A DNA stretch of 64,000 bases from Magnetospirillum sp. WYHS-4. Its GTDB lineage: Bacteria > Pseudomonadota > Alphaproteobacteria > Rhodospirillales > GLO-3. The stretch is from positions 2,329 through 66,328 of the forward strand of contig JAMOBD010000006.1 in assembly GCA_039908345.1 (NCBI GenBank), read 5' to 3'. The notes below the pieces were generated by a model. That model searched no databases. It saw only the letters and a program-made list of their open reading frames with translations, and was not told the DNA's origin. The position numbers were made by a program, and so were the translations under genes. Positions 1 through 64,000 of this stretch are shown here, piece after piece (the first letter of the stretch is position 1; each line of letters begins with the position of its first letter).

Positions 1-515
1 CCTTCGCGAGCGGCGAACAGGGTCTGGTAGTCGTTCCGGTCCCGCCCGTCCGCCCTGCCGCCCCGGATATAGGGCGGAATGGGCAGGCGGCCGTATGCCT
101 CCAGTGCCGCCACCAGATCGCCGCCTTCCCGGTCGAAGGCGAGCGTCACCTCGCCGGCTTCGCCCTTTTCCGCCACCCTGGCGGAAAAGTCCGGCGCGAA
201 CGCGACGGTATCGCCCGGCTTCAGCTTCTTGGCCGGCTTGGCGAAGGCGCGCCAGCGCCCGGGACCGTCTTGACGGTGCAAGGTCAGTTCCACCTTGGCC
301 TCGCCGCGCCGGCCGGACAGGCTGGCGGGGATGACGCGGGTGTCGTTGAGCACCAGAAGATCGCCCGGGCGCAGCAGGCCCGGCAGGTCCCGCACCCCTC
401 GGTCGGCCAAACCCGCCGCCGCCACATGCAACAGCCGCGCGGCATCCCGCGGCTGCGCGGGCCGCTGGGCGATGAATTCGCGGGGCAGATCGAAATCGAA
501 GGCGTCGACTTTCAT
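1..515 (-). CDS. queA: S-adenosylmethionine:tRNA ribosyltransferase-isomerase QueA, N-terminal part (gene runs off the window start)
   Basis: Not in the ORF track because there is no stop inside the window. My reverse-strand translation from the ATG (CAT at 513-515) reads MKVDAFDFDLPREFIAQRPAQPRDAARLLHV..., the canonical QueA N-terminus. Confidence 0.8.
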   Translation of the reverse strand, partial: MKVDAFDFDLPREFIAQRPAQPRDAARLLHVAAAGLADRGVRDLPGLLRPGDLLVLNDTRVIPASLSGRRGEAKVELTLHRQDGPGRWRAFAKPAKKLKPGDTVAFAPDFSARVAEKGEAGEVTLAFDREGGDLVAALEAYGRLPIPPYIRGGRADGRDRNDYQTLFAARE

Positions 516-562
516 GACGGCCGGGATGCTACCAGCCCCCGTCGCCCAGCCGAACTGGATTT

Positions 563-1594
563 TCAGATCGCCGGGGAACAACGTCGATACAAGTCCGGCG
601 CGTCGGCGCGCCGCAGCCGTTCCACCTGCCCTTCGCCCATCAGGAAGTGCAGGTGGGCGAGGCTTTCGCCGATGGCGAAAAAAAGCTGATGGTCATCCAG
701 GTCGCGACGGAACAGGCGGCGCAGGATATCGACGGCGGTGCGAGGTTCGGCGCAGGCTTCCAGGGTTTCGGCCAAGCGGGCGTCGTGATGGCGGGCAAGC
801 TGTTCCAGGCGCGTGGACAGGCCGCGGAAAGGCCTGTCGTGGCTGGGCAGCACCAGGGTGTCGCCGGGCAACGTCCGGAAGGATGAAAGGCTGTCCAGGA
901 ACAACCGTAGCGGATCGGCTTCCGGCTCCTGCGGCCAGACGCTGATGTTGGGGCTGATGCGCGGCAGTACCTGGTCGCCCGAGATCAGCACTCCCGCCTC
1001 CGCGCAGTACAGGGCGGCATGCTCGGGCGAATGGCCGCGGCCGACGATGACCCGCCAAGTCCGGCCGCCGACCGGGACTTCGTCGCCGTCGTTCAGACGA
1101 CGATAGGCGGCCGGAATGGGATGGACCCGCTCCGGATAGGGGTTGCCGCGCGTCTCCATCACGGCCATGGCCTTGGCATCGAACCCGGCGGCTCCGTAGA
1201 AGCGCCGGAAGTCGGGCATGCAGGCGCCATCCGTGTCGAGTGCCAGCATGCGCCCGGTGGCCCATTCGCCCAGGGTCATCCACAATTCCGTCCCGAAGCG
1301 CTGGCGCAGCCAGCCGGCGAGGCCCAAATGGTCGGGATGGAAGTGGGTGACGATCATCCGCCGGAGCGGTCGCCCGCCGAACAGGCGCCCGGCAAGTTCC
1401 CCCCACGCGGCGCGGCATTCCGACAGGTCGATGCCCGTATCCACGGCGCACCAGCCGTCGCCGTCTTCCAGCAGCCAGAGATTGATGTGATCGAGCTTGA
1501 AGGGCAGCGGCTGGCGGTGCCAGAGAATGCCCGGCGCGACCTCGGCGGTTTCGCCCAGCAACGCCGGAGCGGCGGCGATCGTCTCGATATTCAG
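563..1594 (-). CDS. MBL-fold metallo-hydrolase
   Basis: Last ~343 codons of ORF 563..2521, with the HxHxDH zinc motif (VTHFHPDHLG) and GRGHSPEH. The upstream 300 codons of that ORF are a GC-driven read-through over the neighbouring gene. There is no ATG. Start set at CTG 1594, which overlaps the upstream stop; a TTG ~30 nt downstream is also possible. Confidence 0.7.
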   Translation of the reverse strand: MNIETIAAAPALLGETAEVAPGILWHRQPLPFKLDHINLWLLEDGDGWCAVDTGIDLSECRAAWGELAGRLFGGRPLRRMIVTHFHPDHLGLAGWLRQRFGTELWMTLGEWATGRMLALDTDGACMPDFRRFYGAAGFDAKAMAVMETRGNPYPERVHPIPAAYRRLNDGDEVPVGGRTWRVIVGRGHSPEHAALYCAEAGVLISGDQVLPRISPNISVWPQEPEADPLRLFLDSLSSFRTLPGDTLVLPSHDRPFRGLSTRLEQLARHHDARLAETLEACAEPRTAVDILRRLFRRDLDDHQLFFAIGESLAHLHFLMGEGQVERLRRADAPDLYRRCSPAI

Positions 1595-2355
1595 TGGATA
1601 TCCTTCCTGACCTTTTCCTGGGTCACGATCCACTTGAGTTCTTCCTTGATGACGTCCAGGTGGCGGCTGGGTTCGGCGCGCAGGACCGCCGAGATGATGG
1701 CCAGACGCACCGCCATCGGCATGCGGGTGAAGTTCTCCAGCATCAGGAACTTGATGCTGGGGCGAATGCTTTCCGACAACAACAGCGAGACCACCAGCTT
1801 CTTGCGGATTTCGTTGCGCAGATTGCCGGCCTCGGTCAACTCGAAGAACTCGCGCACGAACTGGCGCGGCGCGATGACGCCTTCCATCAGGGCCGTGAGG
1901 TTCTGGCGCAGCGCCGTCGAATATTCGGCGCGCGCCGTCATCACCATGCGCGAGGCCTGGCGCCGCACCGCCGAGATGGCGGCGGGGTCGAAGTCGTGTT
2001 CGGTAATCAGTTCCACGCACTTGCGCACCGTCGGATGGCGGGTCGCCTCGCCCACCAGGCCGAAGACCCCGCCCAGCAGCTTCTTCCGCCCGCCCAGCGG
2101 CCCCATGCGGGCGGCGGCGGCCAGAGCCATGGGCGGTTCCGGGTCGCGAGTCGCCATCACGGCTAGCGGCAAAGGGTCGTCGAACTCCTGCAGGTCCAGG
2201 TTGCTGTTGAGCAGAAGTTCCGGGACCAGGATGCGGCTGCGATCGCCGGGCACGCAGATGGGCTCCCCGGTGCGGTATCCTTCCTTGATCTCCAAGGCGA
2301 GGCGGATACCGTCCTGGGTGATGCCCAGTTGCGAGACCAGCGAGCTTTCGCTCAT
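1591..2355 (-). CDS. hypothetical protein (no family recognised), translationally coupled between the HTH and MBL genes
   Basis: ORF 1591..2424 trimmed to MSESSLVSQLG... at 2355, whose ATG overlaps the stop of the upstream HTH gene (ATGA). Codon usage resembles its neighbours. Confidence 0.55.
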   Translation of the reverse strand: MSESSLVSQLGITQDGIRLALEIKEGYRTGEPICVPGDRSRILVPELLLNSNLDLQEFDDPLPLAVMATRDPEPPMALAAAARMGPLGGRKKLLGGVFGLVGEATRHPTVRKCVELITEHDFDPAAISAVRRQASRMVMTARAEYSTALRQNLTALMEGVIAPRQFVREFFELTEAGNLRNEIRKKLVVSLLLSESIRPSIKFLMLENFTRMPMAVRLAIISAVLRAEPSRHLDVIKEELKWIVTQEKVRKDIH

Positions 2356-2768
2356 GCCACGCCCCGCAGGGTGCCTTCGCGGCCCAGTGCCGTCCGGCGC
2401 AGGACCTGGGCGTTGGCCTGCCACCAGGACTGGAACATCTTGACGCCCTGGATGATGGCGGCGGCGGGAAGCTCGGTATTGACCTCTTCCTGCTCCTTGA
2501 GGCAGCGCCTCGCTTCCTCAAGGTGTTCGTCCAGCCAAGCGGCGGGACGGCCGGTGGCCTCGTGGGCGCGCTTGAGCTCCTCCAACTCCTCCAGCCAACT
2601 CGCCAGCAGCAGAGTCAGGAAGGCCAGGGTCGCCGCCGGCACCCGCGCCCGCCCGGTGCGCCATTTGCTGATGGTCGGCGGCGTGACCCCGATGATGGAG
2701 GCCAGCTCCTTGCCCGTCACATGAGACTCTTCGAGTCCATCGAATACCGGAAACGCCATGTCTTTCAC
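2352..2768 (-). CDS. XRE/Cro-type helix-turn-helix DNA-binding protein
   Basis: ORF 2352..2768. HTH signature VTGKELASIIGVTPPTISKWRTGRARVP followed by a helical C-terminal part. Confidence 0.65.
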   Translation of the reverse strand: MKDMAFPVFDGLEESHVTGKELASIIGVTPPTISKWRTGRARVPAATLAFLTLLLASWLEELEELKRAHEATGRPAAWLDEHLEEARRCLKEQEEVNTELPAAAIIQGVKMFQSWWQANAQVLRRTALGREGTLRGVA

Positions 2769-3009
2769 CCCCCATGGGATTCGCTCGATTCTTTACTCGT
2801 GTTAACCAAACCCGAGTCGCGGGCAAACTGTTTTTTGCGTCGATTCGTCATAGATGCCACAACATATGGGCTAAGTGCTTGAAGAGACTCTTCGATTAAC
2901 GCGGATATTTCTGCGTCTTGACAAGTCGTTTAAGCCAGGGATTCCGCTGATTAATCTTGTCAACATGAAGAATCGACGGCGAATCGCAGGCCTGTGGTAT
3001 AAGCCAGGC

Positions 3010-3894
3010 ATGCGGATCGGCATCGACCTGGGTGGCACGAAGATCGAAGGCATCGCGCTGGACGGCGCGGGGCGCGAATTGGCACGCCGACGGATCGCGA
3101 CCCCCCGGGACGACTACGCGGCCACGGTGGGGGCGGTGTGCGACCTGGTCCTCGGGGTCGAGCGGGAGGCCGGGTGCGTTCCCGGGTCGGCAAGCGTCGG
3201 GGTGGGCATTCCCGGTACTGTCTCGCCGGCCACCGGTCTGGTCAAGAACGCCAATTCCACATGGCTGATCGGCAAGCCGCTCGACCGAGACCTCGCGGCG
3301 ATCCTGGGGCGGCCGGTGCGCTTGGCCAACGATGCCAATTGCTTCGCTGTCTCGGAAGCCGCCGACGGCGCCGGCGCCGGCAAGCCGGTGGTCTTTGGCG
3401 TCATCCTGGGCACCGGGGTGGGCGGCGGGGTGGTGGTGGATGGCCGGCCGCTCGTCGGCGCCAACGCCATCGCCGGGGAATGGGGCCACAATCCCCTGCC
3501 CTGGCCGCGGGACGAGGAACGGCCCGGCCTGCCCTGCTACTGCGGGCGCAAAGGCTGCATCGAGACATTCCTGTCCGGCCCCGGCCTGGAACGCGACCAC
3601 GGCGGTGGCCTTTCGGCTGCCGGGATCGCCCGCGCCGGCGACGCGGCGGCAGAGGCGGCACTGGCCCGCTACGAAGACCGCCTGGCCCGCGCGCTGGCGA
3701 CCGTCATCAACCTCATCGATCCCGACGCCATCGTCCTGGGCGGCGGACTGTCCAACCTGGACCGCCTTTACGAGACGGTGCCCCGGCTCTGGCAGGACTG
3801 GGTGTTCTCGGATCGTGCCGACACGCCGCTGCTCAGGAACCTTCACGGGGATTCCAGCGGCGTGCGCGGTGCCGCTTGGCTCTGGCCCGCCTGA
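3010..3894 (+). CDS. ROK-family sugar kinase (fructokinase / N-acetylglucosamine kinase-like)
   Basis: ORF 2875..3894 trimmed to [14 protein letters not shown] (ATP-binding DxGGT). ROK zinc motif GEWGH...[10 protein letters not shown]. Confidence 0.8.
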
Positions 3895-4076
3895 CCGGAA
3901 AAATCTTCACTCCCGACCCGGCAAATTCTTCCCAGGCGGCAAGTTCTTCCTCCTCTCCCTTATGGTTAATATCTTGTTTATCAAGGCTTCCGGCGCTGGC
4001 ACGGGGGTTGCGCTTGCAATGGGGAGGAAACAGGCCCCCGCTGGGACGAGGGGCCCGGACAGGAAGGACCAATACC

Positions 4077-4817
4077 GTGAAGCCCGAAACGGAAATCACC
4101 CGCTCCCCGCAGTCCGGCGAACCGACCAGCCAGGGCGACCTGGTCGCCAGCGTGACCTTGCTCGCCGAAGGTGCCGCCCGGATGGCCTGGGAGGGCCTCC
4201 CCGACGCTCCCCAATTGGCGCAATTGGCCGACCGCGCCTTGGCCTCCGCTGCCGAAGCGGAAGCCCGCTTGGCCGAACAAATGAGCCGCATCGTCGAACT
4301 GGAGCGCCTGGCGCTCACGGACGAACTGACCGGCATCTTGAACCGGCGCGGCTTCCAGCGCGAACTCACCCACGCCCTGGCCGCCGCGCGGCGCTACGAC
4401 GAAAAGGGCGTGCTGGTCTACGTGGACCTGGACGGCTTCAAGCCGATCAACGACACCTACGGCCATGCCGCCGGCGACGAGGTTCTCCGCAGGGTGGCCC
4501 GCATCCTGCAAGACAACGTGCGCGACACCGACGCGGTGGGGCGCATGGGCGGCGATGAATTCGCGGTGCTGCTGGCCCGCAGTTCCTGGGAAGACGGGTT
4601 GCGGCGAGCCGAGGCCCTCGACCGGGCGCTGAACAATGCCTTCATCGGTTGGGAAGGTCGCATGATCGCCATCCGCGCCAGCCTGGGCATCCAGGTCTAC
4701 GGCAACCAGGACGAAGACCAGGCGCTCCTCGAGCGCGCCGACGAGGACATGTACAAGTCGAAGCGGCTGCGTTCCGAGATCGGCAACCGGCGGGACGCCG
4801 GCCGGGCCCGGAACTGA
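4077..4817 (+). CDS. GGDEF-domain diguanylate cyclase
   Basis: 3' part of ORF 3138..4817. GTG start at 4077 preceded by AGGAAGGA. Motifs LTGILNRRGF and RMGGDEFAVLL. Confidence 0.8.
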   Translation: MKPETEITRSPQSGEPTSQGDLVASVTLLAEGAARMAWEGLPDAPQLAQLADRALASAAEAEARLAEQMSRIVELERLALTDELTGILNRRGFQRELTHALAAARRYDEKGVLVYVDLDGFKPINDTYGHAAGDEVLRRVARILQDNVRDTDAVGRMGGDEFAVLLARSSWEDGLRRAEALDRALNNAFIGWEGRMIAIRASLGIQVYGNQDEDQALLERADEDMYKSKRLRSEIGNRRDAGRARN

Positions 4818-4842
4818 AGCTGCCCGGGCAGGGGGAGACGCC

Positions 4843-5448
4843 ATGAAGATCGATCGCAACGCCAGCTACCTGGATCTGTTCAGCAGCCACAGCCTGCGGA
4901 GCCCGGCAGCCGTCGATCCCTCCCCCGCTCCGCCGCCGGCTCCCCAGCCCGACCTTCCCCCGATCGGCAAATCGCTGGTCAAGCTGGAGGCCGAGGCGGA
5001 CACCTCGGCCGGCGGGCGTTCGGACCTTCCCGCCGTCACCACCCCACCTCCCCTGCCCATCGCCACCGGAGAGGTGGAAACCGTCCCCAGCCGGGCCGAG
5101 GAAGGGCCACTGGCGGATATCCTGCGCGGTGTCAACGTCCGCCGCATGTCGCCCCGCGAGATGGCGAACTTGAGCCAGGATCTTTACGCCGCCGGAGTCT
5201 TGAGTTGGGACGAGTATTCCATGCTGGCCTACCAGTCGGAACTGCAACCCGGCTACGACCGCACCGTGGGCGCCCTGACCGGCCAGCCAGCCCAGCCCGA
5301 CAAGCCGCGCGACTTCATTGCCCTGTGGGAGGACCGCCTAGCCTTCGAGGAACGCCACAACCCGGCCGACAGCCGCCAGATCCAGACCAGCCGCCACATC
5401 CTGACGGTGCTCAAGCAGATCGCCTCGCCCACCAACTTCGTGGTCTAA
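4843..5448 (+). CDS. hypothetical protein with a proline-rich N-terminal half
   Basis: ORF 4843..5448, 25 nt after the GGDEF gene. No recognisable family. Confidence 0.5.
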   Translation: MKIDRNASYLDLFSSHSLRSPAAVDPSPAPPPAPQPDLPPIGKSLVKLEAEADTSAGGRSDLPAVTTPPPLPIATGEVETVPSRAEEGPLADILRGVNVRRMSPREMANLSQDLYAAGVLSWDEYSMLAYQSELQPGYDRTVGALTGQPAQPDKPRDFIALWEDRLAFEERHNPADSRQIQTSRHILTVLKQIASPTNFVV

Positions 5449-5481
5449 AGTCGATTCGATCCAAACGGCAATTGCTTCAGG

Positions 5482-8400
5482 CTACCCTGCCGGCTGCATG
5501 GTGACCAGCAGGTCCTTGGCGTCGACGGCGTCGCCCGAGGCCACATGAACCCGAACCACCGTCCCGTCGCATTCGGCGCGCACGGCGGTTTCCATCTTCA
5601 TCGCTTCGACGGCCAGCAGCACGTCGCCGCGCGCCACCGTCTGGCCGACCAGGACGGCCACGCTGACCACCGTTCCGGGCATGGGCGCTCCCACTTCGCA
5701 GGGATTGCCCTCGGCCGCCTTGGGGCGGGCATGGCGGGTCGGCGTGCGCGAACGGTCGACGACCCGAACGGAACGCGGCTGGCCGTTCAATTCGAAGAAG
5801 ACGGTGGCCTCGCCCGCATCGTCGGCCGGGCTTTTGGCCAGGTAGCGGACGATCAGGGTCTTGCCGGCGTCGATATCCAGCATGATCTCCTGTTCCGGCA
5901 CCATGCCGTGGAAGAAGACCGGGGTCGGCAGGACGCTCACGTCGCCGAAAGACTTCAGGTGCTCGGCGTACTCCAGAAACACCTTGGGATACATCAGCCA
6001 GGAGGCGAGATCGTTGTCGTCGATCTGGCGGCCGACCTTGTGTTCCACCTGAGCCTTGACGGCATCCAGATCGACCGGCCTCAGCACCTCGCCGGGCCGC
6101 ACCGTCAACGGCGTCTCGCCCTTCAAGACCTTCTTCTGCAAGGCCTCGGGGAAGCCGCCCACCGGCTGGCCCATCTCGCCCTTGAAGAACGAGACCACGG
6201 ATTCCGGGAACGCGATCTCGCGCGCCGGGTCCATGACCATTTCGGGGGTCAGGCTGTTGGTCACCATCATCAGCGCCATGTCGCCCACCACCTTGGATGA
6301 CGGGGTCACCTTGACGATGTCGCCGAACATCTCGTTGACCTGGGCATAGGCGCGGGCGATGTCGGGCCAGTGCTTTTCCAGACCCAGGGAGCGGGCCTGT
6401 TCCTTCAGGTTGGTGAACTGGCCGCCCGGCATCTCGTGCAGGTAGACCTCGGAGGCGCCGGAGTACTGGTGCGCCTCGAAGGCGCCGTAGTTCTTGCGCA
6501 CTTCCTCCCAGTAGGTGGAGACGGACCGGATGGCTTCCGCCGCCAGGCCGGTATCCCGCGGATGGCCGCGCAGCGCCTCGACGATGGACCCCAGGCAGGG
6601 CTGCGAGGTGGTGCCGCTCATGGAATCCATGGCGGCGTCCACCGCGTCGCAGCCCGCTTCCACCGCCGCCAACACGCTGGCGGCGCTAAGGCCGCTGGTG
6701 TCATGGGTGTGGAAATGGATGGGGATGCCGATCTCGTCCTTCAGGGCCTTGACCAGCAGGGTGGCGGCATGGGGCTTCAGCAGGCCGGCCATGTCCTTGA
6801 TGCCCAGGATGTGGGCGCCGGCCTTTTCCAACTCCTTGGCCATGGCGACGTAGTATCCCAGGCTGTACTTGGTGCGCCTGGGGTCCTGGATGTCGCCGGT
6901 ATAGCAGATGGCGGCCTCGCAAAGCTTGCCGGTCTCGCAGACGGCGTCCATGGCGACACGCATGTTCTCGACCCAGTTGAGCGAGTCGAAGACCCGGAAC
7001 AGGTCCATGCCGGCTTCCGCCGAACGCTTGACGAAGAACTTCACCACGTTGTCGGGGTAGTTGGTGTAGCCGACGCCGTTGGCCGAACGCAGCAGCATCT
7101 GGGTCAGCAGGTTGGGCAGGCGTTCGCGCAGGTTCGCCAAACGCTCCCAGGGGTCCTCCTTGAGGAAGCGCATGGCCACGTCGAAGGTCGCGCCCCCCCA
7201 GCATTCCAGGGACAGCAGTTCCGGCAGCAGCCGCGCGTAGGCGGGCGCCACGGCCAGCATGTCGTGGCTGCGCATGCGGGTGGCGAGCAGGGACTGATGG
7301 GCGTCGCGCATGGTGGTGTCGGTGACGAAGACCCGCCGCCCGGCTTCTTCCAGCATCCACTTCGAAAAGCCTTGGGCGCCCAGTTCGTCCAGCTTCTGGC
7401 GCGTGCCGGCTTCCCAGCCTTCGGCCAGGGGGCCGGGCAGGGTGGGGGCGACGAAGGCGTCGGGGGCCTTGCGGCCCTTCACCTCGGGATTGCCGTTGAC
7501 CATCACCTCGCCGATGAAATTCAACAGGCGGGTGGCGCGGTCGCGGCGCTTGGGGATGTGGAACAGCTCCGGCGTGTCGTCGATGAAGGTGGTGATGTAG
7601 TCGCCTTCGACGAAGCGCGGATGGTTCACCACGTTTTCCAGGAAACGCAGGTTGGTCTTCACCCCGCGCACCCGGAATTCGCGGAGCGCGCGATCCATGC
7701 GGAAGACGGCATCCTGGGCGTCCTGAGCCCAGGCGGTCACCTTGACCAACAGGCTGTCGTAGGACCGGGTGATGCGCGCACCCGTGTAGGCGGTGCCGGC
7801 GTCCAGGCGGATGCCGAAGCCGGCCGGGCTGCGATAGGCGGTGATCTGGCCGTAGTCGGGGGCGAAGTCGGACTCCGGGTCCTCGGCGGTGACGCGGCAC
7901 TGCAGGGCATGTCCCATCAAGGGGATGTCCTTTTGCGCCGGCAGGCCGCTGCCGGCCTCGCCGATCTTCTTGCCTTCGGCGACCAGGATCTGGGACCGGA
8001 TCAGGTCGTAGCCGGTGACGCATTCGGAAACCGTGTGTTCCACCTGGATGCGCGGATTGACTTCGATGAAGTAGAAGGCCCCGGTGTCGGCGTCCTGCAG
8101 GAATTCCACCGTACCGGCGTTGCGATAGTCGGCGGCGCGGGCCAGCTTCAGGGCGTAGGCCGTCAACTCGTCGCGCTGGCTCGCAGTCAAATAGGGGGCG
8201 GGGGCGCGCTCCACCACCTTCTGATGGCGGCGCTGGACCGTACAGTCGCGCTCGTGGAAATGAACCACGTTGCCATGGGCGTCGCCCAGGATCTGCACTT
8301 CCACGTGGCGGGCACGGCGCACCAGCTTTTCCAGGTAGACCTCGTCGTTGCCGAAGGCCGCCTTGGCCTCGCGCCGGGCAGCCGCCACGCTGTCCAGCAG

Positions 8401-8949
8401 GGAATCCGCGCCTTCGACCACGCGCATGCCCCGCCCGCCACCGCCCCAACTCGCCTTAATCATCACCGGATAGCCGACCTTTCCGGCCACCGCCAATATC
8501 TCCTTGCCGTCGGCGGGCAGCGGATCGGTGGCCGGCATGACCGGGATACCGGCCTTGATCGCCATCTCGCGGGCCAGCACCTTGTTGCCAAGCGCCCGCA
8601 TGGTCTCGGGCGTCGGGCCAACGAAGATCAGCCCGCCGGCCGCGCAGGCCTCGGCGAAGTCGGGGTTCTCGGCCAGGAAGCCGTAGCCGGGATGGATGGC
8701 CTGGGCCTTGGCTTCGTGGGCGATGCGGATGATGTCGGGGATGTCCAGATAGGCCTCGACCGGCTTCTTGCCTTTGCCCACCATGTAGCTTTCGTCCGCC
8801 TTGTAGCGGTGCAGGGCGAAGCGGTCTTCCTGGGAATAGATGGCGACCGTCTGGATGCCCAGTTCGGTGGCGGCGCGCATGACGCGAATGGCGATCTCAC
8901 CCCGGTTGGCGACCAGGATCTTCCGGATTCCGCCCTGACGGTGCCTCAT
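5482..8949 (-). CDS. pyc: pyruvate carboxylase
   Basis: ORF 5482..9000 trimmed to MRHRQGGIRKILVANRGEIAIR. Biotin carboxylase, carboxyltransferase (HFHTHDTSG) and biotinyl (EAMKME) modules in a ~1155-aa chain. Confidence 0.95.
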   Translation of the reverse strand: MRHRQGGIRKILVANRGEIAIRVMRAATELGIQTVAIYSQEDRFALHRYKADESYMVGKGKKPVEAYLDIPDIIRIAHEAKAQAIHPGYGFLAENPDFAEACAAGGLIFVGPTPETMRALGNKVLAREMAIKAGIPVMPATDPLPADGKEILAVAGKVGYPVMIKASWGGGGRGMRVVEGADSLLDSVAAARREAKAAFGNDEVYLEKLVRRARHVEVQILGDAHGNVVHFHERDCTVQRRHQKVVERAPAPYLTASQRDELTAYALKLARAADYRNAGTVEFLQDADTGAFYFIEVNPRIQVEHTVSECVTGYDLIRSQILVAEGKKIGEAGSGLPAQKDIPLMGHALQCRVTAEDPESDFAPDYGQITAYRSPAGFGIRLDAGTAYTGARITRSYDSLLVKVTAWAQDAQDAVFRMDRALREFRVRGVKTNLRFLENVVNHPRFVEGDYITTFIDDTPELFHIPKRRDRATRLLNFIGEVMVNGNPEVKGRKAPDAFVAPTLPGPLAEGWEAGTRQKLDELGAQGFSKWMLEEAGRRVFVTDTTMRDAHQSLLATRMRSHDMLAVAPAYARLLPELLSLECWGGATFDVAMRFLKEDPWERLANLRERLPNLLTQMLLRSANGVGYTNYPDNVVKFFVKRSAEAGMDLFRVFDSLNWVENMRVAMDAVCETGKLCEAAICYTGDIQDPRRTKYSLGYYVAMAKELEKAGAHILGIKDMAGLLKPHAATLLVKALKDEIGIPIHFHTHDTSGLSAASVLAAVEAGCDAVDAAMDSMSGTTSQPCLGSIVEALRGHPRDTGLAAEAIRSVSTYWEEVRKNYGAFEAHQYSGASEVYLHEMPGGQFTNLKEQARSLGLEKHWPDIARAYAQVNEMFGDIVKVTPSSKVVGDMALMMVTNSLTPEMVMDPAREIAFPESVVSFFKGEMGQPVGGFPEALQKKVLKGETPLTVRPGEVLRPVDLDAVKAQVEHKVGRQIDDNDLASWLMYPKVFLEYAEHLKSFGDVSVLPTPVFFHGMVPEQEIMLDIDAGKTLIVRYLAKSPADDAGEATVFFELNGQPRSVRVVDRSRTPTRHARPKAAEGNPCEVGAPMPGTVVSVAVLVGQTVARGDVLLAVEAMKMETAVRAECDGTVVRVHVASGDAVDAKDLLVTMQPAG

Positions 8950-9041
8950 GACGACTCCTGCGGCCCTGCGGCCGTCCCACGGGTTGGGGCTTTTGTGCAA
9001 GTGCGAAATATGCTTCGAGATGAAGCCTCGCGCAACAGGAA

Positions 9042-10535
9042 TCAGGCGGCCGGCAGAGTAAGGAAGAAGGTACTGCCCTCCCCTTCCCGGCTTTCCACCC
9101 AGATGCGGCCCCCGTGGCGGTCGACGATGCGGCGGCAGACCGCCAGGCCGATGCCGGTGCCCGGATAGGCCGACCGGGCATGCAACCGCTGGAAGATTTG
9201 GAATATCCGGTCATAGGCGTCGGCGGGAATGCCGATACCGTTGTCGCGAATGGCAACACGCCAGAACCGGCCGTCGCGCACGGCTTCGATCCGCACCACC
9301 GGCGGCCGGTCGAGAGCCCGGTACTTCACCGCGTTGCCGATCAGGTTCTGCAGCAAGCGGACAAGCAAGGGCCCGTATCCGATCACCTCGGGCAGGGGAT
9401 CGTGCACAACCCGGGCCCCCGCCTCTTTGATGGCGACGGTAAGGTTGACCAGGGCTTCTTCCAGGGCTTCCTCCAGAGCGACCGGAACGAAGGTCACCTG
9501 GGCGCGGTCGACGCGGGAATATTCCAACAGATCGTTTATCATGGCCTGCAACCGGGTGGCGCCGTCCATCAGGTAGCCCATGAACTCCTTGCCGTCGGCG
9601 TCGAGTTGGCCGCCCAGTCGCTTTTCCAACAGGGCGGCGTAGCTGGAGATCATACGCAACGGCTCGCGCAGGTCGTGGGAGGCCACGTAGGCGAAATGCT
9701 CCAGTTCCTGGTTGGAGCGACGTAGTTCGGCGGTACGGGCCGCCACGATGGCTTCCTGTTCGGCCTTGGCGGCGGACAGCGCCAGCCAGTGGCGCCGCTG
9801 GCGCCACACGAAGAGCGCCGTCCCCAGGGAAGCGAGCAGGAACATGGCAAGATGAAGGACCATGGTTTGTTGCCGTTGGGCCTCCATGGGCTTGAGAATG
9901 GAGGCGGCGGGAATGGTGACGCTGATCCCGCCACGCACGTCGCCCACCTTGTAGCCCTGCTTGGCATGGCATTTCAGGCAAGGTTCGCGTACCGGCAAGG
10001 CGGCCATGTAGCGAAAGACCGGCGGCTGTTCGGACAGATATTCCAGGACTTCCCGTTCCCCGGCATCGAAGCGCCGCAAAGCCTGGGTTTCCCAGGAATC
10101 GGCCTGATTGGCCGGACGGATCGGGTTCAGGCTGGTGATGTGGAAGGTAACGTCCTGGCGCTTCTGCACCAGTTCGGCGATCTGGCGCGTCATGTAGGCC
10201 GGGTTCAACAGCGTGAACCGCCGTCCCAACGCCTCGAAGTCGCGATCCGGCACGTCCAGGTAAGGATTGGGCGGCGTCTCGTCGGTCGCCACAGCGTAGA
10301 CTCCGCCGTGGCGCGCGTTCCACAGGCGCGTCGTTTCGATCATGTCGAACAGCATGCGCGACCGGTTGCCCGCGGTTTCCATGGCCTGCCGCCGCAGGAT
10401 GCCGAAGTCGTGCAACAAGGAAACGCCGACCACCAAGGCCCAGGCGAGAGACGTCGCCAGGTAGATGAACAGTGGCCTCTGGACCCACCACATGGGACGG
10501 TTCACCCAAGAACTCGCCCCCCCGAAAGGGACCAT
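9042..10535 (-). CDS. sensor histidine kinase with a periplasmic CXXCH (heme-c, DUF3365/Tll0287-like) sensor domain
   Basis: ORF 9042..10700. Two hydrophobic helices flank a domain containing CLKCH. H-box FAYVASHDLREPL and ATPase motifs GTGIGLAVCRRIV. Start uncertain (ATG 10535 or 10493). Confidence 0.8.
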   Translation of the reverse strand: MVPFGGASSWVNRPMWWVQRPLFIYLATSLAWALVVGVSLLHDFGILRRQAMETAGNRSRMLFDMIETTRLWNARHGGVYAVATDETPPNPYLDVPDRDFEALGRRFTLLNPAYMTRQIAELVQKRQDVTFHITSLNPIRPANQADSWETQALRRFDAGEREVLEYLSEQPPVFRYMAALPVREPCLKCHAKQGYKVGDVRGGISVTIPAASILKPMEAQRQQTMVLHLAMFLLASLGTALFVWRQRRHWLALSAAKAEQEAIVAARTAELRRSNQELEHFAYVASHDLREPLRMISSYAALLEKRLGGQLDADGKEFMGYLMDGATRLQAMINDLLEYSRVDRAQVTFVPVALEEALEEALVNLTVAIKEAGARVVHDPLPEVIGYGPLLVRLLQNLIGNAVKYRALDRPPVVRIEAVRDGRFWRVAIRDNGIGIPADAYDRIFQIFQRLHARSAYPGTGIGLAVCRRIVDRHGGRIWVESREGEGSTFFLTLPAA

Positions 10536-10625
10536 ACCTTCACGGGACGACCCAAGCAATGGTTTGTCATTCGAACCAATCGCGATTACAATGCGGCGGG
10601 AAGAAGGAGAGAAGGAATCCGCGCG

Positions 10626-11141
10626 ATGTCCTCCTTCGATGGGGTAAGCGCCTTTACGGGCTATGTGTCCGGCACCTATATGACCGTGTCCGAATTCCAA
10701 CCGGTGCCGAGTTGGGAAGGGCAGGCTGTACCCGTTGCTTCCAAGCGCGTCATCGAGGATACCGTCACCTTGAGCGACAAGGCCCAGTCCTACCTGGAGC
10801 AGAAGGCACGTGCCGGAACGGCGGAAGGCAAAGCCACGCCCTTTCGCAATCCCGACCCGGCGAACTTGGTGGGCGCCGATATGTCGGGCAAGGATTTCTC
10901 GGGCGTCGATTTGACGCGGGCTTTCCTATATCGGGCGAACCTAGCCAATGCGGATTTCTCCAAGGCGACACTCAAGGACGCCTGGATATCCGAATCCGAT
11001 GTGGCGGGAGCCAATTTCGAGGGCGCCGACCTGCGGGGAGCGAATCTGGCCAAGACCAAGAACCTGACCCGCGACCAGCTCAAGGATGCCCTGGTCGACC
11101 TTTCCACCATCCTGCCCTTCGCCCTGCGCCTGGAACGCTGA
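10626..11141 (+). CDS. pentapeptide-repeat protein
   Basis: 3' part of ORF 9789..11141. ATG 10626 preceded by GAAGGAGAGAAGGAA. Repeats such as ADMSGKDFSGVDLTRAFLYRANLANADFSKATL. Confidence 0.75.
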   Translation: MSSFDGVSAFTGYVSGTYMTVSEFQPVPSWEGQAVPVASKRVIEDTVTLSDKAQSYLEQKARAGTAEGKATPFRNPDPANLVGADMSGKDFSGVDLTRAFLYRANLANADFSKATLKDAWISESDVAGANFEGADLRGANLAKTKNLTRDQLKDALVDLSTILPFALRLER

Positions 11142-11144
11142 AGG

Positions 11145-12248
11145 CTAATCCTCCCGCGAGGCGCCGGCCCGGCCCAGGCTATGGCGATCGATAGCGACCG
11201 CCTTGACCAGGGCATGCACCGCCATGCCTTCCTTCAGGTCCAGGTCGACCAGGGATCTGCGGGTGATGCGGGCGATCAGCGGCGCGCCGATGTCGAGCAG
11301 CACGTCCACCTGGGGCGCCTGGCTGTCCTCGATCCGTGCCACGCGGCCGGGAAAGACGTTGAGCACGCTGGTGCGCACCGGCCGCTCCATGGCGATGGTC
11401 ACGTCACGGGCCCGTATCCGCACCCTGAGGCTCCGTCCCTCTTCCAAATCCAGGCGCGCGACCCGCAGGATGTGCGGGCCGAAAGCCAGCGCGGTGAGGC
11501 CGAACTCGGCGTCGTGGGCGACCACCCGGGCGGAGATCACCGCCCCGGCCTCGTGGCGGCCGGTGACCGGATGAAGGTCGAGGCGGCACATCAATTCCTC
11601 CACTCCGCCCACCGCCGCCACCCTGCCCTCCGACAGAAGCACCAGGGTATCGGCCAAGCGGATGACCTCCTCGATGGCATGGCTGACATAAAGAATGGGG
11701 ATGCCCGCCTCGTCTCGCAGGCGCTCGACGAGCGGCAGGATTTCCGCCTTGCGCGGCGCGTCGAGGGAGGCCAGGGGTTCGTCCATCAGCAGGAGGCGCG
11801 GATGGGCCAGCACCGCCCGCCCGATGGCCACCCGTTGCGCCTCACCGCCCGACAAACGGTCCGGATGGCGCTCCAACATGGAGCCCAACCCCAGGATATC
11901 GACCACCTTGTCGAAGCCGATGCCCGGCGCTGCGGCGCGGCGGCGGGTCCCGTAGGTCAGGTTGGCCCTGACCGTAAGGTGGGGAAACAGACTGGGCTCC
12001 TGGAACACGTAGCCCACGGGCCGGCGATGGGGAGGCAGGAAGGTGGTTTCGTCCTGCCAGACATCGCCGTCCACCACCAGACGGCTCCCCGGCAGGCGCA
12101 CCAAGCCGGCCAGGCAGCGCAGTACCGTGGTCTTGCCGCTTCCCGAGGCGCCGAACAGGGCGGTGACGGCACGCACCGAAGCATCGAAGGCCACGTCGAG
12201 GGTAAAGGTTCCAAGGGTACCGGAAAGGTGAACGGAAAGGCGGCTCAT
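11145..12248 (-). CDS. modC: molybdate ABC transporter ATP-binding protein ModC
   Basis: ORF 11145..12350 trimmed to MSRLSVHL (ATGA overlap with the modB stop). Walker [10 protein letters not shown], signature LSGGEAQRV, and a C-terminal Mop/TOBE-like domain. Confidence 0.9.
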
Positions 12249-12910
12249 GGCTTCCACCGCCGCATCCGCTTCTCGGCCAGCATCATGGAGAGGATGACCA
12301 GGAAGGAGAAGACCACCATGCCGCCCGCCAGCACGTGGGCCTGGGCCCATTCCAAGGATTCGACGTGGTCGTAGATGGCGACCGACAGCACCTTGGTCTC
12401 GCCGGGGATATTGCCGCCGATCATCAGCACCACGCCGAACTCGCCCACCGTATGGGCGAAACCCAGGATGGCGCCGGTCAGAAATCCCGGCCGGGCCAAC
12501 GGCAGGGCTACGGTGACGAAGGCGTCAAGGGGCCGGGCGCCCAGGGTGGCGGCCACTTCCAAAGGCCGTTCCCCAAGGGCTTCGAAGGCGTTGCGGATCG
12601 GCTGCACCACGAAAGGCAGGGAATAGATCACCGAACCCACCACCAATCCTTCGAAAGTGAAGGGCAGAGACCGGCCACCCAGCGCCTTGATCAGGCCATC
12701 GAGGGGTCCGGCCGGTCCCAGCGCGAGCAGCAGGTAGAATCCGAGAACGGTGGGCGGCAGAACCAGCGGCAAGGCTACGACCGCCGCCGCCCCCTCCTTC
12801 CACCAGGCGCGCGAACGGGCCAGCCACCAAGCCAGCGGCGTCCCCAGAACCAGCAGGATGACCGTGGTCGCCGCTGCCAGCTTCAGGGTCAGCCAAACCG
12901 GTTCCCACAA
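12245..12910 (-). CDS. modB: molybdate ABC transporter permease ModB
   Basis: 3' part of ORF 12245..13192. TTG start at 12910 behind GGAAGGA. Permease EAA-like motif [16 protein letters not shown]. Confidence 0.85.
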
Positions 12911-12932
12911 GGCCTTGTTCCTTCCGCCCGTT

Positions 12933-13673
12933 CTATTCGGCAGCGTAGCCGAACTTGCTGACGATCGCCAAGGCCTCGGGGGTCTTGAGGAAGGCGAGCA
13001 AGGCCTTGGCCGCGGGATTGGCTGCGCCGGGCCTGAGCATGACGGCCTGCTGGACGATGGGGCGGTAAAGGTGGTCCGGGACCGGCCATCGGGACCCCGA
13101 ACCGTCCAGCACCACCTGGGCCAGGGCGACGAATCCCAGGTCGGCGGCGCCGGTGGCCACGAACTGGTGGGCCTGGGCGATGCTGTCGCCATAGACCAGT
13201 TTGGCCTCGATGCCCGGCATCAGACCCAGGTTGCCGAGTACGTCCAACGCTGCCGCCCCGTAGGGCGCGGTCTTCGGGTTGGCGATGGATAGCTTGTTGA
13301 ATCCGCCGCCGCGCAGCACCTCGCCCCTGCCATCGACCAAGCCGGGCTTGGCGCTCCACAGGACCAATTTGCCCACCGCATAGGTGAAGCGGGTTCCGGC
13401 GATGGCCAAGCCCTCCGCCTCCGCCCTGGCCGGATGTTCGGCATCGGCGGCCAGGAAGACCTCGAAGGGCGCCCCGTTCGCCAGTTGGACGTAGAACTTG
13501 CCGGTGGACCCGAAGCTGAGGCTCGCCTTGTGCCCGCTGGCACGTTCGAAGGCGATGGCGATCTCCTTCATCGGGGCGGTGAAGTTGGCGGCGACGGCCG
13601 CCTTGACCTCGGCGGCGCGGGCGGGCACGACGGCTAGGCCCAAGGCAACCGCGGACAAGAAAAGAATCTTCAC
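12933..13673 (-). CDS. modA: molybdate ABC transporter substrate-binding protein ModA
   Basis: ORF 12933..13673. Signal peptide [20 protein letters not shown]. ModA-type sequence ([21 protein letters not shown]). Confidence 0.9.
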
Positions 13674-13707
13674 GGCGATACCCTCCCGGCTGACTTATGT
13701 CCGATGG

Positions 13708-13735
13708 AACTTAAGTGTATTTGGATATAAGTCAA
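13708..13735 (-). promoter_or_regulatory. candidate modABC promoter (TTGACT-N16-TAAGTT) with an overlapping TATAT-containing possible Mo-box
   Basis: Read on the minus strand between the modE-like gene and modA. A GACTTAT...ATAAGTC inverted repeat flanks it. Confidence 0.35.
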
Positions 13736-13746
13736 GACGGGAACGA

Positions 13747-14187
13747 TCAGCCATTCTCTTCGCGCCAGTCGGAGCGCCAGCGGGCCTTGCCATGGACGCG
13801 CTCGGCCTCGCCGGACCGGTCTTCCAGGTCCGGAGCGAGAAGGTCGCCCAGAGCCGTCAGTTCGACAGCCACCAGGGCTTCGGTCTTGGCAAGGATCTCC
13901 CGATAGACGTCGACTATCCGCTGTCCGGTAGGAGTCAGACGGGCCCCCCCGCCTCTGGCACCGCCGAACTGGGTATCGGCCACCGGCAGGGCGAACGCAC
14001 GGTTCATCTCGTCGACCAGCATCCAGGCGCGGCGATAGGACATACCGGATCGCTTCGCCGCCTTGGAGATCGATCCCGTTTCCCCAATCCCTTCCAGCAA
14101 CTCGATCTTCCCCGGCCCCAGGGCGGAGAAAGAACAGAGCTTGATGCGCAACTTCACCGACCGGCCGGGTCCTTTCTTGCGGGTCAT
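13747..14187 (-). CDS. ModE N-terminal-like winged-helix (molybdenum-responsive) transcriptional regulator
   Basis: ORF 13747..14187. GSISKAAKRSGMSYRRAWMLVDEMN is typical of the ModE/LysR-type HTH. Lies directly upstream of modABC. Confidence 0.75.
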   Translation of the reverse strand: MTRKKGPGRSVKLRIKLCSFSALGPGKIELLEGIGETGSISKAAKRSGMSYRRAWMLVDEMNRAFALPVADTQFGGARGGGARLTPTGQRIVDVYREILAKTEALVAVELTALGDLLAPDLEDRSGEAERVHGKARWRSDWREENG

Positions 14188-14302
14188 CGTTCCTCGCCTA
14201 TCATCGGGGAATCATACCGTCGCAGGCCGGAGATGCAAGCCGGCAAGGGGTTGTTAACGATCTTCTGGCAGGCTGGCGGGTAACCTGAGGAAAGACCGCC
14301 CC

Positions 14303-14668
14303 ATGAAAAGCCAGATCGTCTACAAGGACCACCGCCGCAAGGACATGCGAATCCCGACGCCGGAACTGGCCCTGCTGGTCGACGGGCGGATCTGGCGCAC
14401 GTTGGACTGGAGTCTCGGCGGCTTCCTGCTGCGCCACTACCGTGGCCACCTGAAGGCCGGCGACCGCTTCGAAGTGCGAGGCATCGGGGGCATCGGCGGC
14501 GCTCTGGCCCCCGTCTTCCTGCGCGCCCGGGTCGTGCGGGTGGAACGGGGCGGCCGCTTGGCGGCCCAGTTCCTCGGACTATCCGAGGCTGGGTTCGAGA
14601 CCTTGGAAAGCCTGATGATCCACCGCGCGACGCTACACCACCAACCCGCCCATCACGCCATTCCATAG
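14303..14668 (+). CDS. PilZ-domain (c-di-GMP-binding) protein
   Basis: ORF 14303..14668. RRxxxR (RRKDMR) and DxSxxG (DWSLGG) motifs. Confidence 0.75.
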   Translation: MKSQIVYKDHRRKDMRIPTPELALLVDGRIWRTLDWSLGGFLLRHYRGHLKAGDRFEVRGIGGIGGALAPVFLRARVVRVERGGRLAAQFLGLSEAGFETLESLMIHRATLHHQPAHHAIP

Positions 14669-14680
14669 GCAGGCCGGGAA

Positions 14681-14709
14681 AGCGCCGGCTGCGACGGGAA
14701 TCCGGCGCT
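14681..14709. terminator. GC hairpin between convergent PilZ and cyclase genes (possible bidirectional terminator)
   Basis: AGCGCCGG-N13-CCGGCGCT. No clear U-tract. Confidence 0.3.
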
Positions 14710-14717
14710 GGGGTGCC

Positions 14718-16040
14718 TTAGGAAGCCGATCCGTGGTTGCAGTCGTTGGCTTTGCGGCAGCCGTCGCAAATGCGGGCCACTTCGTCGATATCGGGTGCCA
14801 GAGGACAAGGCAATTTGGTCAAGCGCCAAATCCTGACCTCCGAGTCCTCGGCGATATCCTTGCTTGCATAAGGAACCTTTTCGCCCCCGATATCGCAGGC
14901 GCGAAGGTCCTTGGCGAGTTCGTGATAGGCATTGCCCGACATCTGGATGATTCCGGCCTTGGCGGAATCGGACAGGCGGCAGGCCTCCACCACCCCGCGG
15001 CCGACGACAATGGGATTTTGCGTATGGTCGAGCCGCCAGTGGGCATCGGCGACGGAAATTCCGACGCCAGCCCCGAAGTCGGCGCGGTCATGATGGAGAA
15101 ACTCCCGCAGATCCTTCAGCAGGCACTCGACCGCCGCGATCAGGGCGCCGGCGCAGCGGACCGCCACCGTCACCGGGCTCTCCTTCTTGAGTTCCCTGAC
15201 TTCCTCGTCCAGGAAATGGACGATGATGCCGTCCCCGGTGAACTTGTCGAACACCCCAAGGTTCTGCCGGACGATGGTCGACAGGACCGTCAGCAACACA
15301 TCCATCCAGCAGGCGAAATGCTTGGGACTGTCGGCTTCCCGCATGGCGAAGGTCGATTTGCGCAGGTCGAGGGTCAGAGTGACGGTGCGGCGGCGCCCGT
15401 TCCAGGGCGGCAACAGGCGCCGTATCCCTTCCCGAGCCTTGCCGACATGGAGACTTTCGGAATCCCAATACCTGCGGGAAATCTCCGGCGCGAACCCCCG
15501 ATAGACGTTGCAGCGCTGGCGCATGGCCTCGATCAGAATCTCGGCGATGGTTACCCATTCCTGATAGTCGGTCTTGCTAAATGCTGCAGCCAAATCCAGT
15601 TCAGGAGCGCTCGTCGAAGGCAATTCATCGTATTTTGTGCCTTTCAACATAAACACCACGAATGCCTTGTCAGCGCGGCTACTCTGTGGCCACACGACAA
15701 CCATCTTGACACCGGAACCGCACGCCGAGCTTGTTATTGCCCGAATTTCATGGACATCCGTCTGCGGTACATTTTGCGAGGCGACTCGAACCGCAGCATC
15801 AAATATAGAAACAATTTTGTCCTTATATTTAATGCGAAACGCAGAGCGCAACGATATGAAGCTGTAACTCCACCATGGCAACCAAACTGAGATTCCGTCT
15901 ACATTGAAGGTTCCTAGGATGCTCCTGATGGCGCGAGACAGATTAATGTCGACATCTGTTGTGTGCCCAATCTGTCCCGTAAGCGTAGACACAATAACAG
16001 GTACGGTCTTCAGGCAATTATTTTGGTTAATGCGTGTCAT
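14718..16040 (-). CDS. class III nucleotidyl-cyclase-domain protein with an unknown ~220-aa N-terminal domain
   Basis: ORF 14718..16052 trimmed to ATG 16040 (ATGA overlap with the REC gene stop). C-terminal half has LTLDLRKSTF, FDKFTGDGIIVHF, GAGVGISVADAHW and VVGRGVVEACRLSDSAKAGIIQMS, matching the cyclase homology domain layout. Confidence 0.75.
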   Translation of the reverse strand: MTRINQNNCLKTVPVIVSTLTGQIGHTTDVDINLSRAIRSILGTFNVDGISVWLPWWSYSFISLRSAFRIKYKDKIVSIFDAAVRVASQNVPQTDVHEIRAITSSACGSGVKMVVVWPQSSRADKAFVVFMLKGTKYDELPSTSAPELDLAAAFSKTDYQEWVTIAEILIEAMRQRCNVYRGFAPEISRRYWDSESLHVGKAREGIRRLLPPWNGRRRTVTLTLDLRKSTFAMREADSPKHFACWMDVLLTVLSTIVRQNLGVFDKFTGDGIIVHFLDEEVRELKKESPVTVAVRCAGALIAAVECLLKDLREFLHHDRADFGAGVGISVADAHWRLDHTQNPIVVGRGVVEACRLSDSAKAGIIQMSGNAYHELAKDLRACDIGGEKVPYASKDIAEDSEVRIWRLTKLPCPLAPDIDEVARICDGCRKANDCNHGSAS

Positions 16041-16567
16041 ATTTTCACACAAGACACTATGAAATCTATAGAATTGGCAATTCTTGCAACAAAGCTAACG
16101 ATATTCACGGGTTTATGAAAAATATTGTCGCTTTTTATTTCTTGAACAACCACATCAGGGAGATCTTGAGGATATGCCGTCAGAAAGAAAATTTGATGCG
16201 TTGGTCGATCCTTAATTCCCTGCAAGACATTGATGCCAACCGGCTCCATGCCATTTTCTGTCTGACGGAACAGGTCCAGGATGATCAGCGCCGGCGCCCC
16301 ATCGAGCTTCTCCACCTCCATGGTAAAGTTCTCAGTCTTTTCGAGAATCCGGTAACCGATTCGAATCTTCTGGCCGTAGCGTTCGAGCGTCAGGTCGGCG
16401 CTCAGGTCATCATCGGCTTCCCGAAGGGCATCGTCGTCATCCAGCAAGGACGGATCTTCCGCACAGTAATGGTCATAAAGGGCAGCGGGGATCCAGGAGA
16501 CGACCTCCGGCTCGTCCTCGTAATGCAACACCATGACTTGGATCGGGGAAGGGGAGGTTTCGGTCAT
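16037..16567 (-). CDS. stand-alone response-regulator receiver (REC) protein with an acidic insertion
   Basis: ORF 16037..16567. VMVLHYEDEP (acidic pair), ALIILDL (phospho-acceptor Asp), IFFLTAY (Thr) and FHKP (Lys) match CheY-type REC landmarks. ATGA overlaps on both sides. Confidence 0.7.
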   Translation of the reverse strand: MTETSPSPIQVMVLHYEDEPEVVSWIPAALYDHYCAEDPSLLDDDDALREADDDLSADLTLERYGQKIRIGYRILEKTENFTMEVEKLDGAPALIILDLFRQTENGMEPVGINVLQGIKDRPTHQIFFLTAYPQDLPDVVVQEIKSDNIFHKPVNIVSFVARIANSIDFIVSCVKI

Positions 16568-18855
16568 AGGTATCTCGGCGCCTTGGGAAGGAAGATGGTG
16601 AAGACGGTCAACGCACCGTCGGTTCCGGTACGGCCACGCAGGGTCGACTGGATCTCGATCCGGGCCTGGGAATCGTGGGCTTGCAGGATCTTCCGGGCGA
16701 CCGCCACCCCCAATCCCGTTCCCGGACGCCGGGCGTCGGGATTGGCGGCATGGAGGCGCCGAAAGGGTTCGAAAATGGCCTCCCGCTGCTCTTCCGGGAT
16801 GTGATCGCCCACGTTGGACACGGCAATGGCCCAGCCGCCGGCCCGATACGGCTTGACGTCGATCTGTACGATCTGATCCCGATAGGAATACTTGACCGCG
16901 TTTTCGATGATGTTGAACAGCAGGATGTAGACGAGATCGCGATCCATCTTGCCGGTTCGCGAAGGCTTGGGCAGCATATGACCATTGACGATGATGTCGA
17001 GCCCCCGCCGCTCCGCCTCCGGCCGCAGGCAGAGGGTGACCTCGGCAATCAGGTCGAGGATGTCGCAGTCGATCACCTTCAGCGACTCCGGCGCGATGCG
17101 GTCCAGGATGAAGCGGGATTCGTCGACCAGGATGCGCGTCTTCTCGGCGAACAGGCGGGCCCGCGCCAGGCTTTTATGGAACCGGGCACTATCGACCAGG
17201 CGCCGGAAAGCCAGCGAGGGGTCCCGGTCCTTGAAATTCCGCCACCTAGTGTTGGCCACGGTCATATGGCCGATCATTCCCTGCAGCCCCGAGCGGACAT
17301 TGTGGCGAATTTGAATCAGGTCCTCGACCTTGCTTTTCATGTGGTGCTTGTCGGACAGGAAGCGGGCGACTTCCCGGCAGAGGTAGCGGACGATGTCCCG
17401 CTTGTACCCCGGCAGCCAGGGGTCCATGATGCCGACCGCCATGACCGCCTTCCGATTGTCGATATCGAAAAGCTTCTGAATCAGAACGGCCTGGCCGTTC
17501 GGCAGATTCGCCACCCCGTCGGGCCAATGGACGGTGCGGCGCAGGTCGTCTTCCAGGGTCTGGAACCGAGCGTCGCTCAGCGTGACCTGCCCGTCCGCAT
17601 CCACGATGGCGCTGAACTGGGTTTCCGGAATGGTTTCCGCCAACAGGTCGAAGGCCACCCTGGGCTCGAAGTTGTCGGAAGTCCCGATTTCCGCCAGTCG
17701 CCGCGCAATGCCCTGCAGCGCCCCTTGCAGGGTCGCCACGGGAACGATGTTCGACAAGGCTTCGGCGATCTTCTCCACCATTTTCTGATCGGTCTCGCTG
17801 AAGGCCGTGTAGACGCGGCTGAGGGGATTCTTCTTGAACGCCTGAATCAGGCAGATCACGCCCTTTTCCGACTTGTCCGGCTCCAGCCCCACCGCATCCA
17901 CCAGGACCGGCACACACATCCAGGACAGGCGATGTCCGGGGCGCAGTACACTCTGGAATCCGGAGGGCGTGGGCCCGAACAGGGTCTCCATCTCGGCGAC
18001 GTCCAACCGATCCCGCACCCGCACCGATTTCCTGTTCTGCCAAACCTGGCGGAGAAACGGGTTGTTTTCGATGGGGGGAACCCGAAGCTTGGGCGGATGT
18101 GGCGCCGAATACGCGACAACCCCGGACGCCTGGGAGATGTGGGGATAGGATATCGTGCAAAGCGCAGCCCGCGTATCGCGCCGCACGATGGCGGCCGCCG
18201 CTTTCAGCGTCGCATCGATGTCGCCGCGACCGCCTTCCAGGGAGTTCAGTTCCGAAAGCGCGTTCCAGATGCGATGGTTGCGGCTGTTCTCGATCTTGCC
18301 GGCGATGGCCGTGACCAGGGCGCGGCAGGCCTCCGGCAGGCTCTCGCTACGGTGGGGCATGACGATCTGGATCACCCCCAGCGGCTTCCCCGCCTTTTCG
18401 GGATCGTGGCTTTCCAGCGGCAGGAATTCTTCGGCAAGGGCCGTAACATCGGCGCCCTTCCCCGCCAACCATCCCCCGATAACCGCGTTGCCCCGGAAGG
18501 ACAACCGGCCATGAAGCTTGTCCATGTCCGCGGCGTCGGCATCTCCTAGGCACAGGTGGCATCCTTCCAGCCCGCGAGCCACGACCCCGATGGACGCGCC
18601 GCCCTTGTCCAATTCCTTGGCGTAGACCTGATCCAGGCGGATTTCCGGCCCGGAAGCGCCGCTGTCGAACAGCCACTGGAAAAGAAACACCCGAGGCGTT
18701 TCCAGGAGATCGGCCATGAATCTCAGGAGTTCAAGGCGTTCCTCGGTCAACGAGACGCTGGAAAACGGCTGGCTGATCAGTGAAACCAACTTATCGAGGT
18801 TAAGCGTCGCACCGCCGCTTTTTCTCGGGGACAATGAAAACATCCCACACCCCAT
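16564..18855 (-). CDS. soluble sensor histidine kinase with a long GAF-like N-terminal region
   Basis: ORF 16564..18855. No hydrophobic TM segment seen. H-box IQIRHNVRSGL, N-box FNIIENAVKYS, G-boxes SNVGDHI and GTGLGVAVARKI. Start could also be ATG 18843. Confidence 0.8.
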   Translation of the reverse strand: MGCGMFSLSPRKSGGATLNLDKLVSLISQPFSSVSLTEERLELLRFMADLLETPRVFLFQWLFDSGASGPEIRLDQVYAKELDKGGASIGVVARGLEGCHLCLGDADAADMDKLHGRLSFRGNAVIGGWLAGKGADVTALAEEFLPLESHDPEKAGKPLGVIQIVMPHRSESLPEACRALVTAIAGKIENSRNHRIWNALSELNSLEGGRGDIDATLKAAAAIVRRDTRAALCTISYPHISQASGVVAYSAPHPPKLRVPPIENNPFLRQVWQNRKSVRVRDRLDVAEMETLFGPTPSGFQSVLRPGHRLSWMCVPVLVDAVGLEPDKSEKGVICLIQAFKKNPLSRVYTAFSETDQKMVEKIAEALSNIVPVATLQGALQGIARRLAEIGTSDNFEPRVAFDLLAETIPETQFSAIVDADGQVTLSDARFQTLEDDLRRTVHWPDGVANLPNGQAVLIQKLFDIDNRKAVMAVGIMDPWLPGYKRDIVRYLCREVARFLSDKHHMKSKVEDLIQIRHNVRSGLQGMIGHMTVANTRWRNFKDRDPSLAFRRLVDSARFHKSLARARLFAEKTRILVDESRFILDRIAPESLKVIDCDILDLIAEVTLCLRPEAERRGLDIIVNGHMLPKPSRTGKMDRDLVYILLFNIIENAVKYSYRDQIVQIDVKPYRAGGWAIAVSNVGDHIPEEQREAIFEPFRRLHAANPDARRPGTGLGVAVARKILQAHDSQARIEIQSTLRGRTGTDGALTVFTIFLPKAPRYL

Positions 18856-19056
18856 GCCGCATGCCGCACCACTATTGACTATAACAATTTCGCAATAAAA
18901 TTCCAGAGGTTAGTTCATGTGCGATTTTACGCCCTTTTGGCTTGCATTCGCAGCCAAGGAAAGGAGGCCGGGCGACAGGCCGACGCGCGCGCTTCAGACA
19001 CGAATAGGGGAGGAGCACCGGCCCCTCCCCTTCGCAAAGCAGGTCCGAAGACCCTA

Positions 19057-20241
19057 TTACTTCTTCAGCCCGGCGTAGTAGGCCTGCAGGACCTTGACCA
19101 CTTCGGGGCGGCTGAATTCGGGCGGGATGTCCTCGCCCTTGGACAGCATCTCGCGCTGCTTGGTGCCGGAGATGTTGACCTGGTCTTCCTTGCCGTGCGG
19201 GCAGGTCTTGGCGGTGGCCATGCCGTAGCACTTCTTGCAATAGAACGTGATGTCGATCTTCAGCGGCTTGGTGTCCATGGCGCCCGGCCACAGGGTGTCG
19301 AAGATGTGCTGGGCATCGAACGGGCCATAGTAGTCGCCGACGCCGGCATGGTCGCGCCCGACGATCAGGTGCGAACAGCCGAAGTTCTGGCGGATCACCG
19401 CGTGGATCAGGGCCTCGCGCGGGCCGGCGTAGCGCATCTCGATCGGATAGCCGGCCTGGATCACCGTGCCCTTGACGAAGTAGTTGTCGATCATCGTCTG
19501 GATGGCGACGGTACGGGTCTCGGCCGGAATATCGCCTTCCTTCAGCTTGCCCAGCACCTGGTGGATGAACACGCCGTCGGTGACTTCGACCGCGATCTTC
19601 GCCAGGTGCTCGTGGGAACGGTGCATCGGGTTGCGGGTCTGGAAGGCGGCCACGGTGGACCAGCCCTTTTCCGCGAACATGGCGCGGCTTTCGGCCGGGC
19701 GGAAGTAGAGCCCCTTGTACTTGGTGGGATACTCGCCTTCGGACAGCGCCATCACGCGCCCGCCCAGGTTGACGGCCTTCTGACCCATGACCTTCTGCAC
19801 GCCGGGGTGCGCCATGTCGGCGGTGCGGAAGACGTGCTCGCACTCGAACTTCTTGTCGGCGTCCGAAAGCTCGTACTTCTCGGTCACCGTCATGACGCCC
19901 ATGATCTCGCCGTTTTCCTCGTCGACCAGGGCGACTTCCTCGCCGTCGCCGATGGAATCGGCCAGGGCCTTGTCCGCCGAAAGCGTGATGGGGATCGGCC
20001 AGAACAGGCCACCCGCCATCTTCATGTCGGCGCAAACGCCCTTCCAGTCGGCCTTGCCCATGAAGCCGTCGAGCGGCGTGTAGGCGCCCATGGCGAACAT
20101 GATGACGTCGGATGTCTCGCGGCTGGTCATCGGAACCTTCTTCAGGTTCTGAGCCCGCTTGATTTCCTCGGCGCGCTGGACTTCCGGATAAATGAGAGGC
20201 TTCAACTCACCGCCGCCGTGCGGCGCAACCAGCTTGGACAT
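19057..20241 (-). CDS. sat: sulfate adenylyltransferase (ATP sulfurylase)
   Basis: ORF 19057..20241. Motifs [11 protein letters not shown] and GRDHAGVG. Confidence 0.9.
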
Positions 20242-20401
20242 GATGTCTCCCCTAGCGAATTGGTAGCGTCTGAATTCCCAAACTTGACCCGCCCGCCACC
20301 GCGATTCGCGGCCTCCTCCGGCGGTCGGCAGGACGGTTTTACCAGAACCCTCCGCCCCCGACCACCGTTAAATTACCAATTGCTAATAAACAGGAAGACG
20401 G

Positions 20402-21682
20402 TCAGACGCACTTGCGGATATAGGGCTTGTTGATCTCCCAGAGTTCGTCCAGCAGGGCGGCGGCGGCGGTGGTGGAATTGATGACGGGATCGACCAGCAA
20501 GGCCTGGAGCGCCAAGTCCTTGTCGGCATGCACGGCGGCCTCGACGGCCAATTGCTGTACGCTGGCCTGCTGCAGGAGCAGCTTGGCGATGGGATCGGGC
20601 AAAGGGCCAAGGGAGACCGGATGAACACCGCCCGCGTCGACCACGACCGGCACCTCGACGGCCAAGTCGGCGGGCAGGTTGGGGATGGCGCCCTGGTTGT
20701 AGACGATGGCCGATTCGACGACCCGGTGCCGGTTGTTGAGGATACCCTCGATCACGTGGACGCCCCGTTCTCCCGACGAGGTCAGCCAGTCGCCCGGCAG
20801 GGGCTCGTCGCGGTCCAGCACGCCATCGAGGGCCTTCTTCAGGCTGGCGCGGTTGCCTTCGTCCCAGGTGAAGTCGTAGCCGTGCTCGCCCCCCTCCCAG
20901 CCGAAGGCCACGTACTCGCCCATGTGGTCGTCGCTGCAGGTCGGCCAGTGGCCGAAGGCCTTGAGCAGTCGGCGCGACAGAGGCATGTGCTTGGGATCGT
21001 GGGATTTCTCCTTCTCGCGCAGCAGGGGATAGAGATCCTCGCCGGTCGCCTTGTCGCGCAGTTGCAGCACCCACTGGAAATGGTTCAGCCCGGCCGCCCA
21101 GACGTCCAGGCTGAAGAAGTCGCGCCCCAGCACGTAGGCGATGTCGCCGGTGGACATGAAGATGCCGTGGCAGAGCCCGATGGTCTTGACCTTGGTGTAT
21201 TTGTTGAGGGCCAGAACGATGCGGCTTTCCGGGTTGGAGAAGTTGATGAACTGGGCGTCGGGGCAGAGTTCCTCGATGTCGCGGGCGAAGTCGAAGACCA
21301 AAGGCAGGGTGCGCAGGGTGAAGAACAGTCCGCCCGGCCCGCCGTTCTCGCCCAGGGTATGGCGGATGCCGTGCTTCTTGGGGATGGCGAAGTCCTGCTT
21401 CCACAGCCGGTTGCGGTCGATGGCCACCGAACTCATCACGAACCCGGCCCCGTCCAGGGCGGCGCGGCGGTCGGCGGTCTTTTCGATCTTCATCCCGGTG
21501 CCGGAGCGAGCGTTCATGATCTCCGCCAGCCGGGTCATGCGATCCAGGGCTTCCGGATTGCTGTCGACCAGGGTCAACGTGCTGCCGGCCAGGTCCCTGC
21601 ACAGGAACAGGTCGCGGAACATGCTGAGCCCGAAGGACATGCTGCCGGCGCCGATGAAGACGATCTTGGTGGTGTTGGCCAT
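20402..21682 (-). CDS. glycoside hydrolase family 4 (NAD/Mn-dependent alpha-glucosidase/galactosidase-like)
   Basis: ORF 20402..21727 trimmed to [18 protein letters not shown] (Rossmann N-terminus). GLCHG motif. Confidence 0.8.
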
Positions 21683-21696
21683 GGTTCGCCTCGCGG

Positions 21697-21724
21697 ACTG
21701 GAAGGGGAAAAGTCCCCTTCCAGT
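21697..21724 (-). promoter_or_regulatory. perfect 12-bp stem / 4-nt loop hairpin in the 5' leader of the GH4 gene
   Basis: ACTGGAAGGGGA-aaag-TCCCCTTCCAGT, 15 nt upstream of ATG 21682. Confidence 0.4.
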
Positions 21725-21893
21725 CATCTCCTATTTCGTATCGCCATTTCAAGGGCGAGCTTCGCCGGGGCAGGGCGAACCCGATTACCCTGGACGGGAG
21801 ATGGGGTTGTCTTTATATTAGAAATCCGGGATATAAAAGGGAATGCGCATCGCCTACGGGAACGGGCGCGGCCGGAGAGGCGGGGAGTCGCGA

Positions 21894-22292
21894 ATGTACA
21901 GAAGAGTCAACAACAGCCGCTATGTGGTCTTTGGCATCGGCGGCATCGTCCTGGTGATGAGCGTCTTCACCTGGGTGATGTACGGCATGGCCCAGCGCGT
22001 GGTCACCATGACCGAGGTGATGCTGCAAATGGGCAACAACGTGCAGATCATGACCGACGTCCAGAAGCAGATGGCCGCGGACATCAACGGCATGAATGTC
22101 TCGATGATCCACATCGACGAGAAGATGGGCCGCATGGACGCCTCGATAAAGCGCATGACCCAGGACGTCACCGTGATGGCGGCGAACACCAGCAACATCA
22201 CCGCCAACATGGCCCGCATGTCCTGGGACCTGGGGCGGACCACCCATATGTTCTCCTCGCCGATGAACTACATGATGGGCATGGTGCCGTAG
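21894..22292 (+). CDS. small methionine-rich membrane-anchored protein (unknown function)
   Basis: ORF 21843..22292 trimmed to MYRRV (ATG 21894 behind GGGGAG). One hydrophobic helix (VVFGIGGIVLVMSVFTWVMYGM), then a Met-rich helical region. Confidence 0.55.
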   Translation: MYRRVNNSRYVVFGIGGIVLVMSVFTWVMYGMAQRVVTMTEVMLQMGNNVQIMTDVQKQMAADINGMNVSMIHIDEKMGRMDASIKRMTQDVTVMAANTSNITANMARMSWDLGRTTHMFSSPMNYMMGMVP

Positions 22293-22296
22293 TCCG

Positions 22297-23421
22297 CTAC
22301 GGCATCAGCATCTCCGTCGCCTCGACATAGTCGCCCATCAGCCCCAGCCCTTCGGCTACCGGGCGACAGGTTAGCTTTCCCCGCGCCACGTTGAGTCCGG
22401 CCGCCAGGTGCCGGTCTTCCTTCAGCGCCCGCCGCCAGCCCTTGCCCGCCAAGGCGAGAACGAAGGGCAGGGTGGCGTTGTTGAGCGCGTAGGACGAGGT
22501 GTGGGGCACCGCGCCCGGCATGTTGGTCACGCAGTAGTGCACCACGCCTTCTTCCAGGTAGGTCGGATCGGCGTGGGTGGTGGGGCGCGAGGTCTCGGCG
22601 CAGCCGCCCTGGTCGATGCTGACGTCGACGAAGGCCGATCCCGGCTTCATGCGCCCCATCAGGGCGCGCGGGATCAGCTTCGGCGCCTCGGCCCCCGGCA
22701 CCAGCACGGCGCCGATGACCAGATCGGCGTCGACGACGTAGGATTCCACCGTCTCGACGTTGGAATGCACGCACTTGAGCCGGCCCTCGAAGCGTTCCGC
22801 CAGATGGCGGAGCCGGTCGGTGTCGCGATCCAGCACCGTGACGTCGGCGCCCATGCCGACGGCGATCAGGGCGGCGTTGGCGCCCACCACGCCGCCACCC
22901 AGGATGGACACCTTGGCCGGGGCCACGCCGGGTACGCCGCCGGGAAGGATGCCTCGCCCACCCTGTTCCTTTTCCAGGCAACGGGCGCCGGCCTGGAGCG
23001 CCATGCGTCCCGCCACCTCGGACATGGGGGCCAGCAGCGGCAGGCCGCCTTTGGACGATGTCACGGTCTCGTAAGCGATGCAGACGGCGCCGCCGGCCAT
23101 CAGGTCGCTGGTCTGGGCCGGATCGGGGGCGAGATGCAGGTAGGCGAAGAGGACTTGCCCTTCCCTCAGGCGGCGCCGCTCGTGGGGCTGGGGCTCCTTG
23201 ACCTTGACGATAAGATCGGCGCGGGCGAAAACCTCCTCGGCCGTGTCGACCACCTCCGCCCCGATGGCCAGGTATTCGGCGTCCGGGTGGCCGATGCCGC
23301 CGGCGGCGCCGGCTTCGACGATCACCCGGTGGCCTGCCGCCACCGCCTCGCGCGCGCTGGCCGGCAGCAGGCCGACCCGGTACTCGTGGACCTTGATCTC
23401 CTTGGGGACGCCGATCAACAT
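22297..23421 (-). CDS. ald: alanine dehydrogenase
   Basis: ORF 22297..23421. [19 protein letters not shown]-terminus and NAD fold ILGGGVVG. Confidence 0.9.
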
Positions 23422-23484
23422 GGGGAACCTCCTGTCCCATGATTGGCCTTGACGGGCCTTCGTTCAAGGCCCTACGGAAAAGAC

Positions 23485-24780
23485 ATGAGCAGCAACAGCC
23501 TTGCCGAACACTGGATGCCCTACACGGCCAACCGCGACTTCAAGGCCGCGCCGCGCCTGTTCGTCAAGGCGGATGGCGTCTGGTACACCGACCACGCGGG
23601 CCGCCGGGTGCTCGACGGCTGTTCGGGCCTGTTCTGCGTTCCGGCCGGCCACGCCCGCCGCGAGATCGCCCAGGCCATCCACGACCAGGTGCTGGAGATC
23701 GACTACATCTCCCATTACCAGATCGGCGCGCCGCCCGCCTTCGAACTGGCCCGCCGCCTGGCCGCGCTCACGCCCGGCGATCTGAACCGGCTGTTCTTCA
23801 CCTCCTCGGGCTCGGACGCGGTGGACACGGCGCTGAAGATCGCACTCGCCTACCACCGGGCGCGGGGCGAAGGGCGGCGGCTCAAGGTGGTGGCGCGCGA
23901 GCGGGCCTTTCACGGCGCCACCCTGGCCGGTACCACCCTGGGCGGTCTGGTCAACAACCGGCGCGCCTTCGGCATCGAGATTCCCGGTGTTCTGCACATG
24001 CGCCACACCGGCCTGCCCGCCAACGCCTTTTGCCGCGGCCAACCGGAGGAAGGGGGCGACCTCGCCGACGACCTCAAGCGCTTCATCGACCACCATGGCG
24101 CGGAAACCATCGCCGCCTGCATCGTCGAGCCCATCGCCGGTTCCACCGGCGCCCTGGTGGCGCCCCGGGGCTACCTGGAACGCCTGCGGAGCCTTTGCGA
24201 CGAACACGGCATCCTGCTGATCTTCGACGAGGTCATCACCGGCTTCGGCCGAACCGGTTCCGCCTTCGCCGCCCAGGAATTCGGCGTCGTCCCCGACATC
24301 GTGACGATGGCCAAGGCGCTGACCAACGGCTGCATGCCCATGGGCGCCGTGGCAGTGCGGGAGGGCATCCACGACGCTATTGTCGATTCCGCACCGGCGG
24401 GCGCCATCGAGTTCTTCCACGGCCATACGGCTTCCGGCCACCCGGTGGCCGCCGCCGCCGCCTTGGCGACGTTGGGAATCTATGAAAATGAAGGCCTGTT
24501 CGCCCGCGCCGTCCGTCTGTCCCCGATCTTTCTGGACGCGGTTTTCGGGCTGCGGGACCTGCCGGCGGTCAAGGGATTGCGGGGCCAAGGGATGATGGCC
24601 GCCTTCGATCTGGCGCCTGGGCGGGGCGTCGGGGCCATGAAGGCCCTGTTCGACGCCGGCCTGCACGTCAAGTTCACCGGCGATACCGGCATTCTCGCCC
24701 CGCCCTTCGTCATCGACGAGGACGGCTTGGCGCGGATGGCCCACATCCTGCGGGACGTCCTGGAAAAAACCGAGGCCTGA
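23485..24780 (+). CDS. class III (omega) aminotransferase, beta-alanine/omega-amino acid:pyruvate type
   Basis: ORF 23443..24780 trimmed to MSSNSLAEHWMPYT. PLP-lysine region DIVTMAKALTNG and FDEVITGFGRTG. Confidence 0.85.
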   Translation: MSSNSLAEHWMPYTANRDFKAAPRLFVKADGVWYTDHAGRRVLDGCSGLFCVPAGHARREIAQAIHDQVLEIDYISHYQIGAPPAFELARRLAALTPGDLNRLFFTSSGSDAVDTALKIALAYHRARGEGRRLKVVARERAFHGATLAGTTLGGLVNNRRAFGIEIPGVLHMRHTGLPANAFCRGQPEEGGDLADDLKRFIDHHGAETIAACIVEPIAGSTGALVAPRGYLERLRSLCDEHGILLIFDEVITGFGRTGSAFAAQEFGVVPDIVTMAKALTNGCMPMGAVAVREGIHDAIVDSAPAGAIEFFHGHTASGHPVAAAAALATLGIYENEGLFARAVRLSPIFLDAVFGLRDLPAVKGLRGQGMMAAFDLAPGRGVGAMKALFDAGLHVKFTGDTGILAPPFVIDEDGLARMAHILRDVLEKTEA

Positions 24781-25016
24781 GCGCCTTCCCCGTGTCCGGC
24801 GTCGTCCGGACCCGCCATGTGGTTTCGCCTCCAAAAAAACCAACCGGTCGGGTTCTTTGCGTGACGTCTTGGCTGCATGTATATATCGTGTGAAAATGTT
24901 GTATACGCATACAACATATTGATTTCGTGTGCAGGTGCGAGCCTCGTTCGATTCGGTCGGTCGCGGGGGGCATGTTTTCCCTGGGAATTCTTCTGCGGCG
25001 GCGGCATTCTGGGGGC

Positions 25017-25481
25017 ATGAGTGAAACATCGGCTCCGCGCCTTGCCCAACTGGGCGCCAGGATCGACCTGCCGGCCTCGCCCGAGGCGGCGGTGCTGGAA
25101 TGCGTGCCCAATCCCCATCCCGGCGAAACCTATCTGGTGCGCTTCACGGCGCCTGAGTTCACCTCGCTCTGTCCCGTGACCGGACAACCGGATTTCGCCC
25201 ATCTGGTGCTGGACTACGTACCGGCCGGGAAGCTGGTGGAAAGCAAGTCGCTGAAGCTCTACCTGGGAAGCTTCCGCAACCACGGCGGCTTTCACGAGGA
25301 CTGCACCCTCGCCATCGCCAAGAAGGTCCGTGTGGCCGCGGGGCCGCTGTGGCTGCGCATCGGCGGCTACTGGTATCCGCGCGGCGGGATTCCCATCGAC
25401 GTGTTCTGGCAGTCGGGGCCGCCGCCCGCCGGGCTGTGGCTGCCCGACCAGGGCGTGCCGGGCTACCGGGGGCGCGGGTAA
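25017..25481 (+). CDS. queF: NADPH-dependent 7-cyano-7-deazaguanine reductase QueF (unimodular type)
   Basis: ORF 24927..25481 trimmed to MSETSAP. Motifs [13 protein letters not shown] and ESKSLKLYL. Confidence 0.9.
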
Positions 25482-25491
25482 GGGCGGGACC

Positions 25492-26232
25492 ATGTGGACC
25501 GACGCGGTCGACTTGCGGGACTTCTACGCCACCAGCCTGGGGCGGGTGGCGGGGCGGGTCATCGCCAACCAAGTGCGCCAGATATGGCCCGACGTCAAAG
25601 GGATGAACGTCCTGGGCCTGGGCTTCGCCACGCCCTTCCTCAACCCCTTCCGCAACGAGGCGGCGCGGCTGCTGGCGGCCATGCCGGCCCAGCAGGGCGT
25701 GCTGCCCTGGCCGACGGAGGGGCGCAACCTGACGACCCTTGTGGACGAAGCCGACCTGCCGTTTCCCGACCTGTCCATGGACCGGGTATTGCTCGTCCAC
25801 GGCCTGGAATGCGCCGAACCTCTGCGTCCCATGATGCGCGAGATCTGGCGGGTGCTGGCCGGCGGAGGCCGGCTATTGGTGGTGGTGCCCAACCGGCGCG
25901 GGCTCTGGGCCCGTTTCGAGCGCAGCCCATTCGGCCACGGCCGGCCCTATTCATCGGGCCAGCTTTCCCGCGCCTTGCGCGATTGCCTGTTCACCCCGGC
26001 CCAGTCCTACCCGGCATTGTTCGTCCCGCCCTTGCGCTCGCGCACGGTTCTGAGTACGGCCCGCGCATGGGAAACCCTGGGTCAGCGCTGGTTCCCGGCG
26101 TTCGGTGGGGTAGTGATGATCGAGGCCACCAAACAGATCTACGCCGGCCACCTCGCCACCCCCCTGCCCAAACGCGCCAAGGGCTACCTCCCTTTAGCGC
26201 AAAGACGCACGACACCGCAGGCGAGGGGGTAG
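25492..26232 (+). CDS. class I SAM-dependent methyltransferase
   Basis: 3' part of ORF 25330..26232 from MWTDAVDLRDFY. VLGLGFATP (motif I-like) and the DRVLLVHGLE...LAGGGRLLVVVPN pattern. Confidence 0.7.
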   Translation: MWTDAVDLRDFYATSLGRVAGRVIANQVRQIWPDVKGMNVLGLGFATPFLNPFRNEAARLLAAMPAQQGVLPWPTEGRNLTTLVDEADLPFPDLSMDRVLLVHGLECAEPLRPMMREIWRVLAGGGRLLVVVPNRRGLWARFERSPFGHGRPYSSGQLSRALRDCLFTPAQSYPALFVPPLRSRTVLSTARAWETLGQRWFPAFGGVVMIEATKQIYAGHLATPLPKRAKGYLPLAQRRTTPQARG

Positions 26233-26273
26233 GCGAGGCGATTCGTAATCAGCCGTTGATTGCTGATGACACA

Positions 26274-26279
26274 TATAAT
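26274..26279 (+). promoter_or_regulatory. candidate -10 hexamer (TATAAT) just outside the left inverted repeat
   Basis: Perfect TATAAT 55 nt upstream of ATG 26335. No well-spaced -35 found (TTGATT is only 12 nt away). Confidence 0.3.
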
Positions 26280-26313
26280 ATACCATGCGATGGAGTTTAG
26301 GGTATGTATGAAA

Positions 26314-26339
26314 GATAACTAAGAATTATCGAAGATGGA
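26314..26339. repeat. left copy of a perfect 26-bp inverted repeat (GATAACTAAGAATTATCGAAGATGGA)
   Basis: Exact reverse complement of 32005..32030. Contains the ATG (26335) of the STAND gene and an internal dyad GATAA-N7-TTATC. Confidence 0.95.
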
Positions 26340-29300
26340 AGGTCACATTTACAGTCCTCAGGACCTACTGGATATGCGGTGGGACCGTTTTGAGACGCTG
26401 GTCGTTGATACGATCCGTCAATTATACGGCCAATACCAGATTTCGACCGAGCAAACGTCGCTTAGCCATGATGGCGGCCGGGATGCAGAGTCCCATCATG
26501 TGCTGGCGATCGGACTTGGCGAAGACCTTTCTGTGAGCGTAAGAGTATTTCTCGAGGTAAAGAAAAGATCGACCGAAAATGTTGGCAAAGGTGATATTGG
26601 ATCTCATCTTATAGACGCCTTCGCCAACAAAGTAACGAAGATCATTTTCGTCACTAATAGTGATTTTTCAGAAAATTTACCTTTGTGGATTGGCGCGTTT
26701 TGCGCACCGCTTAATATTCAGTTCAGCTTGATTAATGGCGTACGCCTTATTAAACTGTTAAACAACGAGATTGGAAATCCACAGGTTCCAGATAGGACAG
26801 TCGATGATCAGATCATCGGCAAGGTAACCTTCTCGCTTTCTCCAACCGATGCGCTTCCGAGCAGCGCCAAATGCATGGTACGGCCTGATCGGCCAGTTTT
26901 TGCCATCATTGATGTCGCCATCGGTGAAGACGTGGCGCCGTTCTATGCCAAATTATCCATGAGGCTGATCGATGAGGACGCGGCCTCGATATTCGGCATA
27001 AATGACACGCAGTCACAGCCAATTCTCCTGTCTCCGGGCACACGCCGGCGCTGGGTTTTCGCCATTTGGCCTGGCCTGGCCGGACACTGGGACGGCTGTG
27101 ATTTCAACATCGACCAGGAAGGTTTCCCGAGCCCGTTACGGCTGTCGGTCATCAATTCCTTCCAGGTCTCTGAAATCGGCCTTCAGCCGATGATGGTCGG
27201 TGGTCAGAAGACCGCCTACAAGCAGATCCAATCCGCATTGAATACTTGGCGCAACACTGGTGGAAGCGCCCTTCGCATATTGCTTTCCCCCGGCGGTTTA
27301 GGCAAATCGTTTCTGATCGGATGCCTTAGGCGGGATATCCAGTCATGGGGTATCAGGACGTTGATGCTTGATGGGGAAGCCATCGAGTCGGATACGGCAC
27401 TGATAACGGCTAGCTTCACCACCTTGTTTCCGTTTGCACGCAACTCTTTCGAGCCGGGGCTGAAACCAGCCCTGCTCCGCTGGCTGGAATGCTTGGATCT
27501 GTCGCCGCAGCTACGCCGGCTCGTTGCCGATGATCTGTGTGATTCCGGCAGGTTACGGGCCGATAATTACAATCCGGCTATTCGGGCTCAATTATTGGCG
27601 GCCCTTCTCGCCGAGGCCGGAGCGGCACGGGGCCTGGTATTCATTTTCGAAGACCTTCACAAGGTTCCTCCCTCTGTTTTGTCCCTGCTGGCGGACACGC
27701 TGCGCCAACTCCGCTCGACCGGAATGGGCAACATCTTCCTTTTGCTGACATCGCGTCCGTTCTCTGACAGCGGCACCCACGATCTTGCTCGCGACTGGCT
27801 GCAGCGGCTTCAGAAAATCTCGGCGCTGGCCGAGGATGCGCTGCTGCATTTGCGCCCCCTTCAAGACGATGAAGCCCGGCAGCTTCTGCGCAGCACGGTG
27901 CCCACTCTGTCGGAGGCGCAGACTGAAAGCATTATCCAGCAAGTGGGAACATCGCCGTTCAATCTTCGAGAAGCGGTTCTTTATCTGAAGCTGTTGGGGC
28001 TTTTGGGATATGTCGGAACCGGGCAGACCCCGGTTCTTTTACGGCCGGACAAGTTAAACGCGCTGCTTGGTCATGACGGGTTGAAAACCACCACGCAGAA
28101 AAGACTGCAGGTGTTCTTTAAGAACCAACCCTCATGGCTGCAAAAGATGGTTGAGGCAGGCGCCTGTTATGGTCGTCAGTTTCCATTCCGGGAGACCGCC
28201 GCCGTCGCCCTCATGCCGGACAGCGAAGACGCACTGGACGCTTTGGATGAATGCGCTCGTTGGAGCATCGTCCTTCCGGTGCCTGGCTGCGCTGAGTTGA
28301 TCGAATTCGACCATGATCTGGTGCGCGCGGCCCTGCTGAGCGGATTGGCTCCGCACAAGCATCAAAGACTGGCCAGTGGATTGCTGGCCGAGCTGGAAGC
28401 TGACGCCGACGCTTTGCTGCTGTCGTCGCTTGCTTATCAGGCAGGCCAGGCGGAAAAGGCCTTCACCTTCGCCCGAACGGCTGCCAAGGCTGGCAGCGAA
28501 CGGGGGCGTCCTGCGGATGCATTGCGCGCCAACTACATTGCATTACTGACACTCGATCCGGCATGGGCGAGCCAGAATGAGGGGGATGACAGCTGGATTG
28601 ATCTCGCGATTCAGGTCGCAGCTCCGGCTCGCCGCGACTTCGACAATTGGCAGGCACGCGACCGTGAGGCGCTGGCAATCCTGCTGGATAATCTTCAAAG
28701 CCTGGGAAGCGTCTCGTCGGGAAGTGGACGATTGAGCGATGCCATCCTCAGCGAAGCGAGAATGGTCGCCGAACGGCTGCAAGACCATGGATGCATTGCC
28801 GCTCTCACGGCCATGCAGGGGCGAATGCTGTTCGAGCAAAATGACGTCGCCAAGGCCTTGGCTCACCATGAAGAGGCCGAGCGGATTTTCAACGAACAGG
28901 GGCTGATGCGAAATATTGAGCGTGCTGAAAATCTGATCCGATTGGCGATCTGCCTTCGACAGAACGGGCGCACGGAGGATTCCTTGAACGCCCTTGGCCA
29001 GGCAATCAGTCATCGGCCGAAAGCCGCCTGGTCACTGCTGAACAAGGTCCGCTCGAACCTGGGAGCCATTTATCTGCGATCAGACTGGACCGTCGTACGC
29101 TATCACTGGGAACGGCAGCTCCGCTCTGCCAGGGTCCACGGCCTGCTGTCGCGCCAGGCTCATGCCCTTGCCAGCCTATCCTTTATCAACCTGTTTGACG
29201 GGCGTTTAGCCGAAGGCCGCCGGCAGGCAGAGGAAAGTCTTCTGATCGCCCGCCGACACGAGATGGAAAACACCGCGCTGCGGTGTGATCTCAACCTTTC

Positions 29301-29748
29301 CGTTGCCTGGCTGATGGAGGGCAATGCCGAAGCGGCACTGCAATGCTTGGGCGAAGCGGAAGCCATTGCTTTGCGGCATAATGTCGGCCGCCGTCTCTGG
29401 CGGGTATATGCCAATCTCGCCACCACCTGGGAGATACTGGGTGATGACGCCAAGGCGGTCGCGCATGACATCCAGACACTGACCTGCCTGGATGCGACCA
29501 ATTGGGAAGCGGACAGGATTGCCCGTCATGGGCGCGAGCTTCTGCCATTGATCAATCTTGCGTCACGCACTCTGGCGAATCCAGACACTTATGGGGCTGC
29601 ATTGGCGCTGATGAATCCCGCATGCCGTGACGGGTTGCTTCTGCTGGCGCAAAACCTGGAAGATGGTCAGGCCACCGTCTTATCCCCCGTCAATCTGAAA
29701 TATCGTGTCCCGATCTATGGGCGTCACCGTTTCCTCATCACCGAATGA
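26335..29748 (+). CDS. STAND NTPase with an N-terminal Mrr/PD-(D/E)xK nuclease-like domain and C-terminal TPR-like repeats (Avs/AVAST-like)
   Basis: ORF 26335..29748. N-terminus has FETLVVDTIRQLYG, GGRD(50), LE(74)VK(76), IIFVTNSDFS and LINGVRLIKLL, which fits the Mrr_cat layout. Walker A SPGGLGKS (res ~318-325), Walker B LVFIFEDLH (~434-442), LLLTSRP. The C-terminal ~500 aa are helical repeats. Confidence 0.8.
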   Translation: MEGHIYSPQDLLDMRWDRFETLVVDTIRQLYGQYQISTEQTSLSHDGGRDAESHHVLAIGLGEDLSVSVRVFLEVKKRSTENVGKGDIGSHLIDAFANKVTKIIFVTNSDFSENLPLWIGAFCAPLNIQFSLINGVRLIKLLNNEIGNPQVPDRTVDDQIIGKVTFSLSPTDALPSSAKCMVRPDRPVFAIIDVAIGEDVAPFYAKLSMRLIDEDAASIFGINDTQSQPILLSPGTRRRWVFAIWPGLAGHWDGCDFNIDQEGFPSPLRLSVINSFQVSEIGLQPMMVGGQKTAYKQIQSALNTWRNTGGSALRILLSPGGLGKSFLIGCLRRDIQSWGIRTLMLDGEAIESDTALITASFTTLFPFARNSFEPGLKPALLRWLECLDLSPQLRRLVADDLCDSGRLRADNYNPAIRAQLLAALLAEAGAARGLVFIFEDLHKVPPSVLSLLADTLRQLRSTGMGNIFLLLTSRPFSDSGTHDLARDWLQRLQKISALAEDALLHLRPLQDDEARQLLRSTVPTLSEAQTESIIQQVGTSPFNLREAVLYLKLLGLLGYVGTGQTPVLLRPDKLNALLGHDGLKTTTQKRLQVFFKNQPSWLQKMVEAGACYGRQFPFRETAAVALMPDSEDALDALDECARWSIVLPVPGCAELIEFDHDLVRAALLSGLAPHKHQRLASGLLAELEADADALLLSSLAYQAGQAEKAFTFARTAAKAGSERGRPADALRANYIALLTLDPAWASQNEGDDSWIDLAIQVAAPARRDFDNWQARDREALAILLDNLQSLGSVSSGSGRLSDAILSEARMVAERLQDHGCIAALTAMQGRMLFEQNDVAKALAHHEEAERIFNEQGLMRNIERAENLIRLAICLRQNGRTEDSLNALGQAISHRPKAAWSLLNKVRSNLGAIYLRSDWTVVRYHWERQLRSARVHGLLSRQAHALASLSFINLFDGRLAEGRRQAEESLLIARRHEMENTALRCDLNLSVAWLMEGNAEAALQCLGEAEAIALRHNVGRRLWRVYANLATTWEILGDDAKAVAHDIQTLTCLDATNWEADRIARHGRELLPLINLASRTLANPDTYGAALALMNPACRDGLLLLAQNLEDGQATVLSPVNLKYRVPIYGRHRFLITE

Positions 29749-31465
29749 CGACTTTGCAGAAAGCCTCTTGGTAGCTGGCGAGCAGTTGCATATCCCATGA
29801 CCGGATACGCCAATCCCCGCGGGCAAACCGCCATTGAGCGTTGAACAAGGGAAAAATCGCCATCCACAGAGCGCCCAGGAACAGGTCCTCATCGCTTTTC
29901 GCCAATTCGGCCAAGCGGCAAAGCATGGCATAGGGGGATGGGGATGACTGGTGGGCATGCTGGTCGTGGAACCAATGCGCAAGATCGTGCGGCCCCGCAT
30001 AGAAACCGGCATGATCAAGATCGCAAACAGCCGGACTGCCATCAAGACGACGCATAAGATGTTCGCGTTTCATGCTGCCGTGCTGGAGACGCGGCAAGAC
30101 ACGCGACAATGGCCGACAATGGGCAAGAAAGCGCACAAGCCCCTTCGCGCGCAGGGCGAACTCGGGCGGAAACGACCACGCATCTCGCTTCAACGTTTCC
30201 TCAAGGCGGAATAATTCCACCTGCGGATGGCATTTGCGCAAGCGCAGCCGCCCCCCTTTTAAGCATTGAGCACTTAACTGTGCGGCTGCCCGGTCGAACT
30301 GCTGCACGGCTTCCTGCATATCGCTGGCCACCGACATGCCGTCCAGGGCGGACAGATAAGCCGTTGCCCCATCATCCTTCACCACGAACAGAGTCTGGAA
30401 CTGCCGGGAAGCGGCCATCATGAGTTCCTCAGCTACAGCCGGCTCGGCTTCATGATCTTCCAGCAGTTTCTCCTGGACCAGCAAACCTGCTTCCTCGTCC
30501 GCCGCGACAACACGTGGGGCAACCGGCACTGCCGTCAGAAGGCAAGCCATCTTCACCCGCTCCGGGGCGATGGGGGGGGCATCCATCTCAAGCGGGCTGG
30601 GCACCAGACAGGTCAAGGAGGGAGGGCGCTCTTGATGAATCTTGAGGAAGAATTCGCCTTTCTGCGATGAGATAAGGAAGCTGGGCGTCGGACTGGACGA
30701 GACATCTTTCCAGCTGTCGATCCGCCCTCCCAACAACCTCTCCACCAAAGGCCGGCGAGCCTCTATCAGGTTATCATTGATGGATAAGGTTGCCCCGGGA
30801 AGCGAGGGATCGCTGTTCGACGGCGCCAGAAGTTCCCCGTAAAGCCCGAGATAGCGTTCCGCCACCGCATCGAGTGAAAAACGATCCCGACTCCACAGCG
30901 CGGCGTTGTTTCCCATCCAGCGGCCCAAACGGTCGTTTCTGACAAACTGCGCCAGGGCGGCAGCAAGTCCTGGCGCATTCAGCCGATCCACCAAGTAACC
31001 GTTCACGTCATGGGCAATGATGTCCTGAAGCCCTCCCGTCCTGGTGGCGACCACGGGCGTTCCGCACATCATCGCCTCAACGGCGACCATTCCAAACTGT
31101 TCGCGCAAGGAGGGGAGACAGACGACGGTACTGCGGCTGTAGATTTCGGGCAGGGAATAACCATCGACCCGGCTCCATATCTCAAATCGGCCGGCTTCGA
31201 TGGCATGACGTATATTTTCCGTAGCACGCAGCAAGGTGTTCTCAAGATCGGCCGCCTCTTCTGCCGTTCCGCCGACAATGCGCACGCGGAATGGCGGAAG
31301 ATCCACCGATAGCAAAAGCTCCACCGCATCAATGAAAACAGCCAAGCCCTTACGGGAATCGACCAGTCGTCCGACGTATGAAATCGTCGGCACTTTCCGG
31401 GCGACGGCTAAATATCTGGGAGTCGATTCCATAGGGGATGATTGAAACTGATTGTGGTCTGACAT
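29738..31465 (-). CDS. GT4 glycosyltransferase C-terminal half fused to an APH/choline-kinase-like (protein-kinase-fold) domain; downstream fragment of a frameshifted gene
   Basis: ORF 29738..31465. YVGRLVDSRKG and SLREQFGMVAVEAMMCGTPVVATRTGG (GT1/GT4 C-domain). Then FFLKIH, LLVQEKLLE and HGSMKREHL...CDLDHAG (kinase-like, Asp of HGD replaced). Confidence 0.65.
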   Translation of the reverse strand: MSDHNQFQSSPMESTPRYLAVARKVPTISYVGRLVDSRKGLAVFIDAVELLLSVDLPPFRVRIVGGTAEEAADLENTLLRATENIRHAIEAGRFEIWSRVDGYSLPEIYSRSTVVCLPSLREQFGMVAVEAMMCGTPVVATRTGGLQDIIAHDVNGYLVDRLNAPGLAAALAQFVRNDRLGRWMGNNAALWSRDRFSLDAVAERYLGLYGELLAPSNSDPSLPGATLSINDNLIEARRPLVERLLGGRIDSWKDVSSSPTPSFLISSQKGEFFLKIHQERPPSLTCLVPSPLEMDAPPIAPERVKMACLLTAVPVAPRVVAADEEAGLLVQEKLLEDHEAEPAVAEELMMAASRQFQTLFVVKDDGATAYLSALDGMSVASDMQEAVQQFDRAAAQLSAQCLKGGRLRLRKCHPQVELFRLEETLKRDAWSFPPEFALRAKGLVRFLAHCRPLSRVLPRLQHGSMKREHLMRRLDGSPAVCDLDHAGFYAGPHDLAHWFHDQHAHQSSPSPYAMLCRLAELAKSDEDLFLGALWMAIFPLFNAQWRFARGDWRIRSWDMQLLASYQEAFCKVVIR

Positions 31466-32009
31466 CAGGATACAGCCTCTCTAACGCATCTTTCTCGTTA
31501 CGGCTCACGCATATGAGGGTGTCGGCCTCGTTGAAAACACGCCGCTCCCAAACATCCCTGACGCCATCGAAACAAGAGGCTTCCTCTCCCAGCTCGATGC
31601 GGGTCCGCCCCAGTGAAAGCAAGTGGTGGACATGGCGTCGAGCAATAACGGGGACCAGTCCGATGCCAACGGCACCAGACAGCCAGTTGCTGGTTTGAAC
31701 GATATCGAAGGTCTTCCCTGAAAGCAGACCGGCAAGCGCATCGGCAAGTTCGTCCCGCAAACTTCCCATTGAATGGTGGTCCATTTCCGTCGGGCTGCCC
31801 ACTTCCAGCCGATATAGACGGCAAAGGGGGCCTAGCTCCTGTATCCGCGGCTTACACGAGCTATTCAACCGAGTGACAATGGTCAGGTCATGGCCACGAC
31901 GCACGAATTGTCGAGATAGGTCGAAAAAGAAGGCATGTGAGCCCCCGAATCGCCCTGCGCCTGGTGGGTCGAAAGGGTCATCAGTAAGGGTAAGCAGCAA
32001 AATATCCAT
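31350..32009 (-). CDS. GT4 glycosyltransferase N-terminal half (upstream fragment of the same frameshifted gene)
   Basis: ORF 31350..32009. MDILLLTLTDDPFDPPGAGRFGGSHAFFFDLSRQFVRRGHDLTIVTR resembles MshA/SPS-type GT4 N-domains. Ends IIPYGIDSQIF, then leaves the frame that continues in ORF 29738..31465. Confidence 0.65.
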   Translation of the reverse strand: MDILLLTLTDDPFDPPGAGRFGGSHAFFFDLSRQFVRRGHDLTIVTRLNSSCKPRIQELGPLCRLYRLEVGSPTEMDHHSMGSLRDELADALAGLLSGKTFDIVQTSNWLSGAVGIGLVPVIARRHVHHLLSLGRTRIELGEEASCFDGVRDVWERRVFNEADTLICVSRNEKDALERLYPDVRPQSVSIIPYGIDSQIFSRRPESADDFIRRTTGRFP

Positions 32010-32030
32010 CTTCGATAATTCTTAGTTATC
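32005..32030. repeat. right copy of the perfect 26-bp inverted repeat
   Basis: TCCATCTTCGATAATTCTTAGTTATC is the reverse complement of 26314..26339. Contains the ATG of the GT gene (32009) and the GAT AAC TAA end of the recombinase gene. Confidence 0.95.
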
Positions 32031-32969
32031 ACTCCCCCCTCTCCTCCTCACGGCCCCCTCCATCACCTCGCGGAGGCTGGTGTCGCTGACGTGGGTGTAG
32101 ATTTCGGTGGTGGCCAGGTTGGCGTGGCCCAGGAGTTTCTGGACGAAGCGGATGTCCACTCCCGCCTCGATCAGGTGGGTGGCCGCGGTGTGGCGGAGCA
32201 TGTGGGGCGTGATGCGGCGGGTAAGGCCGGCGTCCTCGGCCGCGCGGCGCAGCAGGATGCGCACCGTCTGCGGCGTGGCGGTGGCGCCGCCGGAGGTGAG
32301 GAACAGGCGCTCGCCCAAGGGGCCCGTGGCCGGGCGTGCGGCCACATAGGCCCGCAGCAGGCGCCGGGTGGGTTCCTCCACCAGAAATGCCCGGCGCTCG
32401 CGGTTGCCCTTGCCGATGATCCGGATGGTGCCGTCCTCCAGGTCGATGTCGCTCAGATGCAGTGCCGTCAATTCCCCCACCCGCATTCCGGTCGCGTAGA
32501 GCATCTCCACGGCCAGCCAGGCGGTCAGGCGTTCGAATCCGCCGGGCGAAAGGCGGGCCGGCCGGCCGGGAGGAGGAAGGGGCAGACGCAGCGTCCGGAA
32601 CAGGGCCGCCATCTCGCCACGCGTCAGCCCGCGCGGCAGCCGGCGGGGCAGGCGGACCTGAAGGTCCAGGCGGTGGAAAGGGCTGGCCGGAATCTCGTCC
32701 TCCAACTCCAACCAGCGGTACATGGCCTTCAGGCAGGCGATACGGCGCTTGGCGCTGGCCGGCTTGAGGCCGCGCCGGTCTTGCAGATGTTCCAGATAAC
32801 CGCGCAGATGCTCGCGGTCGCAAGCCGCCAATGGCCGGTCGGGCCCCGCGTAGGCCCGGTATTCCTCCAGGTCCTGGGCGTAGGCCCGTAGCGTGTTGGC
32901 CGACAGGCCCTTGGCCACGCGGCAATGGCGCAGGAAGGCCGCGCAGGCCTCCGCCACCGTCTCTGTCAT
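32022..32969 (-). CDS. XerC/XerD-family tyrosine site-specific recombinase
   Basis: ORF 32022..32969. SAM-like N-domain plus catalytic landmarks ATGMRVGEL (R), KGNRER (K), HMLRHTAATH (HxxR) and LGHANLATTEIYTH (H, Y). Confidence 0.9.
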   Translation of the reverse strand: MTETVAEACAAFLRHCRVAKGLSANTLRAYAQDLEEYRAYAGPDRPLAACDREHLRGYLEHLQDRRGLKPASAKRRIACLKAMYRWLELEDEIPASPFHRLDLQVRLPRRLPRGLTRGEMAALFRTLRLPLPPPGRPARLSPGGFERLTAWLAVEMLYATGMRVGELTALHLSDIDLEDGTIRIIGKGNRERRAFLVEEPTRRLLRAYVAARPATGPLGERLFLTSGGATATPQTVRILLRRAAEDAGLTRRITPHMLRHTAATHLIEAGVDIRFVQKLLGHANLATTEIYTHVSDTSLREVMEGAVRRRGGSDN

Positions 32970-33138
32970 CGGTCCCCCCCCTCAAGGAGTTTTGGGAGAC
33001 GCTACACCATTCGCGGGAGGAATGTTACCTATGTGCAAGTGAATTTGCGCGGGCCTCGGCAAGAGCCACGGGCGCCCGGACCGGTGGGCGGAGGTATGGA
33101 AGGCCAGGGGGCCGGCGAGGCAACCATGGCGGCCCGCC

Positions 33139-34137
33139 TTGGCGTTTCCCGGCGGAGCCCGTGGCATGCTATGGTGGGCCATGCGCCTCCTTCTCGTTCT
33201 TGGTTTCCTGGGCCTGACCCTTCCCGCGCTCGCCGAGCCGATTGCCGTCGACGCCGAGGCGATTCCTCTCGATCCCCGCGATCCGGCGGTGACGACGGTC
33301 GGGGCGCTCCATTACCGGGGCGGCCTGGTCCTGAGGGCTCCCGGTCGGAAATTCGGCGGTCTTTCCGATTTGACGGTGAGCCTCGACGGGCGCGACCTGA
33401 CCGCCATCTCCGATGCCGGACGGCGCCTGTCGCTAGGGCTACGTTACGACGTGACCGGCCGGCTGACGGGAATCGGCGAGGCCGATCTGTCGCCCTTGCC
33501 GGGGCTCGACGGGCGGCCGTTGCGCGACGACAAAAAGGAGGGCGACGCGGAAGGGCTGGCTCCGGCGCCCGACGGCGGTTTCGTCGTTTCCTTCGAGCAT
33601 CGCCACCGGCTCTGGCACTATCCGGCCGGTTGGGAGACGCCGCGCGAATTGATTCCGCCCCGCGAACTGGCCCTGGCACCGCGCAACAGCGGCATCGAAG
33701 CCCTGGCGCGCCTGGCGGACGGCCGTCTGTTGGCCCTGACCGAAAGTTTCATGACCCAACGCGGCGTGGTCGGCTGGGTCGGCAACGAGGAAACCGGCGA
33801 CTGGGCGACCCTGACCTACGAGACCGTGGGGGCTTTCTATCCCACCGGCGCCACGGTCCTGCCCAACGGCGATGTCCTCGTACTGGAACGCCGCTATACC
33901 TTGATCGGCGGGCCGGCGGCGCGCCTGGTCCGCGTCGGCCGCACCGCCTTCCAGCCGGGGATCAGCATCAAGGGCGACGAAGTGGCACTCCTGGCCCCGC
34001 CGCTTGCGGTCGACAACATGGAAGGACTTGCCATGCGCCGGACCCCGGCGGGCGGGGTTCTGCTCTATCTGCTCTCCGACGACAATTTCCAGGGTTCGCA
34101 ACGGACCCTGCTTCTGCTTTTCGAATACCGTCCATAG
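33139..34137 (+). CDS. secreted esterase-like/phytase-like family protein
   Basis: ORF 33139..34137. Signal peptide MRLLLVLGFLGLTLPALA, plus GGLSDL, EGLA and LSDDNF motifs. True start probably ATG 33166 or 33181. Confidence 0.65.
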   Translation: MAFPGGARGMLWWAMRLLLVLGFLGLTLPALAEPIAVDAEAIPLDPRDPAVTTVGALHYRGGLVLRAPGRKFGGLSDLTVSLDGRDLTAISDAGRRLSLGLRYDVTGRLTGIGEADLSPLPGLDGRPLRDDKKEGDAEGLAPAPDGGFVVSFEHRHRLWHYPAGWETPRELIPPRELALAPRNSGIEALARLADGRLLALTESFMTQRGVVGWVGNEETGDWATLTYETVGAFYPTGATVLPNGDVLVLERRYTLIGGPAARLVRVGRTAFQPGISIKGDEVALLAPPLAVDNMEGLAMRRTPAGGVLLYLLSDDNFQGSQRTLLLLFEYRP

Positions 34138-34234
34138 TCCTGGTGCCGGATGGTCAAGACGGTACATCCCGTATATGATGACCGTCTAAAATACGCCCCC
34201 GAGGTTGCGGCACGAGGACAAGGAACGCGACGCG

Positions 34235-35035
34235 ATGACCACCGATCAATACCGGATCGCCAAGAAACCCTACTACCTGCCGGTGAGCGACGAAGTCGCC
34301 TTGTTCGAGGCGGCCTATGCCGCGCGGCTGCCGGTGATGCTCAAAGGGCCGACGGGCTGCGGCAAGTCGCGCTTCGTCGAATACATGGCATGGAAACTGA
34401 AGACGCCGCTGGTCACCGTGGCTTGCAACGAGGACATGACCGCCTCCGACCTGGTCGGGCGCTTTCTGTTGGATGCCTCGGGCACGCGATGGCAGGACGG
34501 GCCCTTGACGGTGGCCGCGCGCATCGGCGCCATCTGCTATCTGGATGAGGTGGTCGAGGCTCGCCAGGACACCACCGTGGTCATCCATCCCTTGACCGAC
34601 CATCGCCGCATGCTGCCGCTCGACAAGAAGGGCGAGGTCATCCAGGCCCACGACGACTTCCACTTGGTGATTTCCTACAACCCCGGCTACCAGAGCCTGA
34701 TGAAGGACCTCAAGCAGTCGACCAAGCAGCGCTTCGCGGCGCTCGATTTCGACTACCCGGACGCCAAGCGGGAGGCCGAGATCGTTGGCCGCGAGACCGG
34801 GCTCGACAAGGCTCTCTGCGCCAGGCTGGTCAAGATCGCCCACAACGCCCGGGCGCTCAAGGGCCACGGCCTGGACGAGGGCATCTCGACCCGCCTTCTG
34901 GTCCATGCCGGCAAGCTGATCGGGGCGGGGATCGATCCCGTCGCGGCCTGCGACATGGCCTTGGTACGCCCCCTGACCGACGACGCCGACCTGCGCGCCG
35001 TGCTTTCCAGCGCCGTGAGGATGGTCCTTGGCTGA
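34235..35035 (+). CDS. CbbQ/NirQ/NorQ-family MoxR-type AAA+ ATPase
   Basis: ORF 34205..35035 trimmed to [14 protein letters not shown]. Walker A GPTGCGKS and Walker B CYLDEV. Confidence 0.85.
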
Positions 35036-37247
35036 TCCCGCCGCCCTGCGCCCGCGCCTACGCTGCAATGTCGCCAAGATCGACGACATCTTTCCCGGCT
35101 GCCTGAAGGAGGCCGAGGGAGTCCTGTCGCCGGCCGGAATCGAGGCTTGGCTGGACGGCGCGGCCAAGGTCTGCGGCCTGGGCCGCGGTACCGAACTGGT
35201 GCTCTATTTCCTGGAAGAGATGCCGGGCGTCGTTCGCTTGACCGACGAAAGCGTCGTGGCGCGCGTCGCCGACACCGCCGAGATGCTGTCGGACGAACTT
35301 TGCGGTACGGCGATCAATCCTTTTCTCGCCACCCTGCCGGCGGTGGCCCGCCGCCTGGCCAGCGCCGCCCTGCTGGAACATTGGCTGGAGGCGGTGGCCC
35401 GGATGGCCCGCGAGGCCAAGGACGGCTTGGTACCCCTGTTCGGCCACGTGGGGCCCATGCTGGATCAACTGTCGGTGGCGGGGCTCGGCAACTGGATCGA
35501 TTACGGCATCCGCGCCTACCGCGACCAGCCCTACATGATGGGCGAGTTCTTCGGCCTGAAGACCGCCGATTCCTTGGCTGTCTTGCAGCGCGAGCGCCAT
35601 GGAACCCTGTTCGCCGACCATGCGCGGGAGATGGAACTCTGGCTCCGCGCCCTCTGGGGGCTGGAGGATGCCTTCAAGCCCTATTCCCTCGCCCTGGACG
35701 AGAAGCGCAAACCCGTTCCCCACCTGGACAAGCAGGGCTTCCACCTGCCCGACGTCTACGATCCGCTGGACGGTATAACCGGCATCGACCGCTACCGGGC
35801 GCAGGCGGCCCATCTGGCCGCGCACCGACTATGGTCGGAACCCTATCTGGGCGACAACTTCAGCGCCTTCCAGCACCTGCCCATCGAATGCTTCGAGGAT
35901 GCCCGCGTCGAGGCCCTGGCCATGCGGCGCTATCCCGGCCTGCGGCAGCTCTGGCAGGCGCTGCACCCCGCCCCGCGGGAAGGCGCCTGCCCGCCCGGCT
36001 GGTCCTGCATCCGCCACAAGCTGACGCTGCTGTCGCGCGCCATTCTCGATCCGGACCATCCCTACAGCGACCCCATGGTGCACGAGTACGCCAAGCGCTT
36101 CCACCAAGCCTTCGCCGCCGATCCCCATGACCGGTCCCTGAGCACCCGCCTGGGGGTGGAATGGCTGACCGACAACTACCAGCACGATTTCCGCAAGTCC
36201 CAGGTCTGGTTCGCCGACACCTTCGTGTCGTATCGCGACGACAACCGGTATCTCTGGCTGTTCCTGGAAGACGCCAAGAACGAAGACGAGTTCCATTCCG
36301 ACCACGGCGCCCGCGACCCCTGGGAGAAGGATGAGCGGGAACAGGACGTCCTGCCCCCCAGTCACTATCCGGAATGGGATTACCGGGCCCAGGCCTACCG
36401 TCCCGATTGGGCGACCGTTTACGAGGCCATCCAGCCGCCCGGCGCGGCCGCCGACATCGATGCCCTGCTGGAGCGCGATCAACTGGTCGCCAAGCGGCTC
36501 AGGAAGGCGGTGGACCAGTTGAAGCCCCACCAACGCACCCGCCTGCGCTACCAGAAGGAAGGCGACGAACTGGACCTGGAGATGTTGATCCGTGCCGTCA
36601 CCGATCACCGCTCGGGCGCGGAGGCCGATACCCGCATCCACGTCCGCCACGTGCCGGGCGGGCGCAGCATCGCGCTGCTGCTGCTGCTCGACCTGTCGGA
36701 ATCGGTGAAGGATACTCCGCCGGGCCTGGACCGCAGTATCCTCACCCTGGCCCAGGAGTCGGTCTCGCTGCTGGCCTGGACGGTGGAGGAACTGGGCGAC
36801 AGCTTCGCCATCGGCGGCTTCGCCTCCAACACCCGCCATGATGTGCGCTATACCCATTTCAAGGGCTTCGGCGAGGACTGGGGCCACGAGTCCAAGGCCC
36901 GCCTGGCGGCCATGCAAGCCGGGTTGTCGACCCGCATGGGGGCGGCGTTGCGCCACGCCGGGCGCTATCTGGAACGGCGGCGCGAGGAAAAGAAGATCCT
37001 GCTGGTGCTCAGCGATGGCGAACCCTCCGACGTGGACGTCGTCGACGACCGCTACCTGAAGGCCGACACCCATGCCGCGGTGGCGGAACTGAAGCGCAAG
37101 GGCGTCGATACCTATTGCATCACCCTGGACCCGCGCGCCGACGACTATGTCGGCGAGATCTTCGGCCGGGCCCGCTACACGGTCATCGACCGCCTGGACC
37201 GGCTGCCCGAAAAGCTGTCGCGCCTGTTCATGAGCCTGACTCGATAG
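35028..37247 (+). CDS. CbbO/NorD-family von Willebrand factor A protein (partner of the CbbQ-like ATPase)
   Basis: ORF 35028..37247 (TTG start overlapping the upstream stop). C-terminal VWA domain with [15 protein letters not shown]. ~739 aa, i.e. CbbO-sized. Confidence 0.8.
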
Positions 37248-37357
37248 GGGCGGTCAATGGCCTTGGATATTACGCGGATGTTGTGTATTGTTGATGCCGG
37301 GTCCGGTGCAAGGTCGGATCGTCGCAACGAAACGATATCTTTCCCGCGGGGACAGTC

Positions 37358-38626
37358 ATGGCTCGTATCGTGGTGCTCGGCGCCGGCGTCGGCGGCGTTT
37401 CGATGGCCTATGAGATGCAGGAGAAGCTGGGCAGGAACGACCGCCTGACCGTCATCTCCAACAGCGATTTCTTCCAGTTCGTCCCTTCCAACCCCTGGGT
37501 CGCCGTCAACTGGCGCACCAAGGAGGACGTGGTCGTCCCCCTGGCCCAGCCTATGGCGCGCAAGGGCATCGAGTTCGTCGCCAAGGGGGCCAGGAAGGTC
37601 CATCCCGACCGCAACCGGGTGGAACTGTCCGACGGCACCGAAGTCGACTACGACTACCTGATCGTCGCCACCGGCCCGCAACTGGCCTTCCACGAGATCG
37701 AAGGCTTCGGGCCCGAGCACCATACCCATTCCATTTGCAGCGTCGACCATGCGGTGGCCGCCGGCCAGGCCTGGGAGGACTTCTGCAAGGACCCCGGCCA
37801 TCTGGTGATCGGGGCCGTCCAGGGCGCGTCCTGCTTCGGGCCGGCCTACGAATTCGCCATGATCGTCGACACCGACCTGCGCCGCCGCAAGATCCGCAAC
37901 AAGGTACCCATCACCTTCGTCACCTCGGAACCCTACATCGGGCACCTGGGCCTGGGCGGGGTGGGCGACACCAAGGGCATGATCGAAGCCGAGCTGCGCA
38001 ACCGCCACATCAAGTGGATCTGCAACGCCAAGGTAGACAAGTTCGAGGCCGGCCGGGTGTTCGTCAGCGAGTGCGACCTGGAAGGCAAGCCGGCCAAAAC
38101 CCACGAACTGTCCCACAAGTACTGCATGATGCTGCCGGCCTTCCGTGGCATCGGCGCGGTGGCGGGGATCGAGGGGCTGGGCAACCCGCGCGACTTCATC
38201 CTGGTCGACCGGCACCAGCGCAATCCCAAGTACCGCAACGTCTTCTCGGTGGGGGTCTGCATCGCCATCCCGCCGGTGGAAGCGACACCGGTGCCGACCG
38301 GCTGTCCGAAGACCGGCTTCATGATCGAAAGCATGGTCACGGCGGCGGCGGAAAACATCCGCGAGATCCTGGACGGCAAGGAGCCGACTCACGAAGGCTC
38401 CTGGAGCGCCGCCTGCCTGGCCGACTTCGGCGACGGGGGGGCGGCCTTCGTCGCCATCCCGCAGATTCCGCCACGCAACGTCAACTGGTCGTCCAAGGGC
38501 AAGTGGGTGCACCTGGCCAAGATCGCCTTCGAGAAGTACTTCATCCGCAAGGTCCGCAAGGGCCTGGGCGAGCCGGGCTACGAAAAGCACATGATCAAGC
38601 TGATGGGCCTGCACCGCCTCAAGTAG
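37358..38626 (+). CDS. sqr: sulfide:quinone oxidoreductase
   Basis: ORF 37358..38626. FAD fold MARIVVLGAGVGG, conserved Cys regions (GASCFGPAYE, GVCIAIPP) and a C-terminal amphipathic tail. Confidence 0.85.
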   Translation: MARIVVLGAGVGGVSMAYEMQEKLGRNDRLTVISNSDFFQFVPSNPWVAVNWRTKEDVVVPLAQPMARKGIEFVAKGARKVHPDRNRVELSDGTEVDYDYLIVATGPQLAFHEIEGFGPEHHTHSICSVDHAVAAGQAWEDFCKDPGHLVIGAVQGASCFGPAYEFAMIVDTDLRRRKIRNKVPITFVTSEPYIGHLGLGGVGDTKGMIEAELRNRHIKWICNAKVDKFEAGRVFVSECDLEGKPAKTHELSHKYCMMLPAFRGIGAVAGIEGLGNPRDFILVDRHQRNPKYRNVFSVGVCIAIPPVEATPVPTGCPKTGFMIESMVTAAAENIREILDGKEPTHEGSWSAACLADFGDGGAAFVAIPQIPPRNVNWSSKGKWVHLAKIAFEKYFIRKVRKGLGEPGYEKHMIKLMGLHRLK

Positions 38627-38801
38627 GCAAGGCGGCGGCGCCCATCTTCACCTATGGTCTGTTTCGACAACGACCATTTTGGCGCATCGCGACGACGGTA
38701 AGCTCACCGTTGCGGGTGCGGCCAAGCTCGCGGATGCGCACACCCGGTAAGGGCCAAGATGAAGAGCCAAAGCCATTGTCCCGTTGGCATATGGCCTGCG
38801 A

Positions 38802-39197
38802 CTACCGCTCCGCCGACAGGATGACCATGGCATGCGCCATAGGAAATTCGTCGGTCAACGACAGATCGATGTGCGGCCGCCAGCCGGGCGGAGTCAGAGC
38901 CTCCAGGCGCGCCAGCGCTCCGCCGGACAGTTTGAGGAAGGGCTGGCCCGAAGGGTGGTTGGCGACCTCGATGTCCTTGAAGAACACGCCGTCGCGAAAG
39001 CCGGTGCCCAGAGCCTTGGCCAGGGCCTCCTTGGCGGCGAAGCGCTGGGCGTAGGCGGCGGCGGGATTGGGTTTGCGTTCGGCCCGGGCCCGCTCGCCCT
39101 CGGTGAACAGGCGTTCGACGAAGCGGTCCCCGAACTGGTCCAGCGACTTCTCGATGCGCCGGATGTCGCAAAGGTCGGTGCCGACGCCCAGGATCAT
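38802..39197 (-). CDS. acpS: holo-[acyl-carrier-protein] synthase
   Basis: ORF 38802..39368 trimmed to [16 protein letters not shown] (ATGA overlap with the pdxJ stop). Confidence 0.9.
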
Positions 39198-39934
39198 GGG
39201 GCCCCGCGCGCCTCGTCCATCAGGCGGCGCATCTCGCGGATGCTGTCCTCCAGGCCGACGAAGATGGCCTCGCCGACAAGGAAGTGGCCGATGTTGAGTT
39301 CGACGATGGACGGAATGGCCGCCACCGGTCCCACGCTGTCGTAGCCCAGGCCGTGGCCGGCGTGGCATTCCAGGCCCAGGGCCTGGGCGTGGGCGGCCGC
39401 CTTGACGATGCGTTCCAGTTCCCGCTCACGGGCCTTGCCGTGGGCCTCGCAATAGGCGCCAGTGTGGAGTTCGACCACCGGCGCGCCGATCTCGCGGGCG
39501 GCGTCGAGTTGACGAGGATCGGGCTCGACGAACAACGAGACCCGGATGCCGGCCGCCACCATCTCGCGCACGTAGCGTTCCAGGCCCTGGCGGTTGCCCG
39601 CGACTTCCAGGCCGCCCTCGGTAGTGCGTTCCTCGCGCCGTTCGGGCACCACGCAGGCGGCGTGAGGCTTGTGGCGCAGCGCCACCGCCAGCATCTCGTC
39701 GGTGGCCGCCATTTCCAGGTTGAGCGGCAGGTCGATCTCGCGGGCCAGCCGGTTGATGTCGTGGTCCGAGATGTGGCGCCGGTCCTCGCGCAGGTGCGCC
39801 GTGATGCCGTCCGCCCCCGCCCTCGCGGCCAGCAATGCCGCACGCAAGGGATCGGGATGGGCGCCGCCGCGGGCGTTGCGGATGGTCGCCACGTGGTCGA
39901 TGTTGACGCCTAGGCGCAAAGGCTCGTTCGCCAT
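39194..39934 (-). CDS. pdxJ: pyridoxine 5'-phosphate synthase
   Basis: ORF 39194..39934. [16 protein letters not shown] and HLREDRRHI motifs. Confidence 0.9.
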
Positions 39935-39942
39935 GGTCCGTC

Positions 39943-42141
39943 CTATCCCCTTGCCCTTTCGATGGCGTTGATGACCGGCGTGGCGCGGAGGGCCGCGATG
40001 ATGTCGGTCAGATGCTTGACGTCGCGCACCTCGATGTCGACCAGCAGGTCGAAGACCTCGCTGCTGCGGGTGGTGATCTTCAGGTTGGAGATGTTTCCTT
40101 CGTTCTTGGCGATCACCGTCGACAGGCTGCCCAGGCTGCCCGGTTCGTTCAGCACGCTGAGATGCACCCGGCCGACGTGGCCGCGGTCCTTGGCCGTTCC
40201 GTTGCCCTGTTCCCAGGACACGTCCAACCAGCGTTCCGGCTGTTCGGCGTAGGTCTCCAGCATTTCGCAGTCGATGGTATGGATGGTCACCCCCTTGCCC
40301 GTGGTGACGATGCCGACGATCCGATCGCCGGGCAGCGGATGGCAGCAGCCGGCGAAATGCATGGCCATGCCCGGAATCAGACCCTTGATCGGAATTCCCC
40401 CGTCGCGGCGGGCGCTACCGCCGGCGGGGTGGGGGGCGTGGCCGTGGTGCTGGGCTTCCTTCCTTTCCCGCATGCGGGCCAGCGGCACCACGTTGGCCGC
40501 CTCCCGCTTCTTCCTGATGCCGGGGAAGACCGCTTCCAGCACTTCGCGCGCCGTGTGGTGGCCGGCCCCCACGGCGGTACAGATGTCTTCGACGCCATGG
40601 GCCTTGAAGACCGTCAACGCCCCTTCCAGGGACTTGGGGGCGAATTCATAGCCTTCCTCGGCAAAGGCCTTCTGCAGGATGGCCTTGCCCAGGTGAAGGT
40701 ACTGCTCCCGCTCCGCCTGGCGGACGAAGCGGCGGATATGGGACCGCGCCTTACCCGTCACCACGAAGCGTTCCCAGTTGGGCGACGGGGTCTGGACCTT
40801 GGAAGTCAGGATGTCCACCTGATCGCCGTTCTGCAACTGGGTGCGCAATTGGACGATGGCGCCGTTGATCTTGGCGCCCACGCAGTGGTCGCCCACCTCG
40901 GAATGGACCGCGTAGGCGAAGTCGACCGGCGTCGCGCCCTGCGGCAGGGTAATCAGATCGCCCTTGGGGGTGAAGCAGAAGACCTGGTCCTGGAACATCT
41001 CCAGCTTTGTATGTTCGAGGAACTCGTCGGGGCTGGACGCGTTCTCCAGTATCTCCAGCAATTCGCGCAGCCAGCGATACTGGCGGCCGTCCACCTGCTC
41101 GCGGGCGACGCCCTGCTTGTATTGCCAGTGGGCGGCGACGCCGCGGTCGGCGACTTCGTGCATCTCGCGGGTGCGGATCTGAACCTCGATACGATGCTTC
41201 TCCGGCCCCAGCACGCTGGTATGCAGCGAGCGGTAGCCATTGGGCTTGGGGGTGGAGATGTAGTCCTTGAATCGGCTCGGTATCACCGGGTAGCGGCTAT
41301 GGATGATGCCCAGGGCCTGGTAGCAGTCGCCCAGGTCGTCCACCACGATGCGGAAGGCCATGATGTCGCAGAGCTGTTCGAAGCTGATGTTCTGGCGTTG
41401 CATCTTGCGCCAGATGGAATAGGGCGTCTTTTCGCGGCCGTTGATGGTGCATTCCAGGCCGCCGTCGGCCATCGTGCGCTTCAGTTCGGCGATGATGCGC
41501 GGAATCAACCCGCCGCCCTGTTCGCGCAGGAAATGCAGACGGGCGAGAATGGAATCGCGGGCATCGCCGTTCAGTTCGGCGAAGGCCAAGTCCTCCAGTT
41601 CGTGCTTGATCTCCTGCATGCCGATGCGCTCGGCCAAGGGCGCGTATATATCCATGGTCTCCAGCGCGATGCGGCGCCGGCTTTCCGGCTTCTGCACGAA
41701 GCCCAGGGTGCGCATGTTGTGCAGGCGGTCGGCCAGCTTGACCAGCAGCACCCGGATATCTTCCGACATGGCGAGCAAAAGCTTGCGGAAGTTTTCCGCC
41801 TGCTTGTTGTCCGACTGCAGTTCGATGCGGGTCAGCTTGGTAACGCCGTCGACCAGGCGGGCGACCTCGGCGCCGAAGTGCTTTTCGATCTCGTCGTAGG
41901 TGGCGTGGGTGTCCTCGATGACGTCGTGCAGCAGGGCCGTGACGATGGAGGCGGTATCCAGGCGGTAGTTGAGCAGGATACCCGCCACTTCGAGGGGATG
42001 GGAGAAGTAGGGATCGCCCGAGGCCCGCACCTGGGACCCATGCGCCTTCATTGCGAAGACATAGGCGCGGTTCAACAGATCCTCGTCCGCGTCCGGATCG
42101 TAGGCCTTGATGCGTTCGACGAGTTCGAACTGGCGGATCAT
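39943..42141 (-). CDS. spoT: bifunctional (p)ppGpp synthetase/hydrolase (RelA/SpoT homologue)
   Basis: ORF 39943..42189 trimmed to [16 protein letters not shown] domain ([16 protein letters not shown]), synthetase, TGS and ACT regions. Confidence 0.9.
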
Positions 42142-42224
42142 GGCGCCCCCCGTCCATCTGCGGGGGTCCGGCCCGCGCGGCCGCCGCATGACTTATCCAT
42201 GCAGGACCGGCTGGCCGTCATGGA

Positions 42225-42638
42225 CTACTCCTCGGTGTCGGCGGCCTCAGCCTCGGCACCCATGTCGCCCATGCTGTCGGCGTCCTCGCCGTCCTCGCCG
42301 TCCAGCATCTCGGCGGCCTTGGCGGCGGCGCTTTGGGCGTCGGCCATTTCCTGCTTGATCTGCTCCTGGAAGGCCTGCATGTCCATTTCCTCCTCGACCG
42401 GTTCGTCGCGCTCGACGAACTTTTGCAGGCCGCGGATGATGCCATTTTCCAGGTCCTTGAGATCGACCGTGCAATCGGCGATCTCGCGTAGCGCCACGAC
42501 CGGGTTCTTGTCGTTGTCGCGCTCGACGGTCAGCGAATTGCCGGCCGAAATGTTACGAGCCCGCTGAGCGGCGATCATCACCAACTCGAAGCGGTTCGGG
42601 ATCCTGACGACGCAATCTTCAACCGTGACTCGGGCCAT
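42225..42638 (-). CDS. rpoZ: DNA-directed RNA polymerase subunit omega
   Basis: ORF 42225..42638. [10 protein letters not shown]...[14 protein letters not shown] with the acidic alphaproteobacterial tail. Confidence 0.9.
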
Positions 42639-42746
42639 TCGAAAAACTCCAACACACCATAGACGTGGGGGCTCGGAAGGGCCGAGACTATAGGCACCCC
42701 GGCCATCTTACGCAAGATGGCATCCTGGACGGGCAGGCCCGGCGCG

Positions 42747-43457
42747 TCAAGACCCCGCCAAAGCCAGGACCGCCCCGGCCGCCTCGACGTCGGTCCGCAG
42801 GCGGACGCGGCGGGCCAGGGCTTCGAAATCGTCGCCCCAGAGCTCGGCCTGGAAGCGTTCGTCCACCAGGGCCGTTTCGAAGGCGGAGGCCGCATCGAGC
42901 CGCCCGGCCGCCAGGGCCAGGGCCACCACCAGGGAGCCGGTGGCCGCAGCGGCGCTGGCCACCGCCGCCAGTTCCAGATCGGTCAGGCCTTCGACCGCCC
43001 GGCGCAGGGCCGCCAGGGACTCGGGTGGCTGGGCGACGGCCAGGATGCCTTCGGTCACCCGCAATCGCGCTCCCAACGCCTCGGCGGCCCAATCCAGCAA
43101 CGGGTCCCAGCGGGCCGCTTGGCGGGCTGCCAGTTCGGCGGGGTGGCCGGCTCGGTGGCAGAGCAGATCGGTTTCAACCATCGCCATCAGATGGCCGATC
43201 GCCGCATCCCGTTCCACCGGGACGCGGTCCAGCGCCGTGGCGGCCAGCTGGGTGATCGGCATGGTGTGGGGCCGGAGGATTCCCGCCTGGGCCGCCCACT
43301 CGCGGGCCACAGCCGCGGCCAGGGCGGCCGTGGGCAGGTGGAGGGACCTTCCGGCCGGAGTCTTGAGACCCCGGCCGTCGAGCCGAACGACGAAGGCGTC
43401 CCCGTCGGGGGACGCCTCCGCCTGGCGATAGAAGCGCCGTCGCTTGTCCCAGGACAT
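42747..43457 (-). CDS. ATP12-family F1-ATPase assembly chaperone
   Basis: ORF 42747..43661 trimmed to MSWDKRRRFYRQAE...LDGRGLKTPAGRSLHLPT...AREWAAQ. Confidence 0.8.
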   Translation of the reverse strand: MSWDKRRRFYRQAEASPDGDAFVVRLDGRGLKTPAGRSLHLPTAALAAAVAREWAAQAGILRPHTMPITQLAATALDRVPVERDAAIGHLMAMVETDLLCHRAGHPAELAARQAARWDPLLDWAAEALGARLRVTEGILAVAQPPESLAALRRAVEGLTDLELAAVASAAAATGSLVVALALAAGRLDAASAFETALVDERFQAELWGDDFEALARRVRLRTDVEAAGAVLALAGS

Positions 43458-43462
43458 CGGAC

Positions 43463-45640
43463 CTACTTGCCGAACAGGCCCTTGACGCCCTTGGTCAGCC
43501 CTTCCAAGGGCTTGTCGGCCGCCTTGCCGCCAGGGGTGGCCGGCTTGTCGCCGCCCAGACCGGGCAGGGAACCCAGAAGCCCCTTGTCGCCGCCGCCGGC
43601 CGACTTGCTTTCCTTCGGCTTTTCGGGAGTCACCACCTTGCCGGCCAGGGCCGGGGTGCAATAGTCGGTCTCATCGACCTTGCCGCCGCCGGTCGCGGCA
43701 CCGGCCAGCTTCTGGCCGACCACCGACAGGCCGCCGGTGGCCACCGCCGCGCCCACCTGGGTCGCCGCGCCAAGGGCCGCCTTGCCGGCTTCCAGGGCGT
43801 CCGGCTTGATGTCCGGATTGGCCATGGTGCCGCCGACCAGCATGGGCACCTCGGCCAAGCTGGCGACGCTGGTCTTCTTGGCGCGCGGCTCGATGCGCAG
43901 GTTGAGCCCTTCGGTCGCCAAGTTGATATCGCCCGTGCCGACCACCGATAGGCCGCCGGTCTCGAAGACGATGGCGCGTTGCTTGGCCATGCCCTTGCCG
44001 ATGTCGAAGTTCAGCACGCCGCACTTGATGTCCTTGTCACCCTCGCTCTTGACGAAGGGCAGGATGGCCGCCACGTCGCCCGACACGATGTTGAGCGCGT
44101 TGGAAGCGATCTTGCCGCCCTGGGTGGTCACCCGGGCCTGTCCGTCCAGGCCGGCCATCAGGGCCCGCACCGACTTGCCGGTGCCGCGGACGTCGAGCGC
44201 CACGTCGAGCTTGCCGTTCTGCACCAGATCATTGCCCTGCACCTGCTTGAGCACCGCGCTGTAGTCCAGTTGCGCCACGTCCAGCTTGAGCGCCAGGGCC
44301 GGCGTCGCGGCCCCGCCGTCCAGGCTGAGGTTGCCGCCCACCTTGCCGCCGAAGGTGGTCAGGCCGAAGGGGCTGACGGTCAGCTTGCCGTTGGTCAGGG
44401 TCAGGTCGACGGCGATGTCGGTCAGGGTGTAGCCCTGGGCGACGATCTTCTTGCCCTTGAACTTGACCTTGGCGTCGGCCGCCTTCAGGCCGTCCAGGGG
44501 CAGCGGATCGTCCGGGAACACCCGGCCGCCCTTGGCCCCCGCGCCGCCGCCCTTGGCCCCCTCGCCGGCCGGCGCGGCCTTGCCGCCGTCCTTCTGCGGA
44601 GGGAGCAGTTGGTCGAGATCGAACAGGTTGGAGGCCAAGTCGGCGTCGACCGCCGGCCGAGCCCCCCCGAGGGCCACGGCAAGCTTGCCGGTCAGATCGC
44701 TGCCGCCCAGGGTGAGCTTCATGTCGCCCACCGCGTAGCCGTTCTGCGTATCGGCCAACCTGCCGGAAAAGGCCAGCGGAACCGCCGGGACCGGCCCGGC
44801 GTCCTTGAGACCGGGGGCCAGGGCGGCGGCCGCCTTGACGGTCTCGCCCAGCTTGGGCACGTCGATCTTCAGCCCCAGGTCGAGCCCTTTGCCTTCCAGC
44901 GGCCGGTCGATCTTGCCGTCCACCGCCGCCGCGACGCCCAGCAGGTCGGCCTTCAGGGTCAGCGGCATGGGCTTGCCGGCCAGCAGGTCGGGCACCGAGC
45001 CCAGCTTGCCCGCCACTTTGTAAGCCACGGCGTTCATGGTGCCGGCCAGGTTGAGCGCCAGGGGGGCGCTGGGGTTGTCGGCCTCCACGTCCAGGCTGTC
45101 CAGCCCGACGTTGAAGGTCTGGCCGCTCTTGCCGTCCTTGTAGGCGATCTTGATGTCCTTCAGGCGGACCATCTTGACCACCGGCATTTCGCCAGGTGCG
45201 CCGGCGTCCTTGGGCGCCTCGCCCGGCTTGGCCTCGCTTTTGGCGGCGGCGAATTCCCAGTTGCCCTTGCCCTGCCGGTCGGTCTCGGCCAGCAGGTCCA
45301 GGCCCTCGAGGACCAGGCGGTTGACCTGGACCTTCTTGCTCAGCAGGGGCATGAGGGCCACTTCGACATCCAGACGCTTCAGCTTGGCCATCTCGGGCCG
45401 CGAACCCCAACCCGCGTTGGAGAAGCTGACGCCTTCCACCGATAGCGACGGCGTCATCGAAACCTGGACCTTGATGTCGCCGGCGAACTTCAGGTCGCGG
45501 CCGGTAGCCGCCTTGGCCTGTTCGGCGATCGCGCCCTTGTACTGGTTGAAGTCCATGGATTTCAGGTAGGTGAAGCCGCCGACCAACGCCAGGACCACCA
45601 GCCCAATGACGCCACCTAGGATCATTCCAAGCTTTTTCAT
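43463..45640 (-). CDS. AsmA-family outer-membrane assembly protein
   Basis: ORF 43463..45640. N-terminal anchor MKKLGMILGGVIGLVVLALVGG followed by long beta-rich AsmA-like repeats. Confidence 0.8.
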   Translation of the reverse strand: MKKLGMILGGVIGLVVLALVGGFTYLKSMDFNQYKGAIAEQAKAATGRDLKFAGDIKVQVSMTPSLSVEGVSFSNAGWGSRPEMAKLKRLDVEVALMPLLSKKVQVNRLVLEGLDLLAETDRQGKGNWEFAAAKSEAKPGEAPKDAGAPGEMPVVKMVRLKDIKIAYKDGKSGQTFNVGLDSLDVEADNPSAPLALNLAGTMNAVAYKVAGKLGSVPDLLAGKPMPLTLKADLLGVAAAVDGKIDRPLEGKGLDLGLKIDVPKLGETVKAAAALAPGLKDAGPVPAVPLAFSGRLADTQNGYAVGDMKLTLGGSDLTGKLAVALGGARPAVDADLASNLFDLDQLLPPQKDGGKAAPAGEGAKGGGAGAKGGRVFPDDPLPLDGLKAADAKVKFKGKKIVAQGYTLTDIAVDLTLTNGKLTVSPFGLTTFGGKVGGNLSLDGGAATPALALKLDVAQLDYSAVLKQVQGNDLVQNGKLDVALDVRGTGKSVRALMAGLDGQARVTTQGGKIASNALNIVSGDVAAILPFVKSEGDKDIKCGVLNFDIGKGMAKQRAIVFETGGLSVVGTGDINLATEGLNLRIEPRAKKTSVASLAEVPMLVGGTMANPDIKPDALEAGKAALGAATQVGAAVATGGLSVVGQKLAGAATGGGKVDETDYCTPALAGKVVTPEKPKESKSAGGGDKGLLGSLPGLGGDKPATPGGKAADKPLEGLTKGVKGLFGK

Positions 45641-46329
45641 GATGCAGCCCCCATGACTGACAGGATGGTGGCGGGGATGTCGGGAAACGCATCGGCGATC
45701 CGATGGGCCCCCGCCGCCGTCAATTCGGAGCGCTCATGGTATCCCCAAGCGGCCCCGACCGCAAACGTTCCGGCGGCCCGGGCCATCTCCATATCGTAGG
45801 TGGTATCCCCTATGACAACAGAGCAGGTGGCCTCCACCCCCGTCTCCGCGAGCGCCTGGAGCATCATGTCGGGATGGGGCTTGCCGCGCACCCGGTCGGC
45901 GGTCTGCAAAGTGACGAAGCGGCCCTCCAGCCCGTGGGTCTTCAAGGTGTTGACCAGCCCCCGGTACGACTTGCCGGTCGCCACGCCCAGCAGCCAGCCT
46001 TCGGCGTCCAGACGAGCCAAGACATCTTCCACGCCGGGAAACAGGGGTTCGTGCACGACGTCGCGGGTCCGGAGGTCGGAAAAAGCCTCCTTGTAGCGTT
46101 CGGTAAGGATGGCGCAGGCCCCGTGGTCGCCGTCGGGCAGCAGGCGGAAGATGGCGTCGTAGAGCGGCAGCCCCACCACCCGGCGCACCGCGTGGGGCTC
46201 GGGGGCCGCGCGGCCTTCCCCCAGGAAAGCCGCATGCATGGCGGCGACGATGGAAGCCTGGCTGTCCACCAGGGTCCCGTCGCAATCGAAGACGGCAAGG
46301 CGCGGCTGACGTTCGAGGATGGTCGGCAA
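45637..46329 (-). CDS. HAD-superfamily hydrolase (phosphoglycolate phosphatase-like)
   Basis: ORF 45637..46329. DxDGTL (FDCDGTLVDS), GVATGK and GDTTYDMEMA motifs. Confidence 0.8.
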   Translation of the reverse strand: MPTILERQPRLAVFDCDGTLVDSQASIVAAMHAAFLGEGRAAPEPHAVRRVVGLPLYDAIFRLLPDGDHGACAILTERYKEAFSDLRTRDVVHEPLFPGVEDVLARLDAEGWLLGVATGKSYRGLVNTLKTHGLEGRFVTLQTADRVRGKPHPDMMLQALAETGVEATCSVVIGDTTYDMEMARAAGTFAVGAAWGYHERSELTAAGAHRIADAFPDIPATILSVMGAAS

Positions 46330-46454
46330 AAGGATGGCTCCATGTTCCCCCCTACCCTGCCCCGCCGGCCGCCGTTTGTCGACGGGAAGAATGGCCGGTT
46401 GATTCCCCCGCCCGCTTGCCGCGACAATGCCCCAGGCAGAAAGGCAGGTCCGTC

Positions 46455-47108
46455 ATGACGGCGAAACCCAGGGATATCGAGATCGTCGAGGTGGAAACAC
46501 CCTTTCGCGGCTATTTCCGCATCGACCGCTACAAGCTGCGCCACGAACTGTTCGAAGGGGGCATGAGCGGCGTCATGAGCCGCGAGGTCTTCGAACGCGG
46601 CCATGCGGCGACCATCCTTCTTTACGATCCCGACCGCGAGAAGCTGGTGTTCGTCGAACAGTTCCGCATCGGCGCCTACGCCGCCGCCCGCAACTCGCCC
46701 TGGTTCGCCGAAGATTTTTCCCCCTGGCTGATCGAGACCGTGGCCGGCATCATCGATGCCGGCGAAACGCCCGAACAGGTGGTGCGCCGCGAGGCCGGCG
46801 AGGAAGCCGACTGCCTGGTGCTGGACGTCATCCCGGTCATGCACTACCTGGTCAGCCCCGGCGGCACGACGGAATCCCTGTTCGTCTTCGTCGGACGTGT
46901 CGATTCCACCCAGGCCGGCGGCATCTTCGGTCTCCGGGAGGAACACGAAAACATCCGCGTCCTGGTGGCCGGGGTGGACGAAGCCTTCGCTTGGCTGGAC
47001 GAAGGCCGCATCGTCAATTCCATGACCCTGATCCCCCTGATGTGGTTCCGCCACCACCGGGAGTCGGTACGACGGCGTTTCTTGGAAGGCGTCACGCCGT
47101 CCGCGTGA
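46455..47108 (+). CDS. NUDIX hydrolase (ADP-ribose pyrophosphatase-like)
   Basis: ORF 46416..47108 trimmed to MTAKPRDIEIV. Nudix box GIIDAGETPEQVVRREAGEEA. Confidence 0.8.
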   Translation: MTAKPRDIEIVEVETPFRGYFRIDRYKLRHELFEGGMSGVMSREVFERGHAATILLYDPDREKLVFVEQFRIGAYAAARNSPWFAEDFSPWLIETVAGIIDAGETPEQVVRREAGEEADCLVLDVIPVMHYLVSPGGTTESLFVFVGRVDSTQAGGIFGLREEHENIRVLVAGVDEAFAWLDEGRIVNSMTLIPLMWFRHHRESVRRRFLEGVTPSA

Positions 47109-47871
47109 AGACGCCGTAGGCGATGTGGTAGGTCAGGGCCAGTTCGCCCTGGGCGTCCAGGTGGCGCAACAGGCGGCGCAGGGTGCCCGCCGGCAGGGGC
47201 CGGTAGCCGGGCGCCGGGACCTGCGCCCCGGTCTCGCGCAAGGCCTCCAGGAAGGCCAGGGCATTCGGATAGCTCCTGATTAACCGTTCTTCGGTGAATT
47301 TCAGATTGCCGTTGTCGGGCCACGCCATGGCGATGCGATCCGCACCGGGCAGGCGCGGGACGCCGCAATCGATGCCCAGGTCGGCATGGGCGCGGCGCCA
47401 TTCGACGGCGCTGTCCTCGGCCAGGGTGGAAACCGCCAGGTAGCCGCCGGCCGCCAGCCGTTCCGACAGGCGGGCCAGGCCGGCTCCCAGGTCGTCGAAC
47501 CACTGCACCGCCAGGTTGGAAACGATCAGGTCGAAGGGGCCGTCCACGTCCGGGGCCTCACCGTCCATGACGCGGAACTCCAGGCCCGGCCGCCCGGCCA
47601 GGGTCTGGCGGCACCGGTCCAGCATGCCCTCCGCGATATCAGTCACCACCCAGGAGCAGCCCGCCGGCAGATGGTCGATCAGCAGGCGGGTCAGGATGCC
47701 GGTTCCCGCCCCCACCTCAAGGACCCGGTAGTTTTCGCGCAACGGCAGCTTGATCGCCATGGCCGCCAGATGTTCGGCCGCGTGGCGTTGCAGATGGGCA
47801 GCCGCGTCGTAGGTGGCGGCGGCCTGGCCGAAGGACCGGGCGATGCGTTGCTTGCGGGCGCCTGGGATCAT
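47092..47871 (-). CDS. bioC: malonyl-[ACP] O-methyltransferase BioC
   Basis: 3' part of ORF 47092..48516 from MIPGARKQRIARSFGQAAATYDAAAHLQR. SAM motif VLEVGAGTG. ATGA overlap with the upstream hydrolase gene. Confidence 0.8.
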   Translation of the reverse strand: MIPGARKQRIARSFGQAAATYDAAAHLQRHAAEHLAAMAIKLPLRENYRVLEVGAGTGILTRLLIDHLPAGCSWVVTDIAEGMLDRCRQTLAGRPGLEFRVMDGEAPDVDGPFDLIVSNLAVQWFDDLGAGLARLSERLAAGGYLAVSTLAEDSAVEWRRAHADLGIDCGVPRLPGADRIAMAWPDNGNLKFTEERLIRSYPNALAFLEALRETGAQVPAPGYRPLPAGTLRRLLRHLDAQGELALTYHIAYGVFTRTA

Positions 47872-48485
47872 GCCCCGAGAACCTCCTTGATGACGGCGGC
47901 GCACCACTCGGGCCGGGTGCGGGGCAGCAGATGCCCGCCGGTCTCGCTCCAGCGCGCCTTGCCTTCGGGGAAGCCCAGGGCGGCCGGCGGCACCAGCGGA
48001 TCGTCGCGGGCCGCGAGGAATAACGCCGGAGCCGGGTCGTTGTCGAGAGCCCGCCGCGCATCCCGGTCCCGCAGCCAGTGCAAGCCTTCCCCGAGACGGG
48101 GGACGTCGAGACGCATCGGCCGGTCGGTGCAGCCGCAAAGGGCCAGGAAGTCCCCCACCACCCGGAAGGCATCGTCCTCCAGGCGGCGACCCATGCGCTC
48201 CAGCACCCGCGGCGCCACGGCGTCCGTGAAGCGCCCGAAGGCGTTGATGCCGACGAAGGCGTCCCAGCGGAAGGGCCGTTCGGTCAGCAGCCACAAGGCC
48301 CCCAGGGAATGGCCCATGGCCACCACCCGGCGGCCGTCCGAAGGCAGGTCCGGGACCAGCGGCGCGCCGCGGAAACCCAGGTCGATACAGTGGAATTCCG
48401 CTTCCGGAAGAGCATGAACCAGGGGCAGCCAGAAGCCGGCCCCGAAGGCCCAGCCGTGCACGGCGACGACGACGGCGTCCTTCAC
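47868..48485 (-). CDS. alpha/beta hydrolase, BioH-like pimeloyl-[ACP] methyl ester esterase
   Basis: ORF 47868..48485. Nucleophile elbow GHSLG. Sits between bioF and bioC. Confidence 0.7.
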   Translation of the reverse strand: MKDAVVVAVHGWAFGAGFWLPLVHALPEAEFHCIDLGFRGAPLVPDLPSDGRRVVAMGHSLGALWLLTERPFRWDAFVGINAFGRFTDAVAPRVLERMGRRLEDDAFRVVGDFLALCGCTDRPMRLDVPRLGEGLHWLRDRDARRALDNDPAPALFLAARDDPLVPPAALGFPEGKARWSETGGHLLPRTRPEWCAAVIKEVLGA

Positions 48486-49660
48486 GACCGGAACCCGGCC
48501 AGGCCGGGAACGGCATCGAGCAGCAGTCCCAGTTCCGCCTCCCCGTGGGCGGCGCTCATGGCCAGGCGGATACGGCTGGTACCCTGGGGCACGGTGGGCG
48601 GTCGGATGGCGATGCCCAGCACCCCCCGGTCCTCCAGGTAGCGGCTGGCCTCCAGGGCCTTTTCCGGAGACCCGATCACCGCCGGTACGATCTGGCTGTC
48701 GGAAGCCAGGGTGTCGAGTCCCGCCGCCCCGAGGGCCTGGCGCGCCCGTTCGGCGTGGGAACGCAGAAGGAAGCGTTCGGCTTCCAGGTCCGGCACCAGG
48801 TCGAGGGCGGCGTCGATGGCGCCCAGGACGGCGGGCGGCAGGGCGGTGGCGTAGATGAACCCGGCCGAGCGGTTGACCAGCCAGTCGCAGAGCTTCCGCG
48901 ACCCCGCCACGTAGGCGCCGAAGCTGCCCATGCCCTTGCTGAAGGTGCCCATGGCGATCTCCACCCGGCCCGGATACAGCCCGGACAGCCCCATCCCCTT
49001 GGGCCCCAGAACACCCGTGGCATGGGCCTCGTCCAGATAGAGCACGGCGCCATGGTGTTCGGCCAGGCCCACCAGGGCGCGCAGATCGGGCCGGTCGCCG
49101 TCCATGCTGAACACCGATTCGGTGACGATGAAGCGCACCCCCGGCTTGCCGGCATTGGCCCTGAGCAGGCTTTCCAGGTGATCCATGTCATTGTGATGGA
49201 AGCGGATTTGGCGGACCTGGGCCAGGCCGGCATGCAGGCTGGCATGGATCAGGCGGTCGGCGAAGACCAGGGGCTCGGCCCCCAGCATGTCGCGATCCAG
49301 CAGGGCGGGCAGGATCGCCGCGTTGGCCTGGTATCCGGAATTGAAGATCAGGGCCGCTTGCGTGCCCTTCAGACGGGCCAGCTTGGCCTCGACGGCGGCA
49401 TGGATTTCCAGGGTCCCGGTGACCAGGCGCGAGGCCCTGGCCCCGGCGCCCCATTCTTCGGCCCACCGGGCGGCGCGGCCGATCACCTCGGGATGGCGGG
49501 CGAGGCCCAGGTAGTCGTTGGAGGAAAAATCCACCAGCCGGCGGTCGCCGCGGACCACAATGCCGCCGGGTTGGGGCCGGCAGGGCCGGAGTTCCCGCCA
49601 GGCGCCGGCCCGGCGGATGCCAGCCAGGGCTTGTTCGAGACGGTCGTCCAACTGGCCCAT
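48482..49660 (-). CDS. bioF: 8-amino-7-oxononanoate synthase
   Basis: ORF 48482..49660. SNDYLGL, DEAHATG and the PLP-Lys region GTFSKGMG. Confidence 0.9.
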   Translation of the reverse strand: MGQLDDRLEQALAGIRRAGAWRELRPCRPQPGGIVVRGDRRLVDFSSNDYLGLARHPEVIGRAARWAEEWGAGARASRLVTGTLEIHAAVEAKLARLKGTQAALIFNSGYQANAAILPALLDRDMLGAEPLVFADRLIHASLHAGLAQVRQIRFHHNDMDHLESLLRANAGKPGVRFIVTESVFSMDGDRPDLRALVGLAEHHGAVLYLDEAHATGVLGPKGMGLSGLYPGRVEIAMGTFSKGMGSFGAYVAGSRKLCDWLVNRSAGFIYATALPPAVLGAIDAALDLVPDLEAERFLLRSHAERARQALGAAGLDTLASDSQIVPAVIGSPEKALEASRYLEDRGVLGIAIRPPTVPQGTSRIRLAMSAAHGEAELGLLLDAVPGLAGFRS

Positions 49661-49664
49661 GGGA

Positions 49665-50300
49665 TCACCCGTCCAGGCCGGGGAACAGGCCCTTGAGGCC
49701 CACCGCCATGATCTGCACCGCGACGGCGGCCAGGATCAAACCGATCAGGCGGTTCAGGATGTTGATGCCGGTGACGCCCAGGCGCTGGCCGATGGGTACC
49801 GCCAGGCGCAACGCCAGCCAGATCGCCAGGCAGACCAGGGCGATGCAGGCGATCACCATGCCCAGGTTGCCCGGCGTGGGATCGCGCTGGACCTGGATGA
49901 TGGTGGTACTGATGGCGCCCGGCCCGGCCAGCAAGGGGATGCCCAGCGGCACCACGCCGACGCCCTGCTTGAGCCCGGCCTCGGCCGCCTCTTCCGGCTT
50001 GTGACGCAGGGGGCCGACCTCGGCCTGCAGCATGGAAACGGCCATCAGCAGGAGAACGATGCCCCCCCCCACCCGGAAGGCGTCCAGGCTGGTGCCCAGC
50101 AGGAACAGCACCAGGTCGCCCGACAAGGCGGCGACCGCCAGCACGACGAAGACCGTCGATACCGTGGCCCGCGCCGTGCGGCGCTTTTCCGGGACGCTCT
50201 GGCCCTCGGTCAAGGTAAGGAAGATGGGAATGGCCGAAAAGGGATCGAGGATGGCCAGCATGGCCACTACGTACCGGCTGTAGTCGCCGAAGGTTTCCAT
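49665..50300 (-). CDS. MarC/UPF0056-family integral membrane protein
   Basis: ORF 49665..50300. Multi-TM protein with AMLAILDPFSAIPIFL and PLGIPLLAGPGAIST motifs. Confidence 0.8.
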   Translation of the reverse strand: METFGDYSRYVVAMLAILDPFSAIPIFLTLTEGQSVPEKRRTARATVSTVFVVLAVAALSGDLVLFLLGTSLDAFRVGGGIVLLLMAVSMLQAEVGPLRHKPEEAAEAGLKQGVGVVPLGIPLLAGPGAISTTIIQVQRDPTPGNLGMVIACIALVCLAIWLALRLAVPIGQRLGVTGINILNRLIGLILAAVAVQIMAVGLKGLFPGLDG

Positions 50301-50310
50301 GGCGGGCGGC

Positions 50311-50808
50311 CTATTTGGCCGCCACCTTGTCGATGACCGCGTTCAGCCCGGCCAGCAGCTTCTCGCCCAAGGGGCCGCCGTCGCCCTTGAGGTTCTGGGC
50401 GATGACCAGCTTCAGCGAATCGACGTGGACCTTGATGACGTCCACATGCTTGGGGCTCGGGTCCGGCTCCCTTTCGATAAAGCGGCAGAGACTGTTGCCG
50501 ATCACGGTCATCAGGTTGTAGCCGAAGCTGCCGCCCTGGCCCTTGATGTCATGGGCGACCTGGAAAACCCGGTCGGCGGCGGCCTTGCGTTCGGCCTCGG
50601 GAGCGGCAGCCAGGGCATCGTAGGCGGTCTGGATCTTGACCAGATCTTCCTGCACCCACTGCAAATAGCTGTCGGTCAGGTTGGCGATCACCGCCTCCGC
50701 ACGCTCCAGCGCCGCCAGATCGACGGCACCGGGTCCGCCCTCGCGGACCTTGGACTTCAAGGTGTCGGGCGGACGGATGACGCTGACTTCGTTTTCGTCG
50801 TCGGCCAT
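50311..50808 (-). CDS. Hpt (histidine phosphotransfer) domain protein
   Basis: ORF 50311..50808. Phospho-His motif AHDIKGQGGSFGY. Confidence 0.75.
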   Translation of the reverse strand: MADDENEVSVIRPPDTLKSKVREGGPGAVDLAALERAEAVIANLTDSYLQWVQEDLVKIQTAYDALAAAPEAERKAAADRVFQVAHDIKGQGGSFGYNLMTVIGNSLCRFIEREPDPSPKHVDVIKVHVDSLKLVIAQNLKGDGGPLGEKLLAGLNAVIDKVAAK

Positions 50809-50932
50809 AGAAAACGATCCCTCTCAGAGACTCCGCGTCACCCTATATGCGCCACCACCCAGACGCAAGCCGAAAGCCCCGGCCCGACATCGGCCCTTGA
50901 CCCGGCCGGCCTCGCCCCGCGACATTAGGGGC

Positions 50933-51618
50933 ATGAAACACGGCAACTCTTCCGGTTCCGGGGTCGAGGTCCGCGTCTGGGACCTGCCGACCCGCCTTTT
51001 CCATTGGGCCCTCGTGGCGCTGGTGGCCGACGCCTTCCTGAGCGCCAAGTTCGGCGACGTGACCATGACCTGGCACAAATGGAACGGTTACGCCATCCTG
51101 ACCTTGCTGGCTTTCCGCCTGATCTGGGGCATGATCGGAAGTTCCACCGCCCGTTTCGCCGATTTCGTCCGCGGGCCCCGCGCCATTGCCGCCTACCTGC
51201 GCGGGGAAATCCATCCTTACGGCCACAACCCTCTAGGCGCCCTGATGGTGCTGGCGTTGCTGGCGATGCTGGCTTTCCAGGGCACGATGGGCCTGTTCGC
51301 CACCGACGACATCCTAGTCAGCGGCCCTCTCAAGCATACGGTTTCCGCCGCCACCGCCAAGCGCTTCACCGGCCTCCACAAGATCGGCTACTGGGCGATC
51401 CTGGGCTTGGTGGCGGTCCACGTGGGGGCGGTGTTGGCCTACCTGCTGGTGCGGAAGGAAAATCTGACCCGCCCCATGATCACCGGCTACAAGAGCGCCG
51501 CAGGCCACGCGGGCGAGCCCTTCCCGACCCTGGAACCGCTATGGCGGGCCGGCCTGGCCTTGGCCCTGGCGGCGTCGATCGTCTGGGGCGGAGTGAACGG
51601 CTGGCCGCTGCTGGCCCA

Positions 51619-51622
<4 letters not shown>
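50933..51622 (+). CDS. cytochrome b561 / Ni-Fe-hydrogenase b-type cytochrome family membrane protein
   Basis: 3' part of ORF 50681..51622 from MKHGNSSG. VWDLPTRLFHWALV plus four TM helices with conserved His residues. Confidence 0.75.
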
Positions 51623-53824
<2,202 letters not shown>

Positions 53825-53825
<1 letters not shown>

Positions 53826-55234
53826 TGGACTACCGCAACCTGCATCCGTCCATCCTCCGGGCCTACGACATCCGGGGCATCGTCGGCGATACCTTTTCGG
53901 CGGCCGACACCTATGCCGTCGGCCGGGCCTTCGGCACCGTGGTGCGGGAAGGCGGCGGGCGCAGCGTGGCGGTGGGCCGCGACGGCCGCCTCAGTTCCCC
54001 GGAACTGGAAGCAGCCCTGGTAGACGGCCTCGCCAAGGCCGGCCTGAAGATCTACCGGATCGGTGTCGGGCCCTCGCCCATGCTCTATTTCGCCGACCGG
54101 CTGCTGGAAACCGACGGGGCGTTGATGATAACGGGCTCGCACAATCCGTCCCATTACAACGGCGTCAAGATGGTGCTGAAGCACAAGCCCTTCTTCGGCG
54201 AGGCCATCTTGCGCCTGGGCGCCATCGCGGCGGGCGGCGGCTACGATACCGCCCCCGGCGCCCTGGTGATCGACCGCCCCGTGATGGACGAATACATCGC
54301 CCGCCTGCTCGAAGACTGGCGCGGCCACCGCAGCCTGCGCGTGGCCTGGGACCCGGGCAACGGCGCGGCCGGCGAGGCCGTGCAGCGCTTGGTCAAGGAG
54401 TTGCCGGGCCACCACGTCCTCATCAACGAGGCCATCGACGGCACCTTCCCCGCCCATCATCCCGACCCCACGGTGGAAGCCAACCTGGCCCAATTGAAGG
54501 ACCTGGTGGCCCGCGAGTCCTGCGACCTGGGGCTCGCCTTCGACGGCGACGGCGACCGCATCGGCGTGGTGGACGGCATGGGCCGGGTGCTGTGGGGCGA
54601 CCAGCTGCTGGTGGTCCTGGCCGGCGAGGTGCTGGCGGAACGGCCGGGCGCCCCCATCATCGCCGACGTGAAGGCCAGCCGCGTCTTCGTCGACGAGATC
54701 GCCCGCTTGGGCGGCAAGCCCCTGCTGTGGAAGACCGGCCATTCCCTCATCAAGTCCAAGATGGCGGAAGACGACGTGCCCTTGGCCGGCGAGATGAGCG
54801 GCCACATCTTCTTCGCCGACCGCTGGTACGGGTTCGACGACGCGCTCTATGCCGCGCTCCGCCTGCTGTCCATCCTGGCCCGCACGGACGTCAGCCTGGC
54901 CGAGATGCGCGACGCCCTGCCCGCCCTGGTCAATACGCCGGAACTGCGCTTCGACTGCCCGGAAGACCGCAAGTTCGAAGTGGTGGAAGCGGTGCGCGCC
55001 GCCCTCGCCCGCCGGCCGGGCATCCGCATCAATTCCATCGACGGCCTGCGCGTCGACACCGAGGACGGCTGGTGGCTGGTGCGGGCCTCCAATACCCAGG
55101 CTGTGCTGGTGGCCCGTTGCGAATCGGCCACCTACGAGGGGCTGGAACGCCTGAAGGCCGATCTGCGGGAGTGCCTGGAGAATGCGGGCCTGAACCTCCC
55201 CGCCGACATGGACGGGGCCCACGCCGGAACCTGA
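53825..55234 (+). CDS. phosphomannomutase/phosphoglucomutase (AlgC/ManB type)
   Basis: 3' part of ORF 53228..55234 from MDYRNLHPSILRAYDIRG (ATG overlaps the pgm TGA). TGSHNPSHYNG and FDGDGDRIG. Confidence 0.9.
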
Positions 55235-55308
55235 GAGTGACTGGAGTCACTTCGCAGGCTGACCTTTCGGTGGCATGATGTGCGGGTCTCCAGAAGGAGT
55301 GCCTTCCG

Positions 55309-56139
55309 ATGTCCGATATCGCCCTGGGTTCTGTCCAACGGTCCATCGTCAGCCATCGCCGGGACGCCACCGAAGCGCGGCAGGCAGCGACGCAACGGCT
55401 GGCCACGGGACGCAAGGTCTCCGGAATCGCCGACGACGCGGTCCGGTTCCTGCAATCGAAGGGACTGACCGCCAGGGTCCAGGAACTTGCCAACGTCAAG
55501 GCCGACATCGGCCGCGGCATCGACACCCTGGCCGCCACCCAGGTGGGGCTGGAAGCCATCGGCAAACTGACCGACCAGTTGAAGGGTATCGCCTATGCGG
55601 CGGCCGGCAACGAGGACCAGCGGGCCGAACTGGCCAAGCAGTTCGACGTGGTGCGCCGGCAGATGGACGCCTTGGCCGGCGACGTCTCGTACCGGGGCAC
55701 CAACCTGGTCGCCAATCCCGCCGACTCCTTGCGGGTTTCCGCCAGCGACAAGCCGGGCACCGAACTGACCGTGGACGGCAAGGCCTCGGACGTGACCAGC
55801 CTGGGCGTCGGCAGCGCCGCCACCGCCTACAACGATTTCGCCGACCTGGCGAGCATCGAGGCGGCCATCGACGCCGCCGACACGGCGCGCCGGACGGTCC
55901 AGGCCAACGCTTCCGCCATGGGCGCCAACGCCGCCATCCTCCAGGTGCGGGACGCCTTCACCGAAAATCTGTCCAACGTCCTGCAGGCCGGCGCCGACAA
56001 GCTGGTGGCTTCCGATCTCGGCGAGGAAGCGGCGCGCGCCATGGCCGCCAACGTCCAGGAAGCCTTCGCCGGCAACAGCCTGCGCATGGCGGCCAATTCG
56101 GACGCGGCCATCGCCGGCCTGATGTCCGGAACGGCCTGA
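55309..56139 (+). CDS. flagellin-family protein (short alphaproteobacterial type)
   Basis: ORF 55309..56139. N-terminal RLATGRKVSGIADDAV and C-terminal MGANAAILQVRDAF...LVASDLGEEAARAMAANVQEAF match flagellin D0/D1 helices. flaF follows. Confidence 0.75.
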   Translation: MSDIALGSVQRSIVSHRRDATEARQAATQRLATGRKVSGIADDAVRFLQSKGLTARVQELANVKADIGRGIDTLAATQVGLEAIGKLTDQLKGIAYAAAGNEDQRAELAKQFDVVRRQMDALAGDVSYRGTNLVANPADSLRVSASDKPGTELTVDGKASDVTSLGVGSAATAYNDFADLASIEAAIDAADTARRTVQANASAMGANAAILQVRDAFTENLSNVLQAGADKLVASDLGEEAARAMAANVQEAFAGNSLRMAANSDAAIAGLMSGTA

Positions 56140-56142
56140 TCC

Positions 56143-56505
56143 GTGAAGCCGGGCGGCTACGGCGCCTATTCCCGCACGTCCACGGCTTCCTTAAGCGGCC
56201 GGCGCCTGGAAGGCCAGGCCTTCGCCAAGGCCGCCGCCCTGCTGGCCCAAGCCGTGGACCACCCGGCGGCTCTCGCCAAGGCCCTGCGCTTCAACAACAA
56301 CCTCTGGACCGTCGTGCAGGCGGACGTCGCAGGCCCGGACAGCCGCCTGCCCGAGCCTCTCAAGGGGCAGATCGTCGCCCTCAGCTTGTTCATGGACAAG
56401 CAGACGTTCGCACTGTTGGCGGCTGGCCACGACCGCAAGGCCTTGGAGGCCATGGCGGCGATCAATCGCTCCCTGGCGTCGGGGCTGTTGCAGAGCCAAG
56501 GGTGA
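56143..56505 (+). CDS. flaF: flagellar biosynthesis regulator FlaF
   Basis: ORF 56143..56505 (GTG start). ~120 aa, immediately after the flagellin gene. YSRTS...SGRRLEGQAF is a FlaF-like N-terminus. Confidence 0.7.
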   Translation: MKPGGYGAYSRTSTASLSGRRLEGQAFAKAAALLAQAVDHPAALAKALRFNNNLWTVVQADVAGPDSRLPEPLKGQIVALSLFMDKQTFALLAAGHDRKALEAMAAINRSLASGLLQSQG

Positions 56506-58555
56506 AGATGAATCGGCTGCCCTGGCCGGGGTCGCTCTCCACCCAAATGCGCCCGCCGTGACGTTCGACGATGCGGCGGCAGACCGCCAGGCCAACACCC
56601 GTACCTTCGAATTCGTTGGGCCCGTGGAGTCTCTGGAAGACCTTGAAGAGGCGATCGAACTGTCGGGAGTCGATGCCGATTCCATTGTCGGCAATGGTAA
56701 TTTCCCAGCCCTCCCCGTCCTTCCGTGATGTAACCGAAACTGACGGGACGACATCGGATCGTCGATATTTGATGGCGTTGCCAATGAGGTTCTGGAACAA
56801 GCGCATCAACTGGCTGCTATCGCCAAGGACGACGGGAAGGTCTTCCACATCCACGCGAGCATCGGCTTCTTGCACGGCAATGCGGAGATTGGACAGAGCC
56901 TGCGTGGCTGCCCTGTTAAGATCGACGACGCCAAAGATGTTTCCTTGGGTGTTCACCCGCGAGAACTCAAGCAAATCCCGGATCATCGCCGTCATACGCT
57001 TGCCGCTGTCGACGGCAATGGCGATCAGTTCGTCGCCCTCCCCTCCAAGCTGCGCTTTGAATCGGTGCTGCAGCAATTGGAGAAAACTCACGATATTGCG
57101 CAATGGAGCCTGGAGGTCATGGGAAATGGCATAGGAAAACTGCTCGAGGTCGGCGTTAGAACGCTGCAGGGCGGCACTTGCCTCGATGACCTTCCTTTCA
57201 TCCATCTTGCGGTTGGTGACGTCCTCCTTGACGCCAACGTAGTGGGTAATCCTGCCGTCCCGGTCCTTGATGGGAGAAATCGAGGCGAATTCCCAATAGA
57301 TATCTCCATTCTTACGCTTGTTGACCATCTCGCCGTGCCAGACTGCCCCCGCCATCAAAGTCCGCCAGAGATCGTCGTAAACTTCCGGCGCCGTTCGCCC
57401 GGACTGGAGAATGCGGGGATTTCTGCCCTGAACCTCTTCCAGGGTATATCCGGTGGCCTGGCAGAACCGGGGATTGACATATTCGATCGCACCATTCAGG
57501 TCGGTGATAACGACACTGACGGGGCTTTGTTCGATAGCCATGGATAGCTTGCGCAGCATCCCTTCCACGCGATGCCGCTCGCTGATGTCCCGGACGCTGG
57601 CGACCCGGACGGAAACACCGTCGTAAACGACGTTCCGACCGCAGACTTCCGCGGGAAAGATGCTGCCGTCCTTGCGCTGCATGTCCGCCTCGTAGGGATC
57701 TTGATTTCCGGCCACGATGTTCCGTCTGATCGTTTCCCGCGATTCCTTGGTCGGAAGATGCAGAAAGCTCTGGCCCACCAGTTCCTTCCGGTCGAAGCCG
57801 AACAAGCGGCAGAAGGACGTGTTCACGTCGAGTATCCTGGTCCCGTCGTGAATGATGATTCCCTCGGCGGTCAGTTCGGACAGGCGCTCGTAACGAGCTT
57901 GGCTTTCGCTGATCTGACGGTACAGGTCGTGGATGCGGCTGGACATCTCGTTGAAGCTGGCTGCCGTCCGCGCCAACTCGTCCCGCCCCCAAACGGGGAT
58001 TTGGTATCCGAATTTGCCGATGGCCAGATGTTTCGCGCCCTCTTCCAACCGACCCAACTGCCGGGTGAGATAGAGGCCAAGCAGGAACGAGAACAAGGCC
58101 ACCAAGATCATCTCCAGAACCGCGATGGGGGCGATTTGCTGGAGGACATCCCGCTTGGCCTCTTCCACGGACGCCAAGGATAGGGAGACTTCAACACGTC
58201 CGTATTCGACATCCGCGACCGCGATGCCCCTGGAATAGCGGCCGATCATATCGCCTGACAGGTCCGAAACGCCGCTGTCCGCCAACTGATGTCCAGCGGA
58301 ATCGATCACCCGCGCATGAACGACGCCAGGATTCCCTCGGACTTCCCTAACCACGCTGTCCAAGGTGGCCAAGTCGCTGGCCAGGACGGCATCCTTGGCA
58401 ATGCTGGCGAAGAGCGTCAGCATGGTATCGACGCGCTTGGCGATCTCCGCCTCGTGGGATTCGCGTAGATTGGCCAGGCTGCTCCCAATCAGGATGGCAA
58501 GGAGAAGGGCCTCGATCACCGCCACCCCTAGAATGGTCTTCAGGCGGAATGACAT
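56462..58555 (-). CDS. HAMP/PAS-PAS sensor histidine kinase
   Basis: ORF 56462..58594 trimmed to MSFRLKTILGV. Two TM helices, HAMP, two PAS (ITDLNGAIEYVNPRF), H-box FSYAISHDLQAPL, GTGVGLAVCRRIV. Confidence 0.85.
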   Translation of the reverse strand: MSFRLKTILGVAVIEALLLAILIGSSLANLRESHEAEIAKRVDTMLTLFASIAKDAVLASDLATLDSVVREVRGNPGVVHARVIDSAGHQLADSGVSDLSGDMIGRYSRGIAVADVEYGRVEVSLSLASVEEAKRDVLQQIAPIAVLEMILVALFSFLLGLYLTRQLGRLEEGAKHLAIGKFGYQIPVWGRDELARTAASFNEMSSRIHDLYRQISESQARYERLSELTAEGIIIHDGTRILDVNTSFCRLFGFDRKELVGQSFLHLPTKESRETIRRNIVAGNQDPYEADMQRKDGSIFPAEVCGRNVVYDGVSVRVASVRDISERHRVEGMLRKLSMAIEQSPVSVVITDLNGAIEYVNPRFCQATGYTLEEVQGRNPRILQSGRTAPEVYDDLWRTLMAGAVWHGEMVNKRKNGDIYWEFASISPIKDRDGRITHYVGVKEDVTNRKMDERKVIEASAALQRSNADLEQFSYAISHDLQAPLRNIVSFLQLLQHRFKAQLGGEGDELIAIAVDSGKRMTAMIRDLLEFSRVNTQGNIFGVVDLNRAATQALSNLRIAVQEADARVDVEDLPVVLGDSSQLMRLFQNLIGNAIKYRRSDVVPSVSVTSRKDGEGWEITIADNGIGIDSRQFDRLFKVFQRLHGPNEFEGTGVGLAVCRRIVERHGGRIWVESDPGQGSRFIFTLGSATAPTPGSD

Positions 58556-58559
58556 GCCC

Positions 58560-59411
58560 CTACTCCTGGAGAATGACGCCCAGTGCGCGGACATCGTCCC
58601 AATCGCGGTCGACCGCCGCCTCGAACCCCTTGAATGAGAGCTTGTCCAGAAGTTGACTGCCGATGGGGTCGCGGCCCATTCCCGACATCGCCTGGAACAC
58701 GACCTTCAATACCTGAGAAGGAACCCGCGGATGGGCAGCAATGGCATGGGACGTATAAGTCTCGGTTCGCCAGAGAATCCGTAGTTGGTCGCGGATCTCG
58801 GGGTCCATGCCGTCGAAGGTCCGAACGATCCCGCCCCCTGCCGGATAAAGGCCGGCCGCTACAGTCCGGTAGACCGAATCGTGGGATGAAACGAACTTGT
58901 GGAGGAACCTCACCCCTTCCTTTGTCAAAGCGGCCCGTGGCAACACACTTGCTGCGAACGCAGCCGGCGCCGGAAAAGCCAGGGTTAGTCCCGTCAGTTC
59001 CTGGACGGATTGGATGGAGGAATCCTTCCTGACCACCAGGATGCCCTGGATCATCCTGTCCTTTTCCTTGGCGAAGGCTTGGTAGCCAGGGTTGCGATGA
59101 AACACGGTGTAGTGATAGGGATTCATGTAGGCGAAGTCGAATTCGCCCTCGGCCAGCCTCTTCTCGAAAGTGGGGATGTCGGTCGCCGTCCTGAACTGGA
59201 GGGGAATCCCCGCATCCTCCCCGAGCTTCTTCAGGAAAGGAGTCCAGGCCTCAGCCAGCTTGGTGGCCGATTGCTGGGGAACAACCCCGAACGTCAAGGC
59301 TTCCGCCTGCGCGGACACGGGTGCGGCGCCGCCGGCCGCTCCCCAAAAGAACCATGCCCCCACCAGACCAAAAATAAGCGGGTGCCGGACGGATTCCCAC
59401 GCTCCTGTCAT
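58560..59411 (-). CDS. PhnD/SsuA-like periplasmic substrate-binding protein (probable sensor partner of the downstream kinase)
   Basis: ORF 58560..59411. Signal peptide, then LTFGVVPQQSATKLAEAWTPF, typical of PhnD-family binding proteins. 4-nt gap to the kinase gene. Confidence 0.75.
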   Translation of the reverse strand: MTGAWESVRHPLIFGLVGAWFFWGAAGGAAPVSAQAEALTFGVVPQQSATKLAEAWTPFLKKLGEDAGIPLQFRTATDIPTFEKRLAEGEFDFAYMNPYHYTVFHRNPGYQAFAKEKDRMIQGILVVRKDSSIQSVQELTGLTLAFPAPAAFAASVLPRAALTKEGVRFLHKFVSSHDSVYRTVAAGLYPAGGGIVRTFDGMDPEIRDQLRILWRTETYTSHAIAAHPRVPSQVLKVVFQAMSGMGRDPIGSQLLDKLSFKGFEAAVDRDWDDVRALGVILQE

Positions 59412-59552
59412 CGGCGACTCCTTGGCTCACCCCCCGGATTTCCGGGGTGTCTCCACGCCCATGAGCCATGCCCCATGGTTCTTCCATGCCTTGCCATGGT
59501 AGCAGAATTGGATTCGCAGAACCAAGGATTCTGGCATTCCGGAAGGGAGTCC

Positions 59553-60842
59553 TTACCGTTCCGCCTGGGCCAACTGATCGATGCCGGTGGCGCGGACTTC
59601 CAGGCAAGGAGTCTTGGACTTCGCCAGGACCTTGCAGGCCTTGGCCGCCTGGTCCTTGGACAGGCCCATCACGCGGGCGCGATAGACGGTCTTGCCTTTC
59701 TGCTGCACGGTCTCCACATGGGCGGTGCCGCCACCGGTGGCCCCCGCCACCTTGACCATGGCCTTGCGGGCCGCGTCCTTGGCTTGGCCGGGCAACTGGA
59801 AGGCCCCCACCTGCACGCCGAAGGCGCCCCCGCCTCCAGCCGTCGGGGCCTCGGCATCGCCATCGGACTCCGTCGGGCGGATGGCGGGACGGGAAACCTT
59901 GGCGACCTTGGATTCCCTTTCGGCCTTGGCCTTGCCACGCTTGGCCGCCTTGCGGACGGGCGCCGGATCGTAATCGCCTTCGGACGCGCTCGCGTCGACC
60001 GGGCCGTCGACCGCCGCCAAGTCGGCGATCGGCGCGCCGCTGCGGCCATCGAGGGAGTCGAATCCCTTATCGAGCAAAGCCGCCATGTGACGGTTGCGGT
60101 CGACCGGCGAGATGCCGCCGAAGACCACGCCGACGAGGCGTTGCTTGCCTCGCCGCGCCGAGGACACCAGATTGAATCCCGAGGCGCGGATATAGCCGGT
60201 CTTGATGCCGTCGGCGCCGTCGTAGGAATGGAGCAGCTTGTTGTGAGTGCGTAGCGTCTCGCCGCGGAAGTCGTACTCGGTGGCGGCGAAGTGGTGGTAA
60301 TGCTGCGGGAAGTGCCGCTGCAGCGCGAGGGCCAGCTTGGCCATGTCGCGCGCCGTGGTGAACTGCGCCTTGTGCGGCAACCCGGATGCATTGTGGAAGG
60401 TGGTCTGGGTCATGCCCAAGGCGCGTGCCTTGGCGGTCATCATCTTGGCGAACTCGGCCTCGGTGCCGCCCAACATTTCGGCGGTGATGACCGCGGCATC
60501 GTTGGCCGACTTGATGACCATGGCGGGAATGGCTTCGCGAACCAGCAGGAACTCGCCGGGTTCCAGGGCCAGCTTGGTCGGCGCCTGACCGGCGGCACGG
60601 ACCGAAACCGGCATGCGCGTGTCCAGGGCGACCTTGCCGTGTTCGAGGGCATCGAACAGCATGTATAAGGTCATCATCTTGGTCAGCGAGGCGGGATGGA
60701 CCTGGCGGTCGGGATCGACCGAATGCAGAACCTGGCCGCTGGCGGCGTCGATGACCAGCGATGCGTACTTGGCGGCCTGGGCCTCTGTCGGCAACCAGGG
60801 CAGGAAGGCAAGCGCCAGGGTCGCGGCGATGCGGCGCAACAT
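59553..60842 (-). CDS. D-alanyl-D-alanine carboxypeptidase (S11 PBP) with a C-terminal SPOR domain
   Basis: ORF 59553..61013 trimmed to MLRRIAATLALAF. SxxK (SLTK), SxN (SAN) and KTG motifs. C-terminal FGVQVGAF...YRARVMGLSKDQA is SPOR-like. Confidence 0.85.
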   Translation of the reverse strand: MLRRIAATLALAFLPWLPTEAQAAKYASLVIDAASGQVLHSVDPDRQVHPASLTKMMTLYMLFDALEHGKVALDTRMPVSVRAAGQAPTKLALEPGEFLLVREAIPAMVIKSANDAAVITAEMLGGTEAEFAKMMTAKARALGMTQTTFHNASGLPHKAQFTTARDMAKLALALQRHFPQHYHHFAATEYDFRGETLRTHNKLLHSYDGADGIKTGYIRASGFNLVSSARRGKQRLVGVVFGGISPVDRNRHMAALLDKGFDSLDGRSGAPIADLAAVDGPVDASASEGDYDPAPVRKAAKRGKAKAERESKVAKVSRPAIRPTESDGDAEAPTAGGGGAFGVQVGAFQLPGQAKDAARKAMVKVAGATGGGTAHVETVQQKGKTVYRARVMGLSKDQAAKACKVLAKSKTPCLEVRATGIDQLAQAER

Positions 60843-61094
60843 CTTGCCTCGGGCGCGGCGGGGAGCGAGGATATCCGTCGTGTCCGTCAAGCTTCCGGGT
60901 CCCTTATGGTCGATCCGGCCAATGGCGTGGAAGTCTAGGGGAGACCGGTCACGCTGTCCACGGCTTTCGGCCGCGCGGGCCGGAGAGGAAGGAGCTGGAA
61001 GGGCGCGGAGCATGGGGCCTCGCCTTGTTGCTTATTCGGGAACGACGATTCGGCTACCATGGTGGCCTCCCGTGCTGAAAAAAGGGTTAATGCG

Positions 61095-61820
61095 ATGCGC
61101 ACCGGCCTGACAAAGACCAGATGGAACAAGTGGTTGATCTTTCTCGTCGCCATCCCTGCCCTGGCGGGCTGCCAGTATACCGGCGCCGACCATCCGGTGG
61201 CCCGCAAGGCCAGTTGGCTCAGCTACCTGAGCGCCGACGACATCCGCGCCGGCTGCCGGGCGGGGGCGCCGGAGCGTTGGCGTTTGGTTTACAACGCCGT
61301 CTACCAGGAACAGGTACGAGCCTACGAAATCGAAGCCGGGGCCCCCGACGGCGGCGCACGCCTGACCGCCAAGGTCAACACCACCGCCAATCTGGCCAAC
61401 GTCGACATCGATCCGGCCCATCCGGACCCCTTCTCGCCCTGGCGGGACAAGGTGGCTCGCACCGACCTCCGTGCCCAGGATCTGGCCGCGTTCCGAACCG
61501 CCTTGAAGGACAGCGGCGTCTTCGGCCCGGCCGCGGTGGGGCTGGAATTGGATTCCGACGGCTTCTATTGGATCGTCGCCGGATGTTCGGAAGGCCGGAT
61601 GGTGTTCACCGGCTACGAGTGGCCCTCGCCCGCCTTCCTGGGGCTGCGCTTCGACAAGCCGCTGTTCGCCTGGGACTTCACCGGCGTGGCGGTGAATCCG
61701 CCGCGCAAGACCAGCAAGTTCGAGCTTTACGGCAAGACCCAACCCTCGCCAGGAGAGGATCGCGCCTTCCGGGTTCGTATCGGCGAGGGAGGCCTTTGGA
61801 GCCTGGGTTCCCGATTTTGA
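61095..61820 (+). CDS. lipoprotein of unknown function
   Basis: ORF 61059..61820 trimmed to MRTGLTKTRWNKWLIFLVAIPALAGC (lipobox LAGC). Confidence 0.6.
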   Translation: MRTGLTKTRWNKWLIFLVAIPALAGCQYTGADHPVARKASWLSYLSADDIRAGCRAGAPERWRLVYNAVYQEQVRAYEIEAGAPDGGARLTAKVNTTANLANVDIDPAHPDPFSPWRDKVARTDLRAQDLAAFRTALKDSGVFGPAAVGLELDSDGFYWIVAGCSEGRMVFTGYEWPSPAFLGLRFDKPLFAWDFTGVAVNPPRKTSKFELYGKTQPSPGEDRAFRVRIGEGGLWSLGSRF

Positions 61821-61914
61821 GTGCACTAGCGAAGCTTGAGGCCGGATTCAGCCCCTTATTTTATGAGAAATGTCGTTCAGTATCATATAATTAACTGTAG
61901 ATTTCCATCGCCAT

Positions 61915-61927
61915 TGTGCACTGCACA
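61915..61927. promoter_or_regulatory. palindrome TGTGCA-C-TGCACA upstream of the phasin promoter (candidate PhaR-type operator)
   Basis: Perfect 6-1-6 dyad read directly. Resembles the TGC-rich PhaR sites described in other alphaproteobacteria. Confidence 0.35.
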
Positions 61928-61936
61928 AAAATGGGC

Positions 61937-61965
61937 TTGACGGAGCCTGGGCGGCCGCCTATATT
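61937..61965 (+). promoter_or_regulatory. sigma70-type promoter of the phasin gene
   Basis: TTGACG (61937-61942), 17-nt spacer, TATATT (61960-61965). About 110 nt upstream of the phasin start. Confidence 0.55.
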
Positions 61966-61973
61966 CATCGTGA

Positions 61974-61988
61974 TGCTGCAGTGCAGCA
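61974..61988. promoter_or_regulatory. palindrome TGCTGCA-G-TGCAGCA just downstream of the -10 (candidate PhaR operator, contains CTGC-N3-GCAG)
   Basis: Perfect 7-1-7 dyad read directly. Positioned to occlude the transcription start. Confidence 0.4.
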
Positions 61989-62076
61989 AATGGAATCGAC
62001 GGGGCCGGGCCCCAAAGAGTCCGCCCCGTGGGCCATGCGGCCCGCAACCGGATAGCACATGCCAAGGAGCACGAAG

Positions 62077-62619
62077 ATGACCGCAAACAGCAACAAGAAG
62101 CCCGCCAATCCCCGCGAGCAGATGGAAGCCGCCGTCGAAGCCGGCAAGGAAACCCTGGAAGCCGCCGTCAAGGCCGGTACCGATGTGGCCGCCAAGAGCG
62201 TGGAAAAGGCCGTCGCCATGACCCGCGAGCAGGTCGAAGCCGCCGTCAAGGTCGGCACCGATGCCTTCAAGAGCTACGAGGACATCGTCGGCTTCGGCAA
62301 GGACAACGTGGATGCCGTGATGAAGTCGGGCACCGTCTTCGTCAAGGGCGTGCAGGACCTGCACAAGGTCATGTTCGGCCTGGCCCAGGCCTCCGTGGAA
62401 GAGAGCGTCGCCGCCACCAAGGCCCTCCTGGGCTGCAAGACCCTGCCCGAGGCGATCAAGGTCGGCAGCGACTACGCCAAGATCAACTACGAGAAGGCGA
62501 TGAACGAGTCACGCAAGCTTTCCGATCTGTCGCTGGCGGTGGCCGAGAATGCCATCTCGCCCCTCAGCGCCCGCGTGAACGTCGCCATCGAGAAGATCAC
62601 CCAGCCCATCGCTGCCTGA
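62077..62619 (+). CDS. phasin-family PHA granule-associated protein
   Basis: ORF 62059..62619. AAGGAG lies 7 nt before ATG 62077, so that start is preferred. Phasin_2-like repeated A/V/E/K helices. Confidence 0.8.
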   Translation: MTANSNKKPANPREQMEAAVEAGKETLEAAVKAGTDVAAKSVEKAVAMTREQVEAAVKVGTDAFKSYEDIVGFGKDNVDAVMKSGTVFVKGVQDLHKVMFGLAQASVEESVAATKALLGCKTLPEAIKVGSDYAKINYEKAMNESRKLSDLSLAVAENAISPLSARVNVAIEKITQPIAA

Positions 62620-62659
62620 GTCCTCCCTGTTTCCCCACAGTTCAGGCAGTAGATCCGAC

Positions 62660-62697
62660 GCCCGGCGGTTCCTCCCCCGCCGGGCGTCGCCCTTTTC
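62660..62697 (+). terminator. intrinsic terminator after the phasin gene
   Basis: GCCCGGCGG-ttcctccc-CCGCCGGGC stem-loop followed by GTCGCCCTTTTCC. Confidence 0.55.
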
Positions 62698-62759
62698 CGG
62701 GCCCCTGTCTCCACCCTTCGGGCGGAGCGATGAGCAATTCCGTCAAAGTGGGAATTGCT

Positions 62760-63452
62760 CTAGCGGGCCGACACCTGGGCGGTGAATACATAACCCACCG
62801 CATGCACCGTCTGAACGGGAAGCTCTTCCCCCGCGGTTTCCTGGACCTTGCGTCGCAGCCGGCGCATCAGCGTATCCAGGTTGCGATTGCCGAGGGAACC
62901 GTCCCCGTATTCCAGAGCACCCAGGATTTGCGAACGGGTCACCGTCCGGCCGGAGTTCCCGACCAGAAGGTCGAGCAGCGTCTTTTCCTTGGGTGTCAGG
63001 CGGATCGACGTGCCGCCGGGCGCCTTCAGCACCCAATAGACGGGATCGTAGCGCCAATTCGCGGTGCCATCGACCGTGGGGCGCCGATGGATGCGCGAGA
63101 CCATATTGTTGACCACGGCCGCCAGCTCGCGCGCCATCATCGGCTTGACGAAACAGAGGTCGGCGCCGGCCTGGTAGCCGCGGATTCGGTTCATGGGGTC
63201 TTCGCCGACAGTCAGGACGACGATGCCCATGTCGGTCGTGCTCCGGAGATGGTGGACGATTTCGTAGCCCTCCTGTTCCGGCAATTCCAGGTCGACCACG
63301 GCGACGTCGAAGGCCTTTCCGGTCAGACTGCGATAGAAACCCAGAGTGTCGCCGCTGCCGGCGGCGGCGATGCCTTCGCGGCGAAGCCCCTCGACGAGGC
63401 CGTCGCGAAGCATGGCCTCGCCTTCAACCACGATGACGCTACAGCTTTCCAT
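62760..63452 (-). CDS. OmpR/PhoB-family response regulator
   Basis: ORF 62760..63452. REC (VAVVDLELP) plus a winged-helix output domain (LTPKEKTLLDLL...VHAVGYVF). Confidence 0.85.
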   Translation of the reverse strand: MESCSVIVVEGEAMLRDGLVEGLRREGIAAAGSGDTLGFYRSLTGKAFDVAVVDLELPEQEGYEIVHHLRSTTDMGIVVLTVGEDPMNRIRGYQAGADLCFVKPMMARELAAVVNNMVSRIHRRPTVDGTANWRYDPVYWVLKAPGGTSIRLTPKEKTLLDLLVGNSGRTVTRSQILGALEYGDGSLGNRNLDTLMRRLRRKVQETAGEELPVQTVHAVGYVFTAQVSAR

Positions 63453-63629
63453 CTTCCATTCCCCCGCCGGAAGCAGCCGCGTCGGACCTTCGCCTCCGAA
63501 GGGATGCCCCCCAGAAGTTAGCCGGCCCTACCGGATAAAATCCATTTGCCCCCTTCTGGATTGTCCTCGCGCAAGGGCAAGAAACAACCGTCGGATTGGC
63601 ACAAATTGCGACACAAAGCGACCGAGGGG

Positions 63630-64000
63630 CTAGACCGCATCGCGGGCGGGGACGGGAACGTGGAGTTCGTACCGCGCCCGGCCCCCGCGCTTGGCGGCAT
63701 ATAGGGCGCCGTCGGCACGGGCCACCAGATCGTCGAAGGTGACGTCCAGTCCCTCGATGGCCTCGGCCAGTCCCAAGCTGCAGGAAATCCGCTGCCCGCC
63801 CATGCTGACCAGGCGGAGGATGTCCATCTCGGCGGCGAGGCGTTCGGCCAGCCCGGCCGCACCCGCCGCATCGGTTTCCGGCAGCAGAAGAAGGAACTCG
63901 TCTCCGCCCAGGCGGGCGGCCAGATCGGTGGTGCGAAGATTTCGGGCAATGGCATCGCCCAAGGCCCGGATGGCTTGGTCGCCGACCGCATGTCCGAAGG
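63630..64000 (-). CDS. GGDEF-domain protein, C-terminal part (gene continues beyond the window end)
   Basis: ORF 63630..63962 stays open upstream to the window edge. RLGGDEFLLLL motif and ADGALYAAKRGG. Confidence 0.75.
   Translation of the reverse strand, partial: FGHAVGDQAIRALGDAIARNLRTTDLAARLGGDEFLLLLPETDAAGAAGLAERLAAEMDILRLVSMGGQRISCSLGLAEAIEGLDVTFDDLVARADGALYAAKRGGRARYELHVPVPARDAV

Follow-up and report, generated by a model that had tools for sequence, protein, structure and literature searches.

A rare kinase–receiver–cyclase gene cassette in Magnetospirillum sp. WYHS-4 with possible links to Pycsar signalling

In its canonical two-gene form, the Pycsar system combines sensor and enzyme in one small protein, and we know of no established mechanism by which Pycsar cyclases sense infection. 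The gene order reported for clade F Pycsar is PycTM-PycC (PMC13069673). Detocs, a defensive system, comprises the kinase DtcA, the stand-alone receiver DtcB, which buffers leaky kinase activity, and the receiver-effector DtcC (10.1101/2023.01.24.525353), while Ambrosia combines a two-component system with RM-like genes (10.1101/2025.09.30.679545). Cyanobacterial CyaC-type adenylate cyclases carry a REC-GAF-GAF-HK-REC-cyclase arrangement on one polypeptide; in the Spirulina enzyme CyaC, activation depends on phosphotransfer from kinase to receiver within the molecule, the cyclase being turned on once the proximal receiver is phosphorylated (PMC3009899). Here we describe a three-gene cassette and compare it with these systems. 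A literature search found no paper describing a kinase-receiver-cyclase cassette of this kind.

The cassette lies in a 64-kb stretch of the Magnetospirillum sp. WYHS-4 genome (hereafter the window), where the ORF list contains three intact minus-strand genes encoding a kinase, a receiver and a cyclase protein. At each junction the minus strand carries the overlap sequence ATGA (kinase/receiver, 16567..16564; receiver/cyclase, 16040..16037), exactly as the first-pass annotation of this sequence had described them. The block is flanked by genes for PilZ, ModE-like HTH and ModA proteins on one side and for ATP-sulfurylase on the other. Parts of it had been judged AT-richer by eye, and this holds on measurement: GC content is 0.42–0.49 at 15500–16500 (500-nt windows), and a low-GC trough, a feature of neither strand in particular, runs over 15560..16280 with values of 0.33–0.55 in 120-nt windows, compared with 0.65 window-wide. 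The trough corresponds to amino acids 1–165 of the cyclase protein plus 96–176 of the receiver, and GC3 is 0.57 for the receiver and cyclase N-terminus versus 0.80 for the kinase and cyclase C-terminus. The low-GC part spans exactly the C-terminal half of the receiver and the N-domain of the cyclase, which we counted in favour of the scheme proposed below.

The first gene (16567..18855, minus strand; stop 16564–16566) encodes a soluble sensor histidine kinase of 763 aa (Pfam HATPase_c, 5.8e-16), in which an N-terminal sensor part of around 500 aa, with a GAF domain in it, precedes the DHp and HATPase_c catalytic domains. A hydropathy scan found no TM segment, in agreement with the earlier view of the kinase as lacking one. 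The sensory sequence, previously described as GAF-like, was confirmed to contain a GAF domain: the kinase family profile matched the solved GAF domains of PtsP and PDE6C at profile positions 198–376, placing the domain at approximately aa 195–372 (17740..18273, minus strand; approximate, as converted from profile positions). The match to the cGMP-binding GAF-A of PDE6C is weak (E=0.0017), and Pfam GAF matched 4 of 15 kinase homologues. The same family profile matched an HK853-type DHp/CA at 3e-26; Pfam HisKA gave no match to the kinase. Alignment to the HK853 H-box identifies H518, in the motif IRHNVRSGL, as the predicted autophosphorylation site (codon 17302..17304, minus strand). H518, N648, N652 and G712/G714/G716 are invariant across 15 homologues, and the kinase features of a two-component system are present: the DHp histidine lies within an H-box, and the CA domain has both its N and G boxes.

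The second gene (16040..16567, minus strand; stop 16037–16039) encodes a divergent stand-alone receiver (REC) of 176 aa, recognised by its family profile, which matches the REC domains of YycF, CpxR, PhoB and Spo0F with E-values from 2e-8 to 1e-5. The window receiver itself has no Pfam match and NCBIfam response-regulator models match it weakly; Pfam Response_reg matched none of 15 family members, so the domain is very divergent. It carries an insertion of ~45 aa after beta1/alpha1 and has no output domain. H15, D18, D98 and K152 are invariant across the family and T130 is mostly kept, with D98 (codon 16274–16276, minus strand) the predicted phospho-acceptor. The window copy retains D18, D98 and K152-P153, as the initial reading of its phospho-acceptor landmarks had it, and the acidic pocket, acceptor aspartate and conserved lysine of a two-component receiver are therefore all in place.

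The third gene (14721..16040, minus strand; stop 14718–14720) encodes a cyclase protein of 440 aa counted from its ATG. NCBI annotation covers only the C-terminal 291 aa; the full ORF is supported by an AF2 model (pLDDT 88.9 for the whole protein) and by homologues. A GAF/PAS-like N-domain is predicted to be joined by a long helix linker to a class III cyclase homology domain, and the best Foldseek match is to a phytochrome-cyclase chimera, in an alignment that spans the full length. The N-domain (aa 9–179; 15504..16016, minus strand) falls in the ~220-aa region that had been called unassignable, but is confidently modelled by AF2 as a GAF/PAS-like alpha/beta domain with secondary structure order H-H-E-E-H-E-E-E-H and pLDDT 80–93. 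A receiver fold was considered for this domain and rejected, as its strands are antiparallel and GAF/PAS-like rather than alternating beta-alpha, and the receiver HMM did not match it. Within the family this part varies most, with most homologues aligning only over the C-terminal 55–60% of the protein.

The cyclase homology domain (aa 205–400; 14841..15428, minus strand) was modelled at pLDDT 95–98, and its fold upholds the assignment first made from sequence. Foldseek matches include CyaB (3r5g), Cya2 (2w01), CyaC (1wc1) and the cUMP synthase PycC (7r65), the last being one of many similar matches; TM scores relative to the target are 0.7–0.8 for CyaB, Cya2, CyaC and Rv1900c. No Pfam model, Guanylate_cyc included, matched the protein. 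Six PADLOC PycC models matched weakly, the best at 9.8e-9 over residues 220–379, which says little because PADLOC holds no other class III cyclase models. Residue-by-residue alignment to CyaB shows D225 and D270, the predicted metal-binding pair (codons 15366–15368 and 15231–15233, minus strand), to be invariant in 58 homologues together with K266 and R355. D225 lies 45 residues before D270, nearly the D-D spacing of 44 given for PycC (PMC11224242). The position of the canonical transition-state asparagine is occupied by an invariant valine, V351; with valine in place of this catalytic residue across the family, cyclase activity and product are uncertain. K266 lies at the position of the purine-specifying lysine of canonical adenylate cyclases. 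The specificity residues of EaPycC (PMC11224242) correspond to T223, K266 and T268, a combination that predicts no substrate.

The kinase-receiver-cyclase trio is a conserved unit. Comparison of gene neighbourhoods showed that 33 of 34 informative loci share one arrangement, with kinase and receiver preceding the cyclase in constant order, giving substance to the three-gene linkage that had been surmised from the window. Homology of all three proteins is full-length across phyla, and the hosts come from at least six phyla, with members of the Alpha- and Betaproteobacteria, Planctomycetes, Acidobacteriota, Binatia, Verrucomicrobia and Flavobacteriaceae. All 33 loci keep the receiver; one family member, L084, has neither kinase nor receiver. 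Three variants bear on how the parts work together. In L170 a single kinase is followed by two receiver-cyclase pairs, whose receivers share 83% identity across the first 30 aa, 20–50% over most of the rest and still less at the C-terminal tail. In L083 the kinase and receiver are fused into one 889-aa protein, and in P0129 the kinase sensor region is fused straight to the cyclase protein, with the kinase core and receiver absent. A truncated Crp-like gene (cNMP-binding and HTH domains) was also seen near the L170 system.

Strict adjacency, the ATGA coupling and the L083 fusion lead us to predict kinase-to-receiver phosphotransfer and, judging from the architecture, the kinase and receiver most likely switch on a Pycsar-like cyclase. 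The opposite direction of flow deserves consideration. The first-pass annotation stated that no cNMP-binding effector is encoded alongside; none indeed lies nearby, but this overlooks the GAF domains, a classic cNMP-binding fold. The cyclase N-domain might be the input, with the cyclic nucleotide binding the kinase GAF and the phosphorylated receiver serving as a CheY-like output, a scheme in keeping with the resemblance, though weak, of the kinase GAF profile to PDE6C GAF-A, the cyclase's own sensor-like domain and the lack of any other cNMP receptor in the cassette. We nevertheless consider it improbable, as the L170 receiver-cyclase pairs behind a single kinase fit receiver-to-cyclase pairing better than a lone kinase that reads two cyclases, P0129 has the kinase sensor attached to the cyclase itself with kinase core and receiver absent, and the membrane protein PycTM, where present (see below), is the natural nucleotide reader. 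More improbable still is that the receiver is a mere phosphate sink like DtcB, with control of the cyclase falling to its own N-domain or to contact with the kinase, and not to the phosphorylated receiver. The buffering role of the Detocs receiver (10.1101/2023.01.24.525353) offers a precedent and the cyclase protein has no receiver domain to accept a phosphoryl group, but as the cassette has just one receiver, a sink role would leave the kinase without a productive target, each L170 cyclase copy is paired with its own diverged receiver, and the receiver is retained throughout the 33 loci.

A relay from kinase through receiver to cyclase would also set the cassette apart from Detocs, with which it shares a three-gene operon of cytoplasmic sensor kinase, stand-alone receiver and output enzyme and a mobile, patchy occurrence. 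The cassette sensor is a GAF array rather than TPR, its output protein lacks the receiver domain that DtcC carries as a receiver-effector fusion, and its output is a cyclase rather than an ATP nucleosidase or other killing domain. With a single receiver and an output protein free of one, the comparison argues for a relay and not a buffer. The Detocs models of PADLOC gave no match at E<=1 to kinase, receiver or cyclase protein, and the kinase matched only PDC-M43B, via the ATPase domain; the cassette thus lacks DtcA, DtcB and DtcC homologues as well as the receiver-effector fusion of Detocs. Ambrosia is likewise a recently reported defence operon containing a kinase and a receiver, but its receiver has a wHTH and a proposed transcriptional role, whereas the partner of the cassette receiver is an enzyme. 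CyaC is built from the same parts and follows the same logic, combining a GAF sensor with a histidine kinase, a receiver and a class III cyclase. In the cassette, however, these are spread over three separate proteins linked by translational coupling, the receiver has diverged strongly and carries an insertion, and the cyclase, with a sensor-like domain of its own, appears to fall in a PycC-like branch missed by Pfam Guanylate_cyc.

The family is rare, with 143 clusters (E<=1e-30) among 1.84 billion representatives, and is distributed patchily across phyla with 20–40% identity between members. In most loci the GC content of the trio is below that of its flanks (for example 0.45 vs 0.62, 0.47 vs 0.64 and 0.52 vs 0.71), and insertion contexts are unrelated between loci and mostly housekeeping. 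Direct repeats of host DNA of 100–475 nt bracket the trio in several genomes, including L009 (475 nt, 96%), L171 (194 nt, 93%) and L098 (109 nt, 90%); in L007 a repeat of 199 nt (86%) brackets a larger region including the trio. We looked for flanking repeats around the window copy and found none, and sequenced plasmids and phages yielded no family matches. L170 adjoins genes typical of conjugative elements. Horizontal acquisition, proposed early on for the window block, gains support from low GC relative to the host in most loci, the unrelated contexts and the repeats in relatives, and the block looks like an acquired copy of a rare three-gene cassette. The idea of a defence-island setting fared less well, the flanks in relatives consisting mostly of housekeeping genes: when 143 flank proteins were compared with PADLOC, only a few matched, to generic models (kinases, helicases), with no enrichment of defence genes.

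The Pycsar connection, at first a general remark about class III cyclases, becomes concrete in three relatives, L012, L016 and L170, which encode PycTM, the membrane "suicide" effector of Pycsar, in or beside the operon. The gene adjoins the kinase in each, its product scoring above the gathering cut-off of Pfam PF18967 and matching PADLOC PycTM at 1.8e-11, 1.6e-20 and 6.7e-9, respectively; in L012 and L016 it overlaps the kinase start codon. These relatives share with Pycsar a full-length two-helix PycTM-type effector, its gene placed first as in clade F Pycsar, and a cyclase of class III fold with matches, albeit weak ones, to PycC models. They differ in having a histidine kinase and stand-alone receiver between effector and cyclase, and the cyclase differs in its GAF/PAS-like N-domain. 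PycTM is present in only 3 of ~30 loci, most having no recognisable effector, and the window copy is among the effector-less members. It is not the self-contained module once envisaged, as no effector lies beside the trio and no PycTM-like ORF occurs anywhere in the 64 kb. The encoding of PycTM in or beside the operon in three relatives points to a function at the family level: on present sequence evidence, the family is most likely a conflict or anti-phage module, a Pycsar with its cyclase under a dedicated two-component sensor.

We give an even chance to the fuller scheme of a mobile signalling module resembling Pycsar, in which a phosphorelay running from kinase to receiver to cyclase acts as the gate. 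The N-terminal GAF array of the soluble kinase would detect a cue in the cytoplasm, the kinase would autophosphorylate on H518, and the phosphoryl group would pass to D98 of the small atypical receiver. The phosphorylated receiver could then dock on the GAF/PAS-like N-domain of its paired cyclase, allowing the class III catalytic dimer to make a cyclic mononucleotide that, by analogy with the relatives, would activate the two-helix membrane effector PycTM. The window copy would either signal to a receptor encoded elsewhere or represent an effector-less core.

An ordinary physiological module that happens to be mobile is an unlikely but serious alternative. Here the GAF kinase would sense a metabolite or redox cue and the phosphorylated receiver would tune a cAMP/cGMP cyclase, with CRP-type regulators or other receptors encoded elsewhere responding to its product and PycTM being a secondary recruitment. 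Such a role would suit the many effector-less loci among housekeeping genes, K266, the truncated Crp-like gene near L170 and the kinase-receiver-cyclase logic of non-defence cyclases such as CyaC (PMC3009899). It sits less well with the rare, patchy, cross-phylum spread at 20–40% identity, the persistent GC deficit relative to hosts, the insertion scars in several relatives, the overlap of PycTM with the kinase start codon in L012 and L016, and a cyclase that matches PycC models rather than Pfam Guanylate_cyc. Should the defence reading fail, the cassette would still be a clean natural case of a CyaC-type circuit split into three proteins, useful for studying class III cyclase control by a single-domain receiver.

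More tentatively than the signalling scheme itself, and with some doubt, we suggest that the family is an undescribed anti-phage type, a Pycsar switched on by a dedicated two-component phosphorelay with a separate GAF-kinase as infection sensor. The cassette might then reveal how Pycsar-like cyclases learn of phage arrival: it would open up the question of their activation by offering the GAF histidine kinase as an identifiable sensor, and the effector-less form in the window would be a trans-acting or modular core pluggable into different effectors. It would be the second known case after Detocs of a two-component system that is the immune module itself and not its regulator, and the first to feed a cyclic-nucleotide pathway. 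With the cyclase tied to a separate kinase and to a relay protein that bears textbook phospho-acceptor residues, each stage is open to mutation and assay on its own, namely the input at H518, the relay at D98 and the output at D225/D270. Upstream of the operon, a consensus scan found no promoter match in the leader at 18856..18935 (minus strand), which separates the sat terminator-like hairpin from the start of the kinase gene; this leader is AT-rich and is probably the promoter region of the operon.

The three minus-strand genes of the trio were confirmed as the first-pass annotation had described them. They encode a 763-aa kinase (16564–18855), a 176-aa receiver (16037–16567) and a 440-aa cyclase protein (14718–16040, counted from the ATG at 16040), with ATGA at both junctions. 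A consensus scan of the kinase leader found no promoter. The source is the MAG Magnetospirillum sp. WYHS-4, and the identical proteins at NCBI are H7841_03445, H7841_03450 and a ‘GAF domain-containing sensor histidine kinase’. The NCBI gene call for the cyclase protein (P0001; 14721–16040, minus strand) covers only the C-terminal 291 aa, omitting the AT-rich stretch that codes for a GAF/PAS-like N-domain; an AF2 model (pLDDT 85–93 for residues 10–100) and the homologues indicate a genuine ORF of 440 aa. Across the trio region GC drops from ~0.65 to 0.42–0.49 (500-nt windows), and at 120-nt resolution it is 0.33–0.55 across 15560–16280. At third codon positions, GC is 0.57 for the receiver and cyclase N-terminus versus 0.80 in the remaining operon, so the difference extends to codon usage, beyond amino-acid content alone. 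The low-GC segment spans the cyclase N-domain and the receiver from its predicted phospho-acceptor, D98, onwards, a pattern that would arise if the receiver/cyclase-N-domain pair was swapped as one block.

A conserved linkage of the three genes, predicted earlier, was largely borne out by gene-neighbourhood analysis. Species-representative genomes, metagenomes and exact-match contigs supplied the loci, which were gathered via the cyclase protein and searched with HMMs of the three families. Wherever upstream DNA sufficed, the kinase and receiver lay 5′ of the cyclase in constant order and orientation (29 complete and 4 partial loci, with one exception), giving the kinase-receiver-cyclase order in 33 of 34 informative loci. 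The trio is a unit. Across the family, homology extends along the whole of each of the three proteins, though identity is just 20–40%. The family is small, with 143 clusters (E ≤ 1e-30) among 1.84 billion representatives, and its hosts include Azospirillum, Reyranella, Stappiaceae, Erythrobacter, Sulfuricella, Planctomyces, Schlesneria, Acidobacteriota, Binatia, Verrucomicrobiaceae and Flavobacteriaceae. The sole member without kinase and receiver is locus L084 (7735–11533), where a 510-aa cyclase protein (P0024) comes after an unrelated 493-aa gene without a Pfam match; a divergently transcribed Ser/Thr kinase gene lies nearby.

Direct Pfam scans of the window receiver and cyclase protein gave no match, so both had to be identified through profiles of their syntenic homologues; word-indexed homologue searches with the receiver and kinase returned identical MAG proteins and generic kinases only. 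For the kinase, Pfam identified HATPase_c alone. A family profile built from 15 syntenic homologues matched HK853-type DHp and CA domains (3e-26), and positions 198–376 of the profile matched solved GAF domains; GAF Pfam models matched 4 of the 15 homologues. The N and G boxes show no variation, nor does the predicted phospho-acceptor H518 (H-box IRHNVRSGL), and a hydropathy scan found no TM segment. Pfam likewise had no match in any of 15 receiver family members. The receiver family profile matched the REC domains of YycF, CpxR, PhoP, PhoB and Spo0F (2e-8 to 1e-5), with invariant D18, D98 and K152 and a ~45-residue insertion after beta1/alpha1. AF2 modelling of the receiver from its sequence alone gave no usable structure (pLDDT 33).

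The AF2 model of the cyclase protein was confident (pLDDT 88.9, pTM 0.89). It predicts a GAF/PAS-like alpha/beta domain, its strands antiparallel, at residues 9–179, a helical region at 156–196 and a class III cyclase domain at 205–400. Foldseek matches included CyaB, Cya2, CyaC, mycobacterial cyclases and the Pycsar cUMP synthase 7r65, and the best match was a phytochrome-cyclase chimera that aligned over the full length. Pfam Guanylate_cyc did not match the protein. Among 58 homologues, the metal-binding residues D225 and D270 are invariant, along with K266 and R355, and alignment to CyaB places an invariant valine, V351, at the position of the transition-state Asn. Paralogy of the cyclase N-domain and the kinase sensor was also considered and is unsupported (profile-profile probability 0.5%, no similarity).

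The suggested connection to Pycsar anti-phage systems largely held, in that a PycTM gene lies in or beside the trio of three relatives. L012 (from a Flavobacteriaceae MAG) and L016 (from Erythrobacter) each have an ORF of 186–204 aa with two TM helices directly 5′ of the kinase, on the same strand and overlapping the kinase start; in L170, a 194-aa PycTM gene is divergent from the kinase. All three ORFs score above the gathering score of Pfam PycTM (PF18967), and PADLOC PycTM models match them nearly end to end (1.8e-11, 1.6e-20 and 6.7e-9 for L012, L016 and L170, respectively). A PycTM-first gene order, as in these relatives, has been reported for clade F Pycsar (PMC13069673). When the catalytic domain is placed in a neighbour-joining tree, the PycTM-bearing loci are scattered among effector-less ones and form no clade of their own. 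ORFs upstream of the kinase in three further loci (L003, L009 and L011) are Arg/Pro/Gly-rich; a fourth gene at this position was rejected, these being shadow ORFs.

The most likely explanation, in which our confidence is evenly balanced, is that the trio acts as a mobile, Pycsar-like cyclase module under the control of a phosphorelay, with its effector missing in this genome. The module had been called self-contained, a description that fails for the window, which has no effector gene near the trio and no PycTM-like ORF within its 64 kb; most loci likewise have no recognisable effector. As a Pycsar system the window copy fails for lack of the effector; its cyclase, matched weakly by six PADLOC PycC models (best 9.8e-9), may or may not belong to the PycC family. 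A defence-island context was not seen either. Few of 143 flank proteins from 14 genome loci match PADLOC, and these only generic models; Pfam assigns the flanks chiefly to metabolic and transport genes, and no known defence system was found beside the trio among the loci examined. The main rival, which we regard as less likely, is an ordinary, though mobile, cAMP/cGMP signalling circuit. The cyclase protein had no match among sequenced plasmids and phages, and viral contigs yielded just two distant stand-alone cyclase relatives, without kinase or receiver. Toxin-antitoxin genes occur near the trio at L085:1162–1977 (HEPN plus nucleotidyltransferase), L090:3915–4606 (Phd-like plus PIN) and L086:3–371 (PIN).

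Outside the trio family, the nearest relatives form a large group of cyclases that stand alone and are ~355 aa long. This sister family (L017–L082, L100–L165, L172 and L173), much larger than the trio family, consists of ~355–390-aa proteins with a helical N-terminus and the motifs GVFDKFTGDG and VVGxPVVYACR; it occurs widely in Bacteroidota and in many phyla besides, and two members are on IMG/VR viral contigs. Neither conserved neighbours nor PycTM genes were found for it. As canonical Pycsar, the family (L017–L082) was rejected: PycC matches are equally weak, and the neighbours are housekeeping genes without PycTM, TIR or cNMP-binding domains.

Mobility, also proposed earlier, is largely upheld by a GC deficit in most loci, differing insertion contexts and direct repeats in several relatives. 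Trio GC falls below that of the flanks in, for example, L003 (0.43–0.51 vs 0.69), L088 (0.47 vs 0.62), L089 (0.52 vs 0.71/0.61), L169 (0.47 vs 0.64) and L171 (0.45 vs 0.62), with little or no deficit in L006, L014, L083, L167 and L170. The insertion context is different at every locus. Direct repeats bracket the trio in L009 (475 nt, 96%; 5976–6450 and 10884–11358), where the 3′ part of the aldolase gene is duplicated, in L171 (194 nt, 93%; 335–528 and 4987–5179), where the 3′ end of an APH-like gene is, and in L098 (109 nt, 90%; 3921–4029 and 9033–9141). The downstream copy of a 199-nt repeat in L007 (86%; 5922–6120 and 13139–13334) lies ~2.3 kb past the cyclase gene, so this repeat brackets a larger region that includes the trio. 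The repeats are host DNA, often the 3′ end of a neighbouring host gene in duplicate, and no integrase was found inside these four inserts. This resembles what Campbell-type integration would leave behind, with a circular intermediate bearing a target-gene fragment. Beside L170 are DUF736, HTH_17, Peptidase_S26 and SLT genes, all characteristic of conjugative elements. No flanking direct repeats were found around the window trio; the horizontal acquisition of this copy is suggested by composition alone.

Variant architectures bear on the order of signalling. In L170 (1343–8311), an expanded system, the divergent PycTM gene is followed by a single kinase and then receiver, cyclase, receiver and cyclase. 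Its two receivers have 26 consecutive identical N-terminal residues and 83% identity over the first 30 aa; beyond these, identity is 20–50% over most of the protein and lower in the C-terminal tail. We infer that the receivers may retain a common kinase-docking face, with the output face diverging alongside each cyclase. Kinase and receiver are fused into one 889-aa protein in L083 (7335–10004), and P0129 (878 aa), a single and possibly chimeric metagenomic protein, joins the kinase sensor region (HMM positions 28–407) directly to the cyclase protein, without kinase core or receiver. Together with the low-GC pattern of the window, these variants would favour a signal path from sensor to kinase to receiver and on to the cyclase. 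The L170 system also adjoins a truncated Crp-like gene (cNMP-binding plus HTH).

Cyanobacterial CyaC carries GAF, kinase, receiver and cyclase in a single polypeptide, with phosphorylation of the proximal receiver activating the cyclase (PMC3009899), and the trio shares this logic. The operon layout is similar to that of Detocs (10.1101/2023.01.24.525353), although the trio proteins match no Detocs model, the sensor is GAF rather than TPR and the output protein lacks a receiver domain. We found no description of a kinase-receiver-PycC-like cassette in a literature whose subscription-journal portion was thinly covered.

Two further features of the window were noted. A PilZ-domain gene (14303–14668, plus strand; E = 1.2e-5) runs convergently to the cyclase gene, and only ~50 bp separate it from the 3′ end of the latter. 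PilZ is a c-di-GMP receptor fold, placing a nucleotide-second-messenger receptor directly next to the cassette; given its host-normal GC, the gene is probably native and unrelated. A second low-GC island (26000–32000; GC 0.47–0.60 vs ~0.69 in the flanks) lies ~7.5 kb from the trio. Its ORF at 26335–29748 (plus strand) encodes a 1137-aa protein named ‘restriction endonuclease’ at NCBI, with no PDB sequence match. By eye, it has a PD-(D/E)xK-like N-terminus, a P-loop (SPGGLGKS), a Walker-B-like IFEDLH and a TPR-like C-terminus, apparently arranged as in defence proteins of the Avs/STAND type. A tyrosine recombinase gene (integrase-like ORF 32022–32969, minus strand) adjoins the island, and a copy of the 1137-aa protein at least 90% identical is present in Insolitispirillum peregrinum.

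Follow-up and report, generated by a model that had tools for sequence, protein, structure and literature searches.

A class III-type cyclase with valine at the transition-state asparagine position, encoded last in a kinase–receiver–cyclase triad of Magnetospirillum sp. WYHS-4

Introduction

Few signalling enzymes are understood as well as the class III nucleotide cyclases, whose catalytic signature is taken to include an Asn–Arg pair. In canonical cyclases the Asn orients the ribose, and its mutation in mammalian and mycobacterial class III enzymes costs one to two orders of magnitude in turnover; the purine is specified by a pair of residues, Lys with Asp or Thr for ATP and Glu with Cys for GTP. 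The class IIIb enzymes Pseudomonas aeruginosa CyaB (3r5g) and Synechocystis Cya2 (2w01) combine two metal-binding Asp residues, a Lys four residues ahead of the second of these, a phosphate loop of the DxRxxT type, the Arg of the transition state and a Lys of the KGK hairpin, and the N-terminus of CyaB is a MASE2 membrane domain. In the sensor–helix–cyclase proteins (the phytochrome–cyclase chimera 6fht, bPAC/OaPAC and Anabaena CyaB1/CyaB2) a sensor-type α/β domain and a long helix precede a C-terminal cyclase dimer, and in CyaC of Spirulina and Anabaena a phosphorelay with GAF-bearing kinases drives a class III cyclase to which the receiver is fused. The Pil–Chp system of P. aeruginosa increases cAMP by way of CyaB: the signal passes from the kinase ChpA via a single-domain receiver, the CheY-like PilG, to this class III cyclase on another polypeptide (PMC3019171). 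Chp, whose CheY-like proteins are PilG and PilH, is an extensive chemosensory system that also has a receptor, an adaptor and the accessory proteins FimL and FimV, and its cyclase gene lies outside the kinase operon.

Two defence systems are also close in design or in fold. Detocs (DtcA kinase, DtcB receiver, DtcC receiver–effector) is a patchily distributed three-gene set in which a kinase and a stand-alone receiver accompany an enzymatic output protein; this output protein has a receiver domain of its own, and DtcB is thought to act as a buffer (bioRxiv 10.1101/2023.01.24.525353). The Pycsar cyclase PycC, a divergent member of the class III fold, contacts its pyrimidine through residues such as a Tyr at −2 from the first metal Asp and Asp/Arg or Arg/Gln around the second (PMC11224242).

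Here we describe a gene within a window of 64,000 nucleotides (the whole stretch of DNA analysed) from Magnetospirillum sp. WYHS-4. A first-pass annotation had read it as a cyclase homology domain (CHD) with an altered transition-state motif, an unknown N-terminal domain and a Cys-rich tail; its account of the setting was incomplete, since it overlooked a conserved triad in which a histidine kinase, a stand-alone receiver and the cyclase are encoded together. The cyclase has the class IIIb fold (TM 0.73–0.81, with the best PDB sequence matches) and shares the elements of that class listed above, and differs from it in carrying Val for the Asn, Ile for the Thr/Asp base determinant and the additional invariant residues H275, W335, D338 and C354, and in having a predicted GAF-like N-terminal domain where CyaB has MASE2. 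It resembles the sensor–helix–cyclases in its predicted overall layout but has no recognizable chromophore or cNMP-binding motif, and comes in every case with a kinase and a receiver as separate proteins. Compared with Chp, whose logic it shares, the triad is a minimal cassette with an unrelated kinase; compared with CyaC, its receiver is separate (and kinase-fused in one lineage) and the cyclase itself bears the predicted GAF-like domain. Unlike Detocs, its output is a cyclase and not a nucleosidase, with a predicted GAF-like and no receiver domain, and the Detocs models do not match it; and unlike Pycsar, whose divergent class III fold it shares and whose PADLOC PycC models it matches weakly, it has no adjacent CNBD–TIR or PycTM effector, save for an orphan PycTM at one locus. 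Neither the triad nor a Val-type cyclase clade was found described in the open-access literature.

Results

Three overlapping genes

The positions of the three genes and of the domains of the cyclase are collected in Table 1. The cyclase ORF is intact on the minus strand and extends over 14718–16052 when counted from an alternative TTG start. More likely, translation begins at the ATG at 16040; this codon shares the sequence ATGA with the stop codon of the upstream gene, and the alignment of the family HMM begins at about residue 10 of the protein counted from there. The receiver ORF is joined by ATGA overlaps at both of its ends, and the three genes are predicted to be translationally coupled, with the cyclase last; a scan for promoters and terminators at the locus gave no signal above chance.

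Table 1. Coordinates of the triad genes and of the cyclase features within the window
Feature	Positions	Strand	Evidence
Cyclase gene, 440 aa + stop	14718–16040	minus	ORF list
N-terminal α/β sensor-like domain, GAF/PHY-like, residues 1–150	15591–16040	minus	AlphaFold, Foldseek
Helical linker, residues 151–216	15393–15590	minus	Model helices 156–179 and 185–196
CHD, residues 217–407	14820–15392	minus	phmmer, family profile, Foldseek, alignments
Key CHD residues: D225 and D270 (metals), K266, R227, R355, K394; V351 replaces the transition-state Asn			
Codon of V351, canonical transition-state Asn position	14988–14990	minus	Alignments
C-terminal helix bearing the 'Cys-rich tail', residues 418–439	14724–14789	minus	AlphaFold, family alignment
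Stand-alone receiver, 176 aa	16037–16567	minus	Weak NCBIfam receiver matches, family alignment
Soluble histidine kinase, 763 aa	16564–18855	minus	Pfam HATPase_c (5.8e-16), family alignment

Both partners of the cyclase retain the residues of a phosphorelay. In the receiver, H15, D18, E19, D98, K152 and P153 are invariant in the family alignment, with D18 and E19 as the acidic pocket and D98 as the phospho-acceptor, and the kinase has kept its H-box (IRHxVRSGL, containing H518), N-box and G-box; the sensor region of the kinase, about 500 aa long, shows weak GAF signals, in the form of weak matches in the orthologues. A trough in GC content (41–49%) coincides exactly with the C-terminal half of the receiver and the N-terminal domain of the cyclase, which is weakly compatible with these two parts having been swapped as one interacting unit.

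We retrieved 111 homologues of the cyclase, two of which span 90% of its length. Kinase, receiver and cyclase genes occur in this one order and on one strand in all 21 core-family loci, which belong to Planctomycetota, Acidobacteriota, Binatia, Verrucomicrobiota, Alpha- and Betaproteobacteria, Flavobacteriaceae and Magnetococcales. The parts of the triad are further linked by two fusions: a single 889-aa ORF at locus L100 encodes receiver and kinase as one protein, and in protein P0146 the kinase sensor region is fused directly to the N-terminal domain and cyclase. All-against-all clustering of the flanking ORFs of the 21 loci revealed no common gene beyond the triad. The convergent PilZ gene in the window (14303–14668) was considered as a partner and rejected, as it adjoins the triad at no other family locus, and a cyclic-nucleotide receptor is not part of the module.

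A cyclase homology domain missed by Pfam

The Pfam Guanylate_cyc model (PF00211) did not match the target at E≤1, and at E≤0.1 it matched none of the family (44 sequences); eight other genes of the same genome pass its gathering threshold; with this model silent, homology of the CHD rests on PDB, PADLOC and fold evidence. A phmmer search aligned residues 227–390 with CyaB (E 5e-5), the closest solved sequence relative of the domain, and the family profile run against the PDB found the same protein at E 3e-7. The AlphaFold model of the full-length protein (pLDDT 88.5) was matched by Foldseek to CyaB with a TM of 0.77–0.81, and to Cya2, CyaC, Ma1120 and Rv1900c at E 1e-8 to 1e-6. The proposed cyclase homology domain is borne out by both sequence and fold.

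The peptides on which that proposal had been based are present in the ORF (TLTLDLRKST at 15351–15380, FDKFTGDG at 15228–15251, GRGVVEACR at 14976–15002), and the catalytic residues named in them are where they were expected. D225 and D270 align with the metal-binding Asp residues of CyaB and of the cyclases of the same genome, and are thus at equivalent positions, in all 44 family members; K266 is at the canonical Lys position, four residues ahead of the second Asp (kept in 43 of 44); and R355 occupies the transition-state Arg column. The residues invariant in 44 of 44 members are D225, R227, S229, T230, D265, F267, T268, G269, D270, G271, R355 and K394, a conservation pattern which indicates that catalysis is probably under selection. 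A further set, H275, W335, D338 and C354, is invariant within the family and absent from canonical cyclases.

At the second base-contacting position the protein has I344, against Thr in the canonical cyclases of the same genome. The view that the substrate cannot be read from the sequence therefore holds: K266 is kept, yet a hydrophobic second base residue and the loss of the Asn prevent a prediction of base or chemistry. If a product has to be guessed, the retained Lys makes a purine 3',5'-cNMP the default.

Valine at the position of the transition-state asparagine

Of the Asn–Arg pair in helix α4, the Arg is kept and the Asn is lost, in each case in 44 of 44 family members. The Asn column, as aligned with GREVNLASR of CyaB and GDGVNLASR of the cyclases of the same genome, holds V351, and Val is found there in every family member and in at least 64 of the 66 members of the sister family. 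The altered transition-state motif is therefore real, and the first-pass reading of it as a replacement of Asn by Glu was off by one residue: E352 stands next to the invariant Val, at a position that is variable (G 12, N 12, D 8, H 6, Q 2 and E 1 among its six commonest residues).

The Val-type clade comprises the triad family and a larger, stand-alone sister family, and spans bacterial and archaeal phyla. In a tree that included one PycC, and from which L011 was omitted for its ambiguous letters, a long branch sets the core and sister families apart from both the canonical cyclases and the PycC; with a single PycC and with the canonical sequence L016 probably translated in a wrong frame and placed on a very long branch, this tree shows the separation of the Val-type clade and not its exact sister.

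Kinship with the pyrimidine cyclases, raised in the first-pass annotation, did not survive comparison with ordinary cyclases, and membership of PycC is rejected. Three ordinary cyclases of the same genome match PADLOC PycC models at 1e-25 to 1e-32, and the best value for the target is 1e-8; even for the model that gives this value, PDLC02367, the ordinary cyclases score better (1e-13 to 1e-15). In addition, the genuine PycC at locus L110, encoded beside a PycTIR-like gene, keeps the Asn (GRAANHAAK) and has other base-contacting residues, namely Y-A-D and Y-D-G-D-R, as against Ser/Thr at −2 and K-F-T-G-D in the triad family. The Foldseek match of the target to BcPycC (7r65) has an E of 1e-7. 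No adjacent PycTIR or PycTM effector is conserved in the 21 loci, an orphan PycTM near L101 being the one instance, and the genome of the target contains none.

N-terminal domain, linker and tail

The N-terminal domain, described earlier as unknown, has no Pfam GAF match; it is modelled as a GAF/PHY-like fold followed by a signalling helix. The isolated domain (model pLDDT 75.9) was matched by Foldseek to phytochrome GAF/PHY modules, a cyanobacteriochrome GAF kinase and the GAF domain of PtsP (E 3e-4 to 1e-2, TM about 0.4–0.49), and the top match of the full-length model is the chimera 6fht (E 1.7e-13). The predicted combination of this domain with a long helix fits a regulated cyclase. The domain is very divergent: among 21 aligned N-terminal domains D31 alone is nearly invariant and no conserved ligand-binding residues of a GAF pocket were found, and hence its conservation points to no docking site or ligand pocket. 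When it was compared by hhalign with the kinase sensor region, the probability was 0.2%, giving no signal of common ancestry. The linker carries the family motifs R..R...F..FP...S..YW and PPW, with R176, W192 and P212 as conserved columns.

The Cys-rich tail was correctly noted in so far as the peptide CPLAPDIDEVARICDGCRKANDCNH is present in the ORF translation; it is no feature of the family, and residues 418–439 are modelled as helical. C412, C428 and C434 are unique or nearly unique to the target, and C425 is found in 24 of 44 members. Since the tail is lineage-specific and predicted to be helical, a conserved metal site is unlikely, and a zinc site of the family is rejected; a site specific to this lineage may exist.

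Discussion

We consider it reasonably probable that the cyclase synthesizes a cyclic nucleotide under the control of a phosphorelay, as the output enzyme of a horizontally mobile three-gene system complete in itself. The soluble kinase, with its GAF-type sensor region, would autophosphorylate on H518 and pass the phosphoryl group to D98 of the single-domain receiver; the phosphorylated receiver would then contact the cyclase, docking on the GAF-like N-terminal domain or on the helical linker, and this contact would serve as the switch for the C-terminal cyclase dimer of class III type, which would turn a nucleoside triphosphate into a cyclic nucleotide. We infer regulation of the cyclase by the receiver via the N-terminal domain, and likewise the direction of that regulation and the product.

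The same mechanism might serve in conflict. The triad would then be a mobile module directed against phages or plasmids, conceptually a two-component defence of 'Detocs-like' design whose output is a cyclase; the kinase would sense infection, and the cyclase would make an alarm nucleotide for an effector encoded at another site or harm the cell through consumption of NTP. We regard this role as possible, if on the unlikely side. The triad appears from its distribution to be a rare, horizontally mobile three-gene set: the family is absent from all 40 genomes examined of the same order and forms 78 clusters at E≤1e-30 among 1.84 billion representative proteins, and this patchy occurrence across many phyla, between unrelated flanks, speaks for a role in defence. 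(Those homologues of the PilZ and sat genes that were found in the four relatives searched for an empty site lie on different contigs, and the borders of the island could not be reconstructed.) Some neighbours point the same way, namely a CHAT protease, a STAND NTPase and a double-PIN protein at L003, an AAA_15/AAA_21 ATPase of the AriA/AbiLi type at L005 and, at L101, the orphan PycTM (PADLOC 9e-24), which lies 1.5 kb downstream, on a TrwC/ArdC conjugative element and with no canonical PycC nearby; Detocs itself provides a precedent for two-component defence (bioRxiv 10.1101/2023.01.24.525353). Against this, no effector gene is conserved with the triad in the 21 loci, each defence family was matched just once among 62 neighbour proteins, the surroundings at L001, L100 and L103, three of the nine loci with annotated context, are plainly housekeeping, and this genome has no PycTM. 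Nor did any of the three triad proteins match the PADLOC Detocs models, a match to PDC-M43B being limited to the generic ATPase domain, and no specific PADLOC match identifies the triad with Detocs or another known defence system. That the triad is a new mobile anti-phage signalling system, in which the His–Asp phosphorelay, in place of direct sensing by the cyclase, would trigger a nucleotide signal for effectors encoded in trans, seems to us a little less likely again; the signal could be non-canonical because the ribose site is remodelled, and effectors in trans are hinted at by the orphan PycTM beside L101.

The family-wide absence of the Asn means that activity could be low, different or absent. 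The last of these, a pseudo-enzyme whose CHD no longer cyclises and ends the relay as no more than a regulatory or dimerisation module that binds NTP or metal, would account for Val in all family members, given what loss of the Asn does to turnover in known class III cyclases, and for the hydrophobic I344 in place of the Thr of the cyclases of the same genome. We think it improbable: dead domains normally lose catalytic residues first, and here the metal Asp residues, the GDG loop, the Arg, the phosphate-contacting Arg, Ser and Thr of DLRKST and K394 are invariant across phyla. Moreover, a whole sister family pairs Val with the same catalytic set, which suggests a working alternative active site. 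Similarly improbable is an active CHD that makes another cyclic or a linear nucleotide in place of a standard 3',5'-cNMP, with H275, W335, D338 and C354 rebuilding the ribose and base pocket; the invariant Val at the ribose-contacting site, the family-specific residues, the long branch apart from canonical cyclases and PycC, and a fold shared with GGDEF and other nucleotide-signal synthases speak for it, and the Lys at the adenine/guanine-contacting site, within the active-site layout of ordinary purine cyclases, speaks against it.

Present annotation obscures the phosphorelay-gated cyclase that we favour, as Pfam overlooks the cyclase domain and the public gene call is shortened from 440 to 291 aa, starting at residue 150 and losing the N-terminal domain. 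If the Val-type enzymes are active, they would position the ribose in another way, and their product may depart from expectation. As a compact, transferable kinase–receiver–cyclase unit, the triad would offer a clean system for the control of a separate enzyme by a single-domain receiver, and in defence it is a candidate source of a nucleotide alarm driven by a phosphorelay.

Conservation of the kinase–receiver–cyclase triad

The main finding is the context of the cyclase gene, which is the last of a triad comprising a histidine kinase, a stand-alone receiver and the cyclase. When the contigs of eight homologues and 13 species-representative genomes from a motif scan were searched with profiles of all three proteins, the order kinase–receiver–cyclase on one strand was found at every core-family locus (21/21, the window included), and all-against-all clustering of the flanking ORFs revealed nothing else common to these loci save antisense shadow ORFs. 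Every such locus encodes, in constant order, a complete His–Asp pair together with a cyclase whose metal and phosphate set is intact. The parts are translationally coupled (the ATG of the cyclase and the TGA of the receiver gene share ATGA; receiver and kinase genes overlap by 4 nt), and fusions join neighbouring parts. In one lineage (L100) a single 889-aa ORF joins kinase and receiver into a hybrid kinase (profile matches 134–712 and 733–887), and the kinase of L003 and of L102 is divided between separate genes. In the metagenomic representative P0146 (878 aa), the first ~420 residues match the sensor region of the kinase and run straight into the N-terminal domain and cyclase; this protein bypasses the kinase core and receiver, both of which it lacks, and joins kinase input to cyclase output.

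Coordinates of the features discussed (window positions unless a locus is named)
Feature	Position	Strand	Description
Cyclase gene	14718..16040	minus	ATG at 16040; 440 aa
Intact ORF of the cyclase	14718..16052	minus	
Receiver gene	16037-16567	minus	176 aa
Receiver/kinase overlap	16564-16567		4 nt
GC trough	about 15600-16300		GC 41-49%
PilZ-domain gene	14303-14668	plus	convergent with the cyclase gene
Receiver–kinase fusion	L100:6335-9004		hybrid kinase
444-aa protein and orphan PycTM	L101:6472-8395		downstream of triad
Sister-family cyclase	L051:7524-8588		
Sister-family cyclase	L046:7464-8609		
Genuine PycC and preceding gene	L110:395-2199		Pycsar pair

Residues of the cyclase are numbered from the ATG of the 440-aa form. 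The public gene call (P0001) has 291 aa only and begins at residue 150, but the long form is the true product, since the alignment to the family profile begins near residue 10, two homologues span 90% of the length and the N-terminal part is confidently folded in the model. The kinase (763 aa) is soluble, with a HATPase_c domain (5.8e-16) and the H-box IRHxVRSGL (H518), and its orthologues give weak GAF signals. The receiver, weakly matched by NCBIfam receiver models, has D18/E19, D98 and K152-P153 invariant among orthologues; it carries a variable acidic insertion between the first strand and the phospho-acceptor strand, which occurs in orthologues too and is not conserved in sequence. The small PilZ-domain gene (motifs RRKDMR and DWSLGG; Pfam 1.2e-5) is probably unrelated to the triad, since it is not conserved next to it at other loci.

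The family is small, with 689 matches at E<=1e-3, 183 at 1e-10 and 78 at 1e-30 among 1.84 billion representative proteins. It occurs in Planctomycetota, Acidobacteriota, Binatia, Verrucomicrobiota, Sulfuricella, Flavobacteriaceae, Magnetococcales and several Alphaproteobacteria (Azospirillum, Reyranella, Stappiaceae, Erythrobacter), and was not found in any of 40 genomes of the same order. In the window the operon lies somewhat below its surroundings in GC, and a sharp trough, set against 0.60–0.65 elsewhere in the operon, coincides exactly with the C-terminal half of the receiver and the N-terminal domain of the cyclase. This segment may have recombined or be co-adapted; it would fit, if weakly, a receiver output face and a cyclase N-terminal domain that form a co-adapted pair.

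Such rarity and phyletic patchiness could also reflect a role of the triad in conflict or defence, for which two-component systems have a precedent in Detocs. Some neighbourhoods point this way: CHAT, STAND and PIN genes at L003, an AriA/AbiLi-type ATPase at L005, HEPN/MNT at L102 and, at L101, a conjugative element (TrwC, ArdC) that carries, downstream of the triad, an orphan PycTM (PADLOC 9e-24), with no canonical PycC nearby, and a 444-aa protein without a family match. However, the neighbourhoods of L001, L100 and L103 are housekeeping, PADLOC gave single matches only, as raw counts, among 62 neighbour proteins, and no receptor or effector conserved with the module was found at the 21 loci. 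We consider a defence role an appreciable but rather unlikely alternative.

A class III cyclase domain with Val at the Asn position

The first-pass annotation had read a cyclase homology domain from the sequence, together with an unrecognised N-terminus and a Cys-rich tail, and the peptides that it quoted (TLTLDLRKST, FDKFTGDG, GRGVVEACR and the Cys-containing C-terminus) are all present in the ORF. Profile searches, expected there to detect such a domain, fail for Pfam only and not in substance. The Pfam scan gave no match at E<=1 and PF00211, passed by eight other genes of the genome, reached E 0.1 with none of 44 family members, but phmmer against PDB sequences matched Pseudomonas aeruginosa CyaB (3r5g; E 5e-5, residues 227–390), and the family profile matched CyaB (3e-7) as well as Cya2 and a phytochrome–cyclase chimera (1e-4 to 5e-5). 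Moreover, an AlphaFold model built from the 44-sequence alignment (pLDDT 88.5, pTM 0.89) superposes on CyaB with a TM of 0.77–0.81 and further matches Cya2, CyaC, Ma1120, Rv1900c and a uridylate cyclase. Homology to class III cyclases is thus clear despite the silence of Pfam. The fold assignment itself is not new, some pipelines already labelling relatives 'class 3 adenylate cyclase' or 'adenylate/guanylate cyclase domain-containing protein'.

Residue roles come from HMMER alignments and from aligning the domain by MAFFT with a genuine PycC and with three of the genome's canonical cyclases. As originally proposed, both metal Asp residues (D225, first; D270, second), the Lys before the GDG (K266, four residues before D270) and the transition-state Arg (R355) are in place, and K394 aligns with the Lys of the KGK hairpin. 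The proposed replacement of Asn by Glu proves to be a one-residue slip: the Asn column (GREVNLASR in CyaB; GDGVNLASR, GPMVNLASR and GHAVNLAQR in this genome's cyclases; GRAANHAAK in PycC) is occupied by V351, and E352 is the following position, which varies in the family (G 12, N 12, D 8, H 6, Q 2, E 1). Invariant in all 44 sequences are D225, R227, S229, T230, D265, F267, T268, G269, D270, G271, H275, F276, W335, V350, V351, C354, R355 and K394, and K266 is kept in 43. The family thus retains in full the machinery of two metals, phosphate and Arg, along with the Lys, and a hydrophobic residue has become fixed in place of the Asn that holds the ribose in canonical enzymes. The Lys suggests a purine nucleotide product; any product call is unsafe, given that the Asn is missing and that the second base determinant (I344) is hydrophobic, being I/V/M/L across the family versus Thr in this genome's canonical cyclases. 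Two Cys residues of the domain are also conserved, C296 (42/44) and C354 (44/44, adjoining the catalytic R355); a redox or metal role is possible and may merit attention.

The earlier hint at a pyrimidine cyclase can be set aside: the PADLOC PycC models match the target at best at 1e-8, but three housekeeping cyclases of the genome, scanned as a control, score 1e-25 to 1e-32 (1e-13 to 1e-15 on PDLC02367, the target's best model), so the match is generic, and the target family has neither the Tyr and Asp/Arg base contacts published for BcPycC (PMC11224242) nor the Asn, all of which are kept in the genuine PycC of another genome of the phylum (L110; 250 aa, 312 bits; YADLNGST, SYDGDR, GRAANHAAK), which directly follows a gene whose product combines a cNMP-binding domain with a TIR-like portion.

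The motif scan also yielded a larger sister family (L033–L099), which scores about 60–130 bits against the family profile and is spread over Bacteroidota, Planctomycetota, Chloroflexota, Thermoplasmata, Nitrososphaera and other groups. It has FDKFTGDG and VG..VV.ACR in common with the core, and at least 64 of 66 members carry Val in the Asn column; its N-terminus is low-complexity or coiled-coil, and the triad profiles detected neither a kinase nor a receiver in the vicinity. In a quick maximum-likelihood tree of 115 cyclase domains, with a single PycC and one canonical row that was probably mis-extracted, the core family forms one clade (SH-aLRT 99) whose nearest neighbours are archaeal and actinobacterial sister-family members, the core–sister node being weakly supported, and a long branch parts both families from canonical cyclases and PycC. 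The searchable literature yielded no account of the triad or the Val-type clade, and a 2026 survey of immune cNMP cyclases makes no mention of kinases or receivers.

The N-terminal domain and the C-terminal tail

In the full-length model, two helices and a sheet of five to six strands, interrupted by a helix, make up residues about 12–150 and are followed by a long helix (156–179), a second helix (185–196) and the cyclase domain; the top structural match is the phytochrome–cyclase chimera 6fht (E 1.7e-13), and blue-light cyclases also align along the length. Residues 1–200, folded separately with an alignment of 21 orthologous N-termini from the fetched loci (pLDDT 75.9), matched bacteriophytochrome GAF/PHY modules, a cyanobacteriochrome GAF kinase and the PtsP GAF domain in Foldseek (E 3e-4 to 1e-2; TM about 0.4–0.49). 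With moderate confidence, the models suggest a sensor-type fold that resembles GAF/PHY and is flanked by signalling helices. In sequence the N-terminus is extremely divergent (mean column identity 19%, only D31 nearly invariant), no conserved ligand pocket is evident in the 21-sequence alignment and no relation to the kinase sensor region was detectable. As for the Cys-containing tail, it is present in the target and modelled as a helix (418–439), and of its four Cys only C425 recurs (24/44 family members).

Proposed working of the triad

We suggest that the kinase would sense a cytoplasmic cue via its large GAF-type region and phosphorylate the receiver, which may act by contact, since it has no output domain, and on the cyclase, since this is its only conserved partner. 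In kind, the GAF-like domain and helical linker of the cyclase would correspond to the modules by which signals reach the cyclase dimers of phytochrome-, BLUF- and GAF-linked enzymes. In addition, P. aeruginosa ChpA/PilG acting on CyaB (PMC3019171) provides a precedent for the proposed route from a kinase through a single-domain receiver to a class III cyclase that is a distinct protein. Both the activity of a class III site that lacks the Asn and the coupling of receiver to cyclase are directly testable.

What the first reader, a model, noticed from the sequence alone, without database searches (positions are those of the whole stretch)
26314..32969. Perfect 26-bp inverted repeats containing two start codons bracket a 5.7-kb cassette next to a tyrosine recombinase: candidate whole-gene inversion switch
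Seen directly: GATAACTAAGAATTATCGAAGATGGA (26314-26339) recurs as its exact reverse complement at 32005-32030 (26/26), exactly at the borders of the AT-richer segment. Each copy contains the ATG of the gene reading inward: the + strand nuclease/STAND gene at 26335 and the - strand glycosyltransferase gene at 32009. Both genes therefore share an identical 21-nt leader plus ATGGA. The right copy also holds the last two codons and the stop (GAT AAC TAA) of the XerC/D-type recombinase gene, which reads straight into whichever gene lies at that end. A TATAAT hexamer sits just outside the left copy. The two cassette genes converge and overlap by 11 bp (29738-29748) with no terminator, so transcription of one runs antisense to the other. 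Inference: recombination between sites in inverted orientation would flip the cassette and swap which gene is joined to the recombinase transcript and which to the left-flank promoter, without changing any coding sequence. That would be a phase-variable choice between an Avs-like defence protein and a glycosyltransferase/kinase-like gene. I do not know of a described switch with this architecture.
Basis: partly seen in the sequence, partly recalled or inferred. Interest (0 to 1): 0.9.

Follow-up and report, generated by a model that had tools for sequence, protein, structure and literature searches.

The report
Invertible gene cassette beside Xer-like recombinase
The 26-bp inverted repeats are real recombination sites of the neighbouring recombinase, and this locus belongs to a large, apparently undescribed family found in many bacterial phyla in which a short conserved site lets a foreign two-gene cassette be flipped, and over evolutionary time replaced, next to a resident recombinase gene.

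Summary
A perfect 26-bp inverted repeat (26314-26339 / 32005-32030) brackets a low-GC 5.7-kb cassette, and the recombinase stop codon lies inside the right copy.

It is not a one-off. Relatives of the recombinase in many phyla carry the same 17-bp core, GATAAC-TNNN-AATTATC. It almost always occurs as one inward-facing pair, and an inward-reading start codon follows each arm within a few bases.
- All 65 pairs share their central four bases within the pair, although 12 or more variants exist across loci. This is the signature of a tyrosine-recombinase crossover region.
- Two Gallionella genomes carry an identical cassette in opposite orientations between collinear flanks.
- Several metagenome contigs join one flank to both cassette ends.
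- A 96.5%-identical copy of this window's cassette assembled elsewhere as a contig running exactly from repeat to repeat.
- Homologous platforms carry unrelated cassettes.

Cassettes typically pair a STAND-type NTPase, or another large protein, with a tailoring enzyme.

Inversion is strongly supported. Its effect on expression remains inferred. I found no published description of this family.

Verdict: a new variant of a known kind (tyrosine-recombinase inversion switch) with integron-like cassette turnover.

The parts
26314..26339 (+). Left (recombinase-distal) arm of the inverted repeat. The core recombination site GATAACTAAGAATTATC is 26314-26330, followed by CGAAG and ATGGA (start codon of the Mrr-STAND gene).
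   Evidence: Core motif shared with more than 170 loci. Central TAAG is identical in both arms.
32005..32030 (-). Right (recombinase-proximal) arm. The core site is 32014-32030. It contains the recombinase stop codon (TAA, 32022-32024) and, 12 nt downstream, the ATG of the GT4 N-domain gene (32007-32009).
32022..32969 (-). Xer-like tyrosine recombinase, 315 aa, with host-like codon composition. It reads into the cassette.
   Evidence: Pfam Phage_integrase 5.5e-41 plus SAM-like N-domain. Below the XerC, XerD and integron-integrase cut-offs. R163, K187, H256, R259, H282 and Y291 are invariant in 20 relatives. GC3 0.87. 100% identical to a protein of the MAG Magnetospirillum sp. WYHS-4.
26335..29748 (+). 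Cassette gene 1: 1137-aa protein with an Mrr-type nuclease domain, a STAND-like AAA_16 NTPase and TPR repeats.
   Evidence: No PADLOC or NCBIfam family. Orthologues sit in the same cassette type in L210-L218.
31350..32009 (-). Cassette gene 2a: GT4 glycosyltransferase N-terminal domain, 219 aa.
   Evidence: Pfam Glyco_trans_4_4 / Glyco_transf_4. A conserved separate ORF in L210-L216.
29738..31393 (-). Cassette gene 2b: GT4 C-terminal domain (GT4-conflict family) fused to a choline-kinase/APH-like fold. 551 aa, GTG start set by homology (the ORF is open up to 31465). It overlaps gene 2a by 44 nt and gene 1 by 11 nt.
   Evidence: AlphaFold2 mean pLDDT 90.3. Foldseek finds MshA/PimA for residues 1-200 and LicA choline kinase (4r7b) for the rest.
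26233..26313 (+). 81-nt AT-rich non-coding spacer outside the distal arm, containing TATAAT at 26274-26279. It is a possible but unproven outside promoter reading into the cassette.
   Evidence: No consensus promoter in the scan. It is not homologous to the distal flank of the related locus L211.
25330..26232 (+). Host methyltransferase-domain gene on the distal flank, reading towards the cassette. Context only, not part of the element.
33139..34137 (+). Host phytase-like gene, divergent from the recombinase. The same neighbour sits beside the closest recombinase relative (L209), so the recombinase is resident. Context only.

Best explanation
The locus is a member of a widespread family that I could not find described. 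Each member consists of three things: a Xer-like tyrosine recombinase, a compact dif-like core site (GATAAC-TNNN-AATTATC) present as one inward-facing inverted pair, and a compact foreign cassette of two convergent transcription units between the sites.

Shown: the sites are conserved, the central bases co-vary perfectly between partners, and cassettes of this family are found inverted in nature.

Inferred mechanism: the recombinase binds the GATAA / TTATC half-sites and exchanges strands in the asymmetric centre. Because the partner sites are inverted, this flips the 5.7-kb cassette without changing any coding sequence.

The site also serves as an expression junction. It carries the recombinase stop codon and an AGGA/AAGA purine stretch, and an inward ATG follows within a few bases. 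The cassette gene lying next to the recombinase is therefore fused to the recombinase transcript. In this assembly that is the split GT4/kinase-like pair. The other gene (Mrr-STAND) faces the distal flank.

The two units converge and overlap with no terminator. The more strongly driven side probably silences the other by antisense transcription, so inversion would toggle or re-weight the two products. This step is inferred, not shown.

Over longer time the same inverted sites let whole cassettes be replaced at a resident platform. This resembles engineered cassette exchange between inverted lox sites, and explains the foreign composition of the cassette here.
For: 1. The repeat is exact and not expected by chance.
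2. 53 of 81 sources examined (80 genome loci of recombinase relatives plus the window) carry ATAAC-N4-AATTAT next to the recombinase.
3. 58 of 60 adjacent site pairs face inwards. The other 2 lie between tandem cassettes. None is in direct orientation.
4. The central four bases are identical within all 65 pairs: 32 of 32 in the unbiased genome set, against 5.8 expected and a maximum of 14 in 10,000 shuffles. 12 variants occur across loci. Tandem cassettes use different variants.
5. L018 and L019: the flanks are collinear (100% and 96.8% identity) while the 3,598-bp cassette is 100% identical but reverse-complemented, with the switch point inside the site.
6. Contigs L158, L160, L187 and L204 join the same flank to both cassette ends.
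7. 27 of 144 sites lie within 30 nt of a contig end, against about 2.6 expected.
8. L210, a contig assembled from an independent sequencing run, equals window 26314-32030 exactly. It is 5,717 nt, 96.5% identical with no gaps, and has the 26-nt repeat at both ends. L218 and L214 show the same pattern. 11-12 homologue clusters have a longest contig of 5.66-5.92 kb.
9. In most loci where the recombinase reads into the cassette, its stop codon lies inside the core.
10. 72 of 88 arms are followed by an inward ORF of at least 80 aa starting within -1 to +28 nt.
11. Cassette turnover: one platform (flanks 83-95% identical) carries four different cassettes, and L045 and L048 differ likewise. The window cassette has GC3 0.57-0.65, against 0.87 for the recombinase. 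The closest relative, L209, has the recombinase and the same neighbour but no cassette.
12. The catalytic residues are intact.
Against: - No reads from this MAG were available, so both orientations are not shown for this exact strain.
- The window-specific site was absent from the JGI metagenome collection.
- Promoters could not be located. The consensus scans found fewer sites than shuffles did.
- In the second geometry the recombinase diverges from the cassette, so coupling to the recombinase transcript is not universal.
- Cargo types are conserved as pairs. This fits a cooperating two-gene system at least as well as two alternatives.
- At replaced cassettes, homology on the distal side ends 15-730 nt outside the site. 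Exchange may therefore not be purely site-to-site.
- The assembly-break argument is indirect.
Confidence: 0.78

Rival explanations
1. The locus is mainly a cassette-capture and exchange platform, like an integron or natural recombinase-mediated cassette exchange. The inverted arrangement exists because inverted sites cannot delete the cassette but still allow double-crossover replacement. Inversion is a neutral side reaction. Both units are always expressed from both flanks and work together as one two-gene system.
For: - Different cassettes sit at homologous platforms.
- Cassettes have lower GC than their flanks.
- The same cassette type occurs on two platform geometries.
- Empty or degenerate platforms exist.
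- Cargo families are conserved as pairs.
- GT4 and STAND are linked in predicted conflict systems in PMC8195603.
Against: - No donor form of a cassette was seen. There were no pairs in viral contigs and only one plasmid hit for the recombinase.
- Distal replacement boundaries lie outside the site.
- Cassette proteins are mostly more diverged than the recombinases, so exchange is not frequent.
- Convergent overlapping genes without a terminator are an odd design for co-expression.
- This reading does not exclude a regulatory role for inversion.
Confidence: 0.3
2. The sites in this particular strain are a fossil. The cassette was acquired and perhaps flipped in the past, but the system no longer recombines here.
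For: No direct read evidence for this MAG. The closest relative, L209, has a decayed site. Degenerate sites exist elsewhere.
Against: - Both arms are perfect over 26 bp.
- The recombinase ORF and its catalytic residues are intact.
- A 96.5%-identical cassette in another sample keeps the identical 26-bp arms despite 201 substitutions elsewhere, and it assembled as a repeat-to-repeat contig.
Confidence: 0.1
3. The repeats are terminal inverted repeats of a non-autonomous transposon that carries the genes as cargo and moves by transposition.
For: Perfect terminal inverted repeats bracket foreign DNA.
Against: - The flanks ATGAAA and ACTCCC give no target-site duplication.
- There is no transposase, and only one pair in the window.
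- One arm always abuts or overlaps the stop codon of the same recombinase family.
- In-place inversion occurs with fixed flanks.
- Covariation of the central bases is a recombinase-site property.
Confidence: 0.03
4. Chance similarity or an assembly artefact of the MAG.
For: The source is a metagenome-assembled genome.
Against: None of 100 shuffles gave a match. The same architecture appears in more than 60 independent loci from isolates and MAGs. An independent assembly reproduces the cassette and its arms.
Confidence: 0.01

Closest known systems
Promoter invertons run by tyrosine recombinases (E. coli fimS with FimB/FimE, Bacteroides Mpi/Tsr, C. difficile RecV switches)
   Same: Short inverted repeats, an adjacent or nearby tyrosine recombinase, reversible inversion, and both orientations present in populations.
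   Different: There the flipped segment is a few hundred bp carrying a promoter, and the genes stay fixed. Here the promoters, if any, stay outside and 1.6-7.4 kb of whole genes flip. The site also overlaps the recombinase stop codon and the translation start region. (Knowledge of the known systems is my own; PMC6083910 and PMC5386303 appear.)
Mycoplasma vsa / vsp / vpma loci (HvsR, Xer1)
   Same: A Xer-like recombinase beside the locus, recombination sites at the 5' ends of the alternative genes, and inversion that moves a different gene to a fixed expression site.
   Different: Those loci shuffle many paralogous surface lipoprotein genes within one genus. Here there are two unrelated convergent units, one site pair, cassettes that are replaced, and a core site conserved across phyla. 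(My own knowledge; not tested here.)
pdif (dif) modules of Acinetobacter plasmids
   Same: Cargo modules are bracketed by dif-like Xer sites in inverted orientation. Modules occur in different contexts and orientations. The ATAA...TTAT core resembles dif.
   Different: pdif sites are 28-bp XerC/XerD sites served by the chromosomal XerCD and are mainly on plasmids of one genus. Here a dedicated single recombinase gene is physically fused to the site, the core is 17 bp, and the site supplies start signals. (PMC6449649 and PMC13141974 appear.)
Integrons
   Same: A resident tyrosine recombinase next to a primary site, promoterless foreign cassettes expressed from the platform side, and cassette turnover at a fixed platform.
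   Different: There are no attC hairpin sites and no direct-repeat arrays. The integron-integrase model scores 126 against a cut-off of 265. There is one cassette per site pair (two in tandem in L073 and L094), and it is invertible.
Engineered recombinase-mediated cassette exchange with inverted or heterospecific lox/FRT sites
   Same: Inverted identical sites prevent excision and allow inversion and double-crossover replacement. Different spacers keep neighbouring cassettes separate, as in L073 and L094.
   Different: That is a laboratory design. A natural counterpart has not, to my knowledge, been described.
Shufflons and Type I hsdS invertons, and gene-altering programmed inversions (PMC9881135)
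   Same: Site-specific inversion between oppositely oriented coding sequences, often next to a recombinase gene.
   Different: Those repeats lie inside coding sequences and swap gene parts. Here whole genes are swapped and no protein sequence changes. The search rules of PMC9881135 require repeats of at least 22 bp with at least one repeat strictly inside a CDS, so they would miss most members.

Membership tests
Tyrosine site-specific recombinases (Phage_integrase superfamily) | Catalytic domain with the R-K-H-R-H/W-Y residues, plus an N-terminal SAM-like core-binding domain. | tested here: met
   PF00589 5.5e-41 and PF02899 6.8e-16. R163, K187, H256, R259, H282 and Y291 are invariant in 20 relatives.
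XerC / XerD chromosome-dimer resolvases | Score above the NCBIfam equivalog cut-offs for XerC or XerD. | tested here: not met
   TIGR02224 scores 222.8 against a cut-off of 335.15. TIGR02225 scores 220.3 against 329.6. Sources name relatives only 'tyrosine-type recombinase/integrase'.
XerC / XerD chromosome-dimer resolvases | Acts at a single 28-bp dif site at the replication terminus, with FtsK. | not testable with these tools
   The site here is paired, inverted and cassette-associated. Terminus position is unknown.
Site-specific DNA inversion switch (inverton) | Inverted repeats bracketing the segment, with a site-specific recombinase gene nearby. | tested here: met
Site-specific DNA inversion switch (inverton) | Both orientations occur in nature with unchanged flanks. 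| tested here: met
   Family level: L018/L019, L143/L148, and the same flank joined to both cassette ends in L158, L160, L187 and L204. For this cassette the evidence is indirect only: the repeat-to-repeat contig L210.
Site-specific DNA inversion switch (inverton) | Orientation changes expression of a gene. | not testable with these tools
   No transcript data. The promoter scans were uninformative.
Integron | IntI-type integrase carrying the integron-specific insertion. | tested here: not met
   TIGR02249 scores 126.1 against a cut-off of 265. NF011946 scores 81.8 against 435.
Integron | Cassettes bounded by attC sites, arranged as a direct array downstream of attI. | tested here: not met
   Sites are 17-bp cores in inverted pairs. 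No direct pairs among 60 adjacent pairs.
pdif / dif modules | 28-bp XerC-XerD binding sites with a 6-bp centre, alternating in orientation, on Acinetobacter plasmids, served by the host XerCD. | tested here: not met
   Conservation is confined to 17 bp with no signal outside. A dedicated recombinase is present. The context is chromosomal. The inverted arrangement is shared.
Transposon with terminal inverted repeats | Target-site duplication and a transposase, or multiple dispersed copies. | tested here: not met
   The flanks differ, only two copies of the repeat exist in the window, and no transposase domain is present.
Avs / known STAND anti-phage defence systems | Match to a curated defence-system model. 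| tested here: not met
   No PADLOC hit for any window cassette protein. 8 of 10 other cargo proteins also had none. Domain content (Mrr_cat, AAA_16, TPR) is only similar.

The most novel reading that the evidence does not exclude
A previously unrecognised, phylum-spanning gene-cassette system comparable in scope to integrons. A dedicated Xer-like recombinase acts on a 17-bp site that serves at once as its own gene's stop signal, as the crossover site and as the translation start region. The system holds exchangeable two-gene 'sensor NTPase plus tailoring enzyme' conflict cassettes. It flips them to toggle between the two products and swaps them by natural cassette exchange between inverted sites. 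Naturally occurring spacer variants act as orthogonal site sets.
Probability: 0.4. Interest if true: 0.92.

Novelty: new variant of a known kind. Interest (0 to 1): 0.82.

Why it matters
If confirmed, this matters in four ways.
1. It adds a widespread class of whole-gene inversion switches in environmental bacteria (Alpha-, Beta- and Gammaproteobacteria, Acidobacteriota, Chloroflexota, Nitrospinota, Verrucomicrobiota). Existing inverton searches miss it because the repeats are short and straddle start codons.
2. It defines a new guilt-by-association marker for uncharacterised two-gene systems: STAND NTPase with ATP-grasp, GT2/GT4/GT9 or carbamoyltransferase; pentapeptide protein with a PLP enzyme; methyltransferase with an unknown protein. 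Almost none of these are in defence databases.
3. It offers a natural example of cassette exchange between inverted sites.
4. It provides a compact single-protein recombinase with a 17-bp site and at least a dozen natural spacer variants, which could be a useful genome-engineering toolkit.

Tried and rejected
- Exact-protein look-ups of the window's recombinase and STAND protein found nothing.
- A megablast of the locus against plasmids hit only the flanking methyltransferase gene.
- tblastn of the recombinase against plasmids gave a single Methylobacterium hit, so the element is not plasmid-typical.
- The window-specific 22-mer is absent from JGI metagenome contigs.
- The core motif gives only 8 single hits and no pairs in 2.9 million viral contigs, so the element is not phage-borne.
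- L176 is a chance match in AT-rich DNA and was excluded.
- Consensus promoter and terminator scans gave fewer hits than shuffles and were not used.
- A logo of the outer flanks of non-recombinase arms showed only a weak A-A-n-T-A signal at -8 to -4 and no clear -10/-35 elements.
- The test for cassette transfer by identity was mostly negative. Cargo is usually more diverged than the recombinases, except for L067 against L073/L079.
- No tRNA gene or Rfam family lies near the locus, which rules out a tRNA-targeted island.
- The C-terminal domain of the GT protein had no PDB sequence match and was resolved only by fold comparison.
- Eight literature searches found no description of this architecture. 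The papers read in detail do not cover it.


Full report
**1. Observation**

The 26-nt sequence GATAACTAAGAATTATCGAAGATGGA lies at 26314-26339, and its exact reverse complement at 32005-32030. With up to three mismatches allowed these remain the only two copies in the 64-kb window, and none of 100 dinucleotide-preserving shuffles produced a match.

The arms contain the ATG of a + strand 1137-aa ORF (26335-29748) and of a - strand ORF starting at 32009. The right arm also contains the last two codons and the stop of a 315-aa recombinase ORF (32022-32969, - strand). The converging ORFs overlap at 29738-29748, and there is no terminator-like site at that junction.

The segment between the arms has lower GC than its flanks. 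Its genes have GC3 of 0.57-0.65. The host-like ORFs elsewhere in the window have 0.80-0.93, and the recombinase gene itself has 0.87. The cassette is therefore compositionally foreign and the recombinase is not.

**2. The genes**

- The recombinase has the Phage_integrase catalytic domain and a SAM-like N-domain. It scores well below the curated cut-offs for XerC, XerD and integron integrases. All six catalytic residues are invariant in an alignment with 19 relatives. It is 100% identical to a protein of the MAG Magnetospirillum sp. WYHS-4.
- Cassette gene 1 has Mrr_cat, AAA_16 (STAND-like) and TPR domains.
- The 'glycosyltransferase' is two overlapping ORFs. One is a 219-aa GT4 N-domain. The other is a 551-aa protein made of the GT4 C-domain (GT4-conflict family) plus a domain without sequence matches.
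- An AlphaFold2 model of the 551-aa protein (mean pLDDT 90.3) matches MshA/PimA over residues 1-200 and pneumococcal LicA choline kinase over the rest.
- The two-ORF split with its 44-nt overlap recurs in all homologous cassettes fetched. It is a conserved feature, not a frameshift.
- No cassette protein matches a PADLOC defence model.
- The flanking genes are housekeeping: QueF, a methyltransferase, a phytase-like protein and NorQ. No tRNA gene or Rfam element is nearby.

**3. The locus belongs to a family**

I fetched 80 genomic loci encoding relatives of the recombinase at 29-54% identity. A scan for inverted repeats anchored at the 3' end of the recombinase gene found the same core in locus after locus.

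The pattern ATAAC-N4-AATTAT occurs in 53 of 81 sources. These come from Alpha-, Beta- and Gammaproteobacteria, Acidobacteriota, Chloroflexota, Nitrospinota, Verrucomicrobiota and others. The same 16-mer gave only 8 single hits and no pairs in 2.9 million viral contigs.

Across all loci, 58 of 60 adjacent site pairs face inwards. The other two lie between tandem cassettes, and none is direct. The span is 1.6-7.4 kb, median 2.8 kb. Conservation is confined to about 17 bp, G-ATAAC-TAGG-AATTAT-C, with no signal further out. The core has a dif-like ATAA...TTAT dyad around an asymmetric centre.

**4. Evidence that the cores are working recombination sites**

Covariation. The central four bases vary among loci, with 12 variants in the unbiased genome set. 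They are identical between the two arms in all 65 pairs. In the genome set this is 32 of 32, against 5.8 expected and a maximum of 14 in 10,000 partner shuffles. Identity of the overlap region between partner sites, while the sequence itself is free to vary, is the established requirement of tyrosine recombinases. Where two cassettes lie in tandem (L073, L094) they use different centres. This would keep them from recombining with each other.

Natural inversion. Two Gallionella MAGs (L018, L019) have collinear flanks at 100% identity over 10.9 kb and 96.8% over 6.4 kb. The 3,598-bp cassette between them is 100% identical but reverse-complemented, and the switch point lies inside the shared 20 nt. 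L143 and L148 show a related cassette inverted relative to the recombinase. Homologous cargo pairs sit in either orientation relative to the recombinase across loci, for example L014 against L049 and L048 against L053. In the STAND cassettes the NTPase is proximal in about 6 loci and the enzyme in about 12.

Mixed populations. Contigs L158, L160, L187 and L204 attach the same outer flank to both ends of the cassette, and the second copy runs to the contig end at 57-126 nt. Because the repeats are shorter than the assembler k-mers, this requires reads joining that flank to either cassette end. In addition, 27 of 144 sites lie within 30 nt of a contig end, against about 2.6 expected, and several contigs run exactly from site to site.

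**5. Evidence for this particular cassette**

A homologue search with the 575-aa ORF found about 68 clusters of about 557-aa proteins. For 11-12 of them the longest contig is 5.66-5.92 kb, which is the cassette length.

The best hit lies on L210, a contig assembled from run SRR4235382. It is 5,717 nt long and aligns to window 32030-26314 end to end at 96.5% identity without gaps. It begins and ends with the same 26-nt repeat.

In a k=31 assembly graph (the k value is my knowledge of how that collection was built), a 26-nt inverted repeat cannot by itself end a contig. A break exactly at the outermost shared base at both ends means each cassette end is joined to two different flanks in the reads. 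This is indirect but specific evidence for both orientations in a close relative of this strain.

L218, a JGI contig, is bounded by a 23-nt repeat. L214 starts at the first shared base of the L213 repeat. Both show the same behaviour.

**6. The site as an expression junction**

In most loci where the recombinase reads towards the cassette, its stop codon lies inside the core. It is the TGA of TGATAAC, the TAA of GATAAC, or the TAG/TAA of GATAACTAG as in this window.

Of 88 arms, 72 are followed by an inward ORF of at least 80 aa that starts between -1 and +28 nt from the core. The start often overlaps it, as in AATT-ATG. The conserved centre, TAGG-A, resembles a Shine-Dalgarno element. That would explain why a crossover region is conserved across phyla, but this is my inference.

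The convergent genes usually overlap by 2-37 nt or are separated by a few bases (coordinates).

A second geometry exists, in Acidobacteriota and also for this cassette type in L212, L215 and L216. There the recombinase lies 117-510 nt outside one arm and reads away from it.

**7. Cassette turnover**

One platform, with flanks 83-95% identical, carries four different cassettes:
- STAND + ATP-grasp in L001.
- A distant STAND + ATP-grasp pair in L158.
- An aminotransferase-like protein + pentapeptide protein in L102.
- A methyltransferase + an unknown protein in L169.

All four cassettes have lower GC than their flanks. L045 and L048 likewise share flanks but not cassettes.

L209 carries the closest recombinase relative (76% identity). 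It keeps the divergent phytase-like neighbour but has no cassette, only a half-site followed by a long palindrome. L002 has about 160 nt between a degenerate proximal site and an inverted distal site.

The recombinase and its site therefore behave as a resident platform, and the cassette as replaceable cargo.

Two caveats apply. Homology on the distal side ends 15-730 nt outside the site. Cargo proteins are mostly more diverged than the recombinases, so exchange is occasional and its mechanism is not established.

**8. Cargo theme**

Cassettes pair a large protein with a small-molecule or polymer-tailoring enzyme.
- The large protein is a STAND-like NTPase (with or without Mrr nuclease or TPR), a pentapeptide-repeat protein, a CHAT protease, or an unknown.
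- The enzyme is an ATP-grasp/Ddl-like ligase, GT2, GT4, GT9, a carbamoyltransferase, a methyltransferase, GNAT, a 2OG-Fe(II) oxygenase, KAS III, a CDP-alcohol phosphatidyltransferase or a PLP enzyme.

The pairings are conserved at 20-40% identity, which suggests a functional link. PMC8195603 predicts GT4 domains as effectors coupled to STAND NTPases in conflict systems, but does not mention recombinases or inversion. PADLOC recognises almost none of these proteins.

**9. Mechanism proposed**

Shown:
- The sites are conserved.
- The centres co-vary within pairs.
- Inverted alleles exist.
- Mixed orientations appear in assemblies.
- Cassettes are replaced at platforms.

Inferred:
- The adjacent recombinase is the enzyme that catalyses the reaction.
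- The gene next to the recombinase is co-transcribed with it and translationally coupled to it.
- The convergent, terminator-less layout makes the more strongly transcribed side dominant, so inversion toggles or re-weights the Mrr-STAND protein against the GT4/kinase-like pair.

Not resolved: where the outside promoters are, and whether the two products act together or as alternatives.

**10. Comparison and novelty**

In outline the system works like a tyrosine-recombinase inverton. It is closest in logic to the Mycoplasma Xer1/HvsR loci, where inversion brings alternative genes to a fixed expression site. It also shares features with pdif modules (cargo between inverted dif-like sites), with integrons (a resident recombinase and foreign promoterless cassettes) and with engineered cassette exchange between inverted lox sites. 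It fails the defining tests for XerC/XerD, integrons, pdif modules and transposons (see the membership table).

Eight full-text searches found no description of this family. The published systematic search for gene-altering inversions used filters that exclude it: repeats of at least 22 bp, with at least one repeat strictly inside a CDS.

I rate it a new variant of a known kind. It is of high interest because of its breadth, its compact multifunctional site and its cassette turnover.

Noticed in passing
window 29738-32009 (-): The GT4 glycosyltransferase is naturally split into a 219-aa N-domain ORF and a 551-aa ORF (C-domain plus a choline-kinase/APH-like fold with an atypical HGSxKxxH...CDxD motif). 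The 44-nt overlap is conserved in all homologous cassettes. Whether the two ORFs are joined by programmed frameshifting or work as two subunits is open.
   Followed up: partly
L209 10925-11045: The closest recombinase relative (76% identity, same phytase-like neighbour) has no cassette. After its stop codon come a half-site, GATAACTAG, and a perfect palindrome with arms of about 38 bp. This may be a decayed or 'closed' platform, or a strong terminator.
   Followed up: no
L002 10945-11140: In Roseomonas genomospecies 6 only about 160 nt separate a degenerate proximal site (GATAACTAAGAATTCC) from an intact inverted distal site. This looks like an empty platform.
   Followed up: no
L073 4759-9441; L094 103-5853: Two cassettes lie in tandem beside one recombinase, each pair with its own central tetranucleotide (TACG and TGGG; TGCG and TAGG). 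These are natural heterospecific sites that should keep the cassettes independent.
   Followed up: partly
L001 / L158 / L102 / L169: One gammaproteobacterial platform, with flanks 83-95% identical, holds four different cassettes. All have lower GC (0.31-0.40) than their flanks (0.48-0.55).
   Followed up: yes
L213 13785-17671; L215 820-7343: Copies of the window's cassette type sit next to ParA, a replication-initiator-like gene and a TrwC relaxase (L213), or next to ParA, a Gp49/HTH pair, IS66 and a second integrase (L215/L216). Some platforms therefore ride on conjugative or integrative elements.
   Followed up: no
L058 around 1489-1510: A variant site, GATAACTGAGGGTTATC, is a perfect dyad (GATAAC / GTTATC) with a 5-nt centre. 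It shows the half-sites clearly and suggests that spacer length can vary.
   Followed up: no
L059-L079, L045, L048, L053, L212, L215: A second geometry: the recombinase lies 117-510 nt outside one arm and reads away from the cassette. The arm next to it is usually preceded by TTTGG and the far arm by AGTAnn, a weak asymmetry of the outer flanks that remains unexplained.
   Followed up: partly
L003, contig end at 11004: The Azospirillum brasilense HAMBI_3172 contig ends 56 nt after the recombinase gene, just past a variant site (GATAACTAATAATTCT). This isolate assembly also breaks at the site.
   Followed up: no
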